The notes below the pieces were generated by a model that worked only from the letters and a program-made list of their open reading frames with translations, was not told where the DNA came from and searched no databases. The translations under genes and the position numbers were made by a program. A stretch of DNA of 64,000 nucleotides from Parcubacteria group bacterium Licking1014_17 (GTDB lineage Bacteria > Patescibacteriota > Minisyncoccia > 2-02-FULL-40-12 > IGHO2-01-FULL-4-A). Numbering within the stretch: the first letter of the stretch is position 1; each line of letters begins with the position of its first letter. Positions 1 through 64,000 of this stretch are shown here, in pieces. The DNA lies in assembly GCA_007376485.1 (NCBI GenBank), contig VMGJ01000006.1, positions 779 through 64,778 on the forward strand, in the 5' to 3' direction.

Positions 1-712
1 CGTAATCATAAAATTCCTTGGATGGTATTAATTCGCCGGGCATTGAGATAAACAATTCTTTATTGCCCAAAACGGCGATTTCAATTTCCTGATGTCCGGT
101 TAGCCCCTCTTCAATTACGATTTTAGCGTCATATTTGCGAGCTTCGTCTATTGCCGCGTTTATATTTTCAAAACTTTCAATTCTGATTATGCCCACCGAA
201 GACCCCGAATTGGATGGCTTCACAAAAACCGGCAATTGGAAATCGTTTTTTATTTCACTGATTATTCTGTCTATTCCATTTTGGCCCGCGGTTCCATAAT
301 TAATGACCCTAAATTTAACTTGGTTAATTTTTTGGCCGGCGAGAAACGTCTTAAAAACGGCTTTATCCATGCACAAAGCCGAACTTAAAACATGGCAACC
401 GCAGTATTTTATTTTTTGGCATTCCAATAAGCCCTGCAGGACACCGTCTTCACCAAATTTGCCGTGAGTCATCAGGAGAGCCACATCAAATTTTTCCGGA
501 AACCGCTCTACTGCTATTTGATTTTTTTTGTCGGGATTTTTCGCTCCTTCTATTTTATCCAATAAATAAAAAATGCCGTTGCTATGCCAATAAATCAAAG
601 CCAAGCCATATTTTTCATAATCAAAATTTCTTACGACGTTCTCGGCGGAATTCACGGAAACCTCCGCTTCATTGCTCAATCCCCCGAAAAATAGACCTAT
701 CGTTTTTTTCAT
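1..712 (-). CDS. ddl: D-alanine--D-alanine ligase (N-terminal ~237 aa; the gene continues beyond the window start)
   Basis: The ORF track omits it because no stop lies inside the window. ATG at 712..710. Translation MKKTIGLFFGGLSNEAEVS...ELFISMPGELIPSKEFYDY matches the Ddl N-terminal and central domains. Its start overlaps the stop of the upstream ORF by 4 nt (ATGA). Confidence 0.8.
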   Translation of the reverse strand, partial: MKKTIGLFFGGLSNEAEVSVNSAENVVRNFDYEKYGLALIYWHSNGIFYLLDKIEGAKNPDKKNQIAVERFPEKFDVALLMTHGKFGEDGVLQGLLECQKIKYCGCHVLSSALCMDKAVFKTFLAGQKINQVKFRVINYGTAGQNGIDRIISEIKNDFQLPVFVKPSNSGSSVGIIRIESFENINAAIDEARKYDAKIVIEEGLTGHQEIEIAVLGNKELFISMPGELIPSKEFYDY

Positions 713-1089
713 TTTGTTTTTGGCTTGATAAATTTTTCACCGACCATCTCCTTATATTGTTCGTCAATTGGCTTGATAGAGTTTTCATCAATGCAACTGG
801 TTTTTCTGCAGATATCGGGCCGATTTTCATAATCTTTGCATTTCCCGGTTTTCTTGTCTAAATTTGCGCATTCAAAAGTTTTAATTCTTATTGGTCGCCC
901 GCGTTCAATACTACTCTCTGGAATTATCGTTTCTTTCTTGTCTCTCCATATTTTTTCGCCTTTTTCATTTGTGGGTACCATATCATCCGGAAAATTTTCG
1001 TGGACTTTTACCGGATTGCAACACCAAGAACAATTTTTTCCCAAGCATGGACCGGGGTGATTTTTGACTTTTTCCTTACGTTCCATCAT
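709..1089 (-). CDS. Small Cys-rich protein (CxxxCxxCC cluster, YkgJ/UPF0153-like putative Zn/Fe-S binding)
   Basis: 126-aa ORF with GPCLGKNCSWCC near the N-terminus and further Cys residues. Translationally coupled to ddl. Confidence 0.4.
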   Translation of the reverse strand: MMERKEKVKNHPGPCLGKNCSWCCNPVKVHENFPDDMVPTNEKGEKIWRDKKETIIPESSIERGRPIRIKTFECANLDKKTGKCKDYENRPDICRKTSCIDENSIKPIDEQYKEMVGEKFIKPKTK

Positions 1090-1245
1090 TTTGATATTAG
1101 CATAATACGGCGTAAAAATGCAGGCAGCGCAGAGAACTGTTACTTTGCCCGAAAACTTTCGTATTTATTATATAGACGGTGTTTTTGTGTTATTTTAATA
1201 TAAGGTAATTAAAAGCCCCGCCGGTTCAGGCGGGGCGCAAAAAGT

Positions 1246-2649
1246 ATGAAAAAAAATAAATTTGGCGGATATATGGCGGTGCTTGCGGTTACGGCGGTTT
1301 TAATGTTTTCTATTCCGCTTCCCTCTCTTGCTTCTATGCCTCAGCCTCCGGTTCCGGACGGCGGTCTTGTTTTCGGTCAGAGCCATTATTATTCGGTGGT
1401 TTTCAGGGGCAACGGCGAGGCAGTGGTTTACGTTAGAATGACGCTGAATAATCAGAGCAGCAATCCCCTGAAAGAATTCAATTTTGAAATGCCCGGAGTT
1501 ACTCCGACTGAACTCTCGATTTTCCAGCAAATCTTAAAACCAATTTGCATCCGCTATGACTACGGAAAGGTAGTTCCTTTGGGCTATCCTTCCCCGGTTG
1601 CCCCGCCCAATGGAAAATGTCTTGAATATCAGGATGCCGGCAGTGAAGACGTCGGTAATTACATGAATTATTATCCGAATTATGACGGAAGAGTCGAGTA
1701 TAAAAAGATTGAATACGAAAAAATCGGCAATGAATACAAATTCAAACTGCCGACCGAAGTTGGAGCGTTCAAAGCGACAAATCTGATTATCTTCTATGCC
1801 GCCAAGGGCTATGTCAGCAAAAGCATGGGTTTGTTTAAATTCAACTTTGAAACTTTGAAAGTGCCGGCGAGAATTAGCTACTTAAGAGTCGCGATTGACG
1901 TTGATAGCAACCTTTATCTGAAGGGTATAAAGTCAAACGTGAATTATAACGACTGGGGAGTAACCGTCAGCGGCACACAAAAAGAAGTGGCGACTGGATT
2001 CGCCAGCCCGAAAATGGACAATGTCGTCTATCAGATCGGCAGCTATGGCGCGTTGGTAAAAGAAGCCAAAAACCTCTCCCCCAACGAAAGTTACACCGTC
2101 CGCGGCGATTATGCCGAGAATCAGTGGCGGCTTTATTTAAATTCAATAATTTGGACAATTGTCGCCATAGTTGCCCTAATTCTGTTTGCTTATTTTCTGG
2201 TTAGATTTTTGAGGCGGAAATACGCGAGCTATCCCACGGCCCTGGATGGTCAGAGCCAGATGAAAACCAGTTCAATCTTCGGGAGTTATCCGATGCTGGT
2301 AATTTTGGTTGGTCTCGGTTCGGCGGTGCTGGTGTTTTTGCTGACGATTTTATTCAACTGGCTGTTGCAATACGGCTGGTATCAGCTCTTCGGCTATTCC
2401 GGAGCGGTATTTCCGGCGTTGGCATTTATTGTCATTATCTTAATTTACATTTTTGCCATTTTCGGTCCCGGATTATTGCTGGCAAACAAACTCGGCTGGA
2501 AGGCACTTTTGTGGGTGGTTTTGTCTGAAATCCTCTGGCTTCTGATATTCTTCGTCATCTATGCCCTAGTGTTCTATAACAAGCCGCAGGTTTATCCTCT
2601 TTATAGAAGTGACGTGCCGATATTAGTGCCGAGTGCGGTAGAAAAATGA
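1246..2649 (+). CDS. Membrane protein with signal peptide and C-terminal multi-TM region; function unknown
   Basis: 467-aa ORF with an N-terminal hydrophobic signal and long hydrophobic segments at the C-terminus. Confidence 0.55.
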   Translation: MKKNKFGGYMAVLAVTAVLMFSIPLPSLASMPQPPVPDGGLVFGQSHYYSVVFRGNGEAVVYVRMTLNNQSSNPLKEFNFEMPGVTPTELSIFQQILKPICIRYDYGKVVPLGYPSPVAPPNGKCLEYQDAGSEDVGNYMNYYPNYDGRVEYKKIEYEKIGNEYKFKLPTEVGAFKATNLIIFYAAKGYVSKSMGLFKFNFETLKVPARISYLRVAIDVDSNLYLKGIKSNVNYNDWGVTVSGTQKEVATGFASPKMDNVVYQIGSYGALVKEAKNLSPNESYTVRGDYAENQWRLYLNSIIWTIVAIVALILFAYFLVRFLRRKYASYPTALDGQSQMKTSSIFGSYPMLVILVGLGSAVLVFLLTILFNWLLQYGWYQLFGYSGAVFPALAFIVIILIYIFAIFGPGLLLANKLGWKALLWVVLSEILWLLIFFVIYALVFYNKPQVYPLYRSDVPILVPSAVEK

Positions 2650-2706
2650 AAAACACTTGCCATTTATTAGGTTTTGTTTTATCTTTGCCTTGAAGGAGGA
2701 AAAATT

Positions 2707-3351
2707 ATGGACAGTAAGCAAGTTGAAAATTTTGCGGCGGATTTTCTTGGGTACCTGTATTTGCCAATTGAGAAATCAGCGAAGTTGTTTATTGTTGGTA
2801 TAATTGGTATTCCCGGCTCTGGCAGAACCACAGTTGCCAGAAAATTGGTCAGTCATCTGCCAGGGGTGGTTGTGGTGCAGGCAAACTCGGCGCGGTATCT
2901 GTTGAAACATGCCAATCTGCCTTGGGGCGACAATGTCCGCGAAGTCACGTGCGCCGTCGCCAGGAAGCTTCTATCGCAGGGATACAGCGTAATTTTTGAT
3001 GGTGGAGCCCTTGAACAGAAAGACCGCGACAACATCAAGAAAGCAGCCGCTCCAAGCAATGCCGAGGTTTTATTCATTCGGATTCATATAGACCCCTCAT
3101 TAGCTGAAACAAGAGAGATCGCGAAATATAACGACCCGAGGTGGGTTTCCAGTTTTAACGATTTTCGCGTAAACACACCCGAAAAAATGGCAGGGAATAT
3201 CCGAGTCCGCGCTGTGGTAGACGAAAAATTAGGCTCCCAGGAAATTCATGGTCTTATCACTGAAATTGACAACAGCGGAAGTTTAGCCGATCTCGATGCC
3301 CAAGTAGAGGCAGCAGTGGGGAATGTAAAGAATATTCTTGGCTCTCTTTAA
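2707..3351 (+). CDS. P-loop NTPase/kinase-like protein (Walker A GIPGSGRTT)
   Basis: Track ORF 2674..3351. The likely true start is the ATG at 2707, preceded by GAAGGAGG. Walker A motif GIIGIPGSGRTTVARKL. Confidence 0.5.
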   Translation: MDSKQVENFAADFLGYLYLPIEKSAKLFIVGIIGIPGSGRTTVARKLVSHLPGVVVVQANSARYLLKHANLPWGDNVREVTCAVARKLLSQGYSVIFDGGALEQKDRDNIKKAAAPSNAEVLFIRIHIDPSLAETREIAKYNDPRWVSSFNDFRVNTPEKMAGNIRVRAVVDEKLGSQEIHGLITEIDNSGSLADLDAQVEAAVGNVKNILGSL

Positions 3352-3522
3352 GTGTCCACGATACCGGGCAGGCCATTGCGCCTGCTCGTTTTTGTTTTCT
3401 CGGAGTTAAACTGATATGATTTTTTCAAATGATTTCCCTCTTAACTCTTGTTGAAAGACTTAGCTATAAGTTGTATAATTGAAAACAATAAATAATATTT
3501 TTTAAATATAATCCCAAATAAT

Positions 3523-3945
3523 ATGAAAATACCCCCAAAAGATATGATAATTGAGAAAGTTGAAATCGAGAAAAAACCCGATGGCATGTCGAGAACAACC
3601 ACAACCTTTAGGGAGAAGACGATGGAAGATGAAAAGGAAATAAATATTAAGGAAGCACAAGGGGAGGTGGGTACGTTAGAAAGAATAGAAGCGACTCTTA
3701 ATCCGTACTGGCCGGCAAGGCTCAGGGATATTGCCGAAAAGTTTAATGTTAGCGTATCTATGACCCTTCCCGTATATGAGGATAATGGCAGATTTTTTGT
3801 GTCTGACCCGAATGCCGAAGACGCGGTTTCTGGCAACCTTTTGGAAGTTAGAGTAAAGGATAAAAATGAGAAAGTAATATTTGTCTATCAAAGGGGAACA
3901 GAAAAATGGGTGCTTGGGTATCAACAGAAAGTCCATCACGGATAA
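3523..3945 (+). CDS. Hypothetical protein
   Basis: 140-aa ORF with protein-like composition, followed by a strong bidirectional terminator. Confidence 0.4.
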   Translation: MKIPPKDMIIEKVEIEKKPDGMSRTTTTFREKTMEDEKEINIKEAQGEVGTLERIEATLNPYWPARLRDIAEKFNVSVSMTLPVYEDNGRFFVSDPNAEDAVSGNLLEVRVKDKNEKVIFVYQRGTEKWVLGYQQKVHHG

Positions 3946-3975
3946 ATTTTAGTTGGTCTAAAGTGATAAGAGTAT

Positions 3976-4018
3976 CAAAAAATGGGCTGACGCGCGAAGC
4001 GCGTCAGCCCATTTGGCT
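3976..4018. terminator. Bidirectional rho-independent terminator (15-bp perfect stem, A-run upstream, T-run downstream)
   Basis: aatgggctgacgcgc-gaa-gcgcgtcagcccatt between convergent genes 3523..3945(+) and 4021..4464(-). Confidence 0.6.
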
Positions 4019-4020
4019 TA

Positions 4021-4464
4021 CTATGCTCGTTCCCTGCAAAGTTGTGAGAAGTAAATGGTGGTGAAGAACCCACCCAACGTCAGCGAGGTCAGCCAGATTA
4101 CAAAACCTCTAGACGGGTCGAGGGCGGTTGTTAGTGCAACCCCTGAGCAGAGAATCAAGAGAACCACAACACCCGCCCCGACGACCACCCCCCAAGACGG
4201 TTGGTAGAAAAAGCATTCTATAGCCTGCCCAAGCACCGCTGCAAATCCCGCCAGGACACAAACCAGCATGCAGAGACATACCGAGAAAGATATGTCCACC
4301 CAGATACCGGCGAAGCCTTGGTGATCTGCGGGCCTTTCTGGCATGGTTAGAATTGTTGCCAGCCAGATAGCAATTCCTGCGAGGGCAAGGACAACTAGCA
4401 GTCTTTTCTTCATACTCGTGCTCATGGTTCCTCTCTCCTTTCTCCCGACACGCACAATGCGCAA
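4021..4464 (-). CDS. Small integral membrane protein
   Basis: 147-aa ORF with four hydrophobic helices. Confidence 0.5.
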   Translation of the reverse strand: MRIVRVGRKERGTMSTSMKKRLLVVLALAGIAIWLATILTMPERPADHQGFAGIWVDISFSVCLCMLVCVLAGFAAVLGQAIECFFYQPSWGVVVGAGVVVLLILCSGVALTTALDPSRGFVIWLTSLTLGGFFTTIYFSQLCRERA

Positions 4465-4600
4465 CGGGGCCGAGTACTCAATGAACAGGGATACTTGTAT
4501 TATATCATAGAAAATGCGATAAAGTCAAGCTGTTAAAAATGCCATAAAACGGGCTAAAATCCTTTGTTTTTATTTATCTATAATTTAGAGTAATATTACT

Positions 4601-6763
4601 TTGTTTATGACCAATCTAAACACTCCCGTTGAAAAACTTAGCTATGTAGGGCCCAAAATGCTGCCGAGATTAAGGCATTTGGGTATTAAAACAATCCGCG
4701 ATTTGTTGCGGCATTTTCCGGCGAGGTACGAAGATTTCAGCAAACTAATATCACTGGCCGAAGTCGGGGAACCTAAAGTTGTAGTCAGCGTCAGGGGCGT
4801 CGTCAGGAAAATAAAAACAGACAGAATTTGGAAGCGCAGATTGGCAATTACCACCGCGATAATTGATGACGGCACAGGTAAATTAAGGGTCGTCTGGTTT
4901 AACCAGCCATATTTGCAGGATTCCTTTCCTGAAGGAACGGAATTGAGTTTGTCCGGCAAGACAGCCCTGGATAAACGGGGGCTATACTTATCTTCTCCGG
5001 TTTTTGAAAAAATAGGCAGAGCCGACGAAGATTTGGTCCATACGAGCAGAATCGTGCCAGTTTATCCCGAAACCGAAGGCGTTTCTTCCAAGTTTTTGAG
5101 ATTTTTAATAAAGCCGCTATTGGACAAACTGGGCGGTATCCCCGATTCTCTACCTGCCGAAATAGTAAAAAAATATAATTTTCCGGCTATCTCAAAAGCA
5201 ATAAAAAATATTCATTTTCCTAAAAAATTGGACGATGCCGAGGCAGCGAGAAAACGTTTTGCCTTTGAGGAACTGTTTTTATTCCAATTGAGAGCTTTGC
5301 TGGACAGGAAAAATCTGGAGAAAATGCCGGCTCCGAAGATTCTTTTTGATAAAGACGCAATTGCCAAATTCGTGAGAGGTCTACCTTTCCCGCTAACCAA
5401 CGACCAAAGATTGGCCGCTTTTGAAATACTGAAAGATTTGGAAAGAGGACGTCCCATGAATCGGCTATTGAACGGCGATGTCGGCTCCGGAAAAACCGTC
5501 GTTGCCCTGATTGCGATGTATCAAACGGTTAAAGCCGGTTACCAAGCGGTTATTATGGCGCCGACGGAGATTTTAGCTAAACAACATTTTGGCACTATTA
5601 CTTCAATTCTGGAAAAACAGAAAATAAACAACATAAAAGTCGGCTTACTGATTGGCAGTGAAGCAAGACAATGGCCCACGGATGAGATAACCGAAGCGGA
5701 TGTATCCAAAAAAATATTGAGAAACAAGGTGGCAAAGGGGCAGATAGACATTTTAATTGGTACCCACGCGGTCATCCAGAAAGATGTAGCATTTAATAAA
5801 CTGGCGTTGGTTGTTATTGATGAACAGCACAGATTCGGCGTGGGCCAAAGAATGAAACTGGTAAAAAATCAGGAGTTGGCGCCCCATTTACTCTCAATGA
5901 CCGCCACTCCCATACCTCGCACGCTGGCGCTGACTATTTATGGCGACTTGGATGTTTCATTGCTGAAGCAAAAGCCGGGCAACAGACCGAAAATTATTAC
6001 AAAAATAATACCGGCTAGAAGATCTGCGGAGGCTTATGAATTTATTGAAAATGAGATTAAAAAAGGCAGGCAGGTTTTTGTTATATGCCCTAGAATTGAA
6101 ACCCCATTAGAGACCGCGTCCGCCCAAGGCGGACTGCCTCTAACGGGGCAGGTTTCCCAAGCCAAACTAATGTGGGCGGAGGTCAAAGCCGTTACCAAGG
6201 AATTTGAGAAGTTGTCCAAGGAAACGTTCCCCCACCGCCGGGTGGCTATGCTTCACGGAAAAATAAAGCCCAAGGAAAAAGAAAAAATTATGAATGATTT
6301 CAGGGCGGGGGAATACGATATTCTGGTTTCAACTTCGGTCGTTGAGGTTGGCGTGGATATTCCCAACGCCACCGTGATGATGATTGAATCGGCGGAAAGA
6401 TTCGGCTTGGCCCAGCTCCATCAGTTCAGGGGCAGAGTGGGAAGAGGCGAGCACCAGTCGTATTGTTTTTTGTTCACCTCAAGCGGGGGAGAGTTTGGTT
6501 CCAGATTAAAAGCCCTTGAAAAAACCGGTGACGGCTTTGAGTTGGCGGAAATGGACCTTCAAATCCGCGGTCCCGGCGAATTCACCGGCGTGAAGCAGTC
6601 TGGCATTCCCGATTTAGTAATGGCTTCTCTGGGCGATATTGAACTTATAAAAAAAGCCAGAAGCGAAGCGGAGCAGATATTAAACCAATCTCCAACGCTG
6701 GCGAATTATCCCCTTCTGCGCGAAAGATTGGAGTATATCCAAAAAATGGTGCATTTTGAGTGA
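4601..6763 (+). CDS. recG: ATP-dependent DNA helicase RecG
   Basis: 720 aa. Wedge/OB N-terminus, Walker A GDVGSGKT, DEQHRFG box, helicase C motifs. Confidence 0.9.
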   Translation: MFMTNLNTPVEKLSYVGPKMLPRLRHLGIKTIRDLLRHFPARYEDFSKLISLAEVGEPKVVVSVRGVVRKIKTDRIWKRRLAITTAIIDDGTGKLRVVWFNQPYLQDSFPEGTELSLSGKTALDKRGLYLSSPVFEKIGRADEDLVHTSRIVPVYPETEGVSSKFLRFLIKPLLDKLGGIPDSLPAEIVKKYNFPAISKAIKNIHFPKKLDDAEAARKRFAFEELFLFQLRALLDRKNLEKMPAPKILFDKDAIAKFVRGLPFPLTNDQRLAAFEILKDLERGRPMNRLLNGDVGSGKTVVALIAMYQTVKAGYQAVIMAPTEILAKQHFGTITSILEKQKINNIKVGLLIGSEARQWPTDEITEADVSKKILRNKVAKGQIDILIGTHAVIQKDVAFNKLALVVIDEQHRFGVGQRMKLVKNQELAPHLLSMTATPIPRTLALTIYGDLDVSLLKQKPGNRPKIITKIIPARRSAEAYEFIENEIKKGRQVFVICPRIETPLETASAQGGLPLTGQVSQAKLMWAEVKAVTKEFEKLSKETFPHRRVAMLHGKIKPKEKEKIMNDFRAGEYDILVSTSVVEVGVDIPNATVMMIESAERFGLAQLHQFRGRVGRGEHQSYCFLFTSSGGEFGSRLKALEKTGDGFELAEMDLQIRGPGEFTGVKQSGIPDLVMASLGDIELIKKARSEAEQILNQSPTLANYPLLRERLEYIQKMVHFE

Positions 6764-6780
6764 AAATATTATCCGACACT

Positions 6781-6925
6781 CGGCCAACGCGCTTTTCGGG
6801 ACTGGAATTTCCCCAGCGTGGAAATTTCATCTGGTGAGATTGTCTCTGTTTGTCAAGGCATCCGCCAACCGGCGGAGCCGTTGACAAAACCGTGCCAGAG
6901 GCAATCTCAACAGCCCGAAAAGCAC
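6781..6925 (+). repeat. Structured intergenic repeat, copy 1 (about 140 nt, the same family as 27545..27690)
   Basis: About 85% identity with the copy after xerC. Conserved ttgacaaaacc and caatctcaacagccc. A long helix shows compensatory changes between the copies. Confidence 0.55.
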
Positions 6926-6990
6926 ATTGGCCTTGTTTTTTTATTTATCCCATGACAAACTGGAGTCAATAATTAATTTTTTTTAATAAT

Positions 6991-7650
6991 ATGAAGCCAA
7001 TAAACAATTTTGATACCCCCGATATTAACACCAATACCCGCAAGAGCTGCAAAAAAATGACACTGGCGATAATTTTGGCGGTGGTCATAACAGCCCTGAT
7101 TGTAGGCGGAATTATGTATTTATGGTTAGGGCGTAGCGGACAAACCCCAAATCCAATGGTTTCTTATACGCCCACTGCTACACCGACAAGCGTACCAATG
7201 GATACTACTGGCTGGAAAACTTATACAAACACACGATATGGATTTGAGTTTAGATATCCGAAGAACTGGTTTTTAATTGATAATTCAACCACCGGTAACG
7301 GGATCGTAAGCTCTTATGACGTCGCTTACTACGAGAAGGAGGATAACAAGAGTAAGATGATCGAAAATCCGATAAAAATTATATGGTCGGCTCTCGACAT
7401 TTCACCCAACTATAAAACCGCCGATGAGGAAATCAAAGCACTTTTGGCACGCTACACAACGCAGGTCAGCGAAACAAAGTTTAATAATTTTGTCGATTCC
7501 CCGGTGCTTGTAAGAAATGATGAAGGCGGTGGCACGACTTACTATTTGGCGCACGATAAATTTTGGGTGGAGATTGGATGCAGTGAGGCAGTGGCAGCGG
7601 CCAATCCAATTGTGGGGCTGGTTCTCTCAACCTTTAAGTTTACAAAGTAA
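6991..7650 (+). CDS. Membrane-anchored secreted protein with Pro/Thr linker; function unknown
   Basis: 219 aa. N-terminal TM segment, then a PTATPTSVP linker. Confidence 0.5.
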   Translation: MKPINNFDTPDINTNTRKSCKKMTLAIILAVVITALIVGGIMYLWLGRSGQTPNPMVSYTPTATPTSVPMDTTGWKTYTNTRYGFEFRYPKNWFLIDNSTTGNGIVSSYDVAYYEKEDNKSKMIENPIKIIWSALDISPNYKTADEEIKALLARYTTQVSETKFNNFVDSPVLVRNDEGGGTTYYLAHDKFWVEIGCSEAVAAANPIVGLVLSTFKFTK

Positions 7651-7666
7651 TTTCCTATTCCAGATT

Positions 7667-9226
7667 CTATTTCCTGTGTTTTGGTGTTACCCAGAAGCCC
7701 ATATAGCGTCCAAGCATCAAGCGGGTTTGAGCGTCCAAAGCCGGCACACAGCCCAGAAAAATAGTTGTCAGCGGGAATAAAAGCCACTGGACGACCATCC
7801 AAATATATTTGTGCCTGCCGTATTTTATTGGTCTTGGCGGGAGCAGAATTATTGAAAGTATTGAAGTGGTTATTAACCCGAACATAGATAGAAGCATAAT
7901 TATCCGGGTGAAGTAAGGAAGATTAAAAGAAAGAACTGTTTGGTTGAAATCCGAACCACCGACAAGAAGCGGCAGCCAACCCAGAAGGAATAAAATCAGG
8001 GCATTCGTTGCCCAGGACCAGTAGCCCTCTATAACCACAAGGGTATAAAAAAACTTTTTCGCGAAAGGAATCCGTCTGTTTTTTATAAAGCCGAAAAGGA
8101 AATAAGGGACATTTTCAGAGCCATAACCCCAGCGCCGGTGCTGCTTATAGACATTAATCATTGTTTTCCAGAAAGAAGGCGCGGAATTGGCATCCATGGA
8201 AACCGGGTAATATATGGGCACGACCCTGTAATTGCCGTCATAGCGCAATAAACACTGCCAGAAAACCCGCGAATCCTCATTAACCATATTTACCTGCCAG
8301 TAATCAATATCAATTAGAGCCGTCAGGGGCATTGAATGGCTTGAGAACGTAATCAGGTTTTCCGGCCTCTCCTGCTGAATCATCTGCCAGAAAGTTGATG
8401 AAAAAGAGACCACCCGTGCGAACGACGGCGCCTCCCAGATATTATTGGTGAAAAGCGGTATCGGCTGGTAAGAGGCGTGCAGGGGGTCAACGGATGTCAG
8501 ATAATTGTAGGTTAAAACGCCGAAATATTCAGGGTGGACCACTGTGTCCATATCAAAAGCCGATACCACTACTTTATTATGAGAAATGGCGTATTTGTTT
8601 ATTATATCCCTGACAGCTTGGCGCGCCGCCCAGGCGATATTTGAGCCCTTCCCTGCCTGTTCGCCTTCAATGCCGGACGGGTGTTTTGTTATCAGAAATC
8701 TGTAGAAGACGTCTTTGTATTTTGATTCAATGCGTCTAGTGATTTCTTGATTATGCTCCTCCCCGGCTCTCTCTTCTTGGGCAATAACCACAATCATTTT
8801 TTCTTTCGGGTAGTTCGCCTTAATCAAGCCCTCCAGCGACTCTGAAATAATTTCCGGTCCCTCTTTGTACGTAGGCAGGATAATCAGATGATAAATATCT
8901 CTCCAATTTACCACTCCCTTCACCGTGTATTCGGCATTTTTTATATCCTCTATTTTTTCCAGCCAGTTAATCTGCATATTTTTTCTCATTTGGGTGAAGC
9001 CGACGCGCAGATGGAGAGTCAGATAAAAAGTTTTAATTAGCCAGTAAATATCAAATAGAATTATAAAAATTGCCGCAATCAACGGATAATAAAATGAAGC
9101 CAGGACTATCGCTGCTAAAGTAATCCAGGACAGCATTCCCGGAAGCATTTCTAGCAATCTGTAAATAATGCGCCCACCGGCAGTCGGCAAGTCCGTGTAT
9201 TTTCCAATTTTCAGATTATTTTCCAT
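7667..9226 (-). CDS. Membrane glycosyltransferase family 2 (processive, cellulose-synthase-like)
   Basis: 519 aa. TM helices at both ends, DMD (DxD-like) motif, QHRRW (QxxRW) motif. Confidence 0.6.
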   Translation of the reverse strand: MENNLKIGKYTDLPTAGGRIIYRLLEMLPGMLSWITLAAIVLASFYYPLIAAIFIILFDIYWLIKTFYLTLHLRVGFTQMRKNMQINWLEKIEDIKNAEYTVKGVVNWRDIYHLIILPTYKEGPEIISESLEGLIKANYPKEKMIVVIAQEERAGEEHNQEITRRIESKYKDVFYRFLITKHPSGIEGEQAGKGSNIAWAARQAVRDIINKYAISHNKVVVSAFDMDTVVHPEYFGVLTYNYLTSVDPLHASYQPIPLFTNNIWEAPSFARVVSFSSTFWQMIQQERPENLITFSSHSMPLTALIDIDYWQVNMVNEDSRVFWQCLLRYDGNYRVVPIYYPVSMDANSAPSFWKTMINVYKQHRRWGYGSENVPYFLFGFIKNRRIPFAKKFFYTLVVIEGYWSWATNALILFLLGWLPLLVGGSDFNQTVLSFNLPYFTRIIMLLSMFGLITTSILSIILLPPRPIKYGRHKYIWMVVQWLLFPLTTIFLGCVPALDAQTRLMLGRYMGFWVTPKHRK

Positions 9227-9240
9227 TAGGGGTTATTTAT

Positions 9241-10239
9241 TCAAACCGCGAAAGCCAGCGAATAAAGGCTGTCTTCCATTTCCGTGACGCCGGCCTTGCT
9301 TCCTTTGTCCGCCTCGGCGATAAGACCGAAGATTTTGATAAGTTCGCTCATTTCCCACTTGCTTAAATACGCCGAGATTTTTTGCGCCACGTAAGGATGA
9401 AAACCGAACCGTTGGGCTATCGCCATTGCCGGTAATTTACTGCGTAAACCCTTAATTTGCAAAGCCGCCCGGAACTGCTTAGCGATAATAGCCAGAAGTT
9501 GGGGTGGCTCAATGTCCGACTCCATTTGTTTGTGAATGGCTCTGAACGCCGCCCGCCGGTTCCTGGCAAGCAGAGCATCGGTTACTTCAAAAACAGTCGG
9601 CCTGACGCGCGGTGAAGTGAGTAAAGCCACGTCATTGTGGTTAATTTCAGTTTTTTTATTGGCGGCGGCGTAGTTGGCTAATTTGTCAATTTCCTGCCCC
9701 AGCCAATAGCTTCTGTGAGGCTCGAAAAGCTCTTGTTCCTCTTTAGGGGCTCCGGTATCATAACTGAAATCCAGCAAAGATAAAACCGCCTTCTGGTCGG
9801 CGGTAATTCCCCTCTTTTTGAACTCGGATTTAATCCAAATCGGGTAGTCACTCTTTTTAAAAAGCGGGAGTTCCAGAACCTTGTTTTTTTTGCCGTTAAG
9901 CAAAGCAAAAAGTTCCTTTCCCTGCCGTTTTAACGCACTGGCGTCGGCGTATTCGCTGACAATCAGATTAATTTCCTTATCGGCGTCTATTTTCCACCTA
10001 TGAATCAATCCGGCAAGATTGTCGGGGTCATGAAAGGCGTTGGTTAATATCAGGCAACGGGGAGCGCCGAAAAAACTTCTTATTTTTACGTTATCCTCCA
10101 GCCGGTTTAAAGAGCCAGCTTCAGATAAATCAAGATGCGTGAAATCCGTTTCGGGAAAAGATTTTTTTATTTTTTCGGTGAAGTCGGCAAGAGCCAATTT
10201 CAGCCTGTAAGAATCTTTTCCGTATAGGAAAGTAATCAT
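9241..10239 (-). CDS. holA: DNA polymerase III delta subunit-like
   Basis: Track ORF 9241..10257. The likely start MITFLYGKDSYRL is at 10239 and forms an ATGA overlap with the upstream stop. N-terminus and size are holA-like. Confidence 0.55.
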   Translation of the reverse strand: MITFLYGKDSYRLKLALADFTEKIKKSFPETDFTHLDLSEAGSLNRLEDNVKIRSFFGAPRCLILTNAFHDPDNLAGLIHRWKIDADKEINLIVSEYADASALKRQGKELFALLNGKKNKVLELPLFKKSDYPIWIKSEFKKRGITADQKAVLSLLDFSYDTGAPKEEQELFEPHRSYWLGQEIDKLANYAAANKKTEINHNDVALLTSPRVRPTVFEVTDALLARNRRAAFRAIHKQMESDIEPPQLLAIIAKQFRAALQIKGLRSKLPAMAIAQRFGFHPYVAQKISAYLSKWEMSELIKIFGLIAEADKGSKAGVTEMEDSLYSLAFAV

Positions 10240-11243
10240 ATTTTTATTTCCACCCAAATCGGTCCGGGAGTGAATTCTATTTCTTTATGGATATTGTCAT
10301 AAAATGATAATTTGCCCTTATCACCGCTTTTTTCCCACGTGCCCGCGATGGCTTCACCGTTTTTATAAATAGTCGCCTGTCCCGAGCCGGTGGTTGAAAC
10401 TCTTATGTAATCTTTATTAACCGGCAGCCAACTGGTGTTCATAATCACCACGTTCGCGGCTTCAACCTGCTTGCTGTTGTTAAAATCGGTTTCGAAAATG
10501 CCGACGCGCTGGCGCTTATAGGTGTTTTTAGCGCTGTCGTAAATCCACTTTACGGCAAAATCATCGGCGTAAATCATTGGCGGCGACTGATCGCCCTTGG
10601 AAACGGCTTTTGAATCATGTTTGTATCCAATAATCGGATTGTCCAGCGAGTAATCCAGCTCCTTGGCTTTATTTAGCAGGGATTTGAAACTGGTAAAACC
10701 GTTATGCGGCCTTGGCCTTTCGCTTTTTCTGTAATAAACCGTGCCGTCGTATTTTAAGCCGTCAATATTATCAATAACACTGGAATTCAACTCTTCCAAG
10801 GCTGTCGCCTCGCCTCCCCAGTGGCTGTATATGGCGCCTAACCCCAAAGCCAGCGGGATAAAATCAACACGCGACGACCTGATTGAGCCGATTTCTTTCG
10901 GCTGATTGCACTGGAAAACCGCCATCATTCTGGTAACGCCGCCGTCGGTAACCGGCATTTCAAAAACCATATCCGCCTCGCTGATGCCCGAAAGCGGCAT
11001 TGCTTCGGGGTCGGACGGAATCATCACGGCAACAGGCCTCGCGCCCGCGTTCTCGCAATTTACGCCGCTTAACGGGCCCGGTTTCAGATTGCCGGTGAAT
11101 TTTGACGGCAAAGGCGTCAGCAAGCCGGTCTGGTTTCCTATTTCAATTTTATTTTTTTGAAAAAACAAAAAAACAGCCAGGGCGATTAAAATCGGTATTG
11201 AAGAATATGCGAGAATTTTTTTCATATGGATATTATAGCTCAT
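10236..11243 (-). CDS. Secreted/lipoprotein of the DUF3048-like family
   Basis: 335 aa. Signal peptide. GVTRMMAVF segment typical of DUF3048 (YerB-like). Confidence 0.45.
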   Translation of the reverse strand: MSYNIHMKKILAYSSIPILIALAVFLFFQKNKIEIGNQTGLLTPLPSKFTGNLKPGPLSGVNCENAGARPVAVMIPSDPEAMPLSGISEADMVFEMPVTDGGVTRMMAVFQCNQPKEIGSIRSSRVDFIPLALGLGAIYSHWGGEATALEELNSSVIDNIDGLKYDGTVYYRKSERPRPHNGFTSFKSLLNKAKELDYSLDNPIIGYKHDSKAVSKGDQSPPMIYADDFAVKWIYDSAKNTYKRQRVGIFETDFNNSKQVEAANVVIMNTSWLPVNKDYIRVSTTGSGQATIYKNGEAIAGTWEKSGDKGKLSFYDNIHKEIEFTPGPIWVEIKI

Positions 11244-11258
11244 TTTTGAAATTGACGG

Positions 11259-12149
11259 CTATTTTTTCTGATGGACCGGGCAAAAATGTGCCGAACGCCC
11301 GTTCAGGCGCAGACGCGATATGACTCCGCCGTCCTTTTTTGCGCACTTCTTGCCGGTTTGGTGGTAAGCTTTCTCCAGAAATTGGTAACCGCCCTTTTCG
11401 CCGTTCAGCATCCGGTAATCCGACTCACTCGTTCCTTTGGCTTTTATGGCTTCAAGAAGGACTTTTTCGGTAAATTTGTAAATGCCGGCGAGTTTTTCTT
11501 TGGATAATTTTTCAACTCTTGCCAAGGGATGAACACCGGCATGCCAAAGTATCTCATCGGAATATATGTTGCCGATTCCCGAAATTACATATTGGTCCAT
11601 CAGGACTTTTTTAATAGCACCCCTCTTTTTACCCAGCAACTTCAGAAAATATTCCAACGTAAAACTTTTATCAAGCGGTTCCGACCCTAATTTCCCAATA
11701 TCGCTTATGTTTTCTATCTTATCGGTTGAGCCCAAATAGATTCTGGCGAACCTTCTTAAATCGGAAAGAGCCAGCATGAAGCCGTTATTCAGGAAGAAAA
11801 TAAACCTGATATAGCGGTTATTCGGGTCATTGGCAAGCGGTCCGGACTGCGCGGAAACCCATTTTTCCTTGCTCCCCTTTTCGGCTTCTTTCCACTTTCC
11901 GTAAAGCAAATGGCCGGAAATTTTCTGATGTACAGCTATGGTTTTTCCGTTATTGAGGTCAACCAGTATGTATTTTGCCCTCCTCCGGACGCCGGTGATT
12001 TTCCCCCCGGTTATTCCTCTTCTAAATTCTTTCTCTCCGATTCCTTTTATGGTTTTAGGGCTGTCGCGCCAAATATCGGTAATCCTAACGCCCCTGGCTT
12101 TTCGATGGAGCTGGCGGACTATTGTTTCCACTTCGGGAAGTTCAGGCAT
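11259..12149 (-). CDS. mutM: Formamidopyrimidine-DNA glycosylase
   Basis: Begins MPELPEVETIV with the catalytic Pro2. Helix-two-turn-helix region and C-terminal CxxC...CxxC zinc finger. The true start is internal to track ORF 11259..12200. Confidence 0.85.
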   Translation of the reverse strand: MPELPEVETIVRQLHRKARGVRITDIWRDSPKTIKGIGEKEFRRGITGGKITGVRRRAKYILVDLNNGKTIAVHQKISGHLLYGKWKEAEKGSKEKWVSAQSGPLANDPNNRYIRFIFFLNNGFMLALSDLRRFARIYLGSTDKIENISDIGKLGSEPLDKSFTLEYFLKLLGKKRGAIKKVLMDQYVISGIGNIYSDEILWHAGVHPLARVEKLSKEKLAGIYKFTEKVLLEAIKAKGTSESDYRMLNGEKGGYQFLEKAYHQTGKKCAKKDGGVISRLRLNGRSAHFCPVHQKK

Positions 12150-12150
12150 A

Positions 12151-14763
12151 TTACAGTGGCGGTTCCATATCGGCCCAGTTCTTGCCGACTTTAACGTCAA
12201 TCGCCAGCGGCACTTTGAACTGGTAAATATGCTCCATTATTTCCTTAATGGCTTCGACCGCCGGCGACATTGATTTCTCGCGGATTTCAAAAAGCAGCTC
12301 GTCATGAATCTGCAGAAGCAAATTAACATCCTCTTCCCAGCCCTCCTTTTTTATCCTGTCATAAATCCTTCTCATGGCTATCTTCACGATATCCGCCACC
12401 GTGCCCTGGGTGGGCATGTTTATGGCCATTCTCTCGGCTTGAGCCTCAAGCTGGGGCATCTGGGAGTGGATTTCGGGCAGCAACCGGCGGTGCCCGAAGA
12501 GAGTTTCAACATAGCCGTCTTTTCTCACTTTCCGTTTCATTTCGTCCATATACCAGGCGATTCCCGAAAACTCTTTCAGATATTTTTCAATAAATTCATT
12601 GGCTTGTTTCCTGTCCATGCCCGCCGCCCGGGCAAATCCCGCCGGTCCCATGCCGTAAATAATGCCGAAATTCAGGACTTTCGCCTGCCGGCGCATTTCT
12701 TTCGTAACATCGCTGAAATCCACGTCAAACACCTCTGCCGCGGTGCGCGTGTGAATATCTTCATTCCTTTCAAACGCGGCAATCATGGTTTTGTCATCCG
12801 CTATGTGGGCAACGATGCGGAGTTCCACCTGGGAATAATCAAACGAAACCAGCATAAAACCCTCGCGGGCGATGAATGCCTTGCGGAATTTCTGCCCCAG
12901 CTCGGTGCGGGTCGGGATATTCTGCAGATTTGGATTCTGCGAAGCCAAACGCCCGGTAGCCGTGCCGGTCTGGTCATAAGTGGTGTGCAATCTTTTATCC
13001 TCGGGATCTATCAGAGTCGGAAACGGTTCGATATAAGTAGTTTTCAGTTTTTGAAATTCCCTGTGCTGTAAAATTAAATCAATAATCAGATGCTCGTCGC
13101 GCAATTTTTCAAGTTCCGGCGCCGCCGTCGACATCGCGCCGCCCCCAGTTTTTTTGATTTTGCCTTTTATGCCCAGTTTTCCAAAAAGGACTTCCGCAAC
13201 CTGTTGGGGCGAATTAATGTTAAATTCCCCACCGGCAATTTTGTAAATTTTAGTTTCAAGTTTGGCTATTTCCTTTTCAACGAGCTTTAGAAGCGCGCCG
13301 ACAACCTTTATATCAACCAAAACTCCCTTGTTTTCCATGTAAGCCAGCACTTCTATAAGAGGCATCTCAATCATCCGATAGGGTGCTTCCATTTTTTGAG
13401 CTTCCATCTCTTTTTCCAATTTTTCTCGGACTTTAAAAATATGGCTTAAAACCGAAACCGCGGAGTCGCCCGTTGATTTGGAAAAAAGCCGTTCGGCGAC
13501 CCCGGAAAAGTTGTAATCCCTGATCGGAAAGCCAAGCATATAAGACGCGATTTTAGAATCAAAAACAAGACCCTTTAGTTCAATACCCTCTTTCAGTAGC
13601 AATTTCACAGTTGGCTTCAAATCGTGCCCGATTTTTTGTATTTCCGGGTCTTCAAAAATCTTTTTCACCGGTTCCAAGGCAAGATTTTCACTTTTTACCG
13701 AATAAATACGCAACCCGTCGGGTGAAACAAGCAAGCCGTCTTCGTCCGCCGCTACGGCTACAGTTTTTATCTTACTCGATAATTCTTTCGCTTTTTCTTC
13801 GGTCAGTTCGGCAATCAGTTTTACCTGCTCGGTCGCGGGGATTTCTTTACTCGCGCCGTTTCCCTCTTTTTCAATTTCCGCCGCTTCCGAAAGCCGGTTC
13901 ATCAAACTGCTGAAGCCGAGCTCGCGGAACATGTCTTTGACTTTGGAAATATCGGCGTTTTTCCGCCAGTCGGCTTTCTCCAAAGAGAAATCCACGTCCA
14001 AGTCGCAAACAATCGTTGATAGTTGTTTTGAAAAGTACGCCTGCTCTTTGAATTCTTTCAGTTTCGCCTGGAGTTTTTCGGATATGTCTTTGGTTTTACC
14101 CTTTTCAAGCGCTTTATACAAAGAATCCAAATCGCCGTAATTTTTAATAAGCTCCGACGCGGTTTTGTCGCCAACCCCGGGAACGCCTGGAATATTATCC
14201 GACGGGTCGCCCTTAAGCCCTTTAAAATCGGGCATCTGCGAGGGATTTAATCCAAAACGTTTAATCACCGCATCTTCGTCGTAAATGACCGTATCAGCCA
14301 ATCCTTTTTTTAGAGTGAACACGGAGGTTTTATCCCCTTCCACCAATTGCAGTGTATCCAAATCGCCGGTAGCAATTATTGTTTTCAAATCTTTTATTTT
14401 TTTGCTTTTGGTCGCCAAAGTGCCGATAATGTCGTCCGCTTCATAGCCCTGCTGTTCGTAAACCGGCACCCCAAACGCCGCCAACAGATTTTTTACTATC
14501 GGCATCTGTTCGTAAAGTTCATCGGGCGCTTTCACGCGGTGGCTTTTGTATTCGGCAAACTCTTCGTGGCGAAAAGTCGGTCCCGCCAAATCAAAAGTAG
14601 CCGCGATGTAATCCGGCTTAATATCTTTGATTGCCCTCAATAGTATTGAAAAAAAACCAAATACGGCGTTGGTTAAAATCCCTTTTGGCGACTTTAAGGG
14701 CGGCAGGGCATGAAAAGCCCTATGAACCAAAGCGTTGCCGTCTATAAGCATCAGTTTTTTCAT
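12151..14763 (-). CDS. polA: DNA polymerase I
   Basis: 870 aa. 5'-3' exonuclease N-terminus, polymerase motifs A/B/C (for example RRQAKVLNFGIIYG). ATGA-coupled to tsaE. Confidence 0.9.
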   Translation of the reverse strand: MKKLMLIDGNALVHRAFHALPPLKSPKGILTNAVFGFFSILLRAIKDIKPDYIAATFDLAGPTFRHEEFAEYKSHRVKAPDELYEQMPIVKNLLAAFGVPVYEQQGYEADDIIGTLATKSKKIKDLKTIIATGDLDTLQLVEGDKTSVFTLKKGLADTVIYDEDAVIKRFGLNPSQMPDFKGLKGDPSDNIPGVPGVGDKTASELIKNYGDLDSLYKALEKGKTKDISEKLQAKLKEFKEQAYFSKQLSTIVCDLDVDFSLEKADWRKNADISKVKDMFRELGFSSLMNRLSEAAEIEKEGNGASKEIPATEQVKLIAELTEEKAKELSSKIKTVAVAADEDGLLVSPDGLRIYSVKSENLALEPVKKIFEDPEIQKIGHDLKPTVKLLLKEGIELKGLVFDSKIASYMLGFPIRDYNFSGVAERLFSKSTGDSAVSVLSHIFKVREKLEKEMEAQKMEAPYRMIEMPLIEVLAYMENKGVLVDIKVVGALLKLVEKEIAKLETKIYKIAGGEFNINSPQQVAEVLFGKLGIKGKIKKTGGGAMSTAAPELEKLRDEHLIIDLILQHREFQKLKTTYIEPFPTLIDPEDKRLHTTYDQTGTATGRLASQNPNLQNIPTRTELGQKFRKAFIAREGFMLVSFDYSQVELRIVAHIADDKTMIAAFERNEDIHTRTAAEVFDVDFSDVTKEMRRQAKVLNFGIIYGMGPAGFARAAGMDRKQANEFIEKYLKEFSGIAWYMDEMKRKVRKDGYVETLFGHRRLLPEIHSQMPQLEAQAERMAINMPTQGTVADIVKIAMRRIYDRIKKEGWEEDVNLLLQIHDELLFEIREKSMSPAVEAIKEIMEHIYQFKVPLAIDVKVGKNWADMEPPL

Positions 14764-15206
14764 AATATAAAAATTTTTCTGGTGTTTTCGTCCACGTGGC
14801 TGATTTTAACGATGGTAGCGCTTTTGGGTAAAATATCTTTCACTCTTTCAGCCCACTCTATCAATATTATATTAACAGAATTTTCCATTAATTCCTCTAC
14901 GCCGATGGTTTTCAAATCATCCCCTCCCGAAAGGCGGTAGGCGTCAATATGAACCAGATTTTCATATGGTTTGAATTTCAGTGCCAGCTCGTATTTTTTC
15001 ATTAAAACAAAAGTCGGGCTGGTGATGTGCTTTTTTATTCCAAGTGCCTTGGCAAAGCCCTGCGTGAAGGTCGTTTTTCCGGCGCCCAGTTCGCCCGAAA
15101 GAGCGATAACAGCCGCCCATTTCCCGGGCTTGGATTTTGATATTTTTCGGGCAAAATCCCCGGCTATTTTCTTTGTTTCTCGGACGCTTTTTGACAAAAA
15201 TTCCAT
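14760..15206 (-). CDS. tsaE: tRNA threonylcarbamoyladenosine biosynthesis protein TsaE
   Basis: 148 aa. GELGAGKTTFTQGFAKALGI P-loop typical of TsaE/YjeE. Confidence 0.8.
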   Translation of the reverse strand: MEFLSKSVRETKKIAGDFARKISKSKPGKWAAVIALSGELGAGKTTFTQGFAKALGIKKHITSPTFVLMKKYELALKFKPYENLVHIDAYRLSGGDDLKTIGVEELMENSVNIILIEWAERVKDILPKSATIVKISHVDENTRKIFIL

Positions 15207-15575
15207 TGGTTAAGTCCCGTATGAAGTAAGAAACCTTCGGTTTCTGCCGAAATAACATTTCGGACTTCATACGGGATAATGATAGCCCGCGACGGCCGCT
15301 TTTTCAAACTCTTTGGTGATGCCGGTGAATAACGCCTTTTATCGCCACTCGTCCCGCCAGCGACGGGACTCGTTCCGGTGAAATCGCAAATTCGGTCTGC
15401 GATGCTCGCGCGTATTATATCGTAAACCGACCGTGCAATTTGCGATTTCAACGGCGCTAAAAGGCATTATTCACCTTACTAATGTCGCTGGCAAAGTCAC
15501 GCTGGCTCGCCCGCCTAAGTTTTGCGGAGCAAAATTTAGGCGGGCTCAAAGGCAGTTTACCCTCGGCGTAAAATA

Positions 15576-15603
15576 AAAGCCGTATCCTTTTCGTTGGATA
15601 CGG
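15576..15603 (-). terminator. Rho-independent terminator for 15618..16358(-)
   Basis: agccgtatcc-ttttcgtt-ggatacggct. On the minus strand it is followed by ttttatttt. Confidence 0.5.
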
Positions 15604-15617
15604 CTGCAAAGTTCTAA

Positions 15618-16358
15618 TCAGTTTTTGAATGGCGGAAGGATATGGACTACTCTCCCACCGGTTTCTGTCCTCTCTATGTCAATCCGGCACCAGACCTGTG
15701 CCGGCTCGCTCCGATACTCGGACCCCTTCGGGCAGTTGGGACATTGATTCTCCCACCTCACGTTTTCCCAGAAGTATGCTTGTATCGGTTTCGGCTGGTC
15801 GAGACCGACGGAAACCGATTCCCCGTTTTTCAACCCATCTCCGGCATCGGTAACACCGTTGCCGTTGATGTCAACGGGGCTGTCATCTAATATGACGATT
15901 ACCCCGTCGAACCCGGACTCATTGATAAATTTGTATTTGTAGTAAGTCCGGGTGGACTCTTGCCGTTGTTGTTCTTCTTTCATCATCTGGGAGTATGTTT
16001 CCTCCTGCTGCCGTTGTTTTTTTGCTTGGCGACGCTCATAAATGAGCGTGCCAATTGCCATACCCCCCTCGACTGTCGCCGCGGTGCGGTAAGCGGCCCG
16101 GTAGTTTCCGGTCGTCCCGTAAACCACCTGTCCCACAGCATAGCCGAGATTGCTCGGTGGTCCGTAGTATGAGCCATACGAATACGAACTTAACCGGTTG
16201 ACCAGACTCAGGTTGTTCTGAACAAGCCGGTCGACCTCGGAACCACCCTGGAACAGGTTCCCGCCGCGGAGTCTGTATCCGTGGCCGCGATGGCCCTGGG
16301 CGAATGCGGGGACAGTAACAAGAAGGGCGATGAAAACAAAAACTACTAATCTTTTCAT
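15618..16358 (-). CDS. Secreted hypothetical protein
   Basis: 246 aa. Signal peptide MKRLVVFVFIALLVTVPAFA. Confidence 0.5.
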   Translation of the reverse strand: MKRLVVFVFIALLVTVPAFAQGHRGHGYRLRGGNLFQGGSEVDRLVQNNLSLVNRLSSYSYGSYYGPPSNLGYAVGQVVYGTTGNYRAAYRTAATVEGGMAIGTLIYERRQAKKQRQQEETYSQMMKEEQQRQESTRTYYKYKFINESGFDGVIVILDDSPVDINGNGVTDAGDGLKNGESVSVGLDQPKPIQAYFWENVRWENQCPNCPKGSEYRSEPAQVWCRIDIERTETGGRVVHILPPFKN

Positions 16359-16503
16359 TTCGAACCTCCTCCGCTTGAAGAGCGGATTAAAAGGGTTAAG
16401 TTGTCAAGTTTCTATCAAGTTCTTAAATTATAGCAAATACAGGCGAATATGTCAATACAAAAAGAAGCCCCAAAAGGGACCCCCTCAATTAACCCCATAT
16501 TTA

Positions 16504-17352
16504 TTAGCTATTTCGTATCTTTTTGAGTATTTCTATATCTTTTTGCCTACCCTCGCCTTCGGTCTCAATAATCCAGTCAATTTGTGAGAATTCCTTGGTT
16601 TTCAGCAGAATGGCCAGTCCTTCCTCCCCTATTTCTCCTTTTCCGATGTGTTCGTGTCTGTCTTTTTTACTGCCCAATGGGTAAACCGAATCATTGACAT
16701 GGACAAGTTTCAGAGCGTCAATGCCAACTTTGTCACTGAACTCTGTCATCATTTTGTCACGATCTTTTATTGTGACAAAATTGTAACCGGCGGCGAATGA
16801 GTGACAAGTGTCAAAACACACTCCGCCAAACCAATTCAGGCTTTTTGTCACAGTGACAATTGTCGCGATGTCATCAATCGTGTCACCCATTATGTCACCC
16901 GAACCGGCTGACATTTCAATCAGGAACTTTGTGTCACCATCATAATCATCCAATACTTTCTTGATTCCGTCAATAACCTTTTCCAGCCCCTCTTTTTCAG
17001 TCCTGCCCTTATAGGAGCCAAGGTGGGTCATAAGGTATTTTGCGCCCAATACACTCCCCCGTTCCAATTCTTCCCTAAGTACGCTTATTGACCCATATCG
17101 GATTCTGGGTTCCAGCGAGGCAAGATTAATAAAATAGGGTGCGTGTATGTAAAAACGGTCCATTTTATTCTTTTTCAGTTCAGATTTAAACTTTTCAGCT
17201 ATTTCAGGGCTTATTTCCGGCGCCGGACCACCCTGCGGGGGGCGCGTAAAACACTGAAATGTCTCGCATCCTTCTTCTACGGCTCTGCTTGGTGCCTTAA
17301 TAATGCTCTCTTTTATGGATATATGAGTTCCTATCTTGTTGGTTGGCGTCAT
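16504..17352 (-). CDS. nfo: Endonuclease IV (AP endonuclease family 2)
   Basis: 282 aa. HAPYFINL, CFDTCHSFAAGY and VHVNDS signatures. Confidence 0.85.
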   Translation of the reverse strand: MTPTNKIGTHISIKESIIKAPSRAVEEGCETFQCFTRPPQGGPAPEISPEIAEKFKSELKKNKMDRFYIHAPYFINLASLEPRIRYGSISVLREELERGSVLGAKYLMTHLGSYKGRTEKEGLEKVIDGIKKVLDDYDGDTKFLIEMSAGSGDIMGDTIDDIATIVTVTKSLNWFGGVCFDTCHSFAAGYNFVTIKDRDKMMTEFSDKVGIDALKLVHVNDSVYPLGSKKDRHEHIGKGEIGEEGLAILLKTKEFSQIDWIIETEGEGRQKDIEILKKIRNS

Positions 17353-17762
17353 AATATATCGCCGGCAATATTTTTCAGGTGTTTAATACTTGCCCTACTC
17401 ATATCATTATTGAACGTGACCGCGATAATATCAACCTGCCACTCGCAATCCTTTTTATGTTCACTAGCTATGAATAAGCTCGCGGCTTTGACAATTTTCG
17501 CGCTTTTCCGGGCGTCAACCCGCAGTTCCGGGCTGAAACTAGCGTAATTGGTTCTATTTGCCTTAACCTCAACAAAATATACTATACTGTCTTTCCGTGC
17601 GATTATATCTATCTCACCCCACGGCTTCCGGTAGTTTCTGGTCAATATTTCATAACCGTTTGACTCAAGGTAGTAACTGGCGACATCTTCAGCGTAGTTG
17701 CCGAAATCCTTGGTATTTATAGGGTTTTTGATATTGACATAATTCACAATATATTTTATCAA
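17349..17762 (-). CDS. YraN/UPF0102 family endonuclease-like protein
   Basis: 137 aa. GYEILTRNYRKPWGEIDIIA...FVEVKAN core. ATGA-coupled to nfo. Confidence 0.65.
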   Translation of the reverse strand: MIKYIVNYVNIKNPINTKDFGNYAEDVASYYLESNGYEILTRNYRKPWGEIDIIARKDSIVYFVEVKANRTNYASFSPELRVDARKSAKIVKAASLFIASEHKKDCEWQVDIIAVTFNNDMSRASIKHLKNIAGDIL

Positions 17763-17937
17763 CAGGTTTCAGTTGACCCAAAAAGCTGGTGTGTTAGGAT
17801 TCAGTCCTGGCGCTAATACGGTGTTACAGACAAGACGAGGTGTTCAAGATAAGCTGGAAAGCCGCCAAACTAATAAAAAACCTCAATTCTAATCTTTATC
17901 GCAAAACTAACACATTAAGACTCGTTCTAACAAACGT

Positions 17938-18984
17938 TTGGCTTATAAAGTCATGAAAAACGACAAAGTCGCCGTCGTTTCGGTTTTATTATTTACCCTT
18001 TTTCTCTTAATTTTTAAAAGCGGTCCGGAAGGGCAGGGAAGTTTTATAAAATACGCGATGGGTAAATATATTGATGAAACAGCGGCTTCAGTTGTGACTG
18101 GTGTCAGCAATGGCGGCATGAATGATGATGGAGACGTTATGGCTTACCCGGGTATGTGGGATAACCGCAAATCAACAATGATGACAACGGTGCAAGATAT
18201 TGCCGTTGTTTCACGGGAAACAGTCCTGACGGACGTCTATGATGAGGGAATAGGCGGCCGGGGTTCAATTATTACTTACGAAGTTCAGGAGGGCGACAGT
18301 TTGTCTTTTATCGCTTTTGATTTCGGCTTGAACATAAATACTCTGCTTTGGGCCAATAATTTAAGCAATCCCGACCAATTAAAACCGGGGATGGAGCTCC
18401 AAATTCCGCCGACCGATGGCGTTATTCACAAGGTTAAAGCAGGGGAAACAATAGAAACTATCGCCAAAAAATACCAATCGGATGTCCAAAAAATCTTTGA
18501 TTTTAACGGCTTGTCCAAGTCCGGGAGTCTGCAAATTGGCTCGGTTCTGGTAATCCCCGACGGTAAAATATCCAAGAGCGGTTCTGCAGTATTAGCCCAA
18601 AACAGCTCAAGTCCCTTTTCGTATCTGCCTAATTTGGGTAGTTTCTTTATGCTACCGACTGTCGGCTTCAATTGGGGGGTGATCCACAGCCGGAACGGCG
18701 TAGATATCGCCAATTCATGCGGCACATCTATAGTCGCCGCGGCTGATGGAGTAGTTACTTATGCCGTGAATATAGGCTGGAACAGCGGTTATGGTGAGTT
18801 TATAAAAATATCCCACGCCAACAATACGGAAACCATTTACGCTCATTTCAGCAAAGTCCTCGTTGCTATCGGCCAGCGCGTGGCAAGGGGTGAAATTTTG
18901 GGTCTAATGGGCACAACCGGCCATTCCACGGGCTGCCACCTGCATTTTGAAGTTCATGGCGCGAAAAACCCGCTTGCCAAGTAA
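17938..18984 (+). CDS. Secreted cell-wall hydrolase: two LysM domains plus M23 peptidase
   Basis: 348 aa. Two LysM-like segments, and a C-terminal HxxxD ... HxH M23 motif (TTGHSTGCHLHFEVH). Confidence 0.8.
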   Translation: MAYKVMKNDKVAVVSVLLFTLFLLIFKSGPEGQGSFIKYAMGKYIDETAASVVTGVSNGGMNDDGDVMAYPGMWDNRKSTMMTTVQDIAVVSRETVLTDVYDEGIGGRGSIITYEVQEGDSLSFIAFDFGLNINTLLWANNLSNPDQLKPGMELQIPPTDGVIHKVKAGETIETIAKKYQSDVQKIFDFNGLSKSGSLQIGSVLVIPDGKISKSGSAVLAQNSSSPFSYLPNLGSFFMLPTVGFNWGVIHSRNGVDIANSCGTSIVAAADGVVTYAVNIGWNSGYGEFIKISHANNTETIYAHFSKVLVAIGQRVARGEILGLMGTTGHSTGCHLHFEVHGAKNPLAK

Positions 18985-19013
18985 TAAAAGTAAGATGTTT
19001 CATGTGGAACGTT

Positions 19014-20549
19014 TTAGGACTCGGCAATAACTCTGAGATTTATGGCTTCGGCGACGTGAGGCAGTTCAACTTTTTCAACAGCTTCCAAATCGGCGATGGT
19101 CCTGGCTAATTTCATGATTTTATGCTGGGACCGTGCCGATAAACCAAAAGTTTCATCGGCTTTTCTTAATAAGTTCAAAGCTTCAGCGGTCAGATTGCAA
19201 TAATTGGGTATTTCCTTTGGTCCCATCTCCGAATTGGTTTTTAATGTTGCGTTTTTAAATCTTTCCGATTGGATTTTTCTCACGTTCAGCACCATATTTT
19301 TGGCTTTTTCAGCGGTAATACCGCTAAAGTTGCCGTGAATTTTATCAAATGTTTCACGGGGAACATTTATCTGGATATCTATTCTGTCTAATAAGGGTCC
19401 GGAGAGCCTGCTTCTGTATTTGGCGATCATGGCGGGGGAGCAGAGGCATTCTCTTGAGATGTCGCCGTTATTTCCGCATGGGCAGGGATTCATAGCGCCA
19501 ACAAGCATAAATTTGCAGGGAAATTTAACGTTATACGCGGCGCGGGAGATAACAATATCGCCATTTTCTATTGGTTGGCGCAGAGATTCCAGAACACCTC
19601 TTGGAAATTCGGGAATTTCATCCAGAAAGAGAATACCCCTGTGGGCTAAAGATATTTCTCCGGGTTTGGGTACGTTTCCGCCGCCCACGATAGCGACGGG
19701 GGATATCGTATGGTGGGGATTTCTAAAGGGGCGTGCCACAAGAAGCGGTTTATCCTGTGTTAACCCGCAAACACTGTATATTTTTGTTACTTCTATCGAT
19801 TCTTCAAAATCCATAGGAGGCAATATTGAGGTTAGGGAGCGGGCAAGTAACGTTTTACCCGATCCCGGAGGGCCGGACATTAAAATATTATGGCCGCCGC
19901 TGGCGGCAATAATTAACGCTCTTTTAGCGCTTTCCTGGCCTTTTATGCTGTCAAAGGTGAGGCCATCGCCGGATTCGTGCTTTGAGACAAAGGACTCAAA
20001 GTCCAGAGGTTCTGCCTGCGGCTGGACAACTGATTTATCCAAGTGTTCCGTAGCTTCTTTAAGCGAAGATACACCGGTTATTCTTATGTTTTTTACTATC
20101 TGGGCTTCGGATATGTTTTCCCGGGGTAAAATCACCTCCTTAAAGCCAGTTTTAGAGGCCGCAAAAACAGTAGGTAAAACACCATTTACCCGACGAATAG
20201 AGCCGTCCAGAGACAATTCGCCCAAAAAAATAATCCCTTGAGGATTAAATTTCACTTGGTCGGTACTCAGCAAATAACCCACGGCTATCGGTAAATCATA
20301 AGCGGAACCCTCCTTTTTCATATCGGCCGGAGCCAAATTGACAATCACTCTCCGGTTTTTCTGGCTGGGCGTGCCAAACCCGCAGTTCCTGATCGCGGAA
20401 GCTATCCTATCCTTTGATTCTTCTACGGATTTGTCAGGAAGACCCACAATATTAAAAAAGTGCAGGCCCGGCGTCGAGTCCACTTCAACATCAACTATAT
20501 TCGCGTCTAAGCCCACAATTCCGGCGGAATATACCCTGACCGAGCTCAT
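19014..20549 (-). CDS. comM: Mg-chelatase-like AAA+ ATPase YifB/ComM
   Basis: 511 aa. Walker A GPPGSGKT, ChlI-type AAA+ domain, C-terminal helical domain. Confidence 0.85.
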   Translation of the reverse strand: MSSVRVYSAGIVGLDANIVDVEVDSTPGLHFFNIVGLPDKSVEESKDRIASAIRNCGFGTPSQKNRRVIVNLAPADMKKEGSAYDLPIAVGYLLSTDQVKFNPQGIIFLGELSLDGSIRRVNGVLPTVFAASKTGFKEVILPRENISEAQIVKNIRITGVSSLKEATEHLDKSVVQPQAEPLDFESFVSKHESGDGLTFDSIKGQESAKRALIIAASGGHNILMSGPPGSGKTLLARSLTSILPPMDFEESIEVTKIYSVCGLTQDKPLLVARPFRNPHHTISPVAIVGGGNVPKPGEISLAHRGILFLDEIPEFPRGVLESLRQPIENGDIVISRAAYNVKFPCKFMLVGAMNPCPCGNNGDISRECLCSPAMIAKYRSRLSGPLLDRIDIQINVPRETFDKIHGNFSGITAEKAKNMVLNVRKIQSERFKNATLKTNSEMGPKEIPNYCNLTAEALNLLRKADETFGLSARSQHKIMKLARTIADLEAVEKVELPHVAEAINLRVIAES

Positions 20550-20959
20550 TTTTGTTTCTTAATGCAATTGGCGCAGAATAACGCGCATGGCATTGCTTCC
20601 AATCGTTTTAATTCAATGAGATTGCCGCAATTTTCGCATAAGCTGTACTTATCTTGGTCAATTTTGGCGATCGTTGAATCTATCAGGGCAATCCTTGCTT
20701 CCAGCATTTTTTCGATAGCTATCTCATCAGCGAATTCCGAAATGAAACGCGCCCTCTCGTCAGAGGTTACATGGGTGTCAAATTTACCCAGAATGGCAGA
20801 ATTAGAGACCGTTTTTTGGTCATTGCCGCCGGTTATCTTCTTGGACTCTTCCTCGAGTAATTTTCTTTCGGAAATTAGCTTCTGCCTGAGTTTTGATAGC
20901 GATTTAGCGTTCACCTTGGCAATATAATACAAAAAATTACTATTTGCAATAACAATCAA
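20546..20959 (-). CDS. DksA/TraR family C4-type zinc-finger protein
   Basis: 137 aa. Coiled-coil N-terminus and C-terminal CENCG...CALFCANC. ATGA-coupled to comM. Confidence 0.6.
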   Translation of the reverse strand: MIVIANSNFLYYIAKVNAKSLSKLRQKLISERKLLEEESKKITGGNDQKTVSNSAILGKFDTHVTSDERARFISEFADEIAIEKMLEARIALIDSTIAKIDQDKYSLCENCGNLIELKRLEAMPCALFCANCIKKQK

Positions 20960-21160
20960 AAAAGGGCACCATTGACCCCCGAATACCGTGTTGCTTATTG
21001 GGGAAATAATGCCCCTATTGATAAAAATTTACCAGTCCATCCACATTAGGAAAATACAAAATACACAATGTGAACTCTAACTTTGGAATGGACCAGTTCA
21101 AAGAGCCAAGCCAATTGTACATCTGGGACGTGTCGCAGTAAATAGCAAACTGTTGATAAC

Positions 21161-21320
21161 ATGTCATTTATGTCATAGTGACAAACTAATTATGTCATTT
21201 ATGTCACAGTGACATAAATGTATCGCGACATAACGTTTGTCACTATGTCACAATCTTTGTCACTCATGTCGCAATGTTTGTCGCGATCTTGTCATTTATG
21301 TCGTTGACACTTTGTGTCAT
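21161..21320. promoter_or_regulatory. Array of about 16 TGTCAY/GTGACA motifs with roughly 10-11 bp phasing, including a 32-bp tandem repeat and a perfect palindrome ATGTCAC-A-GTGACAT
   Basis: Lies in the 3' end of the methyltransferase gene and the promoter region of the DksA/TraR-comM operon. Tandem units at 21161..21192 and 21193..21224. Confidence 0.45.
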
Positions 21321-22206
21321 TGATGATATCGCAGATATCCTTCTTGATCTGGGGGTACTTGCGTAGCATTGCGAGGGGAGCCGCTTCGTTGATATCAAAA
21401 CCAATAGCATTCCTGCCCAACCGGCTGGCGGCATAAAGCGTAGTGCCGGACCCGGCGAAAGGATCCAAGACAGTATCTCCTTTCCGGCTGAAAAGACCGA
21501 TAAATCTTTCAGCCACCTCCGGAGGACATTCCGTGGAGTAATGAGAAAAAATATGTTCGTCTTTTATTAAGCCAGTTTTGTCCATTAACGGCTTAAGTGG
21601 ATTTATTAGTTGTTTGGGCAATATTTTTGACAAGCCGAATAAGAATCTGAAAATAAGCCGGGAATTCAATATTTTTGGATGGGTTTTAAGCGACCATACG
21701 GGGTCCCAGTAAAACTGTCTTAAAATCTCGCGGTAATTATTCGAAGAACCGCCTGTTTTCTGAAAAATTAAAATAAATTGAAATCTCGCGCCCCCGGATT
21801 TCATATCACCCCTGTCTTTCCGGAGATAACGGTCCCAAACCAGTAAATTTCTATAAATTAATTCAGGAGGCATGTTTTTAACGATGTCCGCGTGAAGGGG
21901 AATATAATTAAATGAGCCATCCTTATCTTGGCGGTACAAATCATGCAACCACATAATCAAAAAACCGCCGCCTTTCAATATTTGGGCGCACTCCTGCCAC
22001 ACTTTATTGATTTTCTCCAAAAAGGCCGGGTAATCCGGAATCGCGCTTAATTGAGAGTCGTCTCTGGAATATTCAACTTCATTCCAGTAAGGCGGTCCTG
22101 TCATTATCAAATCAACCGATTTGGGCGATAAAAAAGACCCCGCGTGGCGGGAGTCGGCTATGTAGTATTTGATTGAGGCCGGGAAAGCCGGGGTCTTTTT
22201 GGACAC
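21292..22206 (-). CDS. Beta-class N6-adenine/N4-cytosine DNA methyltransferase (motif IV DPPY before motif I)
   Basis: 304 aa. DLIMTGPPY near the N-terminus, VLDPFAGSGTT near the C-terminus. No adjacent restriction endonuclease is apparent. Confidence 0.75.
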   Translation of the reverse strand: MSKKTPAFPASIKYYIADSRHAGSFLSPKSVDLIMTGPPYWNEVEYSRDDSQLSAIPDYPAFLEKINKVWQECAQILKGGGFLIMWLHDLYRQDKDGSFNYIPLHADIVKNMPPELIYRNLLVWDRYLRKDRGDMKSGGARFQFILIFQKTGGSSNNYREILRQFYWDPVWSLKTHPKILNSRLIFRFLFGLSKILPKQLINPLKPLMDKTGLIKDEHIFSHYSTECPPEVAERFIGLFSRKGDTVLDPFAGSGTTLYAASRLGRNAIGFDINEAAPLAMLRKYPQIKKDICDIINDTKCQRHK

Positions 22207-22214
22207 TTTTATTT

Positions 22215-23447
22215 TTATTGGCCGCCAGTACCGCCTTTGTAATTCAAAAGCGTATCCACAGCCAGTCTGAACGACTCTTTAGACGATCCAATTACCAGGT
22301 AATCGCCGCTGTTAATACTGACCGCGGCGACGGCAAACCCAAGGTTTTTATCGGCAACTTGAATATATTTGAAAGGCACACCGGAGTATACATCGTCGTT
22401 AAGAGAATTTCCGGTGGTTTGATACCCGAATATTCCGGCAAAATCACTCGGCATGTTGGCGGCCCAGTCGCTTATAGTTTTCTGAATATCCGAATCGCCT
22501 GATGATTTAACCACCAACACAATTCTATTGCCAACGAAGGTTCCATTATCGCTTTGATTATATAATCCCAAAATCCAGTCGGTGGAAGAAAAGAGGGCAT
22601 CGTCATTCAGTGCGGAGATATCAATACTAAACCTGTTCAGAAACTCGCCGAATGAATAAAGGACGCCGCCTTTGGTATCGCCGACTATTTGATAAGGATT
22701 TATCGAACCGGCGGCAACTTGTTCTGCGGCAATCGCGCTGGATAAAAGAGACAACGCGTCGCCGGTGTAGGGAAGAGTAATATCTTTGGCGATGCCGAAG
22801 ATTGACTCAGTGGTTAACGGTGTGGCGTTTCCGCTAACCGTAGGCGTAGGCGTTGCGTTTTCTCCGCCGCCGCCGACTGTTTTGTATATTATATAGCCGA
22901 TAACACCCAGCAAAATCAGCGCGATTACGGCGACTATTATTATTTTTAAAGTTTTAGACGGCGATTGCTGGGGAGGAACCGGAATCGTGCTTGAGGGCAT
23001 CGGTTTGACGGGACCCGGGACAGTCAGTTTCGGAGGCACAATGATTGGTGCCGGACTTATTGTATTTATTGGCGGGGCGGTCCTGATAACCGGTGCCGGC
23101 GCTGAGGTTGGCGGTTTAGGCGCGATGGTAGGCGGAGCCGGGGGCGGCGTGATGGCGCTTTTTATATCAACACTGGAACCAATCGGCTGGGAACCCTTTC
23201 TTAAAGCGCTGACATCTTCCTGCATTGTGCGGATGGTTGTTTTGATATTGTCGCCGCTGGGAATACCAGTCGCCTGCACGCCCATGGGCGGTGTGGCTGG
23301 TTTCGGACTTGTGGCAATTTGAGACGCTATATCAGCCGCCATGTCGTTTTTTACGGGAGGCGGAGGCGTAGGTAGCGGGGGATTAATATTGTTGTTTTGG
23401 GGAGGGCGAGTTGGCGCAGGACCGCCGATTGGATTTATGTCAGCCAC
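22215..23447 (-). CDS. Pro-rich single-pass membrane protein
   Basis: 410 aa. Extremely Pro-rich N-terminal half, one TM helix, C-terminal globular domain. Confidence 0.5.
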   Translation of the reverse strand: MADINPIGGPAPTRPPQNNNINPPLPTPPPPVKNDMAADIASQIATSPKPATPPMGVQATGIPSGDNIKTTIRTMQEDVSALRKGSQPIGSSVDIKSAITPPPAPPTIAPKPPTSAPAPVIRTAPPINTISPAPIIVPPKLTVPGPVKPMPSSTIPVPPQQSPSKTLKIIIVAVIALILLGVIGYIIYKTVGGGGENATPTPTVSGNATPLTTESIFGIAKDITLPYTGDALSLLSSAIAAEQVAAGSINPYQIVGDTKGGVLYSFGEFLNRFSIDISALNDDALFSSTDWILGLYNQSDNGTFVGNRIVLVVKSSGDSDIQKTISDWAANMPSDFAGIFGYQTTGNSLNDDVYSGVPFKYIQVADKNLGFAVAAVSINSGDYLVIGSSKESFRLAVDTLLNYKGGTGGQ

Positions 23448-23515
23448 GATTATTTTGCGACTCGCGCCCTACTGTGGCGGTCAGCAGCACGCACAATTAA
23501 GGCCGGAGTCACAGG

Positions 23516-25630
23516 TTAAATATTCCCGCGCTCATTATCAGGGCGCATGGTCAAATTTATTCTACCATAGCTGTCTATATTTTTCACACGAACGTGGACA
23601 ACTTGGCCTGTCTTCAAAACATCCGAGGGTTTCGCGATTCTGCGGTCGGATATTTCCGACACGTGAACTAGCCCTTCGTGTCCCGGCATAAATTCAACCA
23701 TTGCCCCGAATTCAAACAATCTGGTTACTTTGCCGTCGAATTCATCGCCAGTCACCGCTTCGTAGGTAATCTCCTTTATCATGCCTTTGGCTTTTTCCAT
23801 GGCATCATTGCTCATCGCCGAAACGAAAACCGAACCGTCCTGCTCGATGTCTATTTCCACTCCTGTTTTATTGATTATGTCGTTTATAACTTTGCCCTGG
23901 GGACCAATGAGAGACCGGATTTTTTCGGGGTTGATGTGCAGTATTTCAATTCTTGGAGCGTGCTCGGAAAGATTTGCCCGAGGCGCGGCGATAGTTTTAT
24001 CCATAACTTCAAGAATTTCCAATCTGGCTTTTCTGGCTTGCGTGAGGGCTTTTTCAAGAATTTCAGCGGTGACTCCTTCCACTTTTACGTCCATTTGCAT
24101 AGCCGTAACGCCATCTTTGGTTCCGGCGACTTTTAAGTCCATATCGCCGAAGTAATCTTCCGGTCCCTGGATATCGGTTAGAATTTTGTAATCATTTTTA
24201 TCGCCCAACATTATGCCCATGGCTATGCCCGCCGCCGGAGCCGGTATTGGAACACCACCGTCCATCAACGCTAGCGATGAACCGCAAACCGAAGCCATGG
24301 AAGACGACCCGTTTGACGATAAAATTTCAGAAACAAGGCGGATAGTGTAGGGAAATTTCGTCTTTTCCGGAATTAAAGGCAGAAGAGCGCGCTCCGCTAA
24401 AGCACCGTGTCCGATTTCGCGCCTGCCGGCTCCGCCCATGCGTCCGACTTCGCCGACGCTGAAAGGCGGAAACACGTAATGGTGCATAAAACGTTTTTTT
24501 GTCAGGTTTATTTCCATCGTTTCTATCCATTGTTCCATACCCGGTGCCGCCAGAGTAAGAATTGAAAGCGCCTGCGTCGAACCCCTGTTGAATAATCCCG
24601 AGCCGTGCGCCTGTGGCAAAACCGCCACCTCGGCGCTGATATTTCTCAACTCATCCGGTTTTCTGCCGTCCGGCCTTTTGTCTTTTTCCAGGACATTTTT
24701 ATGAACCAACTGGCTGACGGTTTCATCAAATATAGCCGGCAGTTTTTTAAGTTTATTCCCCAAATTCTTATCGCCTTGGTAAGTAGCAGACACGTGTTCT
24801 TCGAGTGATTTTTTGGCGCTTTCAAGCCCGTGATAATAAGCCTGTTTATCAGCGGTGTAAACCACTTTTTCGAGGATAGGATTTAGAAATTCAGCCGCCT
24901 TTTTAGAAAACTCGCCGTCGGTGGGAATTATAACCGACATTTTCTTCTCAACGCCGGCTTCGGAAGCTATCTTTTTCTGGAAGTCGGATAATTTTTTTAT
25001 TTCTTTAAAGCCGAATTCGATGGCTTCGATAATATTTTTTTCGGGAATAATATTCGCGCCGGCTTCAACCATGTTAATTCTGTTTTCCGTGCCCGAAACC
25101 ACAATGTCAAAATCACCGGCAACCCTTTGTTCGTATGTGGGGTTTATGACAAGTTTGCCGTCAACTCTGCCGATTCTCACGCCGGCCACGGGACCGTCAA
25201 AAGGGATATCCGAAATCATAAGCGCCAGCGAGGCGCCGAAAAGCGCCGGAATATCCGGGTCATTTTCCCCGTCAAAAGACAAAACCAAAGCCACCACCTG
25301 CACTTCGTTGCGGATCGATTGGTCGAATCTCGGCCTGATTGTGCGGTCTATTAGGCGACCGCTTAAAATTGCTTCATCAGACGGCCTCGTTTCTCTTTTT
25401 ATCCATTTCGAGCCCTTTATTTTGCCGGCGGCGTAATACCTTTCTTCGTAGTCAACCATCAGCGGAAAATAATCCGATTCTTTCGGATTTTCGGACATCG
25501 TGGCAACCGCCAGTACGACGGTGTTGCCGTATTGAACTCTGCAGGAGCCATTTGCCTGCCCGGCAAGGCGTCCAAGCTCAACGGAGAGTTTTCTTCCGTT
25601 AAATTCCATGCTGTAATTTTTCACTTCCAT
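23516..25630 (-). CDS. pnp: Polyribonucleotide nucleotidyltransferase (PNPase)
   Basis: 704 aa. Two RNase PH domains, KH and S1 domains. Classic rpsO-pnp arrangement. Confidence 0.9.
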   Translation of the reverse strand: MEVKNYSMEFNGRKLSVELGRLAGQANGSCRVQYGNTVVLAVATMSENPKESDYFPLMVDYEERYYAAGKIKGSKWIKRETRPSDEAILSGRLIDRTIRPRFDQSIRNEVQVVALVLSFDGENDPDIPALFGASLALMISDIPFDGPVAGVRIGRVDGKLVINPTYEQRVAGDFDIVVSGTENRINMVEAGANIIPEKNIIEAIEFGFKEIKKLSDFQKKIASEAGVEKKMSVIIPTDGEFSKKAAEFLNPILEKVVYTADKQAYYHGLESAKKSLEEHVSATYQGDKNLGNKLKKLPAIFDETVSQLVHKNVLEKDKRPDGRKPDELRNISAEVAVLPQAHGSGLFNRGSTQALSILTLAAPGMEQWIETMEINLTKKRFMHHYVFPPFSVGEVGRMGGAGRREIGHGALAERALLPLIPEKTKFPYTIRLVSEILSSNGSSSMASVCGSSLALMDGGVPIPAPAAGIAMGIMLGDKNDYKILTDIQGPEDYFGDMDLKVAGTKDGVTAMQMDVKVEGVTAEILEKALTQARKARLEILEVMDKTIAAPRANLSEHAPRIEILHINPEKIRSLIGPQGKVINDIINKTGVEIDIEQDGSVFVSAMSNDAMEKAKGMIKEITYEAVTGDEFDGKVTRLFEFGAMVEFMPGHEGLVHVSEISDRRIAKPSDVLKTGQVVHVRVKNIDSYGRINLTMRPDNERGNI

Positions 25631-25748
25631 CTTTTTTCGGGCGCAAGGAGTACCGGGTTCTGGCTGGGCGCTTCAAGATATTGAATCGTCAAGCCAAAGC
25701 CCCATACATCGTTTCCCCTTTGTGCCCGGGGTTATTTATTATATTTTC

Positions 25749-26282
25749 TTACTTGATTAAATATTTTTTAATGTCCGTTTCAAGGTCAATAAACAAATCA
25801 GCCGCTTCCTTGAGCTTGTTTGATGTGCTTCTGCCGAACGACAAAACTTCGACTTTTAATCCTTTCGAGATTTTCAGATAATCTATTAAAGGTATAAAAT
25901 CGCCGTCGCCGGTGACCAAAACTGCGACATCCAGCTTATCCGCCAAGCTTATGGCGTCTATCGCGATGCCCACGTCCCAGTCGGCTTTTTTAGTGCCGTC
26001 GGCGAACACCTGAAGGTCTTTTATTTTGATTTCATAGCCGCTCTTCTCTAATGCCTCCAGGAAAGCTTTCTCCTCGCCGGTCTCAGTTTTAATCACGTAT
26101 ATGAAAGCGCGGATGAGCTTGCGATTTCTTAACGCCTCATCAAGCACTTGTTTGAAATTAACTTTCGCCCTGTAGAGGTTTTTGGCCGAGTGGTACATGT
26201 TCTGGGCGTCAACGAAAACGCCTACCCTTTGGGAAGGGGATGCCGATGTATCGGTCACGGGTTTTTTCGTGAATAAAGGCAC
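25749..26282 (-). CDS. NYN/LabA-like domain protein
   Basis: 177 aa. VFVDAQN and GDGDF motifs. Confidence 0.65.
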   Translation of the reverse strand: MPLFTKKPVTDTSASPSQRVGVFVDAQNMYHSAKNLYRAKVNFKQVLDEALRNRKLIRAFIYVIKTETGEEKAFLEALEKSGYEIKIKDLQVFADGTKKADWDVGIAIDAISLADKLDVAVLVTGDGDFIPLIDYLKISKGLKVEVLSFGRSTSNKLKEAADLFIDLETDIKKYLIK

Positions 26283-26286
26283 TTTA

Positions 26287-26562
26287 TTATTTCAAGCCCA
26301 GCTCCTTGGTAAGTTTAGCATATTTGCCGGGAAACTTATCCCTAAGATAGTCCATAAGCTTCTTGCGCTTGGCAATCATTTTCAGCAAACCCACTCTGGA
26401 ACTGTTGTCTTTGCGGTGTTTCTTCAAATGAGAAACGAGCTCTTCGATCTGCTCGGTAAATAAAGCCGCCTGCACTTCCGCGGAACCGGTGTCGCGCTCA
26501 TGGCGAGCGTGAGTTTCCATAATTTTTGACTTGGCCTTACCTTTTAACATATTAGGCTTCAA
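26287..26562 (-). CDS. rpsO: 30S ribosomal protein S15
   Basis: 91 aa with S15 signature sequence. Upstream of pnp. Confidence 0.9.
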   Translation of the reverse strand: MKPNMLKGKAKSKIMETHARHERDTGSAEVQAALFTEQIEELVSHLKKHRKDNSSRVGLLKMIAKRKKLMDYLRDKFPGKYAKLTKELGLK

Positions 26563-26620
26563 TCATGGCATAAAACCAAAAAACACGCAAATCCCGCTGT
26601 TTCTGGTATAATTCAACCAA

Positions 26621-27535
26621 ATGGGTAAAATTAACGAAATAAAATCCGAATTCCTGGAATACATCGAGATTGAGAAGAATCGCTCGCCGAGAACCGTGGC
26701 AAATTACGACCATTATTTGAGCCGCTTCTTTCAGTTCACGAAGCCGGAGTCCATTTCCGACATATCCGAGGACTCAATCAGAAAATTCAGATTGTATCTA
26801 AACCGGCTGGCTGATGAAAGGGGGCAACCGCTGAAAAAAGTCACCCAGAATTACCACGTAATCGCTTTGCGGGCGTTTTTGAAATATCTTACCAAGCGCA
26901 ATATCAAATGCGTGCCGCCGGAGCGAGTTGAGCTGGGCAAACAGGAGGAAAGAGAGGTTACTTTTCTGGACGAAAAAGAACTGGAAAAATTTTTGAAGTC
27001 GCCGGCGGGCGATTCGGTGGCAGCTTTGCGCGACCGGGCGATTCTGGAAACTCTTTTTTCGACCGGCTTGCGCGTTTCGGAGCTGTGTTCTCTGGACAGG
27101 GATGGCATCAATCTTGGCAGGGGAGAGTTTTCGGTCCGCGGCAAGGGCAATAAAATCAGGGTTGTGTTTTTATCGGATACGGCGAAAGAATGCCTGAAGA
27201 CCTACTTGAATAAGCGCATGGATGCCGACCCGGCTCTTTTTATCCGTGTTCCGAAGTCGGGCAAGTTCGAAAAATTTCCGGACCTGCGGCTGACTCCGCG
27301 AAGCATCCAGAGAATAATCACCAAATACGCGATTATATCCGGAATTGTGGGGAAAAAAGTTTCGCCCCACACCCTCCGTCATTCTTTCGCGACCGATTTG
27401 TTGCGAAACGGCGCGGATATCAGGTCTGTGCAGTCGTTGCTTGGGCACGCCTCCGTTACGACGACGCAGATTTACACCCATGTTACCGATAAACAATTGA
27501 GAGAGGTTCACGAGCGGTTCCACAGGAAGAAGTAA
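26621..27535 (+). CDS. xerC: Tyrosine recombinase XerC/XerD
   Basis: 304 aa. C-terminal catalytic HTLRHSFATDLLRNGADIRSVQSLLGHASVTTTQIYTHV with the active-site Tyr. Confidence 0.85.
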   Translation: MGKINEIKSEFLEYIEIEKNRSPRTVANYDHYLSRFFQFTKPESISDISEDSIRKFRLYLNRLADERGQPLKKVTQNYHVIALRAFLKYLTKRNIKCVPPERVELGKQEEREVTFLDEKELEKFLKSPAGDSVAALRDRAILETLFSTGLRVSELCSLDRDGINLGRGEFSVRGKGNKIRVVFLSDTAKECLKTYLNKRMDADPALFIRVPKSGKFEKFPDLRLTPRSIQRIITKYAIISGIVGKKVSPHTLRHSFATDLLRNGADIRSVQSLLGHASVTTTQIYTHVTDKQLREVHERFHRKK

Positions 27536-27544
27536 AAAAATCAG

Positions 27545-27690
27545 CTTCCTAACTCTTTTTCGGGACTGGATTTTCTCCAGCGATGAAAATCCATCTGGTG
27601 AGATTACCGCCATTTGTCAAGGCGTTCACTTCGTTCAGCCGTTGACAAAACCATGCTGGCGGCAATCTCAACAGCCCTCGAAAGAGTTAG
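27545..27690 (+). repeat. Structured intergenic repeat, copy 2 (the same family as 6781..6925)
   Basis: See copy 1. Immediately downstream of the xerC stop. Confidence 0.55.
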
Positions 27691-27718
27691 TTCGCTTTCT
27701 TTTTGTCTTGAATAATCC

Positions 27719-28081
27719 TTAGCCCTTGTATATCAGATGGATACTGCCGATAAGTGGCAGGGGTTTCATTTCGCCCTTTGAAGCGCTGATGATGCCCATT
27801 ATTAATAAAACCAGTCCGAAAAGTCCGATAAGCCAGCCGACAAAAAACACCCTCATCAGCAAAGAACCCACCAGCCATACGATTAAAATCAGCAGGTGCT
27901 GGTTGGCGTGGAACATCGCGAATTTGCTGTTCTTCGCTCCGGTAAGCAGAGGCACAAAAAACAGAACAGGGATTATGTATCCGATTATCGCCAATATCTT
28001 GTGTTTCTCGACGTCGCTTTGAGGAGCTGGCTGCTGCGGCTGCTGACCCCCGCCGGGTGTTTGTTGAGTTTGTTCGTCCAT
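27719..28081 (-). CDS. Small membrane protein with Gln/Pro-rich N-terminus
   Basis: 120 aa with three hydrophobic helices. Confidence 0.45.
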   Translation of the reverse strand: MDEQTQQTPGGGQQPQQPAPQSDVEKHKILAIIGYIIPVLFFVPLLTGAKNSKFAMFHANQHLLILIVWLVGSLLMRVFFVGWLIGLFGLVLLIMGIISASKGEMKPLPLIGSIHLIYKG

Positions 28082-28167
28082 ATGTTTTTTCTTTGGATAT
28101 TTTAGTCCAGAAGAATTAGTTATTTAATTCAAATGTTATCTCTAAATTTATTAAATAGCAAGAAGGA

Positions 28168-28815
28168 TTATTTAGGTTCCACCCTCAACATTAAGAACAT
28201 TGCGATTATAAACCCCGCTATTATAAACAGCAGGCTTATCAAAAACCAAAACTTCGACCTGATTTTTGATACGACTACAAACCTCTTTTCGAAACTGTCC
28301 ATAAAGGTTGCAACTTTATTATCCATATCATCTGCGCGTGATATTTTAGAGGCTGTTTTTTGGGTTCCTGCGTAGAGCTTTATTATGTCGTATCTGCTTA
28401 TGATTCCCACAAGCAAGCTATCTTTAACCACGGGCAGGGGATTCACCCCATGGTGCTCGCCAAAAATTTTAGCTGCCTCTTCCAGACCGACCTCCGGGCT
28501 TATAATCAGCGGCTCTTTATTCATTATATCTCCAACCTTCAAGGTTAATATTTTTTCCAATTCAGGGCGGATTTTCGACGAATCTTGCTTATGAATAGGG
28601 AAATCCTGCATTAGTTTGATGAATGTCGGAATATGCACATTGGCACCTTTGGAAACCAAGTCCCACTGGGTTATCACACCTAAGAGTTTATTGTCATTGG
28701 AAACTACTGGAACGCCGTCGAAGTCTCTGTCGAAAAGAAGCTGGGCGACCTCGATAACGCTGGTCTCCGGAGAAACCGAAACCACCTCCTTTGTCATAAA
28801 TTCCTTAACCTTCAT
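28168..28815 (-). CDS. CBS-domain pair protein with C-terminal TM helix
   Basis: 215 aa. Two CBS-like segments. Confidence 0.65.
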   Translation of the reverse strand: MKVKEFMTKEVVSVSPETSVIEVAQLLFDRDFDGVPVVSNDNKLLGVITQWDLVSKGANVHIPTFIKLMQDFPIHKQDSSKIRPELEKILTLKVGDIMNKEPLIISPEVGLEEAAKIFGEHHGVNPLPVVKDSLLVGIISRYDIIKLYAGTQKTASKISRADDMDNKVATFMDSFEKRFVVVSKIRSKFWFLISLLFIIAGFIIAMFLMLRVEPK

Positions 28816-29312
28816 ATGTTTTAAGTTTACACTTTTTTTGTCGTTTTTTATTAAATCTGTGGATAATTTTATTTATATACCCGGAGTATTGAGTTAAAAT
28901 ACATAAGAGGTCGAAAGTATTCTAATTACGACAAAGTGGAGATAGATAAACTATCCCATGAGTCTTTTTACGCAAAATGAATAATTCCAAAGGTACGATA
29001 ATAGAAGCCCTGATGTTGCTACTGTCCATTCTAATCTTCTACATGGTTTTTTCGGCAAATTACTCGCTGAAAAAATCAGATTCCAGCGCCAAGGTGATGC
29101 AGAATATTAGGTATTGGGAACTGCCTCGGACAATTAGTCCCGGGAAGTAAAATTAATATTTAAAGTACCCCGATTGCTTGAATAGTAATGGGGGGACAAA
29201 TTATCCAACTATGAAATTTTTATCAGGGGAAATATCAGTGGTGGCGGTTATAACGTTGATTCTACAGATGCTTACTTTCTATTTTTTGCTTGTGAAATAG
29301 TTTCCTCCATTT

Positions 29313-29352
29313 AAAAAAGAAAAAGGGGTCGCGACCTTTAGGTCGCGACCCC
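29313..29352 (-). terminator. Rho-independent terminator (12-bp GC-rich stem ggggtcgcgacc/ggtcgcgacccc plus T-run on the minus strand)
   Basis: Directly downstream of minus-strand gene 29392..29748. Confidence 0.6.
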
Positions 29353-29391
29353 GGTAATCTACCATGGATTCATACTTTTTTACCCGCGAGT

Positions 29392-29748
29392 TTACGTGCG
29401 AGAATCAACTAGCCCTTCCGATCTCTCAACGTCTTCTTCCGGTCCAACCCTGGTCTTACAGCCCGGGCAGGTTGCCCTGCCCTTATCTTCCACATCAACC
29501 CATTTATGCCCTTCTGGCCAGAATGCTGGAGATTCCCGCGAGAAACCGCAAAGCGGAAGCCCGCTATCAAGAATATGTATGACCATGCTGCTCTCCTTTT
29601 CTCTCCTCGTTTCCAGATAATATGTTTCTTGACGATGACATCCTCCCCGAGTGCAAATCATGATGAAGATATTGGTATCACTCGGCCCGCCGCCATATCT
29701 CATCAATGCTCCGCACTCCGGGCATCTCATTTCGGGTATTTCTGACAT
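29392..29748 (-). CDS. Zinc-ribbon protein (CPECG...CxxGGC...CPGC)
   Basis: 118-aa ORF with two Cys pairs and its own terminator. Confidence 0.4.
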   Translation of the reverse strand: MSEIPEMRCPECGALMRYGGGPSDTNIFIMICTRGGCHRQETYYLETRREKESSMVIHILDSGLPLCGFSRESPAFWPEGHKWVDVEDKGRATCPGCKTRVGPEEDVERSEGLVDSRT

Positions 29749-30089
29749 TTTTTTGCCTCTCTCATTTTACATGACAAGGTACAACCATAACCCATCTAGT
29801 CAATTTGTTCGCAAGTTTAGGTTAATGAAAATATCTGAGAAAATCAAGTAAAAGCAGAAACCGTTATGGAAGGGGAGTTAGCTTCGACTCTGCCCTCGCC
29901 GTACATTCGGCCTAGTGGCATCAGTATTTCCTCACATTCGTTCGTTAATCGCTCGGGCAGGTCTGGCCACCGCCTCGCGATTTTGTCTGGTGACAAAATA
30001 TCGCTCCGGCGTTCAACTCTCCCACGCAAGGTAAGCAATTGCCTTGCTCTCGCCACCAAACAAAAACCCGCCTCAGGCGGGTTTTTGTT

Positions 30090-30446
30090 TGGTGGACTCG
30101 GGGGGAGTTGAACCCCCGTCTGCGGGTGGTCACAGGGAAGCACTACACGCTTGTTCCATTTAGTTTTGATCCGTGAGCCGTTAAACGGACAAAATGCTCA
30201 CAGCCCGCCACAGTTTAGTGCGATGAAGCCCCGTTATGGCGGCCAAAACTTCAAAGTTTCTCGCAATAAGCGTCTCATCCCGTTAGCGAGAATCGCGGGT
30301 GAAACGGATGCCTTAATTTAGGCAACTGCCATTACAGGCGTTAAAGCGTTGTAATTTGCACTTGTGTTTTTGCGGGTTTTTACAAGGTTCCGCGAACTTG
30401 GCGTGCGCTTCGGCTGATCATGCCTGCATCGAAGCCTTTCAAGCCC
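30090..30446 (-). ncRNA. ssrA: tmRNA (SsrA), about 357 nt
   Basis: 5' GGGCUUGAAAGGCUUCGAUGCAGG. 3' T-arm GGGGGUUCAACUCCCCC, then acceptor CGAGUCC-A-CCA with encoded CCA. Acceptor pairing gives the G3-U70 Ala identity pair. An intrinsic terminator follows, and smpB is 1 kb away. Candidate tag frame GCA AAT TAC AAC GCT TTA ACG CCT GTA ATG GCA GTT GCC TAA (about 30318..30359). Confidence 0.8.
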
Positions 30447-30608
30447 GCCTAAGTTTTCAATTTTAGGAAAATTTAGCTTGAAAACTTAAGTGGGATAACA
30501 ATAAATACATTATATCAGATTCGGGGCGATTTGGCAAAAAACAAAAAACCCAGTAGCTTAGTGAACTAAGCGCCGGGTTTTGGGACTTTCAAAAGAAGCG
30601 TCTAAGTA

Positions 30609-30941
30609 TCACTCGTTCCAAAGGGAAAATTCCTTGAAAAGTTTCCACAAAAAATTGTATTCCCTTTCGCCCAACTTTTCATCCTTGATAAACTCCAGAA
30701 GCTCCTTCTTTTTCTTCAGGGATTTCGGTTTTCTTTCTTCGATGAGAATCTTCCTTTCAACCTCGGCAAACTCTTTGTTGACATTGGTGGGGGAGTAGTT
30801 TTGGGGAGCCGAGTTCTTTTTCAGATTGGGCTTGAGCCTATCCGGTGAGGTTACATGTGCGATATCGGCGTCGTTCAACTCGGCTTTATAATCTAAGACC
30901 TTCAATCCTTTCCGAGTTCCCCTTCTTTTATTTTCCGGCAT
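30609..30941 (-). CDS. Hypothetical Lys-rich protein
   Basis: 110-aa ORF with a downstream imperfect hairpin plus T-run at about 30540..30585. Confidence 0.4.
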   Translation of the reverse strand: MPENKRRGTRKGLKVLDYKAELNDADIAHVTSPDRLKPNLKKNSAPQNYSPTNVNKEFAEVERKILIEERKPKSLKKKKELLEFIKDEKLGEREYNFLWKLFKEFSLWNE

Positions 30942-31054
30942 ATAGCTCCCTTCGTAAAGCGTCCGCCATGGGCGAACGGAAAAATGTTTTTAAAGTAACC
31001 ACACAAACAATAACCTTGTAACAAATAAGGTGGTGCTTGTCAATAGTTTTTCCG

Positions 31055-31501
31055 TCAGAACGCCTTTTTGAGCAAACGTTCTATTTTTCTTTTGGACTCC
31101 CGTTTTGCGATGGTTTCGCGCTTATCAAATTTCTTTTTGCCTTTACCGACGCCGATTTCTAACTTCACCAACCCCTGTTTGCCGTAGATTTTTACCGGCA
31201 CGAGAGCCAAGCCCTTTTCGGCTGACTTCCCTATGAGATAATTCAATTCTTTTTTATTAAGAAGCAATTTCCGGTTTCTTTGCTGGTCGTAATCCGGCGG
31301 AGTGTTACCCGGCTGATAAGGAGAGACAATCGCGCCGACCAAAAACGGTTCGCCGTTCAGGATTTTTACATAGGCGCCTCTTAACGAAACTTTACCGCCC
31401 TTGATTGATTTAACTTCAAATCCCTTGAGGATTATTCCCGCCTCGTAGGTTTCAAGGATTTGATAATCAAAATTTGCTTTTGGGTTTGTGGCGTAAACCA
31501 T
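31055..31501 (-). CDS. smpB: SsrA-binding protein SmpB
   Basis: 148 aa. Typical SmpB sequence. Adjacent to tmRNA. Confidence 0.9.
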   Translation of the reverse strand: MVYATNPKANFDYQILETYEAGIILKGFEVKSIKGGKVSLRGAYVKILNGEPFLVGAIVSPYQPGNTPPDYDQQRNRKLLLNKKELNYLIGKSAEKGLALVPVKIYGKQGLVKLEIGVGKGKKKFDKRETIAKRESKRKIERLLKKAF

Positions 31502-31535
31502 AATTTATCCTGTTTACCCTGAGCTTGTCGAAGGG

Positions 31536-32597
31536 TTATCTGCGTTCTTCGAGAACGGTCGAGAGATTCAATGTTTCGCCGTCTCTAAGAACGGTAAGTT
31601 CAATTTTGTCTCCCACGCCCATATTATCAATAACATCAGCCACTTCCGTTTTTTCATCCAAATCCGTGCCGTTAATTGAAAGAATAAGGTCTTTTTCCTT
31701 AAGCCCGACTTTTTCGGCGGGAGAGCCGGGGACGACTGCCATCGCTCCAGGGGTGTGGTCTTTGAGAACCAGCGCGCCTTTGCGGTGGGGGAGATTATGC
31801 TTCTTGGCAATGCTTTCATTGAGCATAATGTAGCGGACGCCGAGAAACGGCTTAATAATCCGCCCATGCACGCGTAAATCATTCAAGTCGTCTTTCGCCC
31901 AATTGACGGGGATGGCAAAGCCGATATTTTGCGCTCCGTAAATGACAGCAGTGTTAATGCCGACGACTTCGCCGTCAAGATTCACAAGCGGCCCGCCGGA
32001 ATTGCCTTGATTGATAGCCACGTCGGTCTGGATGACGTGGCGGAGCTGTTCAACCAGATTGCCATCGCCCAAGGCGGCGGAGATTTTCCTGCCTAGGCCG
32101 GAAATTATTCCCTTTGAAACGGTGTTGGTAAATAAGCCGAGAGCGTTGCCGACAGCAATAACAGTCTGCCCGAGTTCAATTTCATCGGAATCGCCGAGTT
32201 CAAGCGTCGGCAATCCCTTGGCATCTATTTTTATGAACGCCACGTCATTCATCGGGTCGCGGAGGATTGTTTTCACGGGGTGTTCGCTTTCGTCGCTGAA
32301 AACCACGGTGTATTCCGCCGCCGCGTCGTAAACCACGTGCTTGTTGGTCATTATCAGGCCGTTTGAGTCCACAACAAACCCTGAACCGCCGCCGATTTTT
32401 ATTCTTTGGTCTTCCGGCTCTGCTTTGTTTTTTGTTTTGCCGTTGCTTTCGGCCTTGATATTCGTGTTTTCAACCCAAAACGTCGGACTTAACTTAATCT
32501 TTTTGATTTCCGACATCATCTTGGAAGCGGTAATGCTTACCACCGCCGGTCCCACTCTTTTGACAGTTTCTATTGTTTGCCGTTCAATGTCTGGCAT
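31536..32597 (-). CDS. htrA: HtrA/DegP-family serine protease with PDZ domain
   Basis: 353 aa. Catalytic triad context (TNKHVV...D...GNSGGPLVN). C-terminal PDZ. Confidence 0.85.
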   Translation of the reverse strand: MPDIERQTIETVKRVGPAVVSITASKMMSEIKKIKLSPTFWVENTNIKAESNGKTKNKAEPEDQRIKIGGGSGFVVDSNGLIMTNKHVVYDAAAEYTVVFSDESEHPVKTILRDPMNDVAFIKIDAKGLPTLELGDSDEIELGQTVIAVGNALGLFTNTVSKGIISGLGRKISAALGDGNLVEQLRHVIQTDVAINQGNSGGPLVNLDGEVVGINTAVIYGAQNIGFAIPVNWAKDDLNDLRVHGRIIKPFLGVRYIMLNESIAKKHNLPHRKGALVLKDHTPGAMAVVPGSPAEKVGLKEKDLILSINGTDLDEKTEVADVIDNMGVGDKIELTVLRDGETLNLSTVLEERR

Positions 32598-32695
32598 AGT
32601 TGAGTAAAGTATAACATGACCACAAAGAAGCTTACAAGGAAATTTTTTGTTTATCTTTCATTCCTGCCTCAAAATGTTAGTATTAACAAGGAAAA

Positions 32696-34414
32696 GTGAT
32701 GATTAGGGAAATTATTTCTAAAATTGTAGCTTCAGCCGCCGGCAAGTCCGGGTTTAAGCTTCCGGAAGAAGTTAAAATAACCCCCACCCCGGAAAAAGAT
32801 TTTGGCGATTATTCGACAAATATCGCTTTTATTTTGGCGAAACAAACCGGCAGGCCGTCGGAGGAAATCGCCGGAGAATTAGCTGAGACGATTAATTCAA
32901 TCAACCCGCCGGAATTTGAAAAAGTGGAAACCGCCGGTGGTTATGTGAATTTCTTTTTGAATAATAATTTTATTCAGAAAGAATTTGAGAAGACTACCGC
33001 TGATGAAAATTTCGGTATTGACCGCAAATTTGCCGGCAAAACCGTGATGGTTGAATTCACCGATGCGAATCCATTCAAGATTTTTCACATTGGGCATTTA
33101 ATGTCGAATTCAATTGGCGAAGCCCTTTCTCGGTTATATGAAGTAATTGGCGCGAAGGTGCTACGGGTAAATTGGCAAGGCGATATCGGTGTCCACGTGG
33201 CAAAAACCATTTGGGCGATAGGGACTGGAAAAATAAAAATGTCCGGCGAAGATGACCCGCTTGCGGGGAAATTAACCCAGCTGGGGCAGGCTTATGCCCT
33301 TGGGAACATCAGTTACGAGGATGATCCGGCGGCAAAAGTGGAAATTGATGAAATAAACAAGAAATTATACGAGCAGAGCGATCCAGAGCTCAATAAAATT
33401 TATACCACTGGCCGCCAATGGAGCCTGGATTATTTTGAAACAGTATATGATCGACTCGGGACCAAATTTATCCATTACTTTTTTGAAAGCGAAATGGGGC
33501 CGAAAGGGCTTGAGATGGTGTGGGCTCATCCGGATATTTTTGAGGAAGACAAGGGTGCTATTATTTTTCGCGGCGAGAATTACGGATTGCATACCCGCGT
33601 CTTTATAAGCGCGCAGGGTCTACCTACCTACGAAGCAAAAGAATTGGGCTTAAATCAGGAAAAATTTAATCTTTACCACCCTGATCTGTCCTTGATAGTT
33701 ACCGGTAATGAGATTGTAGAATATTTCAGAGTGCTTTTGAAAGTTATGAGTTTAATAATGCCGGACGTGGCCGAAAAAACACGCCACATTGCTCATGGAA
33801 CTCTACGCCTGCCAACAGGCAAGATGTCTTCGCGAACAGGCACCGTAATTTCAGCTGAAGAACTCATCGAGGACGTGAAAAAGGCGATAATCAGTTTACC
33901 AATAAAAGAGTCGAAGCTAACCGATGAAGAAAAGGGTACCAATGCCGAAGCCATTGCCATAGGAGCGATAAAATATTCCATTCTAAAACAGAGATCAGAA
34001 CAGGATATTATTTTTGATTTTGAAAAATCACTCTCTGTGAGCGGTAACAGCGGACCCTATTTGCAATACACTTTCGCGCGGCTGGCGGGAATTTTGGAAA
34101 AAGCGGGGGAGAATAACGGCGGGGGAGCGAACTATTCGGTTTTGGTTAAGGACGAAGAGCTAGACTTAATGAAGAAGATTTTGAGATTTTCAGATGCGGT
34201 TATGGCTTGTGCTGATGATAATTCCCTAAACCACCTAGCGACATTTTTATACGAGCTTTGTTCGCTGACGAATTATTTTTACGAGAAAGTGCCGGTCAAT
34301 AAGGAAAACGATGCTAAAATCCGCTACGTGCGGCTTGGGCTTATAAAAACGGTCAAAAATATTTTGGGAGCGGGACTAAATATTCTAGGCATCAAAACAC
34401 TGGAGAAAATTTAG
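32696..34414 (+). CDS. argS: Arginine--tRNA ligase
   Basis: 572 aa. HIGH-type motif FHIGHL. C-terminal DALR anticodon-binding domain. Confidence 0.9.
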   Translation: MMIREIISKIVASAAGKSGFKLPEEVKITPTPEKDFGDYSTNIAFILAKQTGRPSEEIAGELAETINSINPPEFEKVETAGGYVNFFLNNNFIQKEFEKTTADENFGIDRKFAGKTVMVEFTDANPFKIFHIGHLMSNSIGEALSRLYEVIGAKVLRVNWQGDIGVHVAKTIWAIGTGKIKMSGEDDPLAGKLTQLGQAYALGNISYEDDPAAKVEIDEINKKLYEQSDPELNKIYTTGRQWSLDYFETVYDRLGTKFIHYFFESEMGPKGLEMVWAHPDIFEEDKGAIIFRGENYGLHTRVFISAQGLPTYEAKELGLNQEKFNLYHPDLSLIVTGNEIVEYFRVLLKVMSLIMPDVAEKTRHIAHGTLRLPTGKMSSRTGTVISAEELIEDVKKAIISLPIKESKLTDEEKGTNAEAIAIGAIKYSILKQRSEQDIIFDFEKSLSVSGNSGPYLQYTFARLAGILEKAGENNGGGANYSVLVKDEELDLMKKILRFSDAVMACADDNSLNHLATFLYELCSLTNYFYEKVPVNKENDAKIRYVRLGLIKTVKNILGAGLNILGIKTLEKI

Positions 34415-34461
34415 ATTATATTTGAATTTTCCGCCGTTTTCGGTTAGTATTTCTATTACTT

Positions 34462-37400
34462 ATGCCCGAAAATTTTAATTTCGCTGAAAACGAGAAAAAG
34501 ATACTCAAATTCTGGAAAGAACAGAAGATTTTTGAGAAATCAATGGAACAAAGGAAAAAGTCCAAGCCCTTTGTGTTTTTTGAAGGTCCGCCGACGGCAA
34601 ACGGCTTGCCCCACGTGGGGCACTTTATGTCCCGTTCATATAAAGATGTTTTCGGACGCTATAAAACAATGCGCGGGTATTATGTTTTGAGGCGAGCCGG
34701 CTGGGATACCCACGGGTTGCCGGTAGAAATTGAAGTAGAAAAAGGGCTTGGTCTCAAAAATAAAAAAGAGATTGAAGAATATGGGATTGCAAAGTTCAAC
34801 AAAAAAGCCAAAGAGAGCGTATGGAAATACAAATCCGAATGGGAAAGAACTTCGGAAAGGATGGGCATCTGGCTGGATTTTGATAACTACTACGCCACCT
34901 ACAAAAACTCTTATATAGAATCCGTCTGGTGGTTTCTTAAAGAGGCGTGGAATAAGAAACTTCTGTATAAGGGGCACAAGGTTTTGCCTTACTGCACACG
35001 CTGTGGGACATCGCTTTCAAGCCACGAGGTGGCGCAGGGCTACAAAGACGTTACCGAGCCGGCGGTTTATATAAAGTTCAAACTTGAAAAAAAGCAAAAA
35101 ATAAAAGGGTGGAATATTCCCAAAAACACTTGTTTTCTTGCTTGGACGACAACGCCATGGACTTTGCCGGGAAACGTTGCCCTGGCAGTGGGCGAAAAAT
35201 TCAAGTATCTCGTAGTTCGCATTGGCGATGAGTTTTTGATTTTAGCCGAGGGCAGGGAGTCGGTGCTAAAAGGGGAACGCGAGCTGGTGAAAAGTTTTGC
35301 CGGGAAGGACCTGGTCGGTCTTCGATACGAATCTTTATTTAAAATTAAATCCCTATCGACTAAAAAATCACACCGGATTTATCCGGCGGATTTCGTTACC
35401 ACCGAAAACGGCACCGGCATCGTGCACACGGCGGTGATGTACGGCGAGGACGATTACGAACTCGGCAAAAAAGTCGGCTTGCCTATGCACCATACCGTGG
35501 ATTTGCAGGGAAAATTCACCAAAGAAGTAAAGGGACTGGCTGGGCAGTATGTTAAAGATGCCGACAAGGATATTATAGAGACACTCAAAAAAGGGGGACT
35601 GTTATACGGTCAGGAGCCCTATACCCATTCCTATCCGCACTGCTGGCGGTGCAAACTGCCGTTGATTTATTACGCCAAGGATTCCTGGTTTATCCGGATG
35701 TCGTCTCTGCGTAAAGAATTGATTAAAAGAAACGAAACGGTAAACTGGCGACCCGAGCACATTAAAGAAGGGCGTTTCGGAGAGTTTTTGCACGAGGTTA
35801 AAGACTGGGCGTTAAGCCGAGAACGTTATTGGGGGACTCCGTTGCCGGTTTGGCAATGTCTCAAATGCAAAAATTATATTGCCGTAGGGTCAATCGAGGA
35901 TTTGGAAAAATACCGCCCAAGGAAGAAAAATGTTTATTACATTCTTCGCCACGGGCACAGCGAAAAAAACGCCAACGGCGGAAAAGAAGACATTATCAGC
36001 ACCCTGCTTGAATCGGACAAATACCATCTGACCCATAAGGGAGTGGAGCAGGTAAAAAAAGCTATTGAAGAACTGAAAAAGAAAAAGGTCAAGCTGGACG
36101 CGATTTATTGCTCGCCGTTTATCAGGGCGAAAGAGACGGCGGAAATAGTCGGCAATCACTTCGGGATAAAAGCAAAAACAGATAAAAGATTAAGCGAAAG
36201 ATTGCACGGACCGATGTGCGAAGGCAAACCGGAAAGGCTTTGCGAAATGCTGGTGCCGGCGACTCCGGAAAGCAAGCATGCGGGCGGCGAGTCAATCATG
36301 GAGGTCAAGGCAAGGATGTCCCGGTTTCTTAGGGAAATTGATGAAAAACACGAAGGTAAGACAATATTGGTCATCAGCCATGGCGATCCGCTGTGGGCAC
36401 TGACGGCTTTCACCGAGAATATTTCCGAAGATAAAATAATAAGCACGCGGCAGCGCCTGATGCCCGGGACCGGCGAATTGAAAAAAATCAACCTCAAAAA
36501 TTATCCCTACAACGTGGAGGGCGACCTTGATGTTCACCGACCGTTTATTGATGGAGTGGCGCTAAAGTGCCCAAAATGCGGCGGGAAATCCGTAAGAACG
36601 CCGGAAGTCTGTGACTGCTGGCTCGATTCCGGCTGTATGCCTTTCGCCCAGTGGCATTATCCTTTTGAGAATAAAAATTGGATAGACAAACCGAGTGGTT
36701 CGGACAAACAGTATCCGGCTGATTTTATTGTCGAAGCCATTGACCAAACCAGGGGCTGGTTCTACACATTGCTGGCCGTGGCTACTATTCTGGGCCGTCC
36801 CGCTCCGTATAAAAATGTCGGTGTTACCGGGTTCGCCATGGCGAGCGAGGGCAAGAAATTGTCCAAGTCGGAAGGAGCGGGCGAAGGATTCACTAAAATA
36901 ATAGAAGAATACAGCGCGGACGGCTTGCGATGGTATCTTTTTACCGTCAATGATTTAGGTGACAATAAGACGATTACCGCGCAGGATGTCCAGAAGAAGT
37001 TCAGGAATTTTCTTTTGATTTTATTCAATACTCTAAGATTTTTCAGCTTGTATCCCATAAAGGATAAGGCATTGCTGATAAACGAACCGGAACCCCAGGG
37101 GCTTTTGGATAAGTGGCTCCTTGCCCGCCTTAAAAAAACAGTGGCGGAGGCGACAAAACTTCTTGACAGTTATTATCCGACTCCGGCGACGCGGCTGATC
37201 GGGCAGTTCGTAGTTGAGGATTTGTCGAAATGGTGGCTCCGCCTGTCGCGCCAAAGATTCCAAAGGCCCGAGAGCGAACTTTCCCACGTATACGTGAGTT
37301 CATATTTGAGGTATATCCTTTTGGAAATCGCTAAGTTGCTTTCGCCGTTTATCCCTTATTTTACGGAACATATATACCGCGAATTGAATCACGGGCTTAA

Positions 37401-37974
37401 GGTTTCCGTGCCCAGCATACATTTGCTCGACTGGCCCAAGCTGGCTCCGTTTGAGGAAGCAGAAAAATTGGCGCTGGAAGAAATGGAAGATGTCAGGCAT
37501 TACGCGGCTTGTGGGCTGGCTCAGCGCCAGATAAAACAGATAAAAGTCAGACAACCGCTGGCATCTGCGAAGATTAAGCGGGAAAAGCGTTTCGACGCGG
37601 AATTGCAGGATATATTGAGAGCCGAGCTTAACGTGAAAGTAATCGAATACGATCCCGCCCAAGCCGGGGAAGCGGAGATAGACGATAACATCACGGCTGA
37701 ACTGCGCCAGGAGGGCTATGCCCGCGAGCTTGTGCGCAATATCCAGGAAATGCGCAAGGACGCCAAATACCCGCTGGATTACAAAGTCGGGGCGTATTGG
37801 GAAACCGAGAACAAGGAGCTGGCGCTTGCCATCGAAAATCTGCGGGACTTGATTAAAAATGATTCCTTATTGTCCGAAATAAATCGCGGCAACGCCGGTG
37901 CGGGGCATTTTGACGTCGAAAAGAAATTCAATCTGGCGCCAGGCGTAGAAATTTGGCTGGGACTTAAAGCTTAA
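34462..37974 (+). CDS. ileS: Isoleucine--tRNA ligase carrying an inserted histidine-phosphatase-like domain
   Basis: 1170 aa. HVGH motif, CP1 editing domain (TTPWTLP), WALSRERYWG, KLSKS. About 200 aa at residues ~488-690 (nt ~35920..36530) show RHGHSEKN and VISHGDPLWAL motifs, between CLKC and CPKCGG. Confidence 0.9.
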   Translation: MPENFNFAENEKKILKFWKEQKIFEKSMEQRKKSKPFVFFEGPPTANGLPHVGHFMSRSYKDVFGRYKTMRGYYVLRRAGWDTHGLPVEIEVEKGLGLKNKKEIEEYGIAKFNKKAKESVWKYKSEWERTSERMGIWLDFDNYYATYKNSYIESVWWFLKEAWNKKLLYKGHKVLPYCTRCGTSLSSHEVAQGYKDVTEPAVYIKFKLEKKQKIKGWNIPKNTCFLAWTTTPWTLPGNVALAVGEKFKYLVVRIGDEFLILAEGRESVLKGERELVKSFAGKDLVGLRYESLFKIKSLSTKKSHRIYPADFVTTENGTGIVHTAVMYGEDDYELGKKVGLPMHHTVDLQGKFTKEVKGLAGQYVKDADKDIIETLKKGGLLYGQEPYTHSYPHCWRCKLPLIYYAKDSWFIRMSSLRKELIKRNETVNWRPEHIKEGRFGEFLHEVKDWALSRERYWGTPLPVWQCLKCKNYIAVGSIEDLEKYRPRKKNVYYILRHGHSEKNANGGKEDIISTLLESDKYHLTHKGVEQVKKAIEELKKKKVKLDAIYCSPFIRAKETAEIVGNHFGIKAKTDKRLSERLHGPMCEGKPERLCEMLVPATPESKHAGGESIMEVKARMSRFLREIDEKHEGKTILVISHGDPLWALTAFTENISEDKIISTRQRLMPGTGELKKINLKNYPYNVEGDLDVHRPFIDGVALKCPKCGGKSVRTPEVCDCWLDSGCMPFAQWHYPFENKNWIDKPSGSDKQYPADFIVEAIDQTRGWFYTLLAVATILGRPAPYKNVGVTGFAMASEGKKLSKSEGAGEGFTKIIEEYSADGLRWYLFTVNDLGDNKTITAQDVQKKFRNFLLILFNTLRFFSLYPIKDKALLINEPEPQGLLDKWLLARLKKTVAEATKLLDSYYPTPATRLIGQFVVEDLSKWWLRLSRQRFQRPESELSHVYVSSYLRYILLEIAKLLSPFIPYFTEHIYRELNHGLKVSVPSIHLLDWPKLAPFEEAEKLALEEMEDVRHYAACGLAQRQIKQIKVRQPLASAKIKREKRFDAELQDILRAELNVKVIEYDPAQAGEAEIDDNITAELRQEGYARELVRNIQEMRKDAKYPLDYKVGAYWETENKELALAIENLRDLIKNDSLLSEINRGNAGAGHFDVEKKFNLAPGVEIWLGLKA

Positions 37975-37983
37975 TTCTAAAAA

Positions 37984-38505
37984 ATGCGGCCAACTGCCAT
38001 AATTTTGAAAAAAATCCCGAAGGGTGAATACGACGACCTGATTATCTGCTACACAAAACATGAGGGCAAGCAAACCTATCAGGCAAAAGGCGTTAAACGC
38101 CATACGTCCCTGCAGGCGAACCATCTGGATATTTTAAACCTTATAGATTTTTCACTGGTCAGAGGGAACGGCCATCCTATAATAACCAGCGCGAATTGCC
38201 TGGATAGCTTTGGCGGGATCAAGTCATCGCTCAAGAGTTTAGCCGCTTCTTTCGTTGTGGTTGATTATTTCGACAAATTTATCTTTGCCGCCCAGCGGGA
38301 CGATAAGTTATGGGACTTTTTGAATGAAACCCTGCAGGAATACAACCGGTTGAGCGGTGATAATAATACGGATTGGAACCCCGTAATCCAAAAAACCAAG
38401 CATGATTTCATCCGAACGCTTGGATATCACGGCGATACCCTGGCGAGCCATTTAAGCGGCGCGCCTCTGGAATCGTTACGTTTTGTCCAAAAAGTGATAC
38501 AATAA
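37984..38505 (+). CDS. recO: DNA repair protein RecO-like (short form)
   Basis: 173 aa. N-terminal OB-fold pattern similar to RecO. Confidence 0.55.
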   Translation: MRPTAIILKKIPKGEYDDLIICYTKHEGKQTYQAKGVKRHTSLQANHLDILNLIDFSLVRGNGHPIITSANCLDSFGGIKSSLKSLAASFVVVDYFDKFIFAAQRDDKLWDFLNETLQEYNRLSGDNNTDWNPVIQKTKHDFIRTLGYHGDTLASHLSGAPLESLRFVQKVIQ

Positions 38506-38513
38506 AAAAATAA

Positions 38514-40409
38514 ATGAATGACGGTAATTTTACGGTGGAACCCCTTTCGCCGGCGACGGAAGAAAGGGTTCAGCCCGAAGAACAATTTGAAACAATGGTG
38601 TCGCCAAGCCAGAACCCTCCGGTGCAGGTTTCACCCTTGACGGTTGAACCCCAAGCTTCCGTCAAGATACCCTGGCTTAGCGCCTTTCTCACGCCCAGAC
38701 AGCTGAAATACGTAATGTTAGGAGGGTTGGGAATAATTATTTTAGCGGTAGCTTTGTTTTTCATATTCAGAAGCCCGTTTAACGAGACGCGGGTGTCGCT
38801 TAGTATTGAAGCAACTTCGAGTATCGCTTCCGGCCAGGAAGTTACCTATAAGGTCGCATACAAAAACGGCAACAGGGTAACTCTTAAGAATGTTAAGCTG
38901 GCGTTTTTTTACCCGGAAGATTCCGTGCCTCTGAAAGACGGGCAGCCGGCGGCTTTTACCAACGAAACGGTTGATATCGGCGAAATCGGCGGAGGGGGCA
39001 GCAGCGATAAAACCTTTACGGCGATAGTGGTAGGGGATAAAGGCGACGTCCGCACCGCCCGAGCGATTTTGACTTACAGGCCGAGCACCATCACTTCGTA
39101 TCTACAGAAAGAAGTCGTCCAGCCAATCAATGTCATGTCGCTTGAGGTGCCGCTTGCCATAGACGCGCCGCAGAATGCCATCAGCGGCCAGAGCGTCAGA
39201 TATGTCGTCACGATGAATAACGAAGCCGGCAGGGACATTAATTATTTGAGATTGAAAGCGACCTATCCTCGCGGATTCAGGGTGACTTCGTCCAGCCCCC
39301 AAGCGGCAGGCGATAACGACACTTGGGACATCGCGTCCCTGCCCGACGGCAAAAGCGGCAAGATTACCGTCCAGGGAGTTCTTGTCGGCGTGCAGAACGA
39401 AAATAAAACGATTTCCTTCCTATTGCAGAGAAAAATGACGCTTTCCGGCGGCGAGGACTATGTCAATTATGAAAAAAGCGAGGCAACCACCGTATTATCA
39501 CTTCCGCCCTTGAGCGCCCAGATTCTTGTTAATAATTCAGACAACTACACCGCCCATCTCGGAGACCGCCTGCAATACACGGTGATTCTTAAAAACAACT
39601 CCAACTCTACTTTGGAAAGAATAACCCTGACGTCGAAGCTGGAAGGCAATATGTATGATTACACTTCGGTTGACACCACGGGCTTTTTTGACAGCCGCGA
39701 GAAAACAATCAGCTGGAACGCGTCCTCGTTTCCCCAACTTTTGTCTTTGGGACCAAATCAGGAAGCGCGGATAAGCTTCACGGTGGCGCTAAACCGCTCT
39801 TTTGCCGGCAGTGCCAAAGACTCATCCGTAAAAGCCAGTGTGCATTCCGAAACTTCAAGCGTGCCGTCGGGCTACAGCGTGGACAAGATAGTTTCCGATT
39901 CCGATGTGACAACCCGCATAACCACTTCGCCGTCTTTGGATAATAAAGTTTTTGTTTCCGACCCGGTGTTCGGCTCGGGCGGACCAATGCCGCTGAAAGT
40001 TGACGTTAAATCTTTCTTTACAGTTAAACTGTCGCTGGTTAATCCATCCAACGACCTTTCTTCCGCCAAAATCAGAGTTGTCCTTGCGCCGGGCGTAACC
40101 TGGCAGGACAGGGTGCGCGTCAGCGGCAATTTCCCGCCGCCGGTATTTGACCCGATAAGCGGCATCGTCAGCTGGAACTTGGGCATTTTGCCGGGCGGCG
40201 CGGGAACGAAAACGCCGGCCGTTGAAGCTTACTTCCAGATAAGCGTTACCCCATCGGTCAATCAGATTAACCAAACGGTGTTGTTCACCCGCAGCGCGGT
40301 CTTGGAAGGAACGGACAACACTACAAATGAGTTTGTCGCGCGCACGCTGTCCGAATTGCGTTCAAGCAATTTGTCGGATTACAGTGGGAACAGTACGGTA
40401 GCCCAATAA
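38514..40409 (+). CDS. Membrane-anchored surface protein with DUF11-like (conserved repeat domain) repeats
   Basis: 631 aa. N-terminal TM. Repeated G(D/Q)x(V/L)xYx(V/I)xxxN motifs. Confidence 0.55.
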   Translation: MNDGNFTVEPLSPATEERVQPEEQFETMVSPSQNPPVQVSPLTVEPQASVKIPWLSAFLTPRQLKYVMLGGLGIIILAVALFFIFRSPFNETRVSLSIEATSSIASGQEVTYKVAYKNGNRVTLKNVKLAFFYPEDSVPLKDGQPAAFTNETVDIGEIGGGGSSDKTFTAIVVGDKGDVRTARAILTYRPSTITSYLQKEVVQPINVMSLEVPLAIDAPQNAISGQSVRYVVTMNNEAGRDINYLRLKATYPRGFRVTSSSPQAAGDNDTWDIASLPDGKSGKITVQGVLVGVQNENKTISFLLQRKMTLSGGEDYVNYEKSEATTVLSLPPLSAQILVNNSDNYTAHLGDRLQYTVILKNNSNSTLERITLTSKLEGNMYDYTSVDTTGFFDSREKTISWNASSFPQLLSLGPNQEARISFTVALNRSFAGSAKDSSVKASVHSETSSVPSGYSVDKIVSDSDVTTRITTSPSLDNKVFVSDPVFGSGGPMPLKVDVKSFFTVKLSLVNPSNDLSSAKIRVVLAPGVTWQDRVRVSGNFPPPVFDPISGIVSWNLGILPGGAGTKTPAVEAYFQISVTPSVNQINQTVLFTRSAVLEGTDNTTNEFVARTLSELRSSNLSDYSGNSTVAQ

Positions 40410-40416
40410 AATATTT

Positions 40417-41754
40417 ATGGAAAAAGAAAAAAATTTGGAAAAAATCGTCTCATTGTGCAAACGCCGCGGCTTTGTTTTTCCCGGCAGCGAAATATACGGC
40501 GGATTGGCTGGCATTTATGATTATGGGCCGCTAGGCGTGGAGTTGAGTATGAATGTAAAAAACGCTTGGCGTCGGGAGATGTTTCGTCTGCATGAAAATA
40601 TTTTCGAACTGGATAGCAGCATACTTATGCAGAAAAGAGTTTGGCAGGCATCAGGCCATACGTCCGCCGGCTTTACCGATCCTTTGCGGGAATGCAAAAA
40701 ATGCCACCACCGTTTTCGCGCCGACCACCTGACCGAGCAGGGGATTGATAAATGTCCGGATTGCGGCGGCGACCTAACGGAGCCGAAACGATTTAACCTT
40801 CTCGTAGAAACACATTTGGGGCCGGTTCAGGATGACTCTTCTTTGGTGTATCTGCGAGGCGAAACCGCCCAAGGTATTTACGTGAATTACAACAATGTGA
40901 AGATATCTCAAAGTGCTTCACTTCCGTTTGGAATTGGTCAGATTGGCAAAGCCTTCAGAAACGAAATCACTCCCGGGCATTTTATTTACCGAATGCGCGA
41001 GTTTGAACAGATGGAGCAGCAATATTTTATCAAACCATCCGAAGCGGATAAGTATTTTGAACAATGGAAAGAAGAGCGCCTGCACTGGTATTTGGACTTG
41101 GGCATCAAGAAAGAAAATCTGCGTCTCCGCCCGCACGTCACCGGTGAATTGGCCCACTACGCCAAGGCCGCCGTGGATATTGAATATAATTTCCCCTTTG
41201 GCTGGCATGAAATTGAAGGCATTCATAATCGGGGCGATTGGGATCTTTCTCGGCACAGCGAATATTCCGGCCAAGATTTATCGGAAATTGATACTGGAAC
41301 CGGGAAAAGATTTTATCCCTATGTCATTGAAACTTCGGCTGGGGTTGACCGTTTGACATTAGCGTTTATTGTTGATGCCTATGAGGAAGTTATCGGCGGG
41401 CGGACCACCACTACGCAAAGCATAAAAGAAATAGAGGTCGTTTTGAAATTAGACCATCGGCTATCGCCGGTAAAAATCGCCGTTCTGCCTTTATCCAAAA
41501 AAGAGCCGCTGGTGAATATGGCGAAAGATATTGCCAGTAAATTGCGCAAAAACTGGAATGTCCAATATGACGATACTGCCTCTATCGGCAAGCGTTACCG
41601 CCGACAGGATGAAATCGGCACGCCCTTCTGCATATCCGTGGATTTTGAATCCATTGACGACAAAAAAGTTACCGTCCGCGACCGGGATACGATGAAGCAG
41701 GAGAGGATGGAAATAGGGAAATTAGAAATTTATATTGCCGAAAAGCTGAAATGA
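40417..41754 (+). CDS. glyQS: Glycine--tRNA ligase (dimeric class II type)
   Basis: 445 aa. Typical GlyRS N-terminus FVFPGSEIYGGLAGIYDYGPLG and class II motifs. Confidence 0.9.
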   Translation: MEKEKNLEKIVSLCKRRGFVFPGSEIYGGLAGIYDYGPLGVELSMNVKNAWRREMFRLHENIFELDSSILMQKRVWQASGHTSAGFTDPLRECKKCHHRFRADHLTEQGIDKCPDCGGDLTEPKRFNLLVETHLGPVQDDSSLVYLRGETAQGIYVNYNNVKISQSASLPFGIGQIGKAFRNEITPGHFIYRMREFEQMEQQYFIKPSEADKYFEQWKEERLHWYLDLGIKKENLRLRPHVTGELAHYAKAAVDIEYNFPFGWHEIEGIHNRGDWDLSRHSEYSGQDLSEIDTGTGKRFYPYVIETSAGVDRLTLAFIVDAYEEVIGGRTTTTQSIKEIEVVLKLDHRLSPVKIAVLPLSKKEPLVNMAKDIASKLRKNWNVQYDDTASIGKRYRRQDEIGTPFCISVDFESIDDKKVTVRDRDTMKQERMEIGKLEIYIAEKLK

Positions 41755-42830
41755 GCTCATCTCTGGCGCAAAAATTAGAGCGTTTTGCCGAAGGTGAGAA
41801 TATTGACGCGACACGATTGATAACGCGAGAACCCGAGAATGCCCTTGAGGTTTTTCCTGAACTTTTTATTGAAGATCGCCCGATAAGCGAGGTTGAAATA
41901 CTGGAAGCCCTGTATAAGCGTTTATTGAAACACATAGTATCTCTGGATAAAAAAGATTTGGCGTATTTGGCATCCGTTGCCCAGAAACGCACGGGATTTA
42001 TTCTAAAATACAAACCCCATGGAATCAAAGCCACGATACCTCTGGGTTTCTCTCTTTTCTTTTTGGAACCAAATGAAGGGTTTAGCTTTCAGCGCCATAT
42101 TGATATAAAAACGGAAATGTTTAATTTCATTTCGATTTCAGAAGGCGGCTTTGTATATTTTTGTCAAATGGATGAATGGGAAAAAATGTACAGTCCGAAA
42201 CGCTTTTCGGCGTGGCTTGAAGGCGCGTTCAGCCCTTCATTTGAGCAATTTCGTTATATTCCAAAACCCGGAGACGTTATTCGCATAGATAAAACCAATT
42301 TAGTCCACACGGCTATCGGCTGTGTTTTGGAAGAATACTCCAATATTTCGACAGATATGGTGGATCGTCTGCACGATCAGAATAAAGGTAAAAAAATTCC
42401 GCCGAAGTTCAATCGTCGGTATTTTTCGCAAAAAATGGATGGTATTTGTTATCCGGAAAAAAATCATTTAATTGAATACAAGAAAGGTAAATTTATTACT
42501 AGTTCTTTGGAATGGGCCCAAAATGACGGTATTTTCATGATGCCGCTGATGGAGACCCCTACCTATAAAGCAGAACGAGTATCTTTGCCGGCAAACAGTA
42601 TTTGGCGGTTAAATACAGGCGGTAATTTTGTTTCAGCTTTTTTGAGCGATGGCGAAGTAAACTGTGAACTAACTAATAGTAACGAAAATCCGGTAGAGAA
42701 ATCTTTTGATTTATCGCGCCACGATGCGTTTCTAAGCCTGCCCGGGTGCGAATGGCAAATTAGAAATCTATCGGCGTCTGACTCCTGTTTATCGGTTTTG
42801 ACGGTCCGGGAAAAATACGCGCTCTTGTAA
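41751..42830 (+). CDS. Hypothetical bicupin-like protein
   Basis: 359 aa. GFSFQRHIDIKTEMFNFISISEGGFVYF cupin-like segment. ATGA overlap with the glyQS stop. Lies within the insert between the duplicated glyS 3' ends. Confidence 0.45.
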   Translation: MSSSLAQKLERFAEGENIDATRLITREPENALEVFPELFIEDRPISEVEILEALYKRLLKHIVSLDKKDLAYLASVAQKRTGFILKYKPHGIKATIPLGFSLFFLEPNEGFSFQRHIDIKTEMFNFISISEGGFVYFCQMDEWEKMYSPKRFSAWLEGAFSPSFEQFRYIPKPGDVIRIDKTNLVHTAIGCVLEEYSNISTDMVDRLHDQNKGKKIPPKFNRRYFSQKMDGICYPEKNHLIEYKKGKFITSSLEWAQNDGIFMMPLMETPTYKAERVSLPANSIWRLNTGGNFVSAFLSDGEVNCELTNSNENPVEKSFDLSRHDAFLSLPGCEWQIRNLSASDSCLSVLTVREKYALL

Positions 42831-42833
42831 AAA

Positions 42834-43334
42834 ATGAATGAATACGAAAAACCCGAACAAGAAGACGAGGGTTTTGTAAAAAATGAACTCGAGAAATTAA
42901 GAGCAATAAACGATCGTGAATGTGAGTCATTAGCGACGTTTTTGCAGTCTCATATTGATGAAATATATAGATTACTTATTGAAAGAAACAAAGGATCTGC
43001 GGATTTTGAAGGTTTATGCGAAGTTGCCGCGGAGGAACTCCATAAAAGATTAAAAGCCGCCGGTTATGACAGTAAGATGGTTGAAGGAGATCTGGTGGTA
43101 GGCGAGAAGGATTCTTTATCTCATATGATTAATATGGTCAAATTCCCAAACCACTGGGTATTGATTGATCTAACCATCAGGCAATTGCCTTGGTATAAAA
43201 ACAAGAGCTGGCTTCTTGAGGCGTTGCCTCCCGACAACGCAGAAATAAAGAAATTTCTGTATGACCGATATAACTGGTGGCTGGGTCCGAATCATGATTA
43301 TAAAAGGGAGCCATTTGTTAACTGCAAGTCTTGA
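42834..43334 (+). CDS. Small transglutaminase-like (Cys-His-Asp) protein
   Basis: 166 aa. GLCEVAAEELHKRLKAAGY ... HMINMVKFPNHWVLIDLT. Confidence 0.4.
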   Translation: MNEYEKPEQEDEGFVKNELEKLRAINDRECESLATFLQSHIDEIYRLLIERNKGSADFEGLCEVAAEELHKRLKAAGYDSKMVEGDLVVGEKDSLSHMINMVKFPNHWVLIDLTIRQLPWYKNKSWLLEALPPDNAEIKKFLYDRYNWWLGPNHDYKREPFVNCKS

Positions 43335-43443
43335 ATCTCTTGACGACAAAAAAGTCACCGTCCGCGGCCGGGACACAATGAAGCAGGAGAGGGTGGAAAT
43401 AAAAGAATTGGCAGTCTATTTTAGGAAAATACTTGATATATAA
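43333..43443 (+). pseudogene. Displaced duplicate of the glyQS 3' end
   Basis: The 70-nt core at 43333..43402 is about 90% identical to 41647..41716. It encodes ESLDDKKVTVRGRDTMKQERVEI versus the GlyRS C-terminus ESIDDKKVTVRDRDTMKQERMEI. Confidence 0.7.
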
Positions 43444-43621
43444 ACCGTTTTGATTTAATCTGGGAAAGGAAAGCTTTTGATATTCGGCAAATATTACAGT
43501 TCAATTTCGGCGAACATTAGTGCGTAGTAAAGAACGGCGCACGAACTCCGAAGATGACGATTAGATCGTTCGAAAATCGCGTTTCCGTTTGCACGGAGAC
43601 GCGATTATTGTTATCCAGCAA

Positions 43622-43662
43622 ACCGCATCCTCGCCGATTGGCGCGAAGATGCGGTTTTTTTG
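43622..43662 (+). terminator. Rho-independent terminator (accgcatc...gatgcggt plus T7)
   Basis: Hairpin followed by ttttttt, downstream of the plus-strand block. Confidence 0.5.
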
Positions 43663-43700
43663 TATTTAACTTAATTGGCATGTTTCGTGCTTTACAAAGA

Positions 43701-44348
43701 TCAGTTGCCAATTCCAACTTTACAAATTATCGAATCCACCAATTTTTCTTTTGACGACTGGGTTAGTTTTTTTCTCTTGAATAATTTCTCGATCATTAAG
43801 TGGATTAATTCGTGCGCGATAGTGTAATCGGAAAAAGTTATGTCGGATTTCACATCGGGGTTCGCGCGAACATATATTTGGTTGCCCCGCCCAAAGCTTC
43901 CTCCGCTACCGTAAAATGTAATGTAGCAAACATAGGACTCCACAGTTTTAACGTCGGGGATTTTAGTGATTTTTTGAAAAAATCCTCTTTCTGTTTTTTG
44001 CCACTTTTCGCGCAAGATATTCAAAACCGATTTGTATTTACTGAGCGAATAAATAGAATTAAATTCGCGTAAAAATAGAGCGCGATCGCCGTCATTAAGT
44101 AGGTTTATATAACCATAATTAACACTATTTCCCAAGGATTTACTTGTCAGTTTTTTTAATTTCGATTCCAATTGCTTGGAAAACTTCGGTAATATCAATT
44201 CTGACGACCACTTCTTTAGAAATGACATTTTGCAATAAGTCCATAATACCTCCTCGATTTCTTTCTCTTTTGAGATACGGAACTGAACCTTATTTTTTTT
44301 GATGAATTTAGGCAAACAGGAAACAAACCTTACTAAAGTTATTGACAT
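43701..44348 (-). CDS. HExxH putative zinc metallopeptidase (paralog 1 of 3)
   Basis: 215 aa. ITFYGSGGSFGRGNQIYVRANPD...TIAHELIHL. Paralogous to 46933..47469 and 49601..50479. Confidence 0.55.
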   Translation of the reverse strand: MSITLVRFVSCLPKFIKKNKVQFRISKEKEIEEVLWTYCKMSFLKKWSSELILPKFSKQLESKLKKLTSKSLGNSVNYGYINLLNDGDRALFLREFNSIYSLSKYKSVLNILREKWQKTERGFFQKITKIPDVKTVESYVCYITFYGSGGSFGRGNQIYVRANPDVKSDITFSDYTIAHELIHLMIEKLFKRKKLTQSSKEKLVDSIICKVGIGN

Positions 44349-44436
44349 TAGCAGGATTTAATATATTCTAATTTCAGATTAACTGTCCATTAACAATCTG
44401 TCAATTACCCGATTAGGGGACGCGGGGAGTTGTCAA

Positions 44437-44910
44437 ATGGATGAAAAAAACATACTTCGACTCAAGTTGCCATGGCTGTGGGGCACGGACCTGCTTTGTA
44501 CCGCAGGGTACGGACCTGATAGCGGAAGTCCTTATCATGATGATAAGCATAATGCCTTCTACGCGCTTGACTTTGACAAGCCGTGGAGGGGAAATATGAT
44601 GCCGGTTGTGCCGATACTGGCTGTGGAAAAGGGCAATATCGTAACAATTGAGACCAATCCCGAGCATCCTTTTGGATGCCACGTAGTTATTAACCACGGA
44701 GGGGGGTATAAAAGCCTATACGCTCATCTAATGGGAATGCCTGATATACCAGATTTGGTGCGGCAGGGTCAATTGTTGGGCTATATGGGCGAAACGGGAC
44801 ATGCCCAGGGGCCACATCTACACTTCCAACTTTTCTTTAGAAACTTGTGCAGAGAGAAAATCAAACGAGCAATGCCGGCCCGGGTCCACATTCTCGGAGT
44901 TGTTACGTAA
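44437..44910 (+). CDS. M23-family peptidase domain protein (no signal peptide)
   Basis: 157 aa. YHDDKHNAFYALDF (HxxxD) and GETGHAQGPHLHFQL (HxH). Confidence 0.65.
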   Translation: MDEKNILRLKLPWLWGTDLLCTAGYGPDSGSPYHDDKHNAFYALDFDKPWRGNMMPVVPILAVEKGNIVTIETNPEHPFGCHVVINHGGGYKSLYAHLMGMPDIPDLVRQGQLLGYMGETGHAQGPHLHFQLFFRNLCREKIKRAMPARVHILGVVT

Positions 44911-45000
44911 AAAGGTCGAATCTGAAAGGAGAACGCAAGAAGAAAAACGGGAAACCGATTTGAAGAATCTTATTGGGATATTATTTAAATAGGAGAAGAC

Positions 45001-45348
45001 ATGGATACTCTTGAGGAAAAAAAGAATCGATTATGCCAAATCGCTACAGAAGCATTGGAAGATGTGATTAGAGACGGCTTATTGAAAGAAGAAGATAGGG
45101 AAAGCGTAGTAAATGCGATAGGGCACGTTTTGGGAGCATATAACGACCTGAAACAGGAGAAGGATTTTAATAAGCTCTCAAATAGGCTCATTGACGAATT
45201 CGAAAAAGATAAAATAGTTGGGTTGATTTGTATCTTAGAACTTTCCGAGTTTAATAGCAAAGTTGAAATTGAGTTCTGTAAGACCCTGAAAAAACACCGT
45301 GATTTGATACGCAAGGCCATAGAAGCCGATAGCCGCGCTGACAAGTAG
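45001..45348 (+). CDS. Hypothetical helical protein
   Basis: 115-aa ORF, followed by terminator 45378..45399. Confidence 0.4.
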   Translation: MDTLEEKKNRLCQIATEALEDVIRDGLLKEEDRESVVNAIGHVLGAYNDLKQEKDFNKLSNRLIDEFEKDKIVGLICILELSEFNSKVEIEFCKTLKKHRDLIRKAIEADSRADK

Positions 45349-45377
45349 GGGATAGCCGTTTATTTGGGTCTTTCACC

Positions 45378-45399
45378 AGCCGGCTCTGCCGGCTTTTTG
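45378..45399 (+). terminator. Intrinsic terminator agccggc-tct-gccggc plus T-run (the same module as 46565..46587)
   Basis: Identical stem to the terminator after 46204..46530. Confidence 0.55.
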
Positions 45400-45566
45400 T
45401 TGGGGCAAGCTCGTCAGAAAACGCCAAATGTGTGTGCACATTACCCGAGATGTGGATCTCGAAGTAAATATTACCTGTGTTATATTTGAAGCGATAACTG
45501 ATTTGATTATTGTGAACAATCTTATATTGTTTCTAATCCGGAGTTATGTTAGTACTATAGATAATT

Positions 45567-46190
45567 ATGAGTAAAGAAGGTTTTTGGGGAAAATTTGAAG
45601 AAAAGTGTCGCCAGAAGACGGAGGAGTTGCGCAGTAAACGTCTGAAGATGAAGGAAGAAAGGGAAAAAAGATTTGCCGAAAGAGGAGAAAAGCCGGGTTT
45701 AATCGGGTCTTGGTTTGAAATGATGGACACGGCAATTAAATTAAATGATTTTGTGGAAAATAACAGAGGGGAGATAAATGATGCGTTTAGCAGAGCCAAG
45801 GAAACAATAAAAGCGCCGGGATCATTGGACCCCAGAGAGAGGGGAGGAAATTTTAAATTAGCCGCAAAGGGATTAGCTGTTGATTTAGTCGGAGTGGTGG
45901 GAAATTATGAAAGCAGAGTGAGGGAGCGGCAGTTTAAAGAGGAGAGTAGGATTTTGAATAAAATTATAGAAATAAAGGCCGAAAAAGAAAAAATAGAGCA
46001 ATTGGATAATTTGGGGGAGACTATCAAACAAAGACAGCAAGAGGTAGTTGATGATATCAGCAGTTCGGGAAGGTCGATCCCCGATCAAGATGTTACAGAT
46101 AAACTTAGCGAGAAAATCGCGGCAAAACTTGAAAATGCCGACGAAAAGACGAAGAGGGAATTGCTCAAGCTAATTGGATCTTTACCTTAA
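45567..46190 (+). CDS. Hypothetical coiled-coil protein
   Basis: 207 aa, Glu/Lys-rich. Confidence 0.45.
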   Translation: MSKEGFWGKFEEKCRQKTEELRSKRLKMKEEREKRFAERGEKPGLIGSWFEMMDTAIKLNDFVENNRGEINDAFSRAKETIKAPGSLDPRERGGNFKLAAKGLAVDLVGVVGNYESRVRERQFKEESRILNKIIEIKAEKEKIEQLDNLGETIKQRQQEVVDDISSSGRSIPDQDVTDKLSEKIAAKLENADEKTKRELLKLIGSLP

Positions 46191-46203
46191 CGAGGAGGAC
46201 ATT

Positions 46204-46530
46204 ATGAGCGAAGAAAATATTGAGGCAAAAGTTGGGGAACTGAAAGCAAGAATCATTGCCGCGGCAAAACGGCCCGAGCTTGAGCTCGGTGAAAAATATG
46301 GGCAGGAATTGGCCGATAGTATGGAGAAGATACTTAATCTTCTGGATGAACGCGGGCGGAAAGAGCCGACTGTTGATTGGCTTTTGGGTGAGTTTAGAAA
46401 AGAAGAAATAACGGGGCTTTGGCATGTTTCAAATATGACGCTATACATGAAAGCGTTTAAACCTCTTATCATTGGACAAATTCTTGAATGGCTTGAGGAA
46501 ATCAAGGAAGAGGAGAGGAAGAAGAAATAA
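46204..46530 (+). CDS. Hypothetical protein
   Basis: Track ORF 46174..46530. The likely start is the ATG at 46204, after GAGGAGG. Confidence 0.45.
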   Translation: MSEENIEAKVGELKARIIAAAKRPELELGEKYGQELADSMEKILNLLDERGRKEPTVDWLLGEFRKEEITGLWHVSNMTLYMKAFKPLIIGQILEWLEEIKEEERKKK

Positions 46531-46564
46531 GTTTTTTTACTTCACTTTTTGTTCTTCTTTTACC

Positions 46565-46587
46565 AGCCGGCAATGCCGGCTTTTTGT
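46565..46587 (+). terminator. Intrinsic terminator agccggc-aat-gccggc plus T-run
   Basis: Repeated terminator module. See 45378..45399. Confidence 0.55.
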
Positions 46588-46604
46588 TGGGGGGTTGCAT
46601 AGAA

Positions 46605-46667
46605 AGAGTGCTAAATGTGGTGGACGCATACAGGGACTTGACTAAACTCCTATTATTAATGTATTTT
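46605..46667 (+). promoter_or_regulatory. Conserved upstream box plus promoter TTGACT-N18-TATTTT for precursor A
   Basis: Box agagtgctaaatgtggtggacgcatacagg, 46605..46634. A box sequence almost identical to this one occurs at 51910..51941, immediately before the cassette copy at 51945. Confidence 0.45.
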
Positions 46668-46688
46668 TTGAGCAGGAGGTTAAACGCC

Positions 46689-46871
46689 ATGCCACAAGAA
46701 TTGTATGAATGGGTGTCTAACCTTGCCGGTGCCGGAATGTTAGCCGATAGCATACCGGCTGGCACTGGCCCAGCGCAAATGGGGCCGGGCAGTCATTGCG
46801 ACTGCGTTTGCGCGGAATGCGACAATGGCCGTGGGAGCGGCCAGTGCAACTGCGGCCCTAGGGATTGTTGA
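46689..46871 (+). CDS. Candidate RiPP precursor peptide A (60 aa; core HCDCVCAECDNGRGSGQCNCGPRDC)
   Basis: Internal ATG within track ORF 46584..46871, preceded by AGGAGG. Seven Cys in the C-terminal 25 residues. Upstream of the HExxH peptidase and radical-SAM/SPASM genes. Confidence 0.5.
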   Translation: MPQELYEWVSNLAGAGMLADSIPAGTGPAQMGPGSHCDCVCAECDNGRGSGQCNCGPRDC

Positions 46872-46884
46872 CTCCCGCAATTTC

Positions 46885-46918
46885 GTAGCTGCCGGTCTCT
46901 TGGGGGACCGGCAGCTAC
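46885..46918 (+). other. Perfect 13-bp stem hairpin (gtagctgccggtc / gaccggcagctac, 8-nt loop) with no U-tract
   Basis: Sits between the precursor A stop and the start of the HExxH gene (46933). Confidence 0.5.
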
Positions 46919-46932
46919 ACCCATTTCAATAA

Positions 46933-47469
46933 ATGAAAAATATTTCGGTAATAATATCATTTAAACCAATACTCAAGCATTTATTAGAGGTGGTGGTTAA
47001 AAGTCTTGAAGCCGGCAATTATAAAAAATGGGGGCTGAACCCGATTTTACCGCCTCGGCTAAGTGATAATGAAGATTACGGAGTGGCTGCTGAAAGATTT
47101 TGGAATGAATCGGGCTGGTCCGATAGAGTTCAACCTCTCGTGCCCAAAATCAATGACTGGTGGAATAAATTTGGCGCTAAATTTACCGAGTCGTTATCTG
47201 CCGATTTAAAAGTTATAGAACCGGAAAAATATTATATAATACTTACTCCTTTCGGTCCCGGCGGCAGTTATAACACGTCTCAGTCGGCGATTTATGTCAG
47301 AATCACTGATCCAAATGATAATCTGTGGTGGCAGAGAGTTATTGTGCATGAAATCGCGCATTTAGTTAGTGTTAAGCAAGAAAATAAAGACCATGCGCGA
47401 AATGAGGATAGAATAAATAAAATTGTGCGTGAAAAACTTGAAGCTATGGGTATGACTGAATTGTTATAG
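46933..47469 (+). CDS. HExxH putative zinc metallopeptidase (paralog 2)
   Basis: 178 aa. ILTPFGPGGSYNTSQSAIYVRITDP...VIVHEIAHL. Confidence 0.55.
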   Translation: MKNISVIISFKPILKHLLEVVVKSLEAGNYKKWGLNPILPPRLSDNEDYGVAAERFWNESGWSDRVQPLVPKINDWWNKFGAKFTESLSADLKVIEPEKYYIILTPFGPGGSYNTSQSAIYVRITDPNDNLWWQRVIVHEIAHLVSVKQENKDHARNEDRINKIVREKLEAMGMTELL

Positions 47470-47510
47470 CAAATTTTTGTCCTTTTTAAATTGAATATTG
47501 GAGGATTTCG

Positions 47511-48569
47511 ATGGAACAGTATATTTGCCGTCCTCGTGTGATGTGGCTGTCTATTGTTGATTACTGTAACAATAGGTGCCTATGGTGCTATGAACAGTGT
47601 AACGAAGTTCTAGGCCGAAGCATGAGCCTGGATTTGGTGAAAAGAATTTGTAACGCTATGCGATCCGTGGGGGTCAAAAAGTGCATAGTGATAGGCGGGG
47701 AACCCACCCTTCACCCGAATTTTTTTGAAGTGCTTTCAGAGATTAAGGAATGTGGATTCACGATTTCTCTTGTCACGAACGGGCGTCTTATCAGTAAACA
47801 CGAGATAGCCGAAAAATTGTCGCAAACCAGGCCTGATTTTCTGACCATTTCGATTCATGGGTGGTCGCCTGAATCCTATTGCAGGCTGACAAAATCAAAA
47901 AATGGTTTTTCTGAGGTAGCCGAAGGAATGACTCTCCTAAGAAAGCACGGCGTTAAATTTGAGGTGAATATCACCCTCAGTAAATTAACCGCTGGTTTAA
48001 CGGAAGAAATCCTTTCTTTTCTGGAAGCCAACAATATTAAGCACGCCGGATTTAATCTTGCGTCACCTTCGGTATCGGCCCAGAAAACCGTTGCTGAATT
48101 TGTCCCTACGATGCAGGAATTAGCGAGCCAAGCCGTATCCGTTTTCAAGGGCTGCTTGAGTCGGGGAATCAGGCCGTCATTCTTGCTGACCCTCCCTTTC
48201 TGCCTCTTTGGCGATGAGGAATTGTCAGAATTCTTCAAAGCCAGAGCTGTTATATCGGGATGTCAGCTACTATCGGGTTCTGGGATTGTTTTCCAAGCCG
48301 ACGGGTCTATATCCCTTTGCAACCATCTACTGGATTTCAAAATTGCCAATCCTCAACAGACAAGAGAATTGCTTGCTTCGGAAGGCAACTTTCTTGAATT
48401 CTGGAATGCGGAGAAATTGTGTGAAATAAGAAAACAAGCGAATTGTTTCAGGTCTCCTGTTTGCTCCAAGTGCAGTCAATGGGGCATTTGCGGTGCTGGT
48501 TGCATGGTAAGGTGGGCGCATCATAGCCTTTCCGAAGTAGAATTCAGAGAGGTAAATATTAACATCTAG
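47511..48569 (+). CDS. Radical SAM enzyme with C-terminal SPASM-type Cys cluster (RiPP maturase candidate 1)
   Basis: 352 aa. CNNRCLWC (Cx3Cx2C). C-terminal CNHL...CEIRKQANCFRSPVCSKCSQWGICGAGC. Confidence 0.8.
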   Translation: MEQYICRPRVMWLSIVDYCNNRCLWCYEQCNEVLGRSMSLDLVKRICNAMRSVGVKKCIVIGGEPTLHPNFFEVLSEIKECGFTISLVTNGRLISKHEIAEKLSQTRPDFLTISIHGWSPESYCRLTKSKNGFSEVAEGMTLLRKHGVKFEVNITLSKLTAGLTEEILSFLEANNIKHAGFNLASPSVSAQKTVAEFVPTMQELASQAVSVFKGCLSRGIRPSFLLTLPFCLFGDEELSEFFKARAVISGCQLLSGSGIVFQADGSISLCNHLLDFKIANPQQTRELLASEGNFLEFWNAEKLCEIRKQANCFRSPVCSKCSQWGICGAGCMVRWAHHSLSEVEFREVNINI

Positions 48570-48582
48570 GTCTACTCCGTAT

Positions 48583-48616
48583 GCAGATGGTGATTGTATG
48601 CCATCTGCTTTTATTT
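48583..48616 (+). terminator. Intrinsic terminator gcagatgg...ccatctgc plus ttttattt
   Basis: Directly after the radical SAM gene. Confidence 0.55.
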
Positions 48617-48625
48617 AAGAGGCTA

Positions 48626-48654
48626 TTGACAAATACTTTGGCTTGACTTATAAA
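48626..48654 (+). promoter_or_regulatory. Sigma70 consensus promoter cassette, copy 1 (TTGACA-N17-TATAAA)
   Basis: ctattgacaaatactttggcttgacttataaagga. Near-identical copies at 49339..49367 and 51945..51973. Confidence 0.6.
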
Positions 48655-48739
48655 GGAAGTATCAGTGTTGTCAGCTCTTTTGTGCTCTTCAACAATCGAA
48701 ACCGAGGCTAGGGTTTCTAGCCTGAAAGTGAGGTATGAA

Positions 48740-48865
48740 ATGAAAAAATTTCGTCGTGTCGCTCGCGGCAAGCCCTTTTTACCTATATCCGTAAACGAAT
48801 CTCAGTTTGAAAATTCACAGGCAAGAATGTTCTTGCCTGGTTTTTTTAAATTAGATTTTTACTAA
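48740..48865 (+). CDS. Small peptide, 41 aa (MKKFRRVARGKPFLPISVNESQFENSQARMFLPGFFKLDFY)
   Basis: Internal ATG of track ORF 48665..48865, after GTGAGGT. Driven by cassette copy 1. No Cys. Confidence 0.35.
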   Translation: MKKFRRVARGKPFLPISVNESQFENSQARMFLPGFFKLDFY

Positions 48866-48866
48866 T

Positions 48867-49244
48867 TTGGATGAACAAATTAAATTAACTCTTGAGTATA
48901 TTCAAAAATTGACTAAGGGTTGGTACAAATTCAGCAAAGCCACGGAGGCCTATAAAACATCTTTATTTGAATGTATTGCGCACAAGAAAACTGGTTGCAG
49001 CATGAAAGCAAGGTTTGCTCAACTGCTTTTGACTTTTCTTGGTTACGAAGTCGAAATAGTGAGAGGATACTATAAATCTCCTGAGAGATGGACTTTGCAT
49101 GCCTGGGTAAAGGTCAACGGCAAGGAGTACGACCCGACCAGGAAGAATTTTCAAATAACAAGAGACAAACACTCGCGAACAAATCCCGATCCTCACCTCA
49201 CTGATTGGGAACAGGTTTTCGAGAAAATGGAAGGGGAGAATTAA
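48867..49244 (+). CDS. Small transglutaminase-like Cys-His-Asp protein (putative cysteine peptidase)
   Basis: 125 aa. TGCSMKARFAQLLLTFLGYEVEIVRGYY...LHAWVKVNGKEYDPT. Confidence 0.5.
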   Translation: MDEQIKLTLEYIQKLTKGWYKFSKATEAYKTSLFECIAHKKTGCSMKARFAQLLLTFLGYEVEIVRGYYKSPERWTLHAWVKVNGKEYDPTRKNFQITRDKHSRTNPDPHLTDWEQVFEKMEGEN

Positions 49245-49338
49245 CCCCCAACTGAAACTCCATAGGCCGTCAGAATGTGGCATATACATACATTTTAACC
49301 CCCAAATGTCGCTAAGCCGTTGAACCATTACGTTACTC

Positions 49339-49367
49339 TTGACAAATACTTTAGCTTGACCTATAAA
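49339..49367 (+). promoter_or_regulatory. Sigma70 consensus promoter cassette, copy 2
   Basis: cttgacaaatactttagcttgacctataaaggagatagttgtt. Confidence 0.6.
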
Positions 49368-49410
49368 GGAGATAGTTGTTTTAAATCTGCGGAAAGGGGG
49401 TGAGGTAATA

Positions 49411-49548
49411 ATGCCCGAAGACCCGGGAACTCTTTCGCTTTTCATTGGTCCCGAGGACGACCAGGTGCCGTCCAAAATGAGTTGTGATTTTGATGTTGAC
49501 TGTTATGACTGCGACTATAACTGCGAGGAGTGCAACAACAGCGATTAA
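49411..49548 (+). CDS. Candidate RiPP precursor peptide B (45 aa; core SCDFDVDCYDCDYNCEECNNSD)
   Basis: Missing from the track because it is under 60 aa. Strong SD AAAGGGGGTGAGG 8 nt before the ATG. 5 Cys and 8 Asp/Glu in the last 21 residues. Followed by a hairpin (49569..49601). Confidence 0.55.
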   Translation: MPEDPGTLSLFIGPEDDQVPSKMSCDFDVDCYDCDYNCEECNNSD

Positions 49549-49600
49549 TAGCTCGTCAGTCGCCCGCTCAAGGCGACTCCGCAAGGAGCCGCCTTGAATT

Positions 49601-50479
49601 TTACCGAATTATTATAGATTTTCTATATTTTGAAAGTAGTTCTGTGTTACTAAAAATCTTGTTTCCGTGTTTTTTCCAAAGCGACATTTTTTCGGAAAGC
49701 TGCCCGTCTATTTTGAAGGCAGAACCTACAAGTTCTTCAATAAAATTTAAAAATGGCAATTTTTGTTCCAGCAAGTTCGCCAGTTGCTTCTCCACGTAGT
49801 CCTTGAAAAGCACAGGGCTATTGCCATTAGTTTTTATAAACAACTCTCTTATTTCCGGGTTACCCACTTCTCTAACGCTGAGGATTTCAGAAAGCCCTTG
49901 TTGATTAACAATAGCGGTAGCTACTAATTCTTTAAGTAAATAAACAGCATCTTCACTGATTATAATTCCTGTCCGTTTTTTAATTTCATCCAGATACCCC
50001 CAAAAAATTATGTGACTGATTTCGTGTATCGCCACATTAAGCAACCTTTTTTCAATGGTCTTCGCTGACTTTAATTCGCCGAGAATAGAATAAAAAAATA
50101 TTTTACCCCTGAACGGCGAAAACGGCAAAATGGTAAAAATTGCCTCATATTTGGCATCTTCCGGCCACTTATAATCCATAATTTTTGATAGTGCCGCAAA
50201 TGCATTGATGCCCCTTTCTTCGAGATGCCGCAAATTTGATTTCCTGATTTTTTCAATCGTATCGGCGTTATCTTTATAAAAATCGGACACATATCCGCTG
50301 ATTCTTTGCCGGAAATCAGTACCATTAGATAACTCGGCCAGCTTGGGATGGGCTTTAAAAATTGAAAACTTTGCCTGGACAAAGTAGGGGTGATTAACAA
50401 AACTCCAAAACAAGTTTGCATCTTCCCGCGGGTCTATTTTTATTGTTATTTTTGGGAGCTTAATTTGCTTTGTTACCAT
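49601..50479 (-). CDS. HExxH putative zinc metallopeptidase (paralog 3)
   Basis: 292 aa. ILPFSPFRGKIFFYSILGELKS...VAIHEISHI. Confidence 0.55.
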   Translation of the reverse strand: MVTKQIKLPKITIKIDPREDANLFWSFVNHPYFVQAKFSIFKAHPKLAELSNGTDFRQRISGYVSDFYKDNADTIEKIRKSNLRHLEERGINAFAALSKIMDYKWPEDAKYEAIFTILPFSPFRGKIFFYSILGELKSAKTIEKRLLNVAIHEISHIIFWGYLDEIKKRTGIIISEDAVYLLKELVATAIVNQQGLSEILSVREVGNPEIRELFIKTNGNSPVLFKDYVEKQLANLLEQKLPFLNFIEELVGSAFKIDGQLSEKMSLWKKHGNKIFSNTELLSKYRKSIIIR

Positions 50480-50548
50480 ACTTTGATTTTTTTTAGGATT
50501 TATTGTAGAATAACATAAGCTACTTTGAAAAGCAAAAGGAGAGAAACC

Positions 50549-51862
50549 ATGTATAGGAGACTGAAATCGCCATTAATTGTTCAGATTGAGTTGACCGAGG
50601 CATGTATTAATAAGTGCCAACATTGCTACAATCCCCGACGATTAGAAGGTAATCACAGGCAAAGTTTTCCGGAAGATAGAGCCAAACTCGCCGTGGACAT
50701 CTTGGCCAAGGAGGAAGTTTTCCATGTCGTTTTGACCGGAGGCGAGCCGTTGTTAAATCGCGGATGTCTTTTCCGGCTTGCCAAAGAAATTTCTGCGGCC
50801 GGGATGACTTTCGGACTTAACTCCACTCTCTTTGGGTTTTCTCAAAAAGACGCAATAAGTCTGAAAAAATTGGGCATTCTTAATATCCTAGCAACCCTAT
50901 TGGGATCAACCAAAGAAAAGCATGATGCTCTGACCATGAACTCTGAATCCTTTACAAAGACCATTGAAGGGTTGGGTATCGCCTTGGAGGCAGGCATACT
51001 AGTTGGTGTGAATATGGTTGTCACAAACTACAATATCGCAGACATAAGAGACACCGCCAAGCTGGTTAAGACATTGGGAATCCGGTCTTTCTATGCGACA
51101 AAAGCTGCTTGTCCAAGTGATCAAAGAGAATTCAAAGATGCGATACTGGGCAAGGATCATTTTAGAAATTATCTGGAAGAGCTAGACTTGATTGGCCGGG
51201 AGGAGGGGCTTAAATGCGGTTTTCTGGAAGCTTATCCGCTTTGCGGCATGAAGAACTTGGGGAAATACGCCTACTTTCTCGGCCGTCGCTGCCTAGCCGG
51301 TATAACAAGCATGACCATAGCCGCTGATGGCAATATCAGGCCGTGTTCGCACTCTGACATCACGTACGGCAATATTTTCGTTGATGGCGGCATAGGTAAG
51401 GCATGGAGCAAAATGAGTGAGTGGCCGGATGGTCAATTATTGCCTGCCGATTGCAAAAAATGTCCGTTGCTAAACCGCTGCGGAGGCGGTTGCAGGATGG
51501 ATGCTAAAATCGCCGGTGGGTCAATCGACGCCATGGATCCGTTCACTTCACTGCCGGATGTTGATTATGTATTCGAACAACTTAAATCCGCCATTAAAGA
51601 TGGAGAAAGGCCACCACTGAACTTGCCGGACAAGATTAAACTGTGTCGCAACGCGAGAATTCGTTCTGAACCATTTAGCGGTGCGGTTTTCCCCCGAGGA
51701 AAACTTGGTACACTTCTGAATTCGGAAGGTATGCGTGTGTTTATGCAATTAGGGAGGGAAGTGCGTGTAACCAAAGAGCTTGTGCAAAACGCTGATTCCA
51801 AAGAAAAAACCGAGGAGTTTCTAAAAAAGCTTCTGTCTAAATCTATCATTGAACCCGCATAG
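50549..51862 (+). CDS. Radical SAM enzyme with SPASM-type C-terminal Cys cluster (RiPP maturase candidate 2)
   Basis: Track ORF 50525..51862 starts on TTG. The likely ATG is at 50549, after AAAGGAGAG. CINKCQHC (Cx3Cx2C). C-terminal CSHSD...CKKCPLLNRCGGGCRMD. Confidence 0.8.
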   Translation: MYRRLKSPLIVQIELTEACINKCQHCYNPRRLEGNHRQSFPEDRAKLAVDILAKEEVFHVVLTGGEPLLNRGCLFRLAKEISAAGMTFGLNSTLFGFSQKDAISLKKLGILNILATLLGSTKEKHDALTMNSESFTKTIEGLGIALEAGILVGVNMVVTNYNIADIRDTAKLVKTLGIRSFYATKAACPSDQREFKDAILGKDHFRNYLEELDLIGREEGLKCGFLEAYPLCGMKNLGKYAYFLGRRCLAGITSMTIAADGNIRPCSHSDITYGNIFVDGGIGKAWSKMSEWPDGQLLPADCKKCPLLNRCGGGCRMDAKIAGGSIDAMDPFTSLPDVDYVFEQLKSAIKDGERPPLNLPDKIKLCRNARIRSEPFSGAVFPRGKLGTLLNSEGMRVFMQLGREVRVTKELVQNADSKEKTEEFLKKLLSKSIIEPA

Positions 51863-51881
51863 CTAAAAAGTTTGGAGCTAC

Positions 51882-51907
51882 AGCCACCAGAGAATGGTGG
51901 CTTTTTG
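51882..51907 (+). terminator. Intrinsic terminator agccacca-gagaa-tggtggct plus T-run
   Basis: Directly after radical SAM gene 2. Confidence 0.55.
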
Positions 51908-51909
51908 TT

Positions 51910-51973
51910 AGAGTGCCAAATGTGGTGGGGACGCATACAGGCTATTGACAAATACTTTGGCTTGACCTATAAA
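51910..51973 (+). promoter_or_regulatory. Conserved upstream box plus sigma70 consensus promoter cassette, copy 3
   Basis: Box agagtgccaaatgtggtggggacgcatacagg, 51910..51941. TTGACA 51945..51950. TATAAA 51968..51973. Confidence 0.6.
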
Positions 51974-52058
51974 GGAGATAGTTGTTCTTTAGGTGCTTTT
52001 TTGGCTCTTTAACTCAAAGGTTTCATTTTCCGGCTATGCCGGCGAAAGGAGGAAGGAA

Positions 52059-52946
52059 ATGAAGTTTTTACCGATTTTTGGGACAAAGGCGGCTTTCGTC
52101 GCCCTCATGGTGGTGCTTTGTCTTTTTACCATCACTGGCTGCGACAGAAACAGCCCCACCAAGCCCGAGCCGTCACCGACCCCAACCCCAGAACCGCAAT
52201 TTACCCCCACCCCTACCCCCGTATTTACTCCGACTCCAAGACCGACTTCAACTCCAACCGCTACTCCGACCCCGACTCCAACACCCACGCCAACTCTCGT
52301 GAATGACGCAGAATGTGTTAGGGTAAAAGCTAATTCCCCTGTTGAGGTGGGGGCGGTTTTTACCGCCACGGTGAAGATGAGAAACACGGGGACGAAGCCC
52401 TGGTCCGATCCGGATGCGGATGGTAATGACCAAGTCCACAAATTAGTAGGATTAAACCCCCTTACCTGGGGGACAAACGAAGTTAGTCTTCCATCCTCAC
52501 CAATAAACCCCGGGCAGACTGTAGTTTTTCACGTTACTGCCACAGCCCCAACTACAGCAGGGACATACGGCTTCAGCTGGCAAATGATCGAGGGCCAGGA
52601 ATGGTTTGGCGAGCTATGTTCGAAGGACATAATCGTCAATAATCCTGTCCTGATGTCAATTATTGTGACGTACCCTGTGTCTGGGTCTGTGTGGCACCAT
52701 GACGACGAAGTTGTAGTCATGTGGAATAGCACAGGCTATCCTGCCGATTTTGTTTACAGAATTTACGCGAAGTCGGGCAATTGGGAAAAAGACCTGGGCA
52801 TGAGTCAATACGGGCTACTGCTCTTCTACGTTCCGGCCGACTGGCCGCCTGGGGATTGCACGGTGTTTGTGACTGACCCCGCTTTCCCGCCCAAGACAAA
52901 TAACGGCGTGAGCGGGGACGAGAGCGAGGTTTTCCAGGTAGAGTGA
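52059..52946 (+). CDS. Secreted protein / lipoprotein candidate with long Pro/Thr linker
   Basis: ATG at 52059 after AAGGAGGAAGG. Signal peptide ending ITGC. (TP)n linker. Driven by cassette copy 3. Confidence 0.55.
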
Positions 52947-53032
52947 ATGTTTTTTTCAGGGTGGAGTTTTCGTACTCCACCTTTTTTTATATGTGGACAA
53001 ATTGAAATATTTTTTCGTGTTATAGTCGACAT

Positions 53033-54634
53033 ATGGGGAAAATATCTTTTCGCGCAAAAATCACGATGTCGCTAGTTCCCGTAGTCCTATCCGTGATGTT
53101 GTTTTCTATTTTTAATTTTTTCTCAAATAATTCAAACGCGGATGTTGGTTGCGTCACCCTCGCTCATCCTGTCGCGACTAAAATCAGTACACCAGCGCCC
53201 CCAACTGATTGGTTTATTGGGACAGCCGACAATGACACCGGCTCGCCTTGGGATTTAAATCATATTAAAACCCATATACAATGGTGGCCGAATTCCATAC
53301 CGGTAAAAGAGGTAGTGGTGGGGTCGCACATGGACGATGGCAGTGACCGCGCTGGCTGGTTTATTATGGACTGGGGCTGCTTTAAAGATTTACCCGGGAA
53401 TGATGTTGCTGAAAAAGAAAGGGGTGTTAATGAAGGAGGAGAATTCTGGGTAGGAACAAGCACCGCGAATTTAAACGTCTCCCCCACAAACCTATCAGGT
53501 AACCCCAAGGCTACGGGCTGGAAGTATGTAAGCAGCATATCAGAATCCGGTTGTAGCAATTGTCTCAATAGTTTCGATATAGGATTAAATAACGGCGCTG
53601 AATACAAATATGTCTATTTTTGGAGCAATGGCAGTCCGTCAGGATGTGTTGGGGGTATTTGTGAGGGCGTATCCGGTTCTAATGTTGAATACATCAATAT
53701 AGTAAATCCGCAGACTGAGACCGCGACTCCCACGCCCACGCCAACCCCTTCTGTTGATATTAAAGCCAACGGTTCGGACAATCCGCCGCAAGTAACATAC
53801 GGCGGGCAAGCGACGTTGACTTGGACTTCCAAGAACGCCACATCCTGCCAAGTTCCTCCGAATTCTCCGGAGGTGGATTGGTCGGGGGATAAGCCACTGA
53901 AGAACACCACCGGCGAGGTGAAGGCCAATCTTACCAATCCGACTTATACATATAAGATTAAATGTTCGGATTCTAAAGGCAATTCGGCCAGCGACTCGGT
54001 TACGGTCAAAATAGCCCTGCCGCCCCTCCTGGTGGATTTGAAAGCCGCGCAAAATGAAAGTTCGTTTGCCGACCCCGTGTCCGGAAGCGTGCCGTTTTTG
54101 GGGATTGATTTGAAAGCTACTGTCAGCAATGTTGCGAGCGGCTCTTTGAGTTATTATTTTTACTGCCAAAACACATTGGGCACCAGCGCGGCGATAAGTT
54201 CAAGCTATAACCCTTATCAAATAAATAATCTTTGCGATTACTGGGACCAAAATGGCGGGACTTATACCGCTAAAGTTCTGGTGAAGCAGGGGAGCAGGAC
54301 CGCCACCGACACGGCGACAATCACCTCGGTAAAAAATAACCTGCCGCAGGTTCTGAATGTGAAAGCTGAATCCGCCAACGGCTGTTTCTTGAGCGGCGGA
54401 CCGACCGAAATTATCAGCTGGACTTACAAAGACATTGATAACGACCCGCAGTCGGGATTCAAGGTGGTCGTCCATAAAGGGACTGCCACCGGTCCCGTAA
54501 TTCAGGATTCCTGTTCAAAAGGCACCTGCGCTCCGGGAAACACTTCCGCTTCCTATACCGTTACCGATTTGGAATGGGGGCAGAATTATTCGGTTGAGGT
54601 TTTCGTCTGGGATAAAAAGATGAATCCCGAATGA
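53033..54634 (+). CDS. Secreted protein with Pro/Thr linker and beta-rich C-terminal domains
   Basis: 533 aa. N-terminal hydrophobic signal. [10 protein letters not shown] linker. Confidence 0.55.
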   Translation: MGKISFRAKITMSLVPVVLSVMLFSIFNFFSNNSNADVGCVTLAHPVATKISTPAPPTDWFIGTADNDTGSPWDLNHIKTHIQWWPNSIPVKEVVVGSHMDDGSDRAGWFIMDWGCFKDLPGNDVAEKERGVNEGGEFWVGTSTANLNVSPTNLSGNPKATGWKYVSSISESGCSNCLNSFDIGLNNGAEYKYVYFWSNGSPSGCVGGICEGVSGSNVEYINIVNPQTETATPTPTPTPSVDIKANGSDNPPQVTYGGQATLTWTSKNATSCQVPPNSPEVDWSGDKPLKNTTGEVKANLTNPTYTYKIKCSDSKGNSASDSVTVKIALPPLLVDLKAAQNESSFADPVSGSVPFLGIDLKATVSNVASGSLSYYFYCQNTLGTSAAISSSYNPYQINNLCDYWDQNGGTYTAKVLVKQGSRTATDTATITSVKNNLPQVLNVKAESANGCFLSGGPTEIISWTYKDIDNDPQSGFKVVVHKGTATGPVIQDSCSKGTCAPGNTSASYTVTDLEWGQNYSVEVFVWDKKMNPE

Positions 54635-54646
54635 GACAGCAATAGT

Positions 54647-54904
54647 ATGTTTTACACGTATGTGCTAAAAAATAAGAATAATCGTTTGTACACTGGATTC
54701 ACTTATGATCTACGGAAACGCTTCAAGGAGCACAATGACAAAAAGTCAGAATATACAAAGCATCGTGGCCCCTATGAATTGATATACTATGAGGCGTGTC
54801 TTAATGAAAATGATGCTCGCCAAAGAGAAAAATATCTTAAATCTGGGACGGGTAAACGTTATCTCAAAGATAGATTGAAGCGTTTCCTGTCTCATACGGG
54901 ATGA
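54647..54904 (+). CDS. GIY-YIG nuclease-domain small protein
   Basis: 85 aa. FYTYVL...LYTGFTYDLRKRFKEHN matches the GIY-YIG motif. Confidence 0.7.
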   Translation: MFYTYVLKNKNNRLYTGFTYDLRKRFKEHNDKKSEYTKHRGPYELIYYEACLNENDARQREKYLKSGTGKRYLKDRLKRFLSHTG

Positions 54905-54924
54905 ACCCCTAAAGGCGCAAAGAA

Positions 54925-55851
54925 ATGAGCAAGAATAAATTTTTAAATAAAAAAACTATACTGCCGGTGATTTTGACGGTGTTGGTGATGAGTGCTGTTG
55001 TTTTTTTGGGAACCAGAGAAGGCAATATAGCGATTGGCGCCACGCCTACACCGACGAAAACCAAGACGCCAACACCTACTCCGCATCCAACTTCTACCCC
55101 GATTCCAACAAAGACTCCAACAAAAACACCTACTCCAACGCCGACTAAAACTTTGACCCCGACGCCTACGCCAACAGCGTCATTGCCGCCTCCTCCGAGT
55201 CAGCCGACAATCACCGCGGCGGGGGATTGCTATTCGGGGCCCTTCACTGCCCAGATTTCATGGACGGGCGCGCCCGGTTCCGGTTTTTACGTGGACGTAG
55301 ATGTCAATGAGTCCACTTTTTATGATTATTCTTTCTACAATAAATCCGCCGGCACGAGCACTCAAACCGATTCGGCGAATTTTCTCGGCGGCTGGCCAAG
55401 CCAAGACCAAACTTTGGTGATGATGCCCGGCGTTACTTATTACGCCAGAGTTTATAACGGCCAACACAGCCCGACGAGCGACCCCTTCATAAAACCGTAT
55501 TGCCCGAGCGTGCCGGGAACAACGAGCTGGATTTCGCCGCCTTATCCCTGCCCTCAACCAAATTTTGAATACAATCCGGTAAAGCCGTCATCGCAGAAAC
55601 CGGTGGACTTTACCGACAAGACCGTCTTTGGCGACGGCGGCACGCATCTTTTCAGCTGGGATTTCGGCGATAACAACACCAGTTCCGACCAGAATCCGAC
55701 GCATACTTACACCGCCAGCGCCAGCTACAACGTGACTTTGACCGCGACGGACAATTCTTTGACCCCACCCTGCACCTGCTCCGTCACCAAACCTCTAAAC
55801 ATCGGCAAGAAAAAATCTCCTCCGATTTTCAAAGAAGTGAGGCCAATGTGA
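54925..55851 (+). CDS. Secreted protein with Pro/Thr linker and C-terminal PKD-like domain
   Basis: 308 aa. FSWDFGDNNTSSDQNPTHTYTASASYNVTLTATDN is a PKD signature. The last 33 nt are duplicated at 56023..56055. Confidence 0.6.
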   Translation: MSKNKFLNKKTILPVILTVLVMSAVVFLGTREGNIAIGATPTPTKTKTPTPTPHPTSTPIPTKTPTKTPTPTPTKTLTPTPTPTASLPPPPSQPTITAAGDCYSGPFTAQISWTGAPGSGFYVDVDVNESTFYDYSFYNKSAGTSTQTDSANFLGGWPSQDQTLVMMPGVTYYARVYNGQHSPTSDPFIKPYCPSVPGTTSWISPPYPCPQPNFEYNPVKPSSQKPVDFTDKTVFGDGGTHLFSWDFGDNNTSSDQNPTHTYTASASYNVTLTATDNSLTPPCTCSVTKPLNIGKKKSPPIFKEVRPM

Positions 55852-56022
55852 GGAACTCACGCCGTTTTAAGCGGGCGAGCCCCCTCGCTACGCGCAAACC
55901 CCCAGCGAGGGTTCGCGCTGCCTTGTGACCTCGCTCGTCCCCCCGCAGAACCTGCAGGGGGACACCATGCCCGCTCGGTCACAAAGGCCGCTTGAGGGCC
56001 TGCCCGCTTTACCATGATGAGC
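55852..56022. repeat. GC-rich 171-bp insert flanked by 33-bp direct repeats (55819..55851 and 56023..56055)
   Basis: Repeats cctccgattttcaaagaagtSaggccaatgtRa, 31/33 identical. The insert is far more GC-rich than its surroundings and contains compound hairpins. Confidence 0.6.
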
Positions 56023-56041
56023 CCTCCGATTTTCAAAGAAG

Positions 56042-56560
56042 TCAGGCCAATGTAATGTAGTCAAGAAAATACTTTAGTACCGGCAGTTGCAAGGGGAAAA
56101 ATATCTCCGGTTTTGTTTGTAGCATCTCTTTTAATTCTGAAATGGTTACCCATTTCGGGTCTTTGACCTCGGCAGGATCAGTTTTAACGTCTCCTTTAGT
56201 TTCACATAGAAAAACAAATCCAATCCAAGGCAAACCGTTTTCAGATTTGAGTATTTGCTGGCAAATGAAAGGTTTAAAAGCGAAGAACTTATCCCGATTT
56301 TCATGCTCTAAAACCCGGGTTTGATAATCGTCAATGATTTTTGTAATTTCAAGACCGCACTCTTCCTTAACTTCTCGCCTTAATGCGTCATAAACATTTT
56401 CATAAGGTTTTATAACTCCTGCCGGTATTTCAATCATACCCGAATAGGCAGGACTTACTTCTGGCTTCCAGCGTGTTTGGATAAATACCTCCTTTTCTTT
56501 TTTATCTGCGTTATTTCGTATTAATATTGCCGAAACTACCGCCTTTATTTCTGTTTCCAT
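56042..56560 (-). CDS. NUDIX hydrolase
   Basis: 172 aa. Nudix box G...REVKEECGLEI. Confidence 0.75.
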   Translation of the reverse strand: METEIKAVVSAILIRNNADKKEKEVFIQTRWKPEVSPAYSGMIEIPAGVIKPYENVYDALRREVKEECGLEITKIIDDYQTRVLEHENRDKFFAFKPFICQQILKSENGLPWIGFVFLCETKGDVKTDPAEVKDPKWVTISELKEMLQTKPEIFFPLQLPVLKYFLDYITLA

Positions 56561-56575
56561 ATTTGATTGTTTGTT

Positions 56576-57238
56576 TTAATATTTTTGAGCCATAAAATTT
56601 ATAAACTGTGTTTCAATTTTATCCCAAATTTCACTTGTTCTGCCCATTTTAACCAGTATTAGGTCATGTTTTACTATAAGTTCTTTGATTAATTGCTCGC
56701 TCCAGAGTCTACGAATATGCCCGCCGCCATTTTCATAAAGGTGCGGGCAGATTTCCTTACTGGACTTTATTTTGGAGTTTGTGCCTGTTTTGCCCTCAAT
56801 CATAATATAACCTTTGTTTTTCAATAGTATCTTGCAGCGGCTGAAAAAATCATCCAATTCCTTATCTGTTAGGTGAAGTGATGAACGTGAATATACGGCG
56901 TCGATGCTTTCTGGCACATTAAGCGGCAGCGAACGTGCATCCGCAACAATCGGAGATACTTTTTCGATGGTGTTGTCGCGTTTTGATGCTTCTCTACATT
57001 GTCTAAGGGCATTGAACGAAAAATCAAGAGCCAAGACCTTACAATTTTTCTCGCGGGCGAAATATCACGCGTCTCTTCCATTAGCCGCGCCTATCTCAAC
57101 AATCGTTCCGTCTCTATGCAATAGCTTGATGCATTGCAAAGCAAACAAGTTGGGAGTGCCTTCAATCTCTCTGGATTCTTCCTCGCGCCGCTTATGTTGG
57201 TCCTCCCATAACTCTTTCTGTCCCTTAATTTTATCCAT
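56576..57238 (-). pseudogene. Class I SAM-dependent methyltransferase interrupted by a single in-frame TGA (57065..57067)
   Basis: ATG at 57238, then ...TIVEIGAANGRDA-TGA-YFAREKNCKVLALDFS... continues in the same frame to the stop at 56576. Motif I and the motif II acidic residue are intact. Confidence 0.6.
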
Positions 57239-57327
57239 TATTTTGTAATTATAACATATCTTGAAATTATTTCAGGATTATTGTACCATTCCATATAGTT
57301 TTGTTCTTTGTTGCGGAGGGAAATATT

Positions 57328-57657
57328 ATGTGTAGAAAGGAAATGACGCCAGAGAAATTTTATGAAGAGCTGGCCGCGGGTTGCAGTGATTTCACGGATG
57401 TAATTATCATAGGTAATATATTGCTTTCGGACCGTAATATTAAAAAAAGTATTATTATGGTTCGGTCGAGAGTAACGGGCAGGTTGGGGTTCCAATCGCT
57501 AGTTATTACCGGAGATTTGAACTTGAGCGGATCTCGGATTGCAGGCGATCTCCTCCTCGATAATTGCAGAGTATCGGGGAAGTTTAGTGTTAAAGGAGCC
57601 AGAGTAAAAGGCAGAAGACATATTGCTGACGTTCAATGCAAAGAGTATGAAGATTAA
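57328..57657 (+). CDS. Hypothetical small protein
   Basis: Internal ATG of track ORF 57301..57657, preceded by GGAGGG. Confidence 0.35.
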   Translation: MCRKEMTPEKFYEELAAGCSDFTDVIIIGNILLSDRNIKKSIIMVRSRVTGRLGFQSLVITGDLNLSGSRIAGDLLLDNCRVSGKFSVKGARVKGRRHIADVQCKEYED

Positions 57658-57782
57658 CGCAAGCACAAGTGCATCTCTAGAAGCCCCAAATCCTATTGGG
57701 GCTGTTTTTTAAACAGGTTGAGTTTTATGATTTATTTTGACCTGCTTTGCTACGCCAAAACTTTCCTAATTTAAAGCGGGAT

Positions 57783-57916
57783 TACATTTTATGCCGCAAA
57801 ACTGCCTTTGAGCAGTACAGCGAGCCAAGTTTTGCTTGGTCCGCCTTGGGCGGAAAACTTGGCGAGGTATAAGCGGAGATTTTCGCTGGAGAAATCGAAG
57901 CATCTGCGAAAAGGCA
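57783..57916. repeat. Nested inverted-repeat element: 17-bp perfect terminal IR gccgcaaaactgccttt / aaaggcagttttgcggc enclosing a 9-bp IR and an inner hairpin
   Basis: Seen directly. Lies between convergent genes. MITE-like or a complex bidirectional terminator. Confidence 0.5.
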
Positions 57917-57950
57917 GTTTTGCGGCCACGAGGGGCGATGTTCTTAAGCT

Positions 57951-58256
57951 TTATTTTATCCGGTTTTCCAGAGTGATAACGCGGCGCTCAAGAGCTGAAA
58001 ACTCATCTATATCCACCTTTCTTTTTAGAGAGGTTTTGATGAATTCAAGGTCCGTTTTCACTATCCCCATATCTTCCGCCAGCAAGTCAAACTTTCCGTT
58101 GAGGTCGTCAACCTTGCCCTCTATTTTGACGACTTTGTCTTTTATAAGGGGAATCTGGCTGGTTTGTTCCGCCAGCAAATCAAACTTATCGTTAAAATCT
58201 TCCAGCAAGGCGCCTATTTCTATTTTGTTTTCTTTTGCCGACCTTTTGGTTTTCAT
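57951..58256 (-). CDS. Coiled-coil protein with internal DKFDLLAE repeats
   Basis: 101-aa ORF with a duplicated ~30-aa segment. Confidence 0.45.
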   Translation of the reverse strand: MKTKRSAKENKIEIGALLEDFNDKFDLLAEQTSQIPLIKDKVVKIEGKVDDLNGKFDLLAEDMGIVKTDLEFIKTSLKRKVDIDEFSALERRVITLENRIK

Positions 58257-58374
58257 AACCTGATTTTAGCAGATCGGACCTGCAAGTCAAAAAAGCAATA
58301 ATGTTTGCCGCCTAGCACGATTGCCAACGCGGCGTTCCTCGTGTAAAACTTAATATAGGCGTAATTTTATTTTC

Positions 58375-59661
58375 ATGATTCACCACAAAAAATATAATCT
58401 TCAGACTTTGGAGACGGGGTTGAGATTAATCACGGTGCCGATGGAAGGCACCAAGACCGCGACGGTTCTGGTTTTGGTTGGCGCCGGCTCGCGTTACGAG
58501 GACAAAAAAATCAACGGTATATCGCATTTTCTGGAGCATATGATATTCAAGGGCACGAAAAAGCGCCCGAACACGTTGGCGATAGCAAAAGAAATGGATT
58601 CAATCGGCGCCGAATACAACGCTTTCACTTCCAAAGAATACACCGGCTACTACGCCAAGTGCGCCTCGGACAAAATTAATACGGCCATAGACGTAGTGTC
58701 GGACATTTTTCAAAATTCGCTTTTTGACGGGGAGGAAATCGGCAAGGAGAAGGGAACGATAAAGGAAGAAATAAATATGCATCACGACAATCCCGCCTGG
58801 CACGTCTCGGAGATTTACGAAGCGACCATGTTCGGCAACCATCCTTTGGGATGGGACGTGGCGGGGGAGAAGGAAATCATTGACGGTCTAGAGAGGCAGA
58901 ATTTCGTTGATTATTTCAACACCCATTATTTCACGCAGAATACCATCGTTGTTTTGGCCGGCGATATTAATCCCGAAGCCGCGGCAAGAAAAATTTCCGA
59001 CTGCTTCCTGAAAGCCAGGCAGGGAAAGATGATAAAACCGATGCCTTTTTCGCCGACCCAGAAAAAACCGGCGATGAAGATATTCAGTAAAAAAACCGAC
59101 CAGACCCACATGGTAATCGGATTCAGGGCTTATCACCGCCTGCATCCGAAAATGGACGCCCTCCAGCTTTTGTCCGTAATTTTGGGCGGGAGCATGAGTT
59201 CAAGATTATTCATGGAAGTGAGAGAAAGGCGCGGACTGGCTTATGCCGTGAGGACTTCCGCCGACGGGCTTGACGAAACCGGAGATTTTTCCACTTACGC
59301 CGGAGTGACCAATGATAAAGTCGCCACGGCAATTGAAGTTATTTTGGACGAGCATAAAAAAATAATTAAGGATTCGGTGCCGGAAGAGGAACTGAAAAAA
59401 GCGAAGGATTGCACCAAGGGGAGATTTGTCATCGGGCTTGAATCGTCCGATGAAGTCGCTTCATATTATGGCGGACAGCTTCTGCTTGAGAAAAGAATTT
59501 TAACTCCCAGTGAAAGAATGGAAAGAATCGACAAAGTTACCGTGAGGGATATTCAGGAAGTGGCGAAGGATGTTTTTACCGCCGACAAGCTGAACCTCGC
59601 CATTGTCGGTTCTTTCAAAGAAAACGATGAGGGTATTGCTAAAGCGTTTAATTCATTTTAA
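58375..59661 (+). CDS. M16-family (pitrilysin/insulinase-like) zinc peptidase
   Basis: 428 aa. HFLEHMIFKGT inverted zinc motif (HxxEH). Confidence 0.85.
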   Translation: MIHHKKYNLQTLETGLRLITVPMEGTKTATVLVLVGAGSRYEDKKINGISHFLEHMIFKGTKKRPNTLAIAKEMDSIGAEYNAFTSKEYTGYYAKCASDKINTAIDVVSDIFQNSLFDGEEIGKEKGTIKEEINMHHDNPAWHVSEIYEATMFGNHPLGWDVAGEKEIIDGLERQNFVDYFNTHYFTQNTIVVLAGDINPEAAARKISDCFLKARQGKMIKPMPFSPTQKKPAMKIFSKKTDQTHMVIGFRAYHRLHPKMDALQLLSVILGGSMSSRLFMEVRERRGLAYAVRTSADGLDETGDFSTYAGVTNDKVATAIEVILDEHKKIIKDSVPEEELKKAKDCTKGRFVIGLESSDEVASYYGGQLLLEKRILTPSERMERIDKVTVRDIQEVAKDVFTADKLNLAIVGSFKENDEGIAKAFNSF

Positions 59662-59669
59662 AATAAATC

Positions 59670-60713
59670 GTGGCCATAGATAGCCAGCAAACAGAAATCA
59701 CGGTAAAGACCGAAACAGTCCTTAGATTAGCAGGTCTGGTTTTGCTTTTCGTTTTGCTTTATATGCTCCGCGATGTCGTGGTTATCGTCCTGATAGCCAT
59801 ATTCCTGGCGTCGGCGTTGAATCCGCTTGTCAATTGGCTTGAAACCAAAAAAATACCGCGGCTCCTCGGCGTTTTGATTATTTACGTGACATTCTTCGGT
59901 ATTGTAACTGTGCTTTTGTCCCTGATAGTGCCAATCGTGTCTTACGAGCTGAATCAGCTTCTGTCATCTCTGCCTAAAATCGCTTCCTCGGCAAGCGCCG
60001 CCGGCTCTTCGTATTATTCAGACGCCCTTAAAGAAATTCAGAATGTCCTGAATAATCTAACGCAGTTTCTGACTCTGTCCTCGAAATCAATCCTTAATCT
60101 TGTAATCGGCATTTTCGGCGGCGTCATATCTTTTCTGGCGATTGTCATCATATCTTTTTATTTTTCGGTAATGAAGCAGGGCGTGGCGTCATTTATCAGG
60201 TCCATATTGCCGGAGAAATATGAAGATTACGTAGTGGAGTTATGGGCGAGGTCGGAGCGCAAAATCGGGCGCTGGTTCCAGGGGCATCTGCTGTTGGCGA
60301 TTTCAGTCGGGCTTTTGGTGTATGTCGGCTTGTCGCTGTTCCATCTGAAATACGCGCTGATTTTGGGAATAATCGCGATGGTTTTTGAAATCGTGCCGGT
60401 GGCGGGACCGGTTCTGTCCGCGATTCCGGCCGTGATTTTTGCTTTCATCCAATCTCCGGTTCTCGCGATATGGATTATTGTTTTTTATATTATTGTCCAT
60501 CAGATTGAAAGCAATGTTATCGCGCCGCTGACGCTGGGCAAAGCCACCGGGCTTAGTCCGGTCGTGGTTATAATAGCCATACTGGCGGGCGTAAAACTTG
60601 ACGGGATTTTGGGAATAATTCTGGCGGTGCCGATGGCGGTGGTTATAGTGGAACTGTTTGAAGATTTGGCGCGGGGCAAAGAAAGCCGCAAAGCCCAGGT
60701 AATAAACTCTTAA
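59670..60713 (+). CDS. AI-2E family transporter (UPF0118/PerM-like)
   Basis: 347 aa. Eight TM helices with typical AI-2E topology. Confidence 0.8.
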   Translation: MAIDSQQTEITVKTETVLRLAGLVLLFVLLYMLRDVVVIVLIAIFLASALNPLVNWLETKKIPRLLGVLIIYVTFFGIVTVLLSLIVPIVSYELNQLLSSLPKIASSASAAGSSYYSDALKEIQNVLNNLTQFLTLSSKSILNLVIGIFGGVISFLAIVIISFYFSVMKQGVASFIRSILPEKYEDYVVELWARSERKIGRWFQGHLLLAISVGLLVYVGLSLFHLKYALILGIIAMVFEIVPVAGPVLSAIPAVIFAFIQSPVLAIWIIVFYIIVHQIESNVIAPLTLGKATGLSPVVVIIAILAGVKLDGILGIILAVPMAVVIVELFEDLARGKESRKAQVINS

Positions 60714-60722
60714 AATTTAATT

Positions 60723-60794
60723 GCCGGAGTAGCTCAATGGCAGAGCAATCGCTTCGTAAGCGATAGGTTGTGAGTTCAAGTCTCACCTCCGGCT
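60723..60794 (+). tRNA. tRNA-Thr (anticodon CGU)
   Basis: GCCGGAG acceptor. D-arm GCTC/GAGC. Anticodon stem ATCGC/GCGAT with loop TTCGTAA. T-arm GTGAG-TTCAAGT-CTCAC. 72 nt. CCA not encoded. Confidence 0.8.
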
Positions 60795-60796
60795 CA

Positions 60797-60924
60797 TGGA
60801 GCGAGCCAATTTATTGGCTCGCGTTGAGGCTTGAACGGCGGAACGATGTCCCGAGCGCAGTCGGCGCGAGGGACAGTGAGCCGGTGGCTAGGCCAAGCCG
60901 GCGGAAGCCGGCGAGAGCCGAAGC
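60797..60924. repeat. GC-rich 128-bp insert between the tRNA-Thr 3' end and a perfect 20-bp copy of that 3' end (60925..60944)
   Basis: caagtctcacctccggctca occurs at 60777..60796 and at 60925..60944. Confidence 0.6.
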
Positions 60925-61103
60925 CAAGTCTCACCTCCGGCTCAAAATTTTCAATCAAGTCAACTACACAAAGCTGAAGTCTGGGAGTTGACTAATTATT
61001 TGATATATTATACGATTAGCGTTAGCTTTTTTACATCTTATTAAACGGGAAGTTTTAAATCCATGTCGCGATGATATCGCGCAATCATAGAAAGGAGGAT
61101 TTC

Positions 61104-61295
61104 ATGGACATTAAGATTTTCGGACTTCCAATGGGGGAATTCAGTAAAATGTTGATTGCTGAGGCGATAGATAAAGCACCACTTTGTACCGAAATCTCGC
61201 CTATTCCCATCCGTTTTGTTGACTCGTCAACCTATGTGCAAGGCAAAGGGGGTGGCAATAATGATTCGGGTCGAGGTAGACATGACAGGCGATGA
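61104..61295 (+). CDS. Hypothetical small protein
   Basis: ATG after AGAAAGGAGG. Internal to track ORF 61071..61295. Overlaps the next small ORF (61261..61461) in another frame. Confidence 0.3.
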   Translation: MDIKIFGLPMGEFSKMLIAEAIDKAPLCTEISPIPIRFVDSSTYVQGKGGGNNDSGRGRHDRR

Positions 61296-61461
61296 TTCCT
61301 CTCATGACCATAAACAAATTGCCACAACTATTGCTGATGTACTGGGCGAGGGGGCTTGTGGATACTTCCGGAGCTCTGTGGTTGTTACTGTGGTTACCTC
61401 GTTGTTGGGTGATGAGATGGCTCCTCGTGTCTCCAAGCTCTATCCCGAAGAACCCAAGTAG
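61261..61461 (+). CDS. Hypothetical small protein (MIRVEVDMTGDD...)
   Basis: ATG after AAAGGGGGTGG. Internal to track ORF 61216..61461. Terminator-like hairpin plus T-run at about 61500..61535. Confidence 0.35.
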   Translation: MIRVEVDMTGDDSSHDHKQIATTIADVLGEGACGYFRSSVVVTVVTSLLGDEMAPRVSKLYPEEPK

Positions 61462-61556
61462 TGCTAATCTAACACCCTGGATTTCCTCGTCCAAATTGTC
61501 CCGTGCGCGTTCGGCGGGGCTTTTTTATTTTCAAATATTTTGATACAATATTATTA

Positions 61557-62622
61557 ATGCAGGATTTGCGGTCGCTAATTCAGGAAATGCAAAGCAAGTT
61601 CCCGGCTGTCCGGGAGCGTCTTTGACTTAGACGGAATCAAAAAACGAGCGGCGGAAGTGGAAAAAGAAATGGCTGACCCGGCGTTTTGGTCCGACCGCCA
61701 AAGAGCCGGCGCTCTTTCAAAAGAATTATCGGGCTTAAAGGAAGAAGCCGCCTTTTGGGAGCATTTTGAAAACCATTTGGAAGATTATGCCGGAAAAACG
61801 AGCGAGGAACTTGCCGTACTGGAGAAAGAAATTATAGATTTCAAAAGGAACTTTGAAAAACAATACCTGAAACTTTTTCTTTCGGGCAAGTACGACAGGG
61901 GCGATGCGATTGTTTCTTTCCATTCGGGAGCCGGCGGAGTGGACGCGCAGGATTGGACTTCAATGCTCGTGCGCATGTTTGAGCGCTACTGCGAGCGTGA
62001 AAGTTTTGAACACACCTTACTGAACCGTTCGGAAGGGGAGCAGGGCGGCGTCAAAAATGCCGTGCTTGAGGTGAGAGGGCGCTATGCCTACGGTTACCTG
62101 AAAGGCGAATCCGGTGTTCATCGCCTCGTGAGAATTTCTCCTTTTTCGGCGAAAGCCCTGCGGCATACGTCGTTCGCGCTTGTTGATGTCCTGCCGGTTC
62201 TGGAAAAAGAAGCCGTTGCCATCAATCCCGCGGACATAGAAACGGATACTTTCCGTTCTTCCGGTCCCGGCGGGCAGAACGTGAATAAGCTTGAAACGGC
62301 GGTCAGGATAAAGCACATCCCCACCGGAATCACAGTGGCGGTGCAGTCGGAACGTTCGCAGGCACAGAACAAAGACAAAGCAATGGGCTTGCTTCAATCG
62401 CGTTTAGCTAGTTTAATGGAGAAGTACCGCGTAAAGGAACTGTCGGAGCTTAAGGCGAAAATCGGAGCGGGCGAAATTGAATGGGGAAGCCAGATTCGCT
62501 CGTACGTGCTGAACCCTTACAAACTGGTAAAAGATCACCGGACGGGAGTTGAAGATTCAAATCCGGATAGGGTTCTTGACGGCGATATCGAAAAGTTTAT
62601 TGAAAAAGAAATAATAAGCTAA
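61557..62622 (+). CDS. prfB: Peptide chain release factor 2 with programmed +1 frameshift (CTT TGA C at 61620..61626)
   Basis: Frame 0 is [22 protein letters not shown]-stop, with an upstream SD-like GGGAG. The +1 frame continues [22 protein letters not shown]... through the GGQ-containing body ([10 protein letters not shown]). Confidence 0.85.
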
Positions 62623-62646
62623 GAACGTGAGAATAAGATTAGACTC

Positions 62647-62778
62647 GGAGTGTTTCGCCTCAAATCACCATTCGCCCGCCCAGCGAGCGGGCTTATTCAG
62701 GTTAGACCTCAAATTCCTTCGGCGAGCTCATGACCATGCAATTTGAGGTCTAAACAGTGCTTTGAAGCAAAACACTCC
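62647..62778 (+). other. Structured intergenic element: outer 9-bp helix (ggagtgttt/aaacactcc) enclosing a GC hairpin and a 13-bp perfect stem (tagacctcaaatt/aatttgaggtcta)
   Basis: Seen directly between prfB and ftsE. Confidence 0.4.
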
Positions 62779-62839
62779 TATCAAGTATCAAATTTGAGGA
62801 AGAATCGGGTATTATATTGGGGCATAAACACATTATCAA

Positions 62840-63523
62840 ATGATTAAATTTCAAAACGTAAGGAAGGTTTATGAGCCGAACAACGTGGTTTTGGACAAGA
62901 TTAATCTTGAAATAAAACAAAGCGAGTTTGTGTCGCTGGTGGGGCTTTCAGGCGCCGGCAAATCAACGCTCATGAAAATGCTGACTAAGGAAGAATTGCC
63001 GACTACGGGAAAGGTTTACGTCGAGGGTGTGGATATAGCGACGATAAAAAACAACGAGATTCCGTTTTTCCGCAGGAATATCGGGACGATTTTTCAGGAC
63101 TTCAAACTGCTCGCCCAAAAAACGGCTTATGAAAACGTGGCTTTCGCGATGGAGGTTTCGGACGCTTCGGAAGAAGACATTAAGCGCGACGTGCCCCAGA
63201 TTTTGAATATTGTCGGTTTGGCGGACAAACTGGATAATTTCCCCCACCAGCTTTCGGGAGGGGAGAAACAGCGTCTGGCTATCGCCCGGGCGCTGATTCA
63301 CAGGCCGAAAATCCTTTTGGCGGACGAGCCAACCGGGAATCTGGACCTGGTGAACGCCTATGATGTGGTAAAATTGCTTATGAAGATAAACGAACTGGGC
63401 ACCACCGTCTTGCTTGCCACCCACGACACGAATATAGTGAACACGATAGGTAAGAGGGTCGTAAGCATGGACAGCGGCAAAATTGTCAGAGACCAGCACA
63501 AATCGGGGCGTTACATAATTTAA
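62840..63523 (+). CDS. ftsE: Cell division ATP-binding protein FtsE
   Basis: 227 aa. ABC ATPase with Walker A GLSGAGKST, LSGGEKQR signature, Walker B LLADEPTGNLD. Confidence 0.9.
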   Translation: MIKFQNVRKVYEPNNVVLDKINLEIKQSEFVSLVGLSGAGKSTLMKMLTKEELPTTGKVYVEGVDIATIKNNEIPFFRRNIGTIFQDFKLLAQKTAYENVAFAMEVSDASEEDIKRDVPQILNIVGLADKLDNFPHQLSGGEKQRLAIARALIHRPKILLADEPTGNLDLVNAYDVVKLLMKINELGTTVLLATHDTNIVNTIGKRVVSMDSGKIVRDQHKSGRYII

Positions 63524-63524
63524 T

Positions 63525-64000
63525 ATGAAGAAATCAATATTAAGAATATTAAAATCGGGCTGGACTAATTTTTCAAGAAACAGCTATTTGAGCGTTGCCG
63601 CGACGGCGATTATTGCCTTGACGCTGATTTTATTTCTTGGGCTTATCACGTTAAGATTTTTAACGAGTAGAATTACGGTCGCGCTGGAAAATAAAATTGA
63701 CATCAGCGCCTATTTTAAAACCGATGCCGCCGAAGACCAAATTTTGCAGATAAAGTCGGATTTAATGAGCCAACCAAGCGTGGAGTCGGTTGAATACGTT
63801 TCCAAAGAGCAGGCGCTTGAGCAGTTCAAGAGCCGGCACGCGGGGGACAAGCTGATTCAGGATTCGCTTTCCCAGCTGGATTTCAATCCGCTGACGGTCC
63901 CGACCGGCATCCCCGCTCCCTATCCGACGGGTATTTCCGGGGATGGCTCGGTGATCGTCGGCGGTCCGGAAGATAACGGCGGCAGCACCGTGGGCAGCGC
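63525..64000 (+). CDS. ftsX: Cell division permease FtsX (N-terminal part; continues beyond the window)
   Basis: ATG 2 nt after the ftsE stop. MKKSILRILKSGWTNFSRNSYLSVAATAIIALTLILF... is the typical FtsX N-terminal TM plus periplasmic domain. Absent from the track because there is no stop in the window. Confidence 0.8.
   Translation, partial: MKKSILRILKSGWTNFSRNSYLSVAATAIIALTLILFLGLITLRFLTSRITVALENKIDISAYFKTDAAEDQILQIKSDLMSQPSVESVEYVSKEQALEQFKSRHAGDKLIQDSLSQLDFNPLTVPTGIPAPYPTGISGDGSVIVGGPEDNGGSTVGS

Follow-up and report, generated by a model that had tools for sequence, protein, structure and literature searches.

The open reading frame at 46689-46871 on the + strand of the window, the whole 64-kb stretch of DNA that was analysed, is a real gene; it is translated in the 60-codon frame and kept in synteny with genes for a radical SAM/SPASM enzyme and an HExxH protein. 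It is more than a chance frame because other genomes have this peptide too, again next to those enzymes, and because the pN/pS of its Cys-rich core is 0.05-0.15. We infer that the product, peptide A, is modified, and it is probably a RiPP precursor on which the adjacent radical SAM/SPASM enzyme acts. Peptide A is most likely a member of an uncharacterised family common to ultra-small bacteria, ultra-small archaea and some gut bacteria.

Extent and expression of the peptide A gene

The gene starts with ATG at 46689 and its TGA ends at 46871. The 60-aa translation is exactly the sequence quoted in the original prediction. A ribosome-binding site, AGGAGG (46674..46679, + strand), is located 9 nt before the ATG, where a GGAGG site had been described, and a site of the AGGAGG type occurs at equal distance in 7/7 genes of the close family. 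Further upstream is a promoter-like site (46638..46667, +; TTGACT, 18 nt, TATTTT), recognized by consensus match only, from which the peptide A gene would be transcribed independently. The block that precedes this site, approximately 46603-46645, is common to the region upstream of the gene at 51993. The upstream unit ends in an intrinsic terminator (46565..46590, +) with the stem AGCCGGC..GCCGGCT and a T-run; a near-identical copy of this terminator is present at 45369-45405.

The possibility was considered that the product is an ordinary small protein of 95 residues. The frame is open from a TTG at 46584, and the ORF lister fuses the gene into a 95-aa ORF with this start, as the original prediction had recorded. 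However, the additional stretch of 35 codons reaches into the upstream terminator and contains both the promoter-like site and the ribosome-binding site. These codons, whose conservation as protein would have refuted the original prediction, are not conserved; in L003 a stop codon sits two codons ahead of the ATG, and the residues upstream in L015 are unrelated. Moreover, the orthologues start at a Met equivalent to the ATG of peptide A, and the NCBI annotation already has the 60-aa form (hypothetical protein CEN90_657, 'Parcubacteria group bacterium Licking1014_17'). The 95-aa ORF was rejected because a terminator and a promoter lie inside codons that are not conserved in relatives, and a chance or non-coding ORF is excluded by the synonymous-substitution pattern; either reading is extremely improbable. 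The original view of a genuine short gene with its own start thus stands.

A stem-loop immediately follows the stop codon of peptide A (46885..46918, +). It has a 15-bp stem and no T-run, and the folding energy of the 60-nt stretch is -30.7 kcal/mol (z = -5.8). The position of the stem-loop is kept in 7/7 close-family genes, whereas its sequence is not. It probably acts as a partial terminator or stabilises the mRNA, and it would probably raise the level of precursor mRNA relative to that of the enzyme mRNA. The peptide A, HExxH and radical SAM genes are all on the + strand, separated by gaps of 61 and 41 nt, and a terminator-like hairpin (48583..48616, +) closes the unit. An Rfam scan of 43000-52500 gave no match.

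Organisation and conservation of the peptide

The Cys residues of peptide A are found at positions 37, 39, 41, 44, 53, 55 and 60, i.e. seven within the last 24 residues. No other stop-to-stop segment of 25 aa or more, in any of the six frames of the window, has 7 Cys within a run of 30 residues. The leader region, residues 1-35 (46689..46793, +), has conserved L5, W8, L12, G14, L18-A19 and I22-P23-x-G25. The core region, residues 36-60 (HCDCVCAECDNGRGSGQCNCGPRDC), together with the stop codon occupies 46794..46871 (+); its 7 Cys, 4 Asp, 2 Asn and 1 Glu provide Cys donors and candidate Asp, Asn and Glu acceptors.

The two regions evolve under different regimes. Across the close family, the leader keeps only the motif W-x-x-x-L-x-G...(I/V)-P-x-G and has a pN/pS of 0.5-0.9. 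When the leader was compared with those of L007, L011 and L020 against composition-matched shuffles, z values of 9.7, 9.8 and 4.7 were obtained. The low pN/pS of the core is accompanied by a pS of 0.8-1.0, so that synonymous sites are near saturation, and the core is under strong purifying selection. It is identical to that of L003 at 22/25 residues, although the enzymes are just ~54% identical. The conserved leader motif, the leader-leader z values and the differing selection regimes bear out the bipartite arrangement of a leader and a Cys-rich core that had been proposed together with the seven-Cys cluster. A core far more conserved than its leader is uncommon among antimicrobial RiPPs.

Six other lineages have orthologues of peptide A, invariably next to this radical SAM/SPASM enzyme and the HExxH protein. 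With seven distinct sequences, the close family is small. The three genes occur together in L003, L015, L011-14, L020 and L007/L018, and their order is shuffled among loci while the linkage is retained. The two L003 enzymes are 55% and 54% identical to those of the peptide A unit. In the window, peptide A lies directly upstream of the HExxH protein and the radical SAM/SPASM enzyme, as the original prediction placed it, and the search it proposed for the same peptide beside such genes in related genomes was positive.

A word-indexed protein search with peptide A returned itself only, and an exhaustive phmmer search of 1.84 billion representatives yielded one true homologue (P0025). Two further phmmer matches were long repeat proteins that resembled the leader by composition and were discarded as spurious. 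A metagenome scan gave no additional close orthologues, just copies of the L007 and L011 types and distant clade members. Peptide A, peptide B (see below), ten related peptides and the HExxH proteins belong to no family in Pfam or NCBIfam; peptide A matched no NCBIfam family at E <= 0.01 and the ten related peptides gave nothing relevant at E <= 1. In papers outside subscription, a literature search for this family in CPR bacteria (Patescibacteria) and DPANN archaea yielded no more than generic references to ranthipeptides of the antiSMASH type.

The radical SAM/SPASM enzyme and its clade

The putative maturase of peptide A is a radical SAM/SPASM enzyme of 352 aa (47511..48569, +). The radical SAM motif, C19-x3-C23-x2-C26, and the SPASM signature, C251...G265-x4-C270 and C318-x2-C321-x5-C327-x3-C331, are invariant in alignment A5, and the SPASM domain PF13186 was identified in the homologues P0010 and P0016. 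No conserved Cys follows C331; to judge from the alignment, the eighth ligand of the canonical SPASM motif appears to be missing. Pfam and NCBIfam detected no RRE/PqqD domain; the radical SAM Cys motif is at residues 19-26 of 352, and the structural model (pLDDT 91.9) begins directly with the barrel.

The top PDB sequence matches of the enzyme are the peptide-modifying SPASM enzymes SuiB, SkfB and anSME. Its closest full-length structural neighbours are SuiB and anSME (TM ~0.70), followed by CteB (TM 0.62); identity to SuiB and anSME is 18-19%, a likeness at the level of the superfamily only. The scores on curated family models were far lower than the cut-offs, 44.9 bits vs. 340 for PapB, 75 vs. 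625 for StsB and 54 vs. 349 for anSME, and all nine enzymes analysed (the A-unit enzyme and eight relatives) scored below the curated Pfam/NCBIfam cut-offs.

The enzyme clade spans CPR bacteria, DPANN archaea, Clostridia and gut Proteobacteria. At 50/69 loci with an enzyme relative, the last 30 residues of an adjacent small ORF on the same strand include 4 or more Cys, as compared with a background rate of 2.6% among the other small ORFs of the same loci. Cys makes up 29% and Asp 23% of the cores of the clade, in 188/337 cases (56%) a Cys follows directly on Asp, and the commonest Cys spacing is CxC. Only the richness in Cys and Asp is common to the clade in its entirety. In two lineages, 7TM sensor kinases adjoin the relatives.

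By analogy with sacti- and ranthipeptides, thioether cross-linking of peptide A has a little less than an even chance of being the actual chemistry. PapB forms Cys-Asp/Glu thioethers and acts on Cys-Xn-Asp with n = 0-6 (PMC9413430), and the clade-wide abundance of Cys and Asp fits the pairing of donors and acceptors in known radical thioether peptides (PMC9413430). This fit argues against a RiPP precursor whose enzyme performs some other chemistry: conversion of Cys to formylglycine in the manner of anSME, C-C or C-O cross-linking, epimerisation, or formation of a redox or metal cofactor (cf. PQQ, mycofactocin). That alternative, which we consider unlikely, draws on the structural neighbours, since the closest ones are not thioether synthases; SuiB forms a C-C bond between Lys and Trp, and anSME converts Cys to formylglycine. 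It is also consistent with the scores on the thioether-synthase models, all below cut-off, and with the extreme conservation of the core and the absence of a transporter, as in peptide-derived cofactors.

The resemblance to anSME extends to size (~350-370 aa) and to domain make-up, a radical SAM core and SPASM without RRE; anSME acts on a Cys in an unstructured peptide, and it is the joint best structural neighbour at a TM of 0.70. However, identity to anSME is 19% and the family score is the low one given above. Moreover, the peptide A unit has no sulfatase substrate and lacks the motif C-x-P/A-x-R that anSME substrates carry, the nearest string being C-G-P-R; instead, its enzyme goes with a small peptide of its own.

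Peptide A might also remain unmodified and serve as a Cys/Asp-rich metal-binding peptide, metallothionein-like or a carrier of Fe-S or zinc, its linkage to the radical SAM enzyme having some other reason such as cluster delivery or regulation. The prevalent CxC spacing is typical of metallothioneins, and the strong core conservation and the absence of an export gene are compatible with such a function. Nevertheless, a Cys-free N-terminal region of 35 residues with a docking-type motif is unexpected in a metallothionein, and the peptide matches no metal-binding family model. The link to a peptide-modifying class of SPASM enzyme in 50/69 loci, in very distant phyla, and the co-occurrence of a dedicated putative peptidase also speak against an unmodified metal carrier, which we regard as highly improbable.

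The HExxH protein

The second partner of peptide A, a protein of 178 aa (46933..47469, +), is a zincin-like putative leader peptidase with the pattern PFGPGGSY...R123...H139-E-x-x-H143...E158. H139, E140, H143, E158, R123 and the GxGG stretch are invariant in the family alignment, with E158 located 15 residues after HExxH. The model (pLDDT 88.7) has strands E99-105, E111-114 and E119-123, then a helix at 130-149 that carries HExxH and another at 154-171. The subthreshold Pfam matches are mostly zincin peptidases (M85, MA_2, M35, DUF6782, DUF5700, M64, M91, SprT, DUF3267), with a few scattered weak matches to unrelated families, and the weak local structural matches are to gluzincin and metzincin catalytic domains. 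A Foldseek search of the PDB with the model gave nothing significant (best E = 0.16) and a sequence-profile search of the PDB nothing interpretable; no characterised peptidase was matched significantly in structure or sequence.

HExxH proteins are also found beside radical SAM enzymes in RiPP clusters that encode alpha-KG HExxH hydroxylases (IPR026337/TIGR04267; ChlH, BpmH, PflC). These enzymes beta-hydroxylate Asp, Asn, His or Gln (PMC12636437), and the core of peptide A is rich in Asp and Asn, residue types that they target. However, the weak enzyme-family matches of the 178-aa protein are to hydrolytic zincins and none is to this hydroxylase family. Membership in the hydroxylase family was rejected because the protein had no TIGR04267 match in NCBIfam at E <= 0.01.

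Peptide B and its unit

A second candidate precursor, peptide B (49411..49548, +; 45 aa, 5 Cys), lies nearby. It is accompanied by an HExxH protein of 292 aa (49601..50479, - strand), unalignable with that of the A unit outside the motif, and by a radical SAM/SPASM enzyme of 445 aa (50525..51862, +) that is 20% identical to the A-unit enzyme. The best relative of the B-unit enzyme among the fetched loci is at the Woesearchaeota locus L088, beside a peptide ending in YACDAECDNCHCATY. Between the two units is a transglutaminase-like protein of the Cys-protease fold (48867..49244, +; 125 aa), which scores 23.1 bits on PF01841 against a cut-off of 23 and is subthreshold on the lasso B2 model. It has its own copy of a promoter cassette common with peptide B, and may be a processing protease, assigned to neither A nor B.

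The original prediction regarded peptides A and B as a paralogous precursor family. The string C-x-E-C-(D/N)-N is present in both, as described, and BLASTP aligned the two over 11 residues (E = 0.019). However, their leaders are no more alike than shuffled sequences (z = -0.09), the similarity of the cores is marginal against composition-matched shuffles (z = 2.1, p ~0.04), and the partner proteins are as divergent as noted above. The shared 'MP' start is not a family sign, the orthologues of A beginning with MK, MR or ME. Paralogy was not demonstrable by the shuffling test; A and B are two cases of one broad kind, Cys/Asp-rich cores beside SPASM enzymes.

Discussion

If peptide A is a precursor for thioether formation, the leader motif would dock the peptide onto the modifying machinery, and the co-transcribed 352-aa enzyme would abstract hydrogen atoms from residues of the core. 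The Cys sulfurs would then most probably be joined to carbons of nearby residues, for which Asp and Asn are the likeliest acceptors, to give a compact poly-thioether peptide of the sacti- or ranthipeptide type. The leader would most probably be cleaved off by the 178-aa zincin-like protein.

The arrangement is reminiscent of the ranthipeptides (freyrasin PapA/PapB, NxxC peptides, thermocellin CteA/CteB), which likewise have a short precursor with a leader and a Cys-rich core, Cys paired with Asp or Asn, and a radical SAM maturase with a SPASM domain encoded beside the precursor. However, the score of the A-unit enzyme on the PapB model NF047865 is far below the cut-off (44.9 bits vs. 340), and CteB is 16% identical in the structural alignment (TM 0.62), with a profile alignment over the N-terminal 113 residues only. 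Most characterised sacti- and ranthipeptide synthases bind leaders by an RRE, which the A-unit enzyme lacks. Furthermore, the motif of the peptide A clade is D-C / C-x-C, not C-x3-D, the unit includes a zincin-like HExxH partner, and the hosts are CPR and DPANN organisms.

Sactipeptides (AlbA, SkfB, ThnB, StsB) also combine a Cys-rich core with a radical SAM/SPASM or Twitch maturase. For the N-terminal half of the A-unit enzyme, StsB and SkfB rank among the better matches in sequence, with scores far below the cut-off. However, sactipeptide synthases have an N-terminal RRE and the matches begin at their residue ~100, whereas the radical SAM motif of the A-unit enzyme begins at residue 19.

SCIFF peptides (six cysteines in forty-five residues, TIGRFAM) are very short, highly conserved Cys-rich peptides encoded beside a SPASM radical SAM enzyme. 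As in peptide A, the core is more conserved than is usual for RiPPs. However, no SCIFF precursor model matches peptide A, and the leader motif, Asp richness and taxonomic range are unlike. The SCIFF maturase model was not among the best 25 enzyme matches listed, all of which were far below cut-off. In the QhpC/QhpD system, a SPASM enzyme installs multiple intramolecular Cys-to-Asp/Glu thioethers on a small polypeptide, the gamma subunit of quinohemoprotein amine dehydrogenase. By contrast, peptide A is free-standing with a leader and there are no amine dehydrogenase genes here.

The product of peptide A could be a signal, an antagonist or a metal binder. The window has no evident transporter or immunity gene. 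Because the core is strongly conserved, a transporter is absent and sensor kinases are linked to relatives, a specific conserved function is favoured over an arms-race toxin. A bolder proposal, which we hold only tentatively and consider somewhat unlikely as a whole, is that peptide A and its relatives form a large undescribed RiPP class, 'Asp-Cys repeat' peptides. These would be matured by an RRE-independent radical SAM/SPASM enzyme that makes a cross-link of unseen type or topology, e.g. within D-C / C-x-C units; they would be transferred horizontally among CPR/DPANN episymbionts and gut anaerobes, and the product would be a signal or act in metal handling rather than be an antibiotic. A role in signalling or metal handling would fit the near-invariant core and the 7TM sensor kinases next to relatives in two lineages.

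CPR bacteria and DPANN archaea are host-dependent organisms with tiny genomes. It appears that no RiPP from either group has been characterised so far, and archaeal radical-SAM RiPPs remain predictions only (PMC12144867). The peptide A locus is a compact three-gene system of precursor, SPASM enzyme and putative peptidase; it bears a clear family signature, and hundreds of genomes contain relatives. Because the enzyme is without an RRE, RRE-based mining, by which a compendium of ~15,000 proteins was built (PMC10288494), would miss the family. One solved member would show how a leader is recognized without an RRE, and what chemistry takes place on densely packed Asp-Cys motifs.

Peptide A gene

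The contig belongs to the metagenome-assembled genome 'Parcubacteria group bacterium Licking1014_17'. The peptide A frame runs for 60 codons on the plus strand from the ATG at 46689 to the TGA at 46869-46871 and translates as MPQELYEWVSNLAGAGMLADSIPAGTGPAQMGPGSHCDCVCAECDNGRGSGQCNCGPRDC. Seven cysteines fall within the final 24 residues; a density of 7 Cys per 30 residues was reached nowhere else among the six-frame segments of the 64-kb window. A mechanical ORF list prolongs the frame to a TTG at 46584, giving 95 aa, while the NCBI annotation has the 60-aa form (hypothetical protein CEN90_657). The 95-aa reading was rejected because the extra 35 codons hold the T-run of an intrinsic terminator (stem 46565-46581, tail to ~46590), a promoter-like site (TTGACT-18-TATTTT, 46638-46667) and the ribosome-binding site of peptide A, an AGGAGG 9 nt upstream of the ATG. 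Furthermore, these codons are not conserved as protein: the L003 orthologue has a stop codon two codons upstream of the Met, and in the L015 orthologue the residues upstream of the Met are unrelated to those of the window. The 60-aa gene therefore stands, as the original prediction had it, and its GGAGG ribosome-binding site and the merging of the frame into a 95-aa ORF were both as described.

The gene and its 3' hairpin (46670-46939) form a sharp GC spike, 59% vs ~40% in the flanks. In all seven close-family peptide genes (7/7) an AGGAGG-type site precedes the ATG by 6-10 nt, and a strong stem-loop stands directly 3' of the stop codon (7/7); the position of the hairpin is kept while its sequence varies. 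The stem-loop of peptide A lies at 46885-46918 (-30.7 kcal/mol for a 60-nt stretch, z = -5.8). In the window and L003 no T-run follows the hairpin, and the HExxH gene starts 14-20 nt downstream. A partial terminator or stabiliser is found after many RiPP structural genes, and by analogy the layout here resembles such an element. Rfam matched no family in the peptide A region. The unit of three genes, for peptide A, HExxH protein and radical SAM enzyme, ends in a terminator-like hairpin at 48583.

Orthologues and selection

A word-indexed protein search with peptide A matched only peptide A itself, and exhaustive phmmer found one homologue, P0025. Further orthologues were reached via the neighbouring genes, by reading the DNA around relatives of the 178-aa HExxH protein (five, 41-55% identity) and of the radical SAM enzyme (sixteen, 24-50% identity) for small ORFs; those homologous to peptide A were uncalled or unannotated. 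The orthologues are MKALRTWLNGLGNASHLAPKVPSGASALLSGPHCDCVCTECDDGHGSGQCNCGPRDC in L003, ...AWLDGLGG..VLAH.VPVGSSAV.INTDCDCICT(Q/E)CDDGHGSGQCDCAPRDC in L015 and P0025/L017, ...VWLRRLSGSGNFSPLVPVGTN...QCDCVCTQCDCVCGQCDCAGRDC in L011-14, ...RDCVCSQCDNGHGGGQCDCEGDC... in L020, another Parcubacteria genome, and MEALAEWMEGLNGKHILANQIPRGLGEQYTQCDCEGDCDGDCVD in L007-10/L018, a Saccharibacteria genome. The peptide gene adjoins the same enzyme and the same HExxH family in each of these loci; the one exception is L017, a contig of 1.6 kb that stops right after the peptide gene. The arrangement sought in related genomes was thus found, for example in L003, L015, L011 and L020. The order is peptide, HExxH, radical SAM in the window, L003 and L015; HExxH, radical SAM, peptide in L011; and radical SAM, peptide, HExxH in L020. 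Linkage kept despite rearranged gene order argues for a functional unit.

Selection was analyzed by Nei-Gojobori counts on the four closest orthologues, with leader and core counted apart. For the core (residues 36-60), pairs with the window or L003 gave pN 0.05-0.13, pS 0.81-1.19 and pN/pS 0.05-0.15; for the leader (residues 1-35), all pairs gave pN 0.14-0.53, pS 0.31-0.87 and pN/pS 0.47-0.87. The core is identical to that of L003 at 22/25 positions, whereas the two HExxH and radical SAM enzymes are only 54-55% identical. This pattern indicates that the plus frame is translated and that strong constraint acts on the C-terminal 25 residues. In the leader the motif L5, W8, L12, G14, L18-A19, (I/V)22-P23-x-G25 is retained, and its similarity to the leaders of other loci far exceeded that of shuffled sequences, with z = 9.7 (L007), 9.8 (L011) and 4.7 (L020).

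Radical SAM/SPASM enzyme

The 352-aa enzyme (47511-48569, +) matches Pfam Radical_SAM (4.7e-26) and carries the radical SAM motif C19-x3-C23-x2-C26. Its C-terminal third holds C251...G265-x4-C270 and C318-x2-C321-x5-C327-x3-C331, a SPASM signature invariant throughout the alignment with its homologues, two of which have precomputed PF13186 SPASM matches. No conserved Cys follows C331 in that alignment, so that the canonical two-cluster motif seems to lack its eighth ligand here and one auxiliary cluster may have an open or non-Cys site.

In the NCBIfam scan every model fell far below its cut-off: archaeal MoaA (87 bits, cut-off 325), StsB (75, 625), W-cofactor maturase (73, 380), anSME (54, 349) and PapB (45, 340). 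Eight more distant relatives were likewise under every cut-off. The AlphaFold model is confident (pLDDT 91.9); its top full-length PDB neighbours are SuiB and anSME (TM ~0.70, 18-19% identity), followed by CteB (TM 0.62), and a PDB sequence-profile search gave the same picture. The protein begins directly at the radical SAM barrel, which at 352 aa leaves no room for an RRE. The enzyme is of the SPASM peptide-modifying type and belongs to no named family.

HExxH protein

The invariants of the HExxH family are a G-x-G-G stretch (PFGPGGSY in most members), R123, H139-E-x-x-H143 and E158. The model of the window protein (46933-47469, +) is confident (pLDDT 88.7) and shows a three-stranded sheet, then the HExxH helix, then a second helix with the Glu. 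Foldseek returned no significant match; non-significant local matches of ~80 residues included M1 gluzincins (LTA4 hydrolase and a cold aminopeptidase), a snake-venom metalloproteinase, ADAM-8 and archaeal minigluzincins. A Pfam scan across the family gave subthreshold matches only, mostly to zincin peptidases. Just two families, both of this kind, drew matches from several members: M85 (four members, best E 8.5e-4) and MA_2 (three members, best E 8.3e-4). Further zincin-type matches were M35, DUF6782, DUF5700, M64, M91, SprT-like and DUF3267; scattered weak matches to unrelated families came from single members. The other HExxH protein kind known in RiPP clusters is the alpha-KG-HExxH hydroxylase (PMC12636437), an identity rejected here since the protein does not match the TIGR04267 model. 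The weak zincin-type matches, together with the missing TIGR04267 match, suggest a divergent zincin, probably a leader peptidase.

Family members in L002 and L004-6 have no radical SAM neighbour on the recovered contigs. In L001 (3941-9099) an orthologue (53% identical) is followed by a different, Cys-free 54-aa Gly/Asp/Tyr-rich peptide (…QYGDDGYNDGYGDGGYGDQSYGEGPAG), a SPASM enzyme that is unrelated or at most distantly related (23% identity), a DUF553 protein and a DUF6624 protein, indicating that the family serves more than one peptide type. Upstream in L001 are two more HExxH proteins and a 47-aa ORF with CDN/C..CD motifs. A third paralogue in the window (215 aa, 43701-44348, -) shares 29% identity with the 178-aa protein across 76 residues and lies divergently beside an M23 peptidase (44437-44910, +), with no Cys-rich small ORF seen next to it.

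Wider enzyme clade

When the enzyme alignment was scanned against one genome per GTDB species, 368 relatives were confirmed. The best 80 of these came from Patescibacteria/CPR lineages, Clostridia, Tenericutes, gut Proteobacteria and other groups, and from DPANN archaea (Woesearchaeota, Pacearchaeota, Nanoarchaeota, Aenigmatarchaeota and Diapherotrites). In 50/69 non-redundant loci the enzyme gene had, on its own strand and within 350 nt, an ORF of 25-110 aa whose last 30 residues contain at least 4 Cys; only 2.6% of the remaining small ORFs in those loci satisfied this criterion. The count leaves out the window, L003 and L015, since their HExxH gene lies between peptide and enzyme. Examples are MVETLLDKVSGIQLRGESI...ASDCCYGADCGDCDCGGYCIDSECD (Woesearchaeota), MSLKSVLHLYKGTEIDAPVAYG...GDCCDVDGDCSNCD (Clostridia) and MEAVQLLLVRKGVEEQAPVQ...CDCCDCADCSCDCVN (Uhrbacteria). 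Cys makes up 29%, Asp 23% and Gly 11% of the cores of 46 distinct peptides, with Asp directly before Cys in 188/337 cases and C-x-C as the commonest Cys spacing. No NCBIfam model matched ten representative peptides.

Two tandem precursor genes were seen in L111 (303-726), and repeat-built cores in L040 (4003-4278) and L046 (2554-2946); some Clostridia cores are three repeats of a ~15-residue module (NCYDCHCSSDDC...). In L011 a second, unrelated 448-aa radical SAM enzyme (214-1745, -), with its own 61-aa peptide ending ...NRDCGDNDGCDGDCGGDGSEGC, lies ~3 kb from the A-type unit, mirroring the two-unit layout of the window.

Relation to peptide B and the neighbourhood

A ribosome-binding site and a promoter cassette of its own serve peptide B (49411-49548, MPEDPGTLSLFIGPEDDQVPSKMSCDFDVDCYDCDYNCEECNNSD), whose neighbours are a 445-aa SPASM enzyme and, on the opposite strand, a 292-aa HExxH protein. 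The original prediction suggested that A and B form one paralogous precursor family, a relation that the comparisons did not demonstrate: the leaders are no more alike than shuffles (z = -0.09), the cores are marginally more alike (z = 2.1, p ~0.04), the SPASM enzymes are 20% identical and the HExxH proteins are unalignable outside the motif. A relative of the B enzyme in a Woesearchaeota locus (E = 1e-61) is followed by a peptide ending YACDAECDNCHCATY, indicating that strings like 'ECDN' come up repeatedly among peptides of this composition. The best description of A and B is a pair of systems of one broad kind rather than demonstrated paralogues.

Three exact or near-exact copies of a promoter-like cassette (TTGACAAATACTTTRGCTTGAC(C/T)TATAAAGGAG), with none expected by chance, occur at 48623-48667, 49336-49380 and 51942-51986, preceding a transglutaminase-like gene, peptide B and a 317-aa Ig-like gene at 51993. 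The regions upstream of peptide A (46603-46645) and of the 51993 gene (51915-51952) have a further ~40-nt block in common. Together these repeats suggest co-regulation of the whole neighbourhood. The 125-aa transglutaminase-like protein (48867-49244, +), between the A and B units, matches PF01841 just at the cut-off and, weakly, a lasso-peptide B2 protease model, and is a candidate leader protease for A or B. A 37-nt terminator (TCTTTYACCAGCCGGC..GCCGGCTTTTTGTTGGGG) in two copies, 92% identical, lies just upstream (45369-45405) and just downstream (46556-46592) of a two-gene unit (45567-46530) that encodes products without recognisable function. Elsewhere in the window, the class I catalytic domain of a 1170-aa isoleucyl-tRNA synthetase (34462-37974, +) is split by an inserted histidine-phosphatase domain (His_Phos_1, residues 493-659, E = 4.5e-29).

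Proposed pathway

The leader/core peptide, dedicated SPASM enzyme, putative peptidase, precursor-type signals and co-occurrence across the clade together fit a RiPP pathway. The constant chemical feature of the clade peptides is Cys paired with Asp/Asn, the same donor/acceptor pair as in radical thioether peptides. PapB joins Cys to Asp/Glu through thioethers and tolerates spacings of 0-6 residues (PMC9413430). The pairing and this precedent favour, with moderate confidence only, a core in which multiple intramolecular thioethers would be installed; the enzyme resembles anSME and SuiB at least as much as it does known thioether synthases.

The nearly invariant core, the lack of any transporter or immunity gene in the window and an adjacent sensor kinase in two lineages lead to the speculation that peptide A has a specific conserved role, such as signalling or metal handling, rather than being a fast-evolving toxin. 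The HExxH, radical SAM and peptide genes have a HisKA_7TM sensor kinase as direct neighbour in L007 (4429-8576), with a response regulator, and in L011 (1963-6708), with a FeeM-like acyl-amino-acid synthase; these neighbours hint at signalling or auto-induction.

Radical SAM/SPASM enzymes acting on Cys-rich peptides (sactipeptides, ranthipeptides, SCIFF) are a known theme, and genome-mining surveys count 'ranthipeptide' clusters in many phyla, DPANN included (PMC12144867). No curated model and, in the openly accessible literature, no publication describing the peptide A family was found. What appears new is the RRE-less enzyme clade, the Asp-Cys-repeat cores, the conserved leader motif, the zincin-like partner and a distribution centred on CPR and DPANN organisms. 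The peptide A system is real and experimentally tractable.

Follow-up and report, generated by a model that had tools for sequence, protein, structure and literature searches.

Promoters of the E. coli and B. subtilis sigma-70/sigma-A class follow the pattern TTGACA-N17-TATAAT. The sequence of their spacer is normally unconstrained, and the T at -7 of the -10 element is normally invariant, an A at this position weakening E. coli promoters. Phages of the T7 type carry many near-identical 23-bp promoters that are served by one dedicated polymerase. A promoter-region sequence that recurs within a single peptide locus is described for the plantaricin (pln) locus of Lactobacillus plantarum C11, where two 9-bp repeats, separated by a 12-bp spacer, immediately precede the -35 element in each of five operons and are bound by PlnC/PlnD (PMC2714321).

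The stretch of DNA analyzed here (the window) comprises 64 kb of Parcubacteria Licking1014_17, a MAG from an uncultured lineage. It contains a peptide-antibiotic-type gene cluster of the radical-SAM peptide (RiPP-type) kind, in which a short repeated cassette heads three of the transcription units. As in the pln locus, one promoter-region sequence is found at several units of a single peptide locus, precursor genes included, and this sharing implies that the units are expressed coordinately. In contrast to pln, the shared part is the core promoter itself rather than a box upstream of -35; no pair of ~9-bp repeats with a 12-bp spacer of the pln/blp/com type was found upstream of -35 at the three copies, and the ORFs tested (~31–64 kb) include no kinase or response-regulator gene. 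The copies resemble T7 promoters in being near-identical, spacer included, and in preceding functionally linked units, but they are accompanied by no dedicated polymerase or sigma gene and their hexamers are of the host housekeeping type.

The 32-nt core of the cassette, TTGACAAATACTTTGGCTTGACCTATAAAGGA, is present on the plus strand at 48626–48657 (1 mismatch), 49339–49370 (1 mismatch) and 51945–51976 (0 mismatches), as direct repeats spaced by 713 and 2606 nt; its chance expectation is 0.00 (100 dinucleotide shuffles). These are exactly the positions given in the first-pass annotation (48626, 49339 and 51945), which had also proposed a wider count. At up to 8 mismatches per 32 nt, no further copy was found elsewhere in the window, in the 10 kb past its 3' end or in the 3.2 kb before its 5' end, and the copies are restricted to 3.35 kb of the ~77 kb of Licking1014_17 DNA sampled. 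The earlier description of a 45-nt cassette with 1–3 mismatches in three copies holds for copies 2 and 3, which are the only sites of the 45-nt string at up to 3 mismatches (49336 and 51942), but not for copy 1, which has 7 mismatches (counted from the sequence) because divergence begins after ...TATAAAGGA. Pairwise, copies 1 and 3 share a block with 37/38 identity (48620–48657 and 51939–51976), copies 2 and 3 a block with 43/45 identity (49336–49380 and 51942–51986), and copies 1 and 2 a 35-nt block (32/35); copy 3 is the most similar to each of the other two. The differences among the core copies amount to two substitutions, each a single spacer change, and the spacer matches the hexamers in its degree of conservation. 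No sequence upstream of -41 is common to all three. Downstream, the GGA of the discriminator is present in all copies and the next 10 nt in copies 2 and 3 only; the conserved initial transcribed region annotated earlier stands for these 10 nt, but it is mostly discriminator, and the transcribed part of copy 1 differs.

Each copy displays a -35 hexamer that matches TTGACA at 6/6 positions, a spacer of exactly 17 nt and a -10 hexamer TATAAA that matches TATAAT at 5/6 positions, including the A at -11, in agreement with the original annotation. Copy 1 (48620–48657, plus strand) has its -35 at 48626–48631 and its -10 at 48649–48654, with discriminator GGAAGTA and a predicted start near A48661. The corresponding elements of copy 2 (49336–49380, plus strand) are at 49339–49344 and 49362–49367, with discriminator GGAGATA and a predicted start near A49374, and those of copy 3 (51939–51986, plus strand) are at 51945–51950 and 51968–51973, with a predicted start near A51980. 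Further features in common with sigma-70 promoters are a G at the second position past the -10 and the location before genes and after terminators. The copies deviate from the consensus in that A replaces T at -7 in all three (a scanner requiring T at -7 did not list these sites) and in having no TG extension, and the conservation of spacer and discriminator from copy to copy goes beyond what the class requires. A hexamer match of at least 11/12 is attained at just ten sites of the 64-kb window, the three cassette copies (11/12) among them. Canonical promoters are found elsewhere in the same genome, at the tmRNA gene (TTGCCA-N17-TGATATAAT) and, as a perfect TTGACA-N17-TATAAT, at 16455(-) in the window. 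The in silico tests (11/12 hexamer match, optimal 17-nt spacing, intergenic orientation, terminators, canonical promoters elsewhere and a like habit, with other sequences, in homologous clusters) agree with the sigma70-type assignment made at first pass, the A at -7 of the -10 hexamer being a departure from it, and the three cassettes are, judged from their sequence, very probably functional promoters. Since spacers are normally unconstrained in sigma-70 promoters, the conservation of this one calls for recent copying or for an additional factor, two possibilities that a set of three copies with two substitutions does not separate.

Each of the copies is intergenic and reads towards a start codon with a Shine-Dalgarno sequence, the -10 to ATG distances being 86, 44 and 86 nt for copies 1, 2 and 3. 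Their assignment to a 41-aa peptide, precursor B and a Pro/Thr-linker protein was correct, with ATG codons at 48740, 49411 and 52059. Copy 1 is preceded, 10 nt before its -35, by an intrinsic terminator that ends the rSAM-352 operon (48583–48616, plus strand; 10-bp stem followed by TTTTATTT), and copy 3, 35 nt before its -35, by another that ends the rSAM-437 gene (51882–51909, plus strand; 8-bp stem followed by TTTTTGTT). The 41-aa ORF downstream of copy 1 (48740–48865, plus strand) contains a terminator hairpin (48818–48839) and T-run. It is an orphan, with only a self-match among 1.84 billion representatives and no homologue in 83 related loci, and apparently no CDS has been deposited at this position, since the NCBI accessions of the flanking genes are consecutive (TSC91111 and TSC91112). 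Instead of a peptide gene, this ORF may represent a leader or short RNA. The following 125-aa transglutaminase-like (cysteine-protease-type) gene (48867–49244, plus strand; PF13471 and PF01841, with a weak lasso B2 match) starts with TTG 2 nt past the stop of the 41-aa ORF. Because it adjoins this ORF and has no promoter of its own, it is probably driven by copy 1 through read-through of a leaky terminator. Precursor B (45 residues, with a Cys/Asp-rich C-terminus; 49411–49548, plus strand) forms the monocistronic unit of copy 2, is followed by a hairpin, and has precursor-like homologues in 5 related loci. The unit of copy 3 is a 295-aa lipoprotein (52059–52946, plus strand) with a lipobox (ITGC), the Pro/Thr linker and an NBR1-type Ig domain (PF16158), and a terminator follows at 52958–52990.

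The 5'UTRs of unit 1 (48661–48739, plus strand) and unit 3 (51980–52058, plus strand), both ~79 nt, are homologous and of equal length, with 114 nt from -35 to ATG in each and an ungapped identity of 35/85 (~41%, shuffle p=0.0016). Each has a hairpin just before the Shine-Dalgarno sequence (a small one at 48704–48725 in unit 1; CCGGCTATGCCGG in unit 3), and neither UTR folds better than its shuffles, the fold overall not being significant. At copies 1 and 3, promoter and 5'UTR together form a homologous module of 123 nt; the flanks of copy 2 are not homologous to those of the other copies. Within the module, the core (37/38) is near-identical and the UTR (35/85) has diverged, and a uniform substitution rate is rejected (P about 4e-8), which implies that the core either was copied in patches or is under selection. 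Other intergenic segments are shared as well. A degenerate relative upstream of precursor A (upA, 46605–46667, plus strand), with its own weaker promoter-like site TTGACT-N18-TATTTT, shares 46605–46648 with 51910–51956, a segment that starts upstream of copy 3 and runs into it, and a terminator module is duplicated at 45369–45405 and 46556–46592 (plus strand, 34/37 identity). Rfam gave no family at gathering score in the window, nor at E≤1 in 46500–52200, with two chance-level matches elsewhere.

The favored reading, with a probability of about 0.68, is that the cassette is a sigma-70 core promoter for three separately terminated units of the cluster and that its near-identity arose by copying of modules inside the cluster. 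The promoter would be used by the housekeeping (sigma-70/RpoD-type) RNA polymerase and carry a G-rich discriminator, GGA. Unit 1 would give a short leader or the 41-aa ORF and then, via a leaky terminator, the transglutaminase-like protease; unit 2 the 45-aa Cys/Asp-rich precursor B; and unit 3 the surface lipoprotein. Given that the promoters of the three units hardly differ between approximately -41 and -4, equal and probably high transcription strength and a like response to RNA-polymerase effectors would be expected, with the biosynthetic enzymes on different, weaker-looking promoters. Copying may have proceeded by non-reciprocal recombination or short-patch conversion, copies 1 and 3 representing a copied whole promoter+5'UTR module and copy 2 a 45-nt patch, and terminators and one upstream segment would likewise have come to be shared among other intergenic regions. 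Retention of the identity may reflect the benefit of matched expression where a genome has few regulators. Copy 2 has no supporting flanking homology, an observation that speaks against classical gene conversion.

A relic of an enzyme-paralog duplication was considered and rejected. The two rSAM enzymes of the cluster are only 20% identical to each other and the ORFs downstream of the three copies are mutually unrelated; the promoter identity is therefore no remnant of an old duplication of the module. Comparison of the two HExxH proteins of the cluster also showed no significant similarity, which marks the cluster's paralogs as ancient. The initial suggestion of recent duplication or selection is thereby narrowed: duplication of the enzymes drops out at 20% identity, and what is retained is a core that was copied in patches or is held under constraint.

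The strongest competing explanation, although unlikely, is a regulated promoter, in which a sequence-specific protein (a repressor, an activator or an alternative sigma) acting over the 32–38-nt block would switch the three units together. It would account for a spacer that has only two single changes and equals the hexamers in conservation, and for a core much more conserved than the homologous UTR. TTGAC occurs twice inside the cassette at a 17-nt period, as its sole internal direct repeat, and GGGAC/TGGAC lies another 17 nt upstream of this pair in copy 3 and upA; a protein encoded elsewhere in the genome might recognize the two TTGAC motifs. Moreover, bacteriocin loci are classically regulons with a shared box at each operon promoter, as in pln (PMC2714321). 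On the other hand, no dyad symmetry was found in the cassette (longest inverted arm 4 nt), and the copies have nothing in common above -41, the region bound by pln-type activators. Pfam searches of the ORFs tested (~31–64 kb) detected no regulator, sigma factor, histidine kinase or response regulator, and two small uncharacterized cluster proteins, modeled as helical bundles, gave no significant match to a DNA-binding fold. Additionally, in the related locus L055 the third copy of that locus's own cassette keeps the hexamers and leader but not the spacer.

That the copies are a neutral by-product, i.e. recent small intergenic duplications that look like promoters by accident, is very improbable. 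They are near-identical, as young duplicates would be, and terminators and other short intergenic segments are duplicated too; but in 3/3 cases the repeated block coincides with a full 11/12 promoter that is correctly oriented towards a following start codon, copies 1 and 3 lie in an old, diverged module of which only the core is kept, and the same arrangement is found with unrelated sequences in many other clusters.

Two further explanations carry hardly any weight. The AAGGAG in the cassette could be the Shine-Dalgarno sequence of a small upstream ORF, starting at GTG 48665 in copy 1 (the 66-aa ORF of the automatic gene caller) or at TTG 51982 in copy 3 (26 codons, ending in an ATGA overlap with its TGA over the lipoprotein ATG 52059), but in copy 2 the TTG is followed by one sense codon and a stop (TTG TTT TAA), the start in copy 1 is GTG rather than TTG and 3 nt further from AAGGA than in copies 2 and 3, the GGAG-4 nt-TTG spacing is short, and, with terminators immediately preceding copies 1 and 3, no transcript remains that would bear the signal. 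A mobile or recombination repeat (a miniature transposable element, an integrase/invertase site or a deletion-prone direct repeat), the larger mobile repeat against which the first-pass annotation had set its promoter reading, would suit the mosaic intergenic regions and direct repeats 713 and 2606 nt apart that could mediate deletions, but the cassette has no terminal inverted repeats, no dispersed copy outside the cluster in the ~77 kb sampled and 0 matches in GTDB genomes and JGI metagenomes, no recombinase gene was found nearby by Pfam among the ORFs tested (~31–64 kb), and the cluster region is identical in an independent assembly.

The cassette is a conventional promoter, an ordinary kind of element, and related clusters, too, each use one promoter repeatedly. 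Related Patescibacteria rSAM-SPASM clusters, a family marked by an rSAM-437 ortholog, a divergently transcribed HExxH protein of ~290 aa and a Cys-rich precursor of ~45 aa, often hold internally repeated promoter cassettes of their own before unrelated genes. There are 3 copies in L018 (preceding rSAM-346, rSAM-435 and a secreted protein), 3 in L055, 5 in L033 and 3–4, with extended -10 elements, in L004; repeats are also present in L015, L010, L019 and L023, with a range of 2–5 near-identical promoter (+leader) copies over the listed loci. No published description of the repeated cassettes in these eight loci was found. Upstream regions are repeated elsewhere in the locus for 18/80 rSAM-437 orthologs versus 40/394 other genes (Fisher p=0.004), which is a weak control for cluster specificity because some of the comparison genes, drawn from those same 11-kb loci, themselves belong to the clusters. 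It is proposed tentatively, and with considerable doubt, that one promoter (+leader) module per unit is a general mode of coordinating multi-operon peptide clusters in regulator-poor Patescibacteria, in which case the conserved spacer may be read by a novel factor or the copies may be actively homogenized.

If active, the cassettes would provide a transcription map of an uncharacterized radical-SAM peptide cluster from an uncultivated lineage, with three strong, equal, short units (leader/protease, precursor B and lipoprotein) and the enzymes on separate, weaker promoters. The lipoprotein and protease would then be tied functionally to the peptide, beyond what gene content gives, and a compact 45-nt promoter would be available for heterologous expression. 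The private, internally repeated promoters of related clusters suggest a rule for delimiting regulons in transcription-factor-poor genomes: if the pasting of modules is general, shared cassettes would define true regulon membership, which here would join the surface lipoprotein and the transglutaminase-like protease to precursor B. The Licking1014_17 cassette resembles those of the related loci in belonging to the same cluster family and in forming near-identical promoter copies before unrelated genes, but the cassette sequences are unrelated between genomes, and the conserved block varies among the related loci from -35 to -10 only, to a long leader with a hairpin, to the -35 side only.

The repeated cassettes sit inside a peptide-maturation gene cluster of the Licking1014_17 MAG (NCBI proteins TSC91109–TSC91119 on the 65-kb contig). 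The cluster contains a Cys-rich precursor A (46689–46871), a 178-residue HExxH protein, a 352-residue radical-SAM enzyme (rSAM-352, 47511–48569), a 41-residue ORF behind copy 1 of the cassette (48740–48865), a 125-residue transglutaminase-like protein (48867–49244), the Cys/Asp-rich precursor B of 45 residues (49411–49548), a 292-residue HExxH protein on the opposite strand, a 437-residue radical-SAM/SPASM enzyme (rSAM-437, 50549–51862), and a 295-residue lipoprotein with a Pro/Thr linker and an NBR1-type Ig domain (52059–52946). Neither radical-SAM enzyme reached the cut-off of a named NCBIfam maturase family. The flanking genes are housekeeping genes for aminoacyl-tRNA synthetases, RecO, SmpB, tmRNA, an M16 peptidase and a release factor. 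Over 44879–59548 the window matches an independent ENA assembly at 100% identity. The ENA contig, k139_657312 (L001), is identical from 44879 on and wholly different upstream (window 43929–44878 versus L001 1–950), where it encodes a 175-residue Glu/Lys-rich protein in place of the window's M23 peptidase (44437–44910); this discrepancy is due either to heterogeneity between strains or to a chimeric join at 44879.

The first-pass annotation described a 45-nt cassette with 1–3 mismatches at 48626, 49339 and 51945. The triplication and its positions were borne out, but the length and mismatch count fit only two of the three copies. In a mismatch search, the 45-mer had only two matches with up to three mismatches (49336 and 51942), and a 32-nt core, TTGACAAATACTTTGGCTTGACCTATAAAGGA, had three on the + strand, at 48626 (copy 1, one mismatch), 49339 (copy 2, one mismatch) and 51945 (copy 3, no mismatches); the chance expectation from 100 shuffles is none. 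All three copies consist of TTGACA, exactly 17 nt, TATAAA and then GGA, confirming the consensus −35, spacer length and near-consensus −10 reported earlier. The proposed conserved initial transcribed region holds for copies 2 and 3, which have ten more bases in common beyond GGA, but not for copy 1, which diverges there. Local alignments on the + strand are 37/38 identical between copies 1 and 3 (48620–48657 vs 51939–51976), with a weaker, gapped likeness extending to 48693/52013; 43/45 identical between copies 2 and 3 (49336–49380 vs 51942–51986); and 32/35 identical between copies 1 and 2. Copy 2 shares no sequence outside the 45 nt. A whole-window repeat search recovered the same cassette family with no additional member, and no site with eight or fewer mismatches in 32 nt was found in the rest of the window, 10 kb past its 3′ end or 3.2 kb before its 5′ end. 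In this sample of about 77 kb the count, which had been suggested for the whole genome, is three, all within 3.35 kb. The pattern TTGACAAATAC-N6-TTGAC-N-TATAAA gave 0 matches in GTDB genomes and JGI metagenomes; there are no relatives for DNA-level footprinting.

In most respects the cassette appears to behave like a housekeeping sigma-70 promoter, the exception being position −7. Each site scores 11/12 to the sigma-70 consensus with the optimal spacer, and a relaxed scan of the whole window found only ten sites at this level, three of which are the cassettes. Upstream of the tmRNA gene lies TTGCCA-N17-TGATATAAT, and a perfect TTGACA-N17-TATAAT is present at 16455 on the minus strand, which together indicate that the organism uses sigma-70-type promoters. 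All copies lie between genes and point towards a start codon bearing a good Shine-Dalgarno sequence, with −10 to ATG distances of 86, 44 and 86 nt for copies 1, 2 and 3, respectively. The intrinsic terminator of the rSAM-352 operon (48583–48616, +) ends 10 nt before copy 1, and that of the rSAM-437 gene (51882–51909, +) ends 35 nt before copy 3; the downstream units close with terminators or hairpins near 48847, 49590 and 52990. The predicted starts, 7 nt after the −10, are all A (48661, 49374 and 51980). The T(−7) of the −10 hexamer, normally invariant, is replaced by A in the cassette, and a stricter scanner omitted these sites for that reason. All copies have a G two bases past the −10; a G at this position promotes open-complex stability and could make up for the missing T(−7).

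Two further motifs were considered and rejected. In a cross-genome extended −35 motif, TTGACAAATA, AATA is merely one common AT-rich tetramer after TTGACA (11/453), and a candidate upstream motif, GCCAAATGTGGTG, is confined to copy 3 and the degenerate cassette relative upstream of precursor A. Rfam searches gave no match at the gathering score in the window, nor at a permissive threshold in 46.5–52.2 kb, and the 5′UTR folds show no significant structure (z-scores −0.5, +1.2 and 0.0). Copies 1 and 3 each have a small hairpin ahead of the Shine-Dalgarno sequence; the two differ in sequence, but two sequences are too few to establish covariation. The 533-residue secreted protein gene has an apparent promoter, TGGACA-N16-TGT-TATAGT (within 52994–53035), only 6 nt before its ATG, and its mRNA would be leaderless given this distance.

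Since conservation of the spacer would otherwise be needless, the main rival explanation is that the cassette is an operator, kept because a specific regulator binds it. Against this, the cassette lacks dyad symmetry, its sole internal repeat being TTGAC at a 17-nt period, the copies have no common sequence upstream of −41, and no regulator gene is nearby; Pfam searches of the ORFs tested, at about 31–64 kb, found no regulator, sigma factor, kinase or response regulator. The 115-, 118- and 207-residue cluster proteins have no PDB sequence match, and AlphaFold models of two of these small uncharacterised proteins (pLDDT 76–78, single sequence) predict helical bundles with no Foldseek match at E<0.1, DNA-binding or otherwise. 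AAGGAG could alternatively be read as the ribosome-binding site of small upstream ORFs, but this breaks down in copy 2, whose TTG has a single sense codon behind it and then a stop, and conflicts with the terminators directly upstream of copies 1 and 3. A mobile element or recombination site, including the larger mobile repeat raised by the first-pass annotation, was looked for and is without support, given the 0 GTDB/JGI matches, the confinement of all copies in about 77 kb to the cluster, and the lack of terminal inverted repeats.

The near-identity of the promoter copies had been attributed to duplication or selection. The cassettes are not relics of the duplication that gave rise to the two enzyme modules, as the two radical-SAM enzymes are only 20% identical and the two HExxH proteins have no significant similarity; the three ORFs behind the cassettes are also unrelated to each other. 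Nor does the ORF behind copy 1 derive from the lipoprotein 5′ end by truncation: aligned locally, the two score no better than shuffles (p=0.16). Copies 1 and 3 nevertheless belong to a longer homologous module, with 114 nt from −35 to ATG in both units. Their core is 37/38 identical versus 35/85 for the ungapped 5′UTR, which is itself above shuffles (p=0.0016), and a uniform substitution rate across the module is rejected (P about 4e-8). The core is thus either far more constrained than the leader or has recently been replaced through short-patch copying. Like the cassettes, further regulatory segments in the cluster are shared in a patchwork manner: 46605–46648, upstream of precursor A, matches 51910–51956, upstream of copy 3, and a terminator module occurs twice (45369–45405 and 46556–46592, 34/37 identical). 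Only two substitutions, both single spacer changes, separate the three copies. The closest rSAM homolog is 45% identical, and all ten cluster proteins looked up lack full-length relatives at 90% identity: nine form singleton clusters, and the rSAM-437 cluster adds only two 51-residue fragments. So few differences among three copies, with neither strain variants nor close relatives to compare, fit copying and selection alike. The duplicated terminator module follows two unrelated small cluster genes, and a third terminator (51884–51909) is 77% similar; in this cluster, regulatory 3′ ends are duplicated just as promoters are.

The 41-residue ORF behind copy 1 does exist and has a good Shine-Dalgarno sequence, but several observations weigh against its earlier description as a peptide. 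Among 1.84 billion representative proteins its only match was the 66-residue version produced by the gene caller itself, and the ORF is absent from 83 related loci. It appears to have no CDS in the NCBI record, as the flanking genes carry consecutive accessions (TSC91111 and TSC91112), and a strong intrinsic terminator (48818–48839 plus a T-run) lies inside it, about 16 nt before the stop codon. The transglutaminase-like gene starts with TTG (48867) 2 nt past this stop and lacks its own promoter; therefore, copy 1 may serve this protease gene. Transcription from copy 1 would reach it through a leaky, possibly translation-sensitive, terminator, or would alternatively yield an RNA of roughly 185 nt, whose fold (z = −3.5) owes its stability largely to the terminator. 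Instead of a peptide gene, the ORF could thus represent an attenuator that responds to translation, or part of a short RNA.

The rSAM-437 family is widespread in Patescibacteria, where its usual partners are an HExxH protein of about 290 residues, transcribed divergently, and a small Cys-rich precursor. Self-comparison of each of 80 fetched rSAM-437 loci showed that many hold their own internally repeated promoter cassettes before unrelated genes, with sequences unrelated to the Licking1014_17 cassette. The closest parallel is L018, with three copies of TTGACT-N17-TTATAT before rSAM-346, rSAM-435 and a secreted 163-residue protein. L055 has three copies of TTGACA-N17-TATAAT with a conserved leader hairpin, the third keeping the hexamers and leader with a diverged spacer; L033 has five of TTGCAA-N17-TATATT; L004 has 3–4 of the TTGACT-N14-TGC-TTTTCT type (extended −10) before a precursor and two rSAM genes; and L015, L010, L019 and L023 have 2–3 each. 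A same-orientation repeat elsewhere in the locus (≥25 nt, ≥88% identity) was found for 18/80 upstream regions of rSAM-437 orthologs versus 40/394 other genes (odds ratio 2.6, p=0.004), a conservative but imperfect control as the other genes include cluster genes. This test replaced an ORF-based intergenic-repeat filter, which was unreliable since spurious antisense ORFs hid real cases. Reuse of one promoter within a cluster is therefore a recurrent habit of the rSAM-437 cluster family, which argues for function and against accident. The cassette itself adds one more example to a familiar class of element. What is modestly new is that rSAM peptide clusters of Patescibacteria recurrently have promoter modules of their own, repeated inside the cluster; the literature searched on RiPPs and on promoters in Patescibacteria gave no account of this.

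Bacteriocin regulons such as pln have one box in common in the promoter regions of all their operons (PMC2714321). The cassette is similarly one promoter-region sequence common to several cluster units. In contrast to pln, it has no repeats upstream of −35 and its locus has no cognate two-component system among the ORFs tested, both of which define that family of regulons.

Hairpins with a T-run lie within about 10–50 nt downstream of the repeated promoters in L015 (2662–2746 and 4502–4586) and L033 (692–768, 3617–3693 and 7335–7411); these would be promoter-proximal terminators giving RNAs of about 50 nt, or attenuators. Adjoining another homologous rSAM locus, L067 (10150–10760) contains 36-nt direct repeats (ATCTACAAAAGTAGAAATCGAATATATGGATTAGAC) with a period of about 62–63 nt and spacers of about 26–27 nt, an array that looks like CRISPR.

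Several other features were observed. A pair of paralogous elements between genes, each about 150 nt long (6790–6950 and 27554–27710, both +), has 79% column identity, is followed by a T-run, and has no Rfam family match. Their consensus fold has 46 pairs, five of which are changed on both sides and kept, making them a candidate structured non-coding RNA or 3′UTR element. Three small stand-alone GIY-YIG domain ORFs of 80–86 residues (window 54647–54904; L085 12197–12439 and 20063–20323) are scattered among secreted-protein genes within about 30 kb of the Licking1014_17 genome. The final 41 nt of a PKD-domain protein gene (55819–55859) recur 204 nt downstream (56023–56063, 88% identity), in what looks like a partial duplication of its 3′ end. 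Finally, a 92-nt direct repeat with 83% identity (41645–41736 and 43331–43422) covers the 3′ end of a class-II tRNA-synthetase-like gene and the region past the stop of a 166-residue ORF (42834–43334), which suggests a duplicated C-terminal (anticodon-binding) segment.

Follow-up and report, generated by a model that had tools for sequence, protein, structure and literature searches.

A Cys-rich 45-residue peptide gene, a radical SAM/SPASM enzyme gene, and an HExxH protein gene form a cassette found mainly in Patescibacteria, and the peptide is a probable RiPP precursor

Organization of the locus

To describe the locus, we read the window, that is, the whole 64,000-nt stretch of DNA from Parcubacteria group bacterium Licking1014_17, around a 45-codon open reading frame (ORF) on the + strand. 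The features of this ORF and of the two genes that follow it are listed below; A2 is an alignment of 18 peptides found beside radical SAM homologues.

49339–49367, + strand: putative sigma-70-like promoter, with a −35 element TTGACA (49339–49344), a 17-nt spacer, and a −10 element TATAAA (49362–49367)
49393–49402, + strand: Shine-Dalgarno sequence AAAGGGGGTG, matching AAAGGAGGTG at 9/10 positions, with the ATG 8 nt downstream
49411–49548, + strand: probable precursor peptide gene, 45 aa, ATG start; putative leader, residues 1 to ~24; core, residues 25–45
49426–49446, + strand: leader recognition-type motif G6-T-L-S-L-F-I12, from alignment A2, common to subfamilies with differing cores
49498–49533, + strand: conserved core D30-C-Y-D-C-D-Y-N-C-E-E-C41, with Cys arranged as CX2CX3CX2C; C31, D33, C34, C38, and C41 are invariant in A2
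49568–49597, no strand assigned: terminator-like GC-rich hairpin after the peptide stop codon, between the convergent peptide and HExxH genes
49601–50479, − strand: 292-aa HExxH protein, putative gluzincin-type metallopeptidase, convergent to the peptide gene in 17 loci and in four peptide-first look-ups
50549–51862, + strand: 437-aa radical SAM/SPASM enzyme, proposed maturase; the ATG at 50549 agrees with homologue N termini
51611–51859, + strand: predicted C-terminal RiPP recognition element (RRE) domain of the 437-aa enzyme, approximately residues 355–437, from fold comparison

Translation of 49411–49548, read from the window sequence, gave MPEDPGTLSLFIGPEDDQVPSKMSCDFDVDCYDCDYNCEECNNSD, exactly as quoted in the initial annotation. 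Direct reading also confirmed the five Cys counted there, at residues 25, 31, 34, 38, and 41 (spacings 6-3-4-3), and the eight Asp/Glu within residues 25–45. Likewise, the Shine-Dalgarno sequence deserves the description near ideal. The promoter had been called perfect; the −35 element and the 17-nt spacer bear this out, but the −10 hexamer matches at only 5/6 positions, having A at position 6 instead of the conserved final T, so the promoter is good rather than perfect, and because of this A a consensus promoter scan did not return the site. The hairpin behind the peptide gene had a folding energy of −22.5 kcal/mol (z = −3.39 versus shuffles), with AUUUU next on the + strand. The ORF had also been described as unannotated, which was not the case: a gene call at 49411–49548 is present on an ENA contig, and the NCBI entry for the 45-mer reads 'hypothetical protein CEN90_661', Parcubacteria group bacterium Licking1014_17. 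The 45-mer gave no match in Pfam or in NCBIfam (the latter at E ≤ 0.01).

The 45-codon ORF is conserved as a coding sequence

When the 45-mer was used as a single query, both a word-indexed search of 5.8 billion proteins and a full HMMER search against 1.84 billion representatives retrieved the query itself only. This result, together with the shortness of the ORF, would suit a chance intergenic ORF, or else a non-coding RNA or regulatory element. Homologues, however, surfaced via synteny first and then via a profile. The search route led from homologues of the 437-aa enzyme to their loci, then through tblastn and ORF scans beside the enzyme gene to a peptide profile made from A2. The profile recovered the window and the 17 loci that it was made from at E ≤ 1.2e-10, and against the 5.8-billion-protein collection it matched 124 small proteins at E ≤ 1, the best 120 of which are 39–75 aa long. 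These matches are called 'hypothetical protein' wherever the source names them, and none carries a Pfam domain.

ORFs homologous to the 45-mer and with coding-type conservation were found in dozens of other genomes, and in at least 17 other genomes such small ORFs lie beside homologous radical SAM genes, a pattern whose absence would have refuted the reading in the initial annotation. The family consensus is G-F-E-[ST]-[IL]-L in the leader and a near-invariant D-C-Y-D-C-D-Y-N-C-E-E-C in the core. Among the best 120 of the 124 matches, a hydrophobic-x-S/T-hydrophobic-hydrophobic motif occurs within the first 30 residues of 105, CxxCxxxCxxC occurs in 97, and CxDCxxNC[ED][ED]C in 86. Every one of the 97 CxxCxxxCxxC members keeps the central Asp, 93 keep the Asn, and 94 keep the second Glu; in the numbering of the window peptide, D33, N37, and E40 are near-invariant across the family.

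Synonymous-biased substitution in the core had been proposed as a second check, and it was observed. Over the 12 core codons of 15 loci, pairwise differences per site were 0.107 at the first codon position, 0.092 at the second, and 0.505 at the third, so that third positions carry most of them, with 506 synonymous versus 221 non-synonymous differences. TGT/TGC, GAT/GAC, and GAA/GAG swap freely at invariant core residues. Furthermore, AAGGAGGTGA lies 5–9 nt ahead of the start codon in nearly every family member. Given the third-position-biased divergence in the + frame, both a chance ORF and the overlapping minus-strand ORFs were discounted; the latter run across the site at 49381–49584 and 48963–49475, and the codon-position pattern suits the + frame only. 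With this bias, the 124 profile matches, the conserved Shine-Dalgarno sequence, and no Rfam family matching the peptide locus at E ≤ 1, an intergenic accident or a non-coding element is exceedingly improbable. Thus, the 45-codon ORF is a real, conserved protein-coding gene.

The peptide gene belongs to a three-gene cassette

Homologues of the 437-aa enzyme numbered 74 at E ≤ 1e-10, most of them 33–46% identical. A scan of species-representative genomes with the enzyme alignment gave 42 loci, nearly all in Patescibacteria MAGs, a lower bound given that one degenerate pattern was used and loci were ascertained through the enzyme. Four look-ups that started from the peptide partly balance this enzyme-first bias. 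A profile-matching peptide adjoins the radical SAM homologue in 17 of the 42 related loci as well as in the window (E ≤ 1.2e-10), and homologues of the 292-aa HExxH protein were found in 17 loci. The usual order is the radical SAM homologue, directly followed by the peptide gene and then by a convergent HExxH homologue; two loci (L002 and L013) share the order of the window, with the peptide gene forward, the HExxH gene reverse, and the radical SAM gene forward.

Each of the four peptide-first look-ups showed a convergent HExxH homologue downstream, and three had a radical SAM gene immediately upstream. In the remaining one, L046, the HExxH gene is present and no radical SAM gene occurs in the available DNA, which stops 0.9 kb upstream of the peptide. 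No conserved transporter or immunity gene was found in the cassette neighborhood. These data demonstrated that the peptide, the 437-aa radical SAM/SPASM enzyme, and the 292-aa HExxH protein constitute a three-gene cassette, which occurs mainly in ultra-small Patescibacteria.

A second Cys-rich peptide module lies upstream

The neighbors named in the initial annotation, namely a transglutaminase-like gene, an HExxH gene on the − strand, and radical SAM/SPASM genes on both sides, were all present. As context for the 45-mer, however, only the 437-aa and 292-aa genes proved to be partners; the others fall among the following upstream features.

46689–46871: second Cys-rich peptide, 60 aa, ending ...HCDCVCAECDNGRGSGQCNCGPRDC
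46933–47469: 178-aa HExxH protein of the second module
47511–48569: 352-aa radical SAM/SPASM enzyme of the second module
48867–49244: transglutaminase-like gene, with weak lasso-B2 similarity (E 0.0025)

The trio of peptide, radical SAM, and HExxH genes recurs in another locus (L022). Identity between the 352-aa and 437-aa radical SAM enzymes is only 20%. Both the transglutaminase-like gene and the gene of the 352-aa enzyme are assigned to a second Cys-rich peptide module, distinct from the cassette. The transglutaminase-like protein was considered as the leader peptidase of the 45-mer and rejected, since a homologue was found in 0 of the 42 related loci and the gene sits with the upstream peptide module. 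Nor was a 66-codon ORF at 48665–48865 accepted as a stand-alone RRE of the lasso-B1-like kind: it starts with GTG, its sequence is implausible, Pfam gave no match, and a terminator-like hairpin (48818–48839) lies inside it, which was counted against that reading.

The 437-aa enzyme is a radical SAM/SPASM protein with a predicted C-terminal RRE

Pfam assigned Radical_SAM (E 4.6e-16), Fer4_12, and SPASM domains to the 437-aa enzyme, and the NCBIfam SPASM model TIGR04085 scored 44.4 bits against a cut-off of 27. The radical SAM CX3CX2C residues C19, C23, and C26 are near-invariant (at least 90%) across the enzyme alignment, and seven more Cys (C232, C248, C266, C302, C305, C311, and C315) are invariant. 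In the AF2 model (pLDDT 91), residues ~355–437 form several β-strands followed by three helices. By fold comparison, this C-terminal domain matches RRE domains, including the leader-bound TbiB1 and TfuB1, whereas sequence searches against Pfam PqqD and the PDB gave insignificant winged-helix matches only. The structure model thus predicts an RRE fold fused after the SPASM domain, at the C terminus of the enzyme. It resembles the PqqD-like RREs of lasso B1 proteins, NisB, LynD, and TigE, and differs from them in showing no sequence-level match and in being fused C-terminally after SPASM.

The closest solved relative of the enzyme is SkfB (profile E 1.3e-29; Foldseek E 2.2e-15), which is the best match of the enzyme core in both profile and structure, followed by anSME, SuiB, PqqE, and TigE, all SPASM enzymes that modify peptides; the epimerase EpeE/YydG is also among the structural neighbors. 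The likeness to SkfA/SkfB (sporulation killing factor, with sactipeptide-type thioethers) is nevertheless limited: identity to SkfB is 21%, the SkfA precursor is unrelated to the cassette peptide, and the match spans profile positions 8–285 only, leaving the C-terminal RRE region with no SkfB counterpart in the match. Scores against NCBIfam maturase models, with cut-offs in parentheses, were 56.6 bits for PapB (340), 57 for StsB (625), 50 for AlbA (850), and 37 for SkfB (300). Because the enzyme reached the cut-off of no characterized maturase family in NCBIfam, its candidate reactions are thioether formation, C-C or C-O crosslinking, epimerization, and Cys oxidation.

The 292-aa HExxH protein is a putative leader peptidase

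The motif H152-E-I-S-H156, together with E184 and L118-P-F-S-P122, is invariant in 13 homologues of the 292-aa protein, and E184 lies 28 residues downstream of HExxH, a gluzincin-like spacing. Searches of Pfam, NCBIfam, and PDB sequences gave no match, and no homology to a known peptidase family was detectable. An hhalign comparison with the other HExxH family of the cassette was weak (probability 37%, E 3.5e-4) and placed the HExxH motifs and the downstream Glu residues opposite each other. In sister enzyme subfamilies without the 292-aa protein, its slot is filled by a ~240-aa Pfam Peptidase_MA_2 protein, which scores above the Pfam cut-off in three of six. We propose the 292-aa protein, a putative gluzincin-type metallopeptidase, as a candidate leader peptidase.

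The 45-mer is probably a RiPP precursor

Small ORFs also lie next to the distant relatives of the 437-aa enzyme, and they retain the N-terminal motif (FGYVSLLLD, LSIFEE, LESIFE, GFVPLIW, and GIVSLIE). In these sister subfamilies the core is another sequence altogether: SCYCNCGCACxVTG, FCCQNCGT, CECYGHPCDCDRSCD, or, in one locus (L016), a two-Cys variant. A conserved recognition sequence and a swappable core beside an RRE-bearing enzyme are the defining organization of RRE-dependent RiPPs (ribosomally synthesized, post-translationally modified peptides). The general features of the RRE-dependent radical SAM/SPASM class are present here, namely CX3CX2C and SPASM in the enzyme, a predicted RRE fold, and an adjacent precursor with leader and core. 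Thus, the 45-mer is probably the RiPP precursor of the 437-aa radical SAM enzyme, a conclusion held with good though incomplete confidence.

A tight motif in which four Cys, along with Asp, Asn, and Glu, do not vary would also suit a small protein that binds metal without being modified, either like a metallothionein or as a mini Zn/Fe-S module. In such a protein the Cys and flanking carboxylates would act directly, and it would perhaps serve the neighboring Fe-S enzyme; the metallothionein-like version had been offered as an alternative in the initial annotation. Core conservation above the usual RiPP level fits such a protein and counts against a RiPP, and one locus has the peptide and no adjacent radical SAM gene. 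Against this, no metallothionein or other Pfam/NCBIfam family matched, linkage of the peptide to radical SAM and HExxH genes is tight, and a putative peptidase is co-conserved. The partner enzyme, moreover, bears a predicted RRE fold dedicated to binding peptide leaders, and the N-terminal motif is kept while the Cys-rich cores differ across subfamilies, which is the logic of a precursor and not of a metal site. We therefore regard an unmodified metal-binding protein as improbable, whereas the mature product of a RiPP precursor may still bind metal.

Under the RiPP precursor reading, the leader motif (GTLSLFI in the window, GFETIL in the consensus) would dock on the enzyme RRE, and the radical SAM enzyme would abstract hydrogen atoms within D-C-Y-D-C-D-Y-N-C-E-E-C. 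The thiols of the four invariant Cys may then be joined to carbons of the invariant Asp, Asn, or Glu neighbors, and the putative HExxH zincin would cut off the leader. Modification of the peptide, like the other functional assignments here, is what we infer from sequence, predicted structure, and gene order, and the product would be a small and rigid peptide with several bridges and a strongly acidic character.

Thioether bridges are one candidate chemistry

The bridges are proposed to be thioethers of the sactipeptide or ranthipeptide type because SkfB is the best neighbor in sequence and structure and because PapB and QhpD make Cys-Asp/Glu thioethers. PapB does so within Cys-Xn-Asp motifs where n = 0–6 (PMC9413430), and QhpD joins Cys to Asp/Glu in β/γ thioethers (PMC10114670). 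The cassette peptide, as a sequence feature only, offers the Cys/acid pairs C31-X3-D35, C41-X3-D45, C31-X-D33, and C38-E39-E40; CX3D is partly conserved in the family, and C31-D35 and C41-D45 are its only occurrences in the window peptide. Given that the 45-mer is a RiPP precursor of this enzyme, we put thioethers specifically at roughly even odds.

A RiPP precursor could also undergo other chemistry, such as C-C or C-O crosslinks to a conserved Tyr, epimerization, or anSME-like Cys oxidation, with the Cys then forming disulfides or serving as metal ligands. SuiB and PqqE (C-C crosslinks), anSME (Cys/Ser oxidation), and EpeE/YydG score similarly to SkfB, the enzyme stays below every maturase cut-off, and aromatic residues are largely conserved at two core positions (Y/H/F and Y/V/F). 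Those positions, however, also tolerate Val, Ile, His, and Gln, while the residues that do not vary are Cys, Asp, Asn, and Glu. In addition, the best match in both sequence and structure is the thioether-forming SkfB, and cores of Cys and Asp/Glu are known substrates of PapB and QhpD (PMC9413430, PMC10114670). Non-thioether chemistry thus seems unlikely, at perhaps one chance in several.

The cassette differs from SCIFF and other known systems

The initial annotation had likened the peptide to SCIFF/ranthipeptide precursors. Comparative genomics upheld the class, a Cys-rich precursor for a radical SAM/SPASM enzyme, but not membership of the SCIFF or PapB families. Like the SCIFF system (CteA/CteB, thermocellin; TIGR03973/TIGR03974), the cassette combines a ~45-aa precursor, an unusually conserved Cys-rich C-terminal core, and an adjoining radical SAM/SPASM enzyme with an RRE, which is predicted in the case of the cassette. 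SCIFF peptides, in contrast, have six Cys in ~45 residues, whereas the window peptide has five, and four are invariant across its family. Their cores are rich in Gly/Thr/Ser/Lys, whereas the cassette core is acidic (Asp/Asn/Glu); the RRE of CteB is N-terminal, whereas that of the 437-aa enzyme is placed at the C terminus. The cassette, moreover, occurs mainly in Patescibacteria and not in Clostridia and has an HExxH partner gene. In NCBIfam, 0 of 18 aligned family members matched the SCIFF model even at E ≤ 10, the only matches being TIGR04114 (E = 0.13) and soxL2 (E = 2.8), in one member each. The SCIFF maturase model was not among the 25 best NCBIfam matches of the 437-aa enzyme, and CteB (5wgg) matched the enzyme profile at E 8.5e-13 over residues 14–130 only.

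PapA/PapB (freyrasin) and QhpC/QhpD share with the cassette a core dominated by Cys and Asp/Glu. The PapB model (NF047865), however, scored far below its cut-off of 340 bits for the 437-aa enzyme, as given above, and for the 352-aa enzyme (44.9 bits). The cassette peptide also lacks a repeated CX3D array and has instead one compact CX2CX3CX2C block with an invariant Asn. The peptide family and the 292-aa HExxH family are described by no model in Pfam (2025) or NCBIfam (June 2026), and the peptide family was described in none of the papers that full-text literature searches, the core motif among their queries, returned.

We rate the class of the system as an RRE-dependent radical SAM/SPASM RiPP. 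Conservation of the core is unusually high, which would allow for a more novel role. The peptide might be conserved lineage-wide in Patescibacteria, with a status like that of the SCIFF, mycofactocin, and PQQ precursors and unlike that of a hypervariable bacteriocin. The uncharacterized subfamily with a C-terminal RRE would lock four Cys of the peptide to Asp/Asn/Glu in a 12-residue block, perhaps through a new linkage such as Cys-Asn, giving an acidic, thioether-caged peptide that binds metal, is redox-active, or acts as a host-interaction signal. This fuller picture is speculative, and we consider it unlikely as a whole. If true, it would mean that ultra-small episymbionts use a lineage-wide caged peptide.

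The genomes of Patescibacteria (the candidate phyla radiation) are tiny, and to our knowledge ultra-small episymbiotic bacteria are generally thought to be almost without secondary metabolism. In metagenomic surveys, biosynthetic gene clusters are reported to be few or absent in Patescibacteria (PMC11613949, PMC8692599), and the cassette is a compact, recurrent peptide-product cassette, as proposed above, in this very group. Its near-invariant core and predicted C-terminal RRE make it a well-defined system, one enzyme and a 45-aa peptide, that is easy to clone. It could reveal the reaction of an uncharacterized radical SAM/SPASM subfamily and offer a way to study how episymbiotic bacteria use a conserved modified peptide. 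As to the source records, a few loci carry the MAG-record labels Gammaproteobacteria, Desulfovibrionaceae, or Actinobacteria, which are given here as deposited.

A second Cys-rich peptide module upstream of the main cassette

A second Cys-rich peptide module was observed at 46689-49244 of the window, upstream of the main cassette. It consists of the following genes.

46689-46871: 60-aa peptide with eight Cys, C-terminal end ...HCDCVCAECDNGRGSGQCNCGPRDC
46933-47469: 178-aa HExxH protein
47511-48569: 352-aa radical SAM/SPASM enzyme, without the C-terminal RRE (RiPP recognition element) extension
48867-49244: 125-aa protein, transglutaminase-like and weakly similar to lasso-B2

A homologous peptide/radical SAM/HExxH trio was found in another genome (L022, 7647-9434). 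Furthermore, modules related to this one adjoin the main cassette in four loci of other genomes (L002, L003, L008, and L014), indicating that the two modules often travel together. In the window, a 66-codon ORF with a GTG start (48665-48865) lies within the span of the second module, between the radical SAM/SPASM and transglutaminase-like genes. Gene calling on the ENA contig included it. The ORF seems to be spurious: it matched no family, and a strong terminator-like hairpin (48818-48839) lies inside it.

A third HExxH protein is encoded farther upstream and is a paralogue of the 178-aa HExxH protein (29% identity over 76 aa). Its gene and that of an adjoining peptidase form a pair 5 kb upstream of the 45-aa peptide gene.

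43701-44348, - strand: 215-aa HExxH protein, weak DUF5700 match
44437-44910, + strand: M23 peptidase

HExxH protein and peptide variants in related loci

Among the loci that carry the enzyme family without the 292-aa HExxH protein, an approximately 240-aa HExxH protein matching Pfam Peptidase_MA_2 (PF13485) was noted in L017, L019, L021, L027, L028, L029, L031, and L038. Its gene comes directly after that of the radical SAM enzyme or that of the peptide, in the slot of the 292-aa protein. The putative leader peptidase thus seems to have been replaced by a non-orthologous protein.

The peptides vary as well. Small ORFs 100-400 nt 3′ of the radical SAM homologue in L020, L023, L024, L025, L027, and L032 constitute a sister subfamily, which has an (F/Y)GYxSL(L/M) leader and a core, ...SCYCNCGCAC(N/Y/V)VTG, very unlike that of the 45-aa peptide. 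Another core variant, FCCQNCGT, occurs in L034 and L035, and a 36-mer variant with two Cys is encoded at 3014-3124 of L016.

Gene neighborhoods of the cassette

On one Patescibacteria contig (L048, 1-5823), the cassette is flanked by R.HinP1I, Vsr, reverse transcriptase (RVT_1), and DpnI genes. These surroundings are of the restriction-modification or mobile-element type and may hint at horizontal mobility. At L046 (937-2026), a family peptide is accompanied by a homologue of the 292-aa HExxH protein, with a 1357-aa PKD-repeat protein downstream of the pair; the available DNA, which stops 0.9 kb upstream, has no radical SAM gene. In the window, three large predicted proteins are encoded just 3′ of the cassette (51993-55851), and an 85-aa GIY-YIG protein (54647-54904) lies between them. 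The three have TPTPTP-type Thr/Pro linkers, Ig-like, PKD, or fn3 domains, and hydrophobic N-terminal segments, and may be surface proteins.
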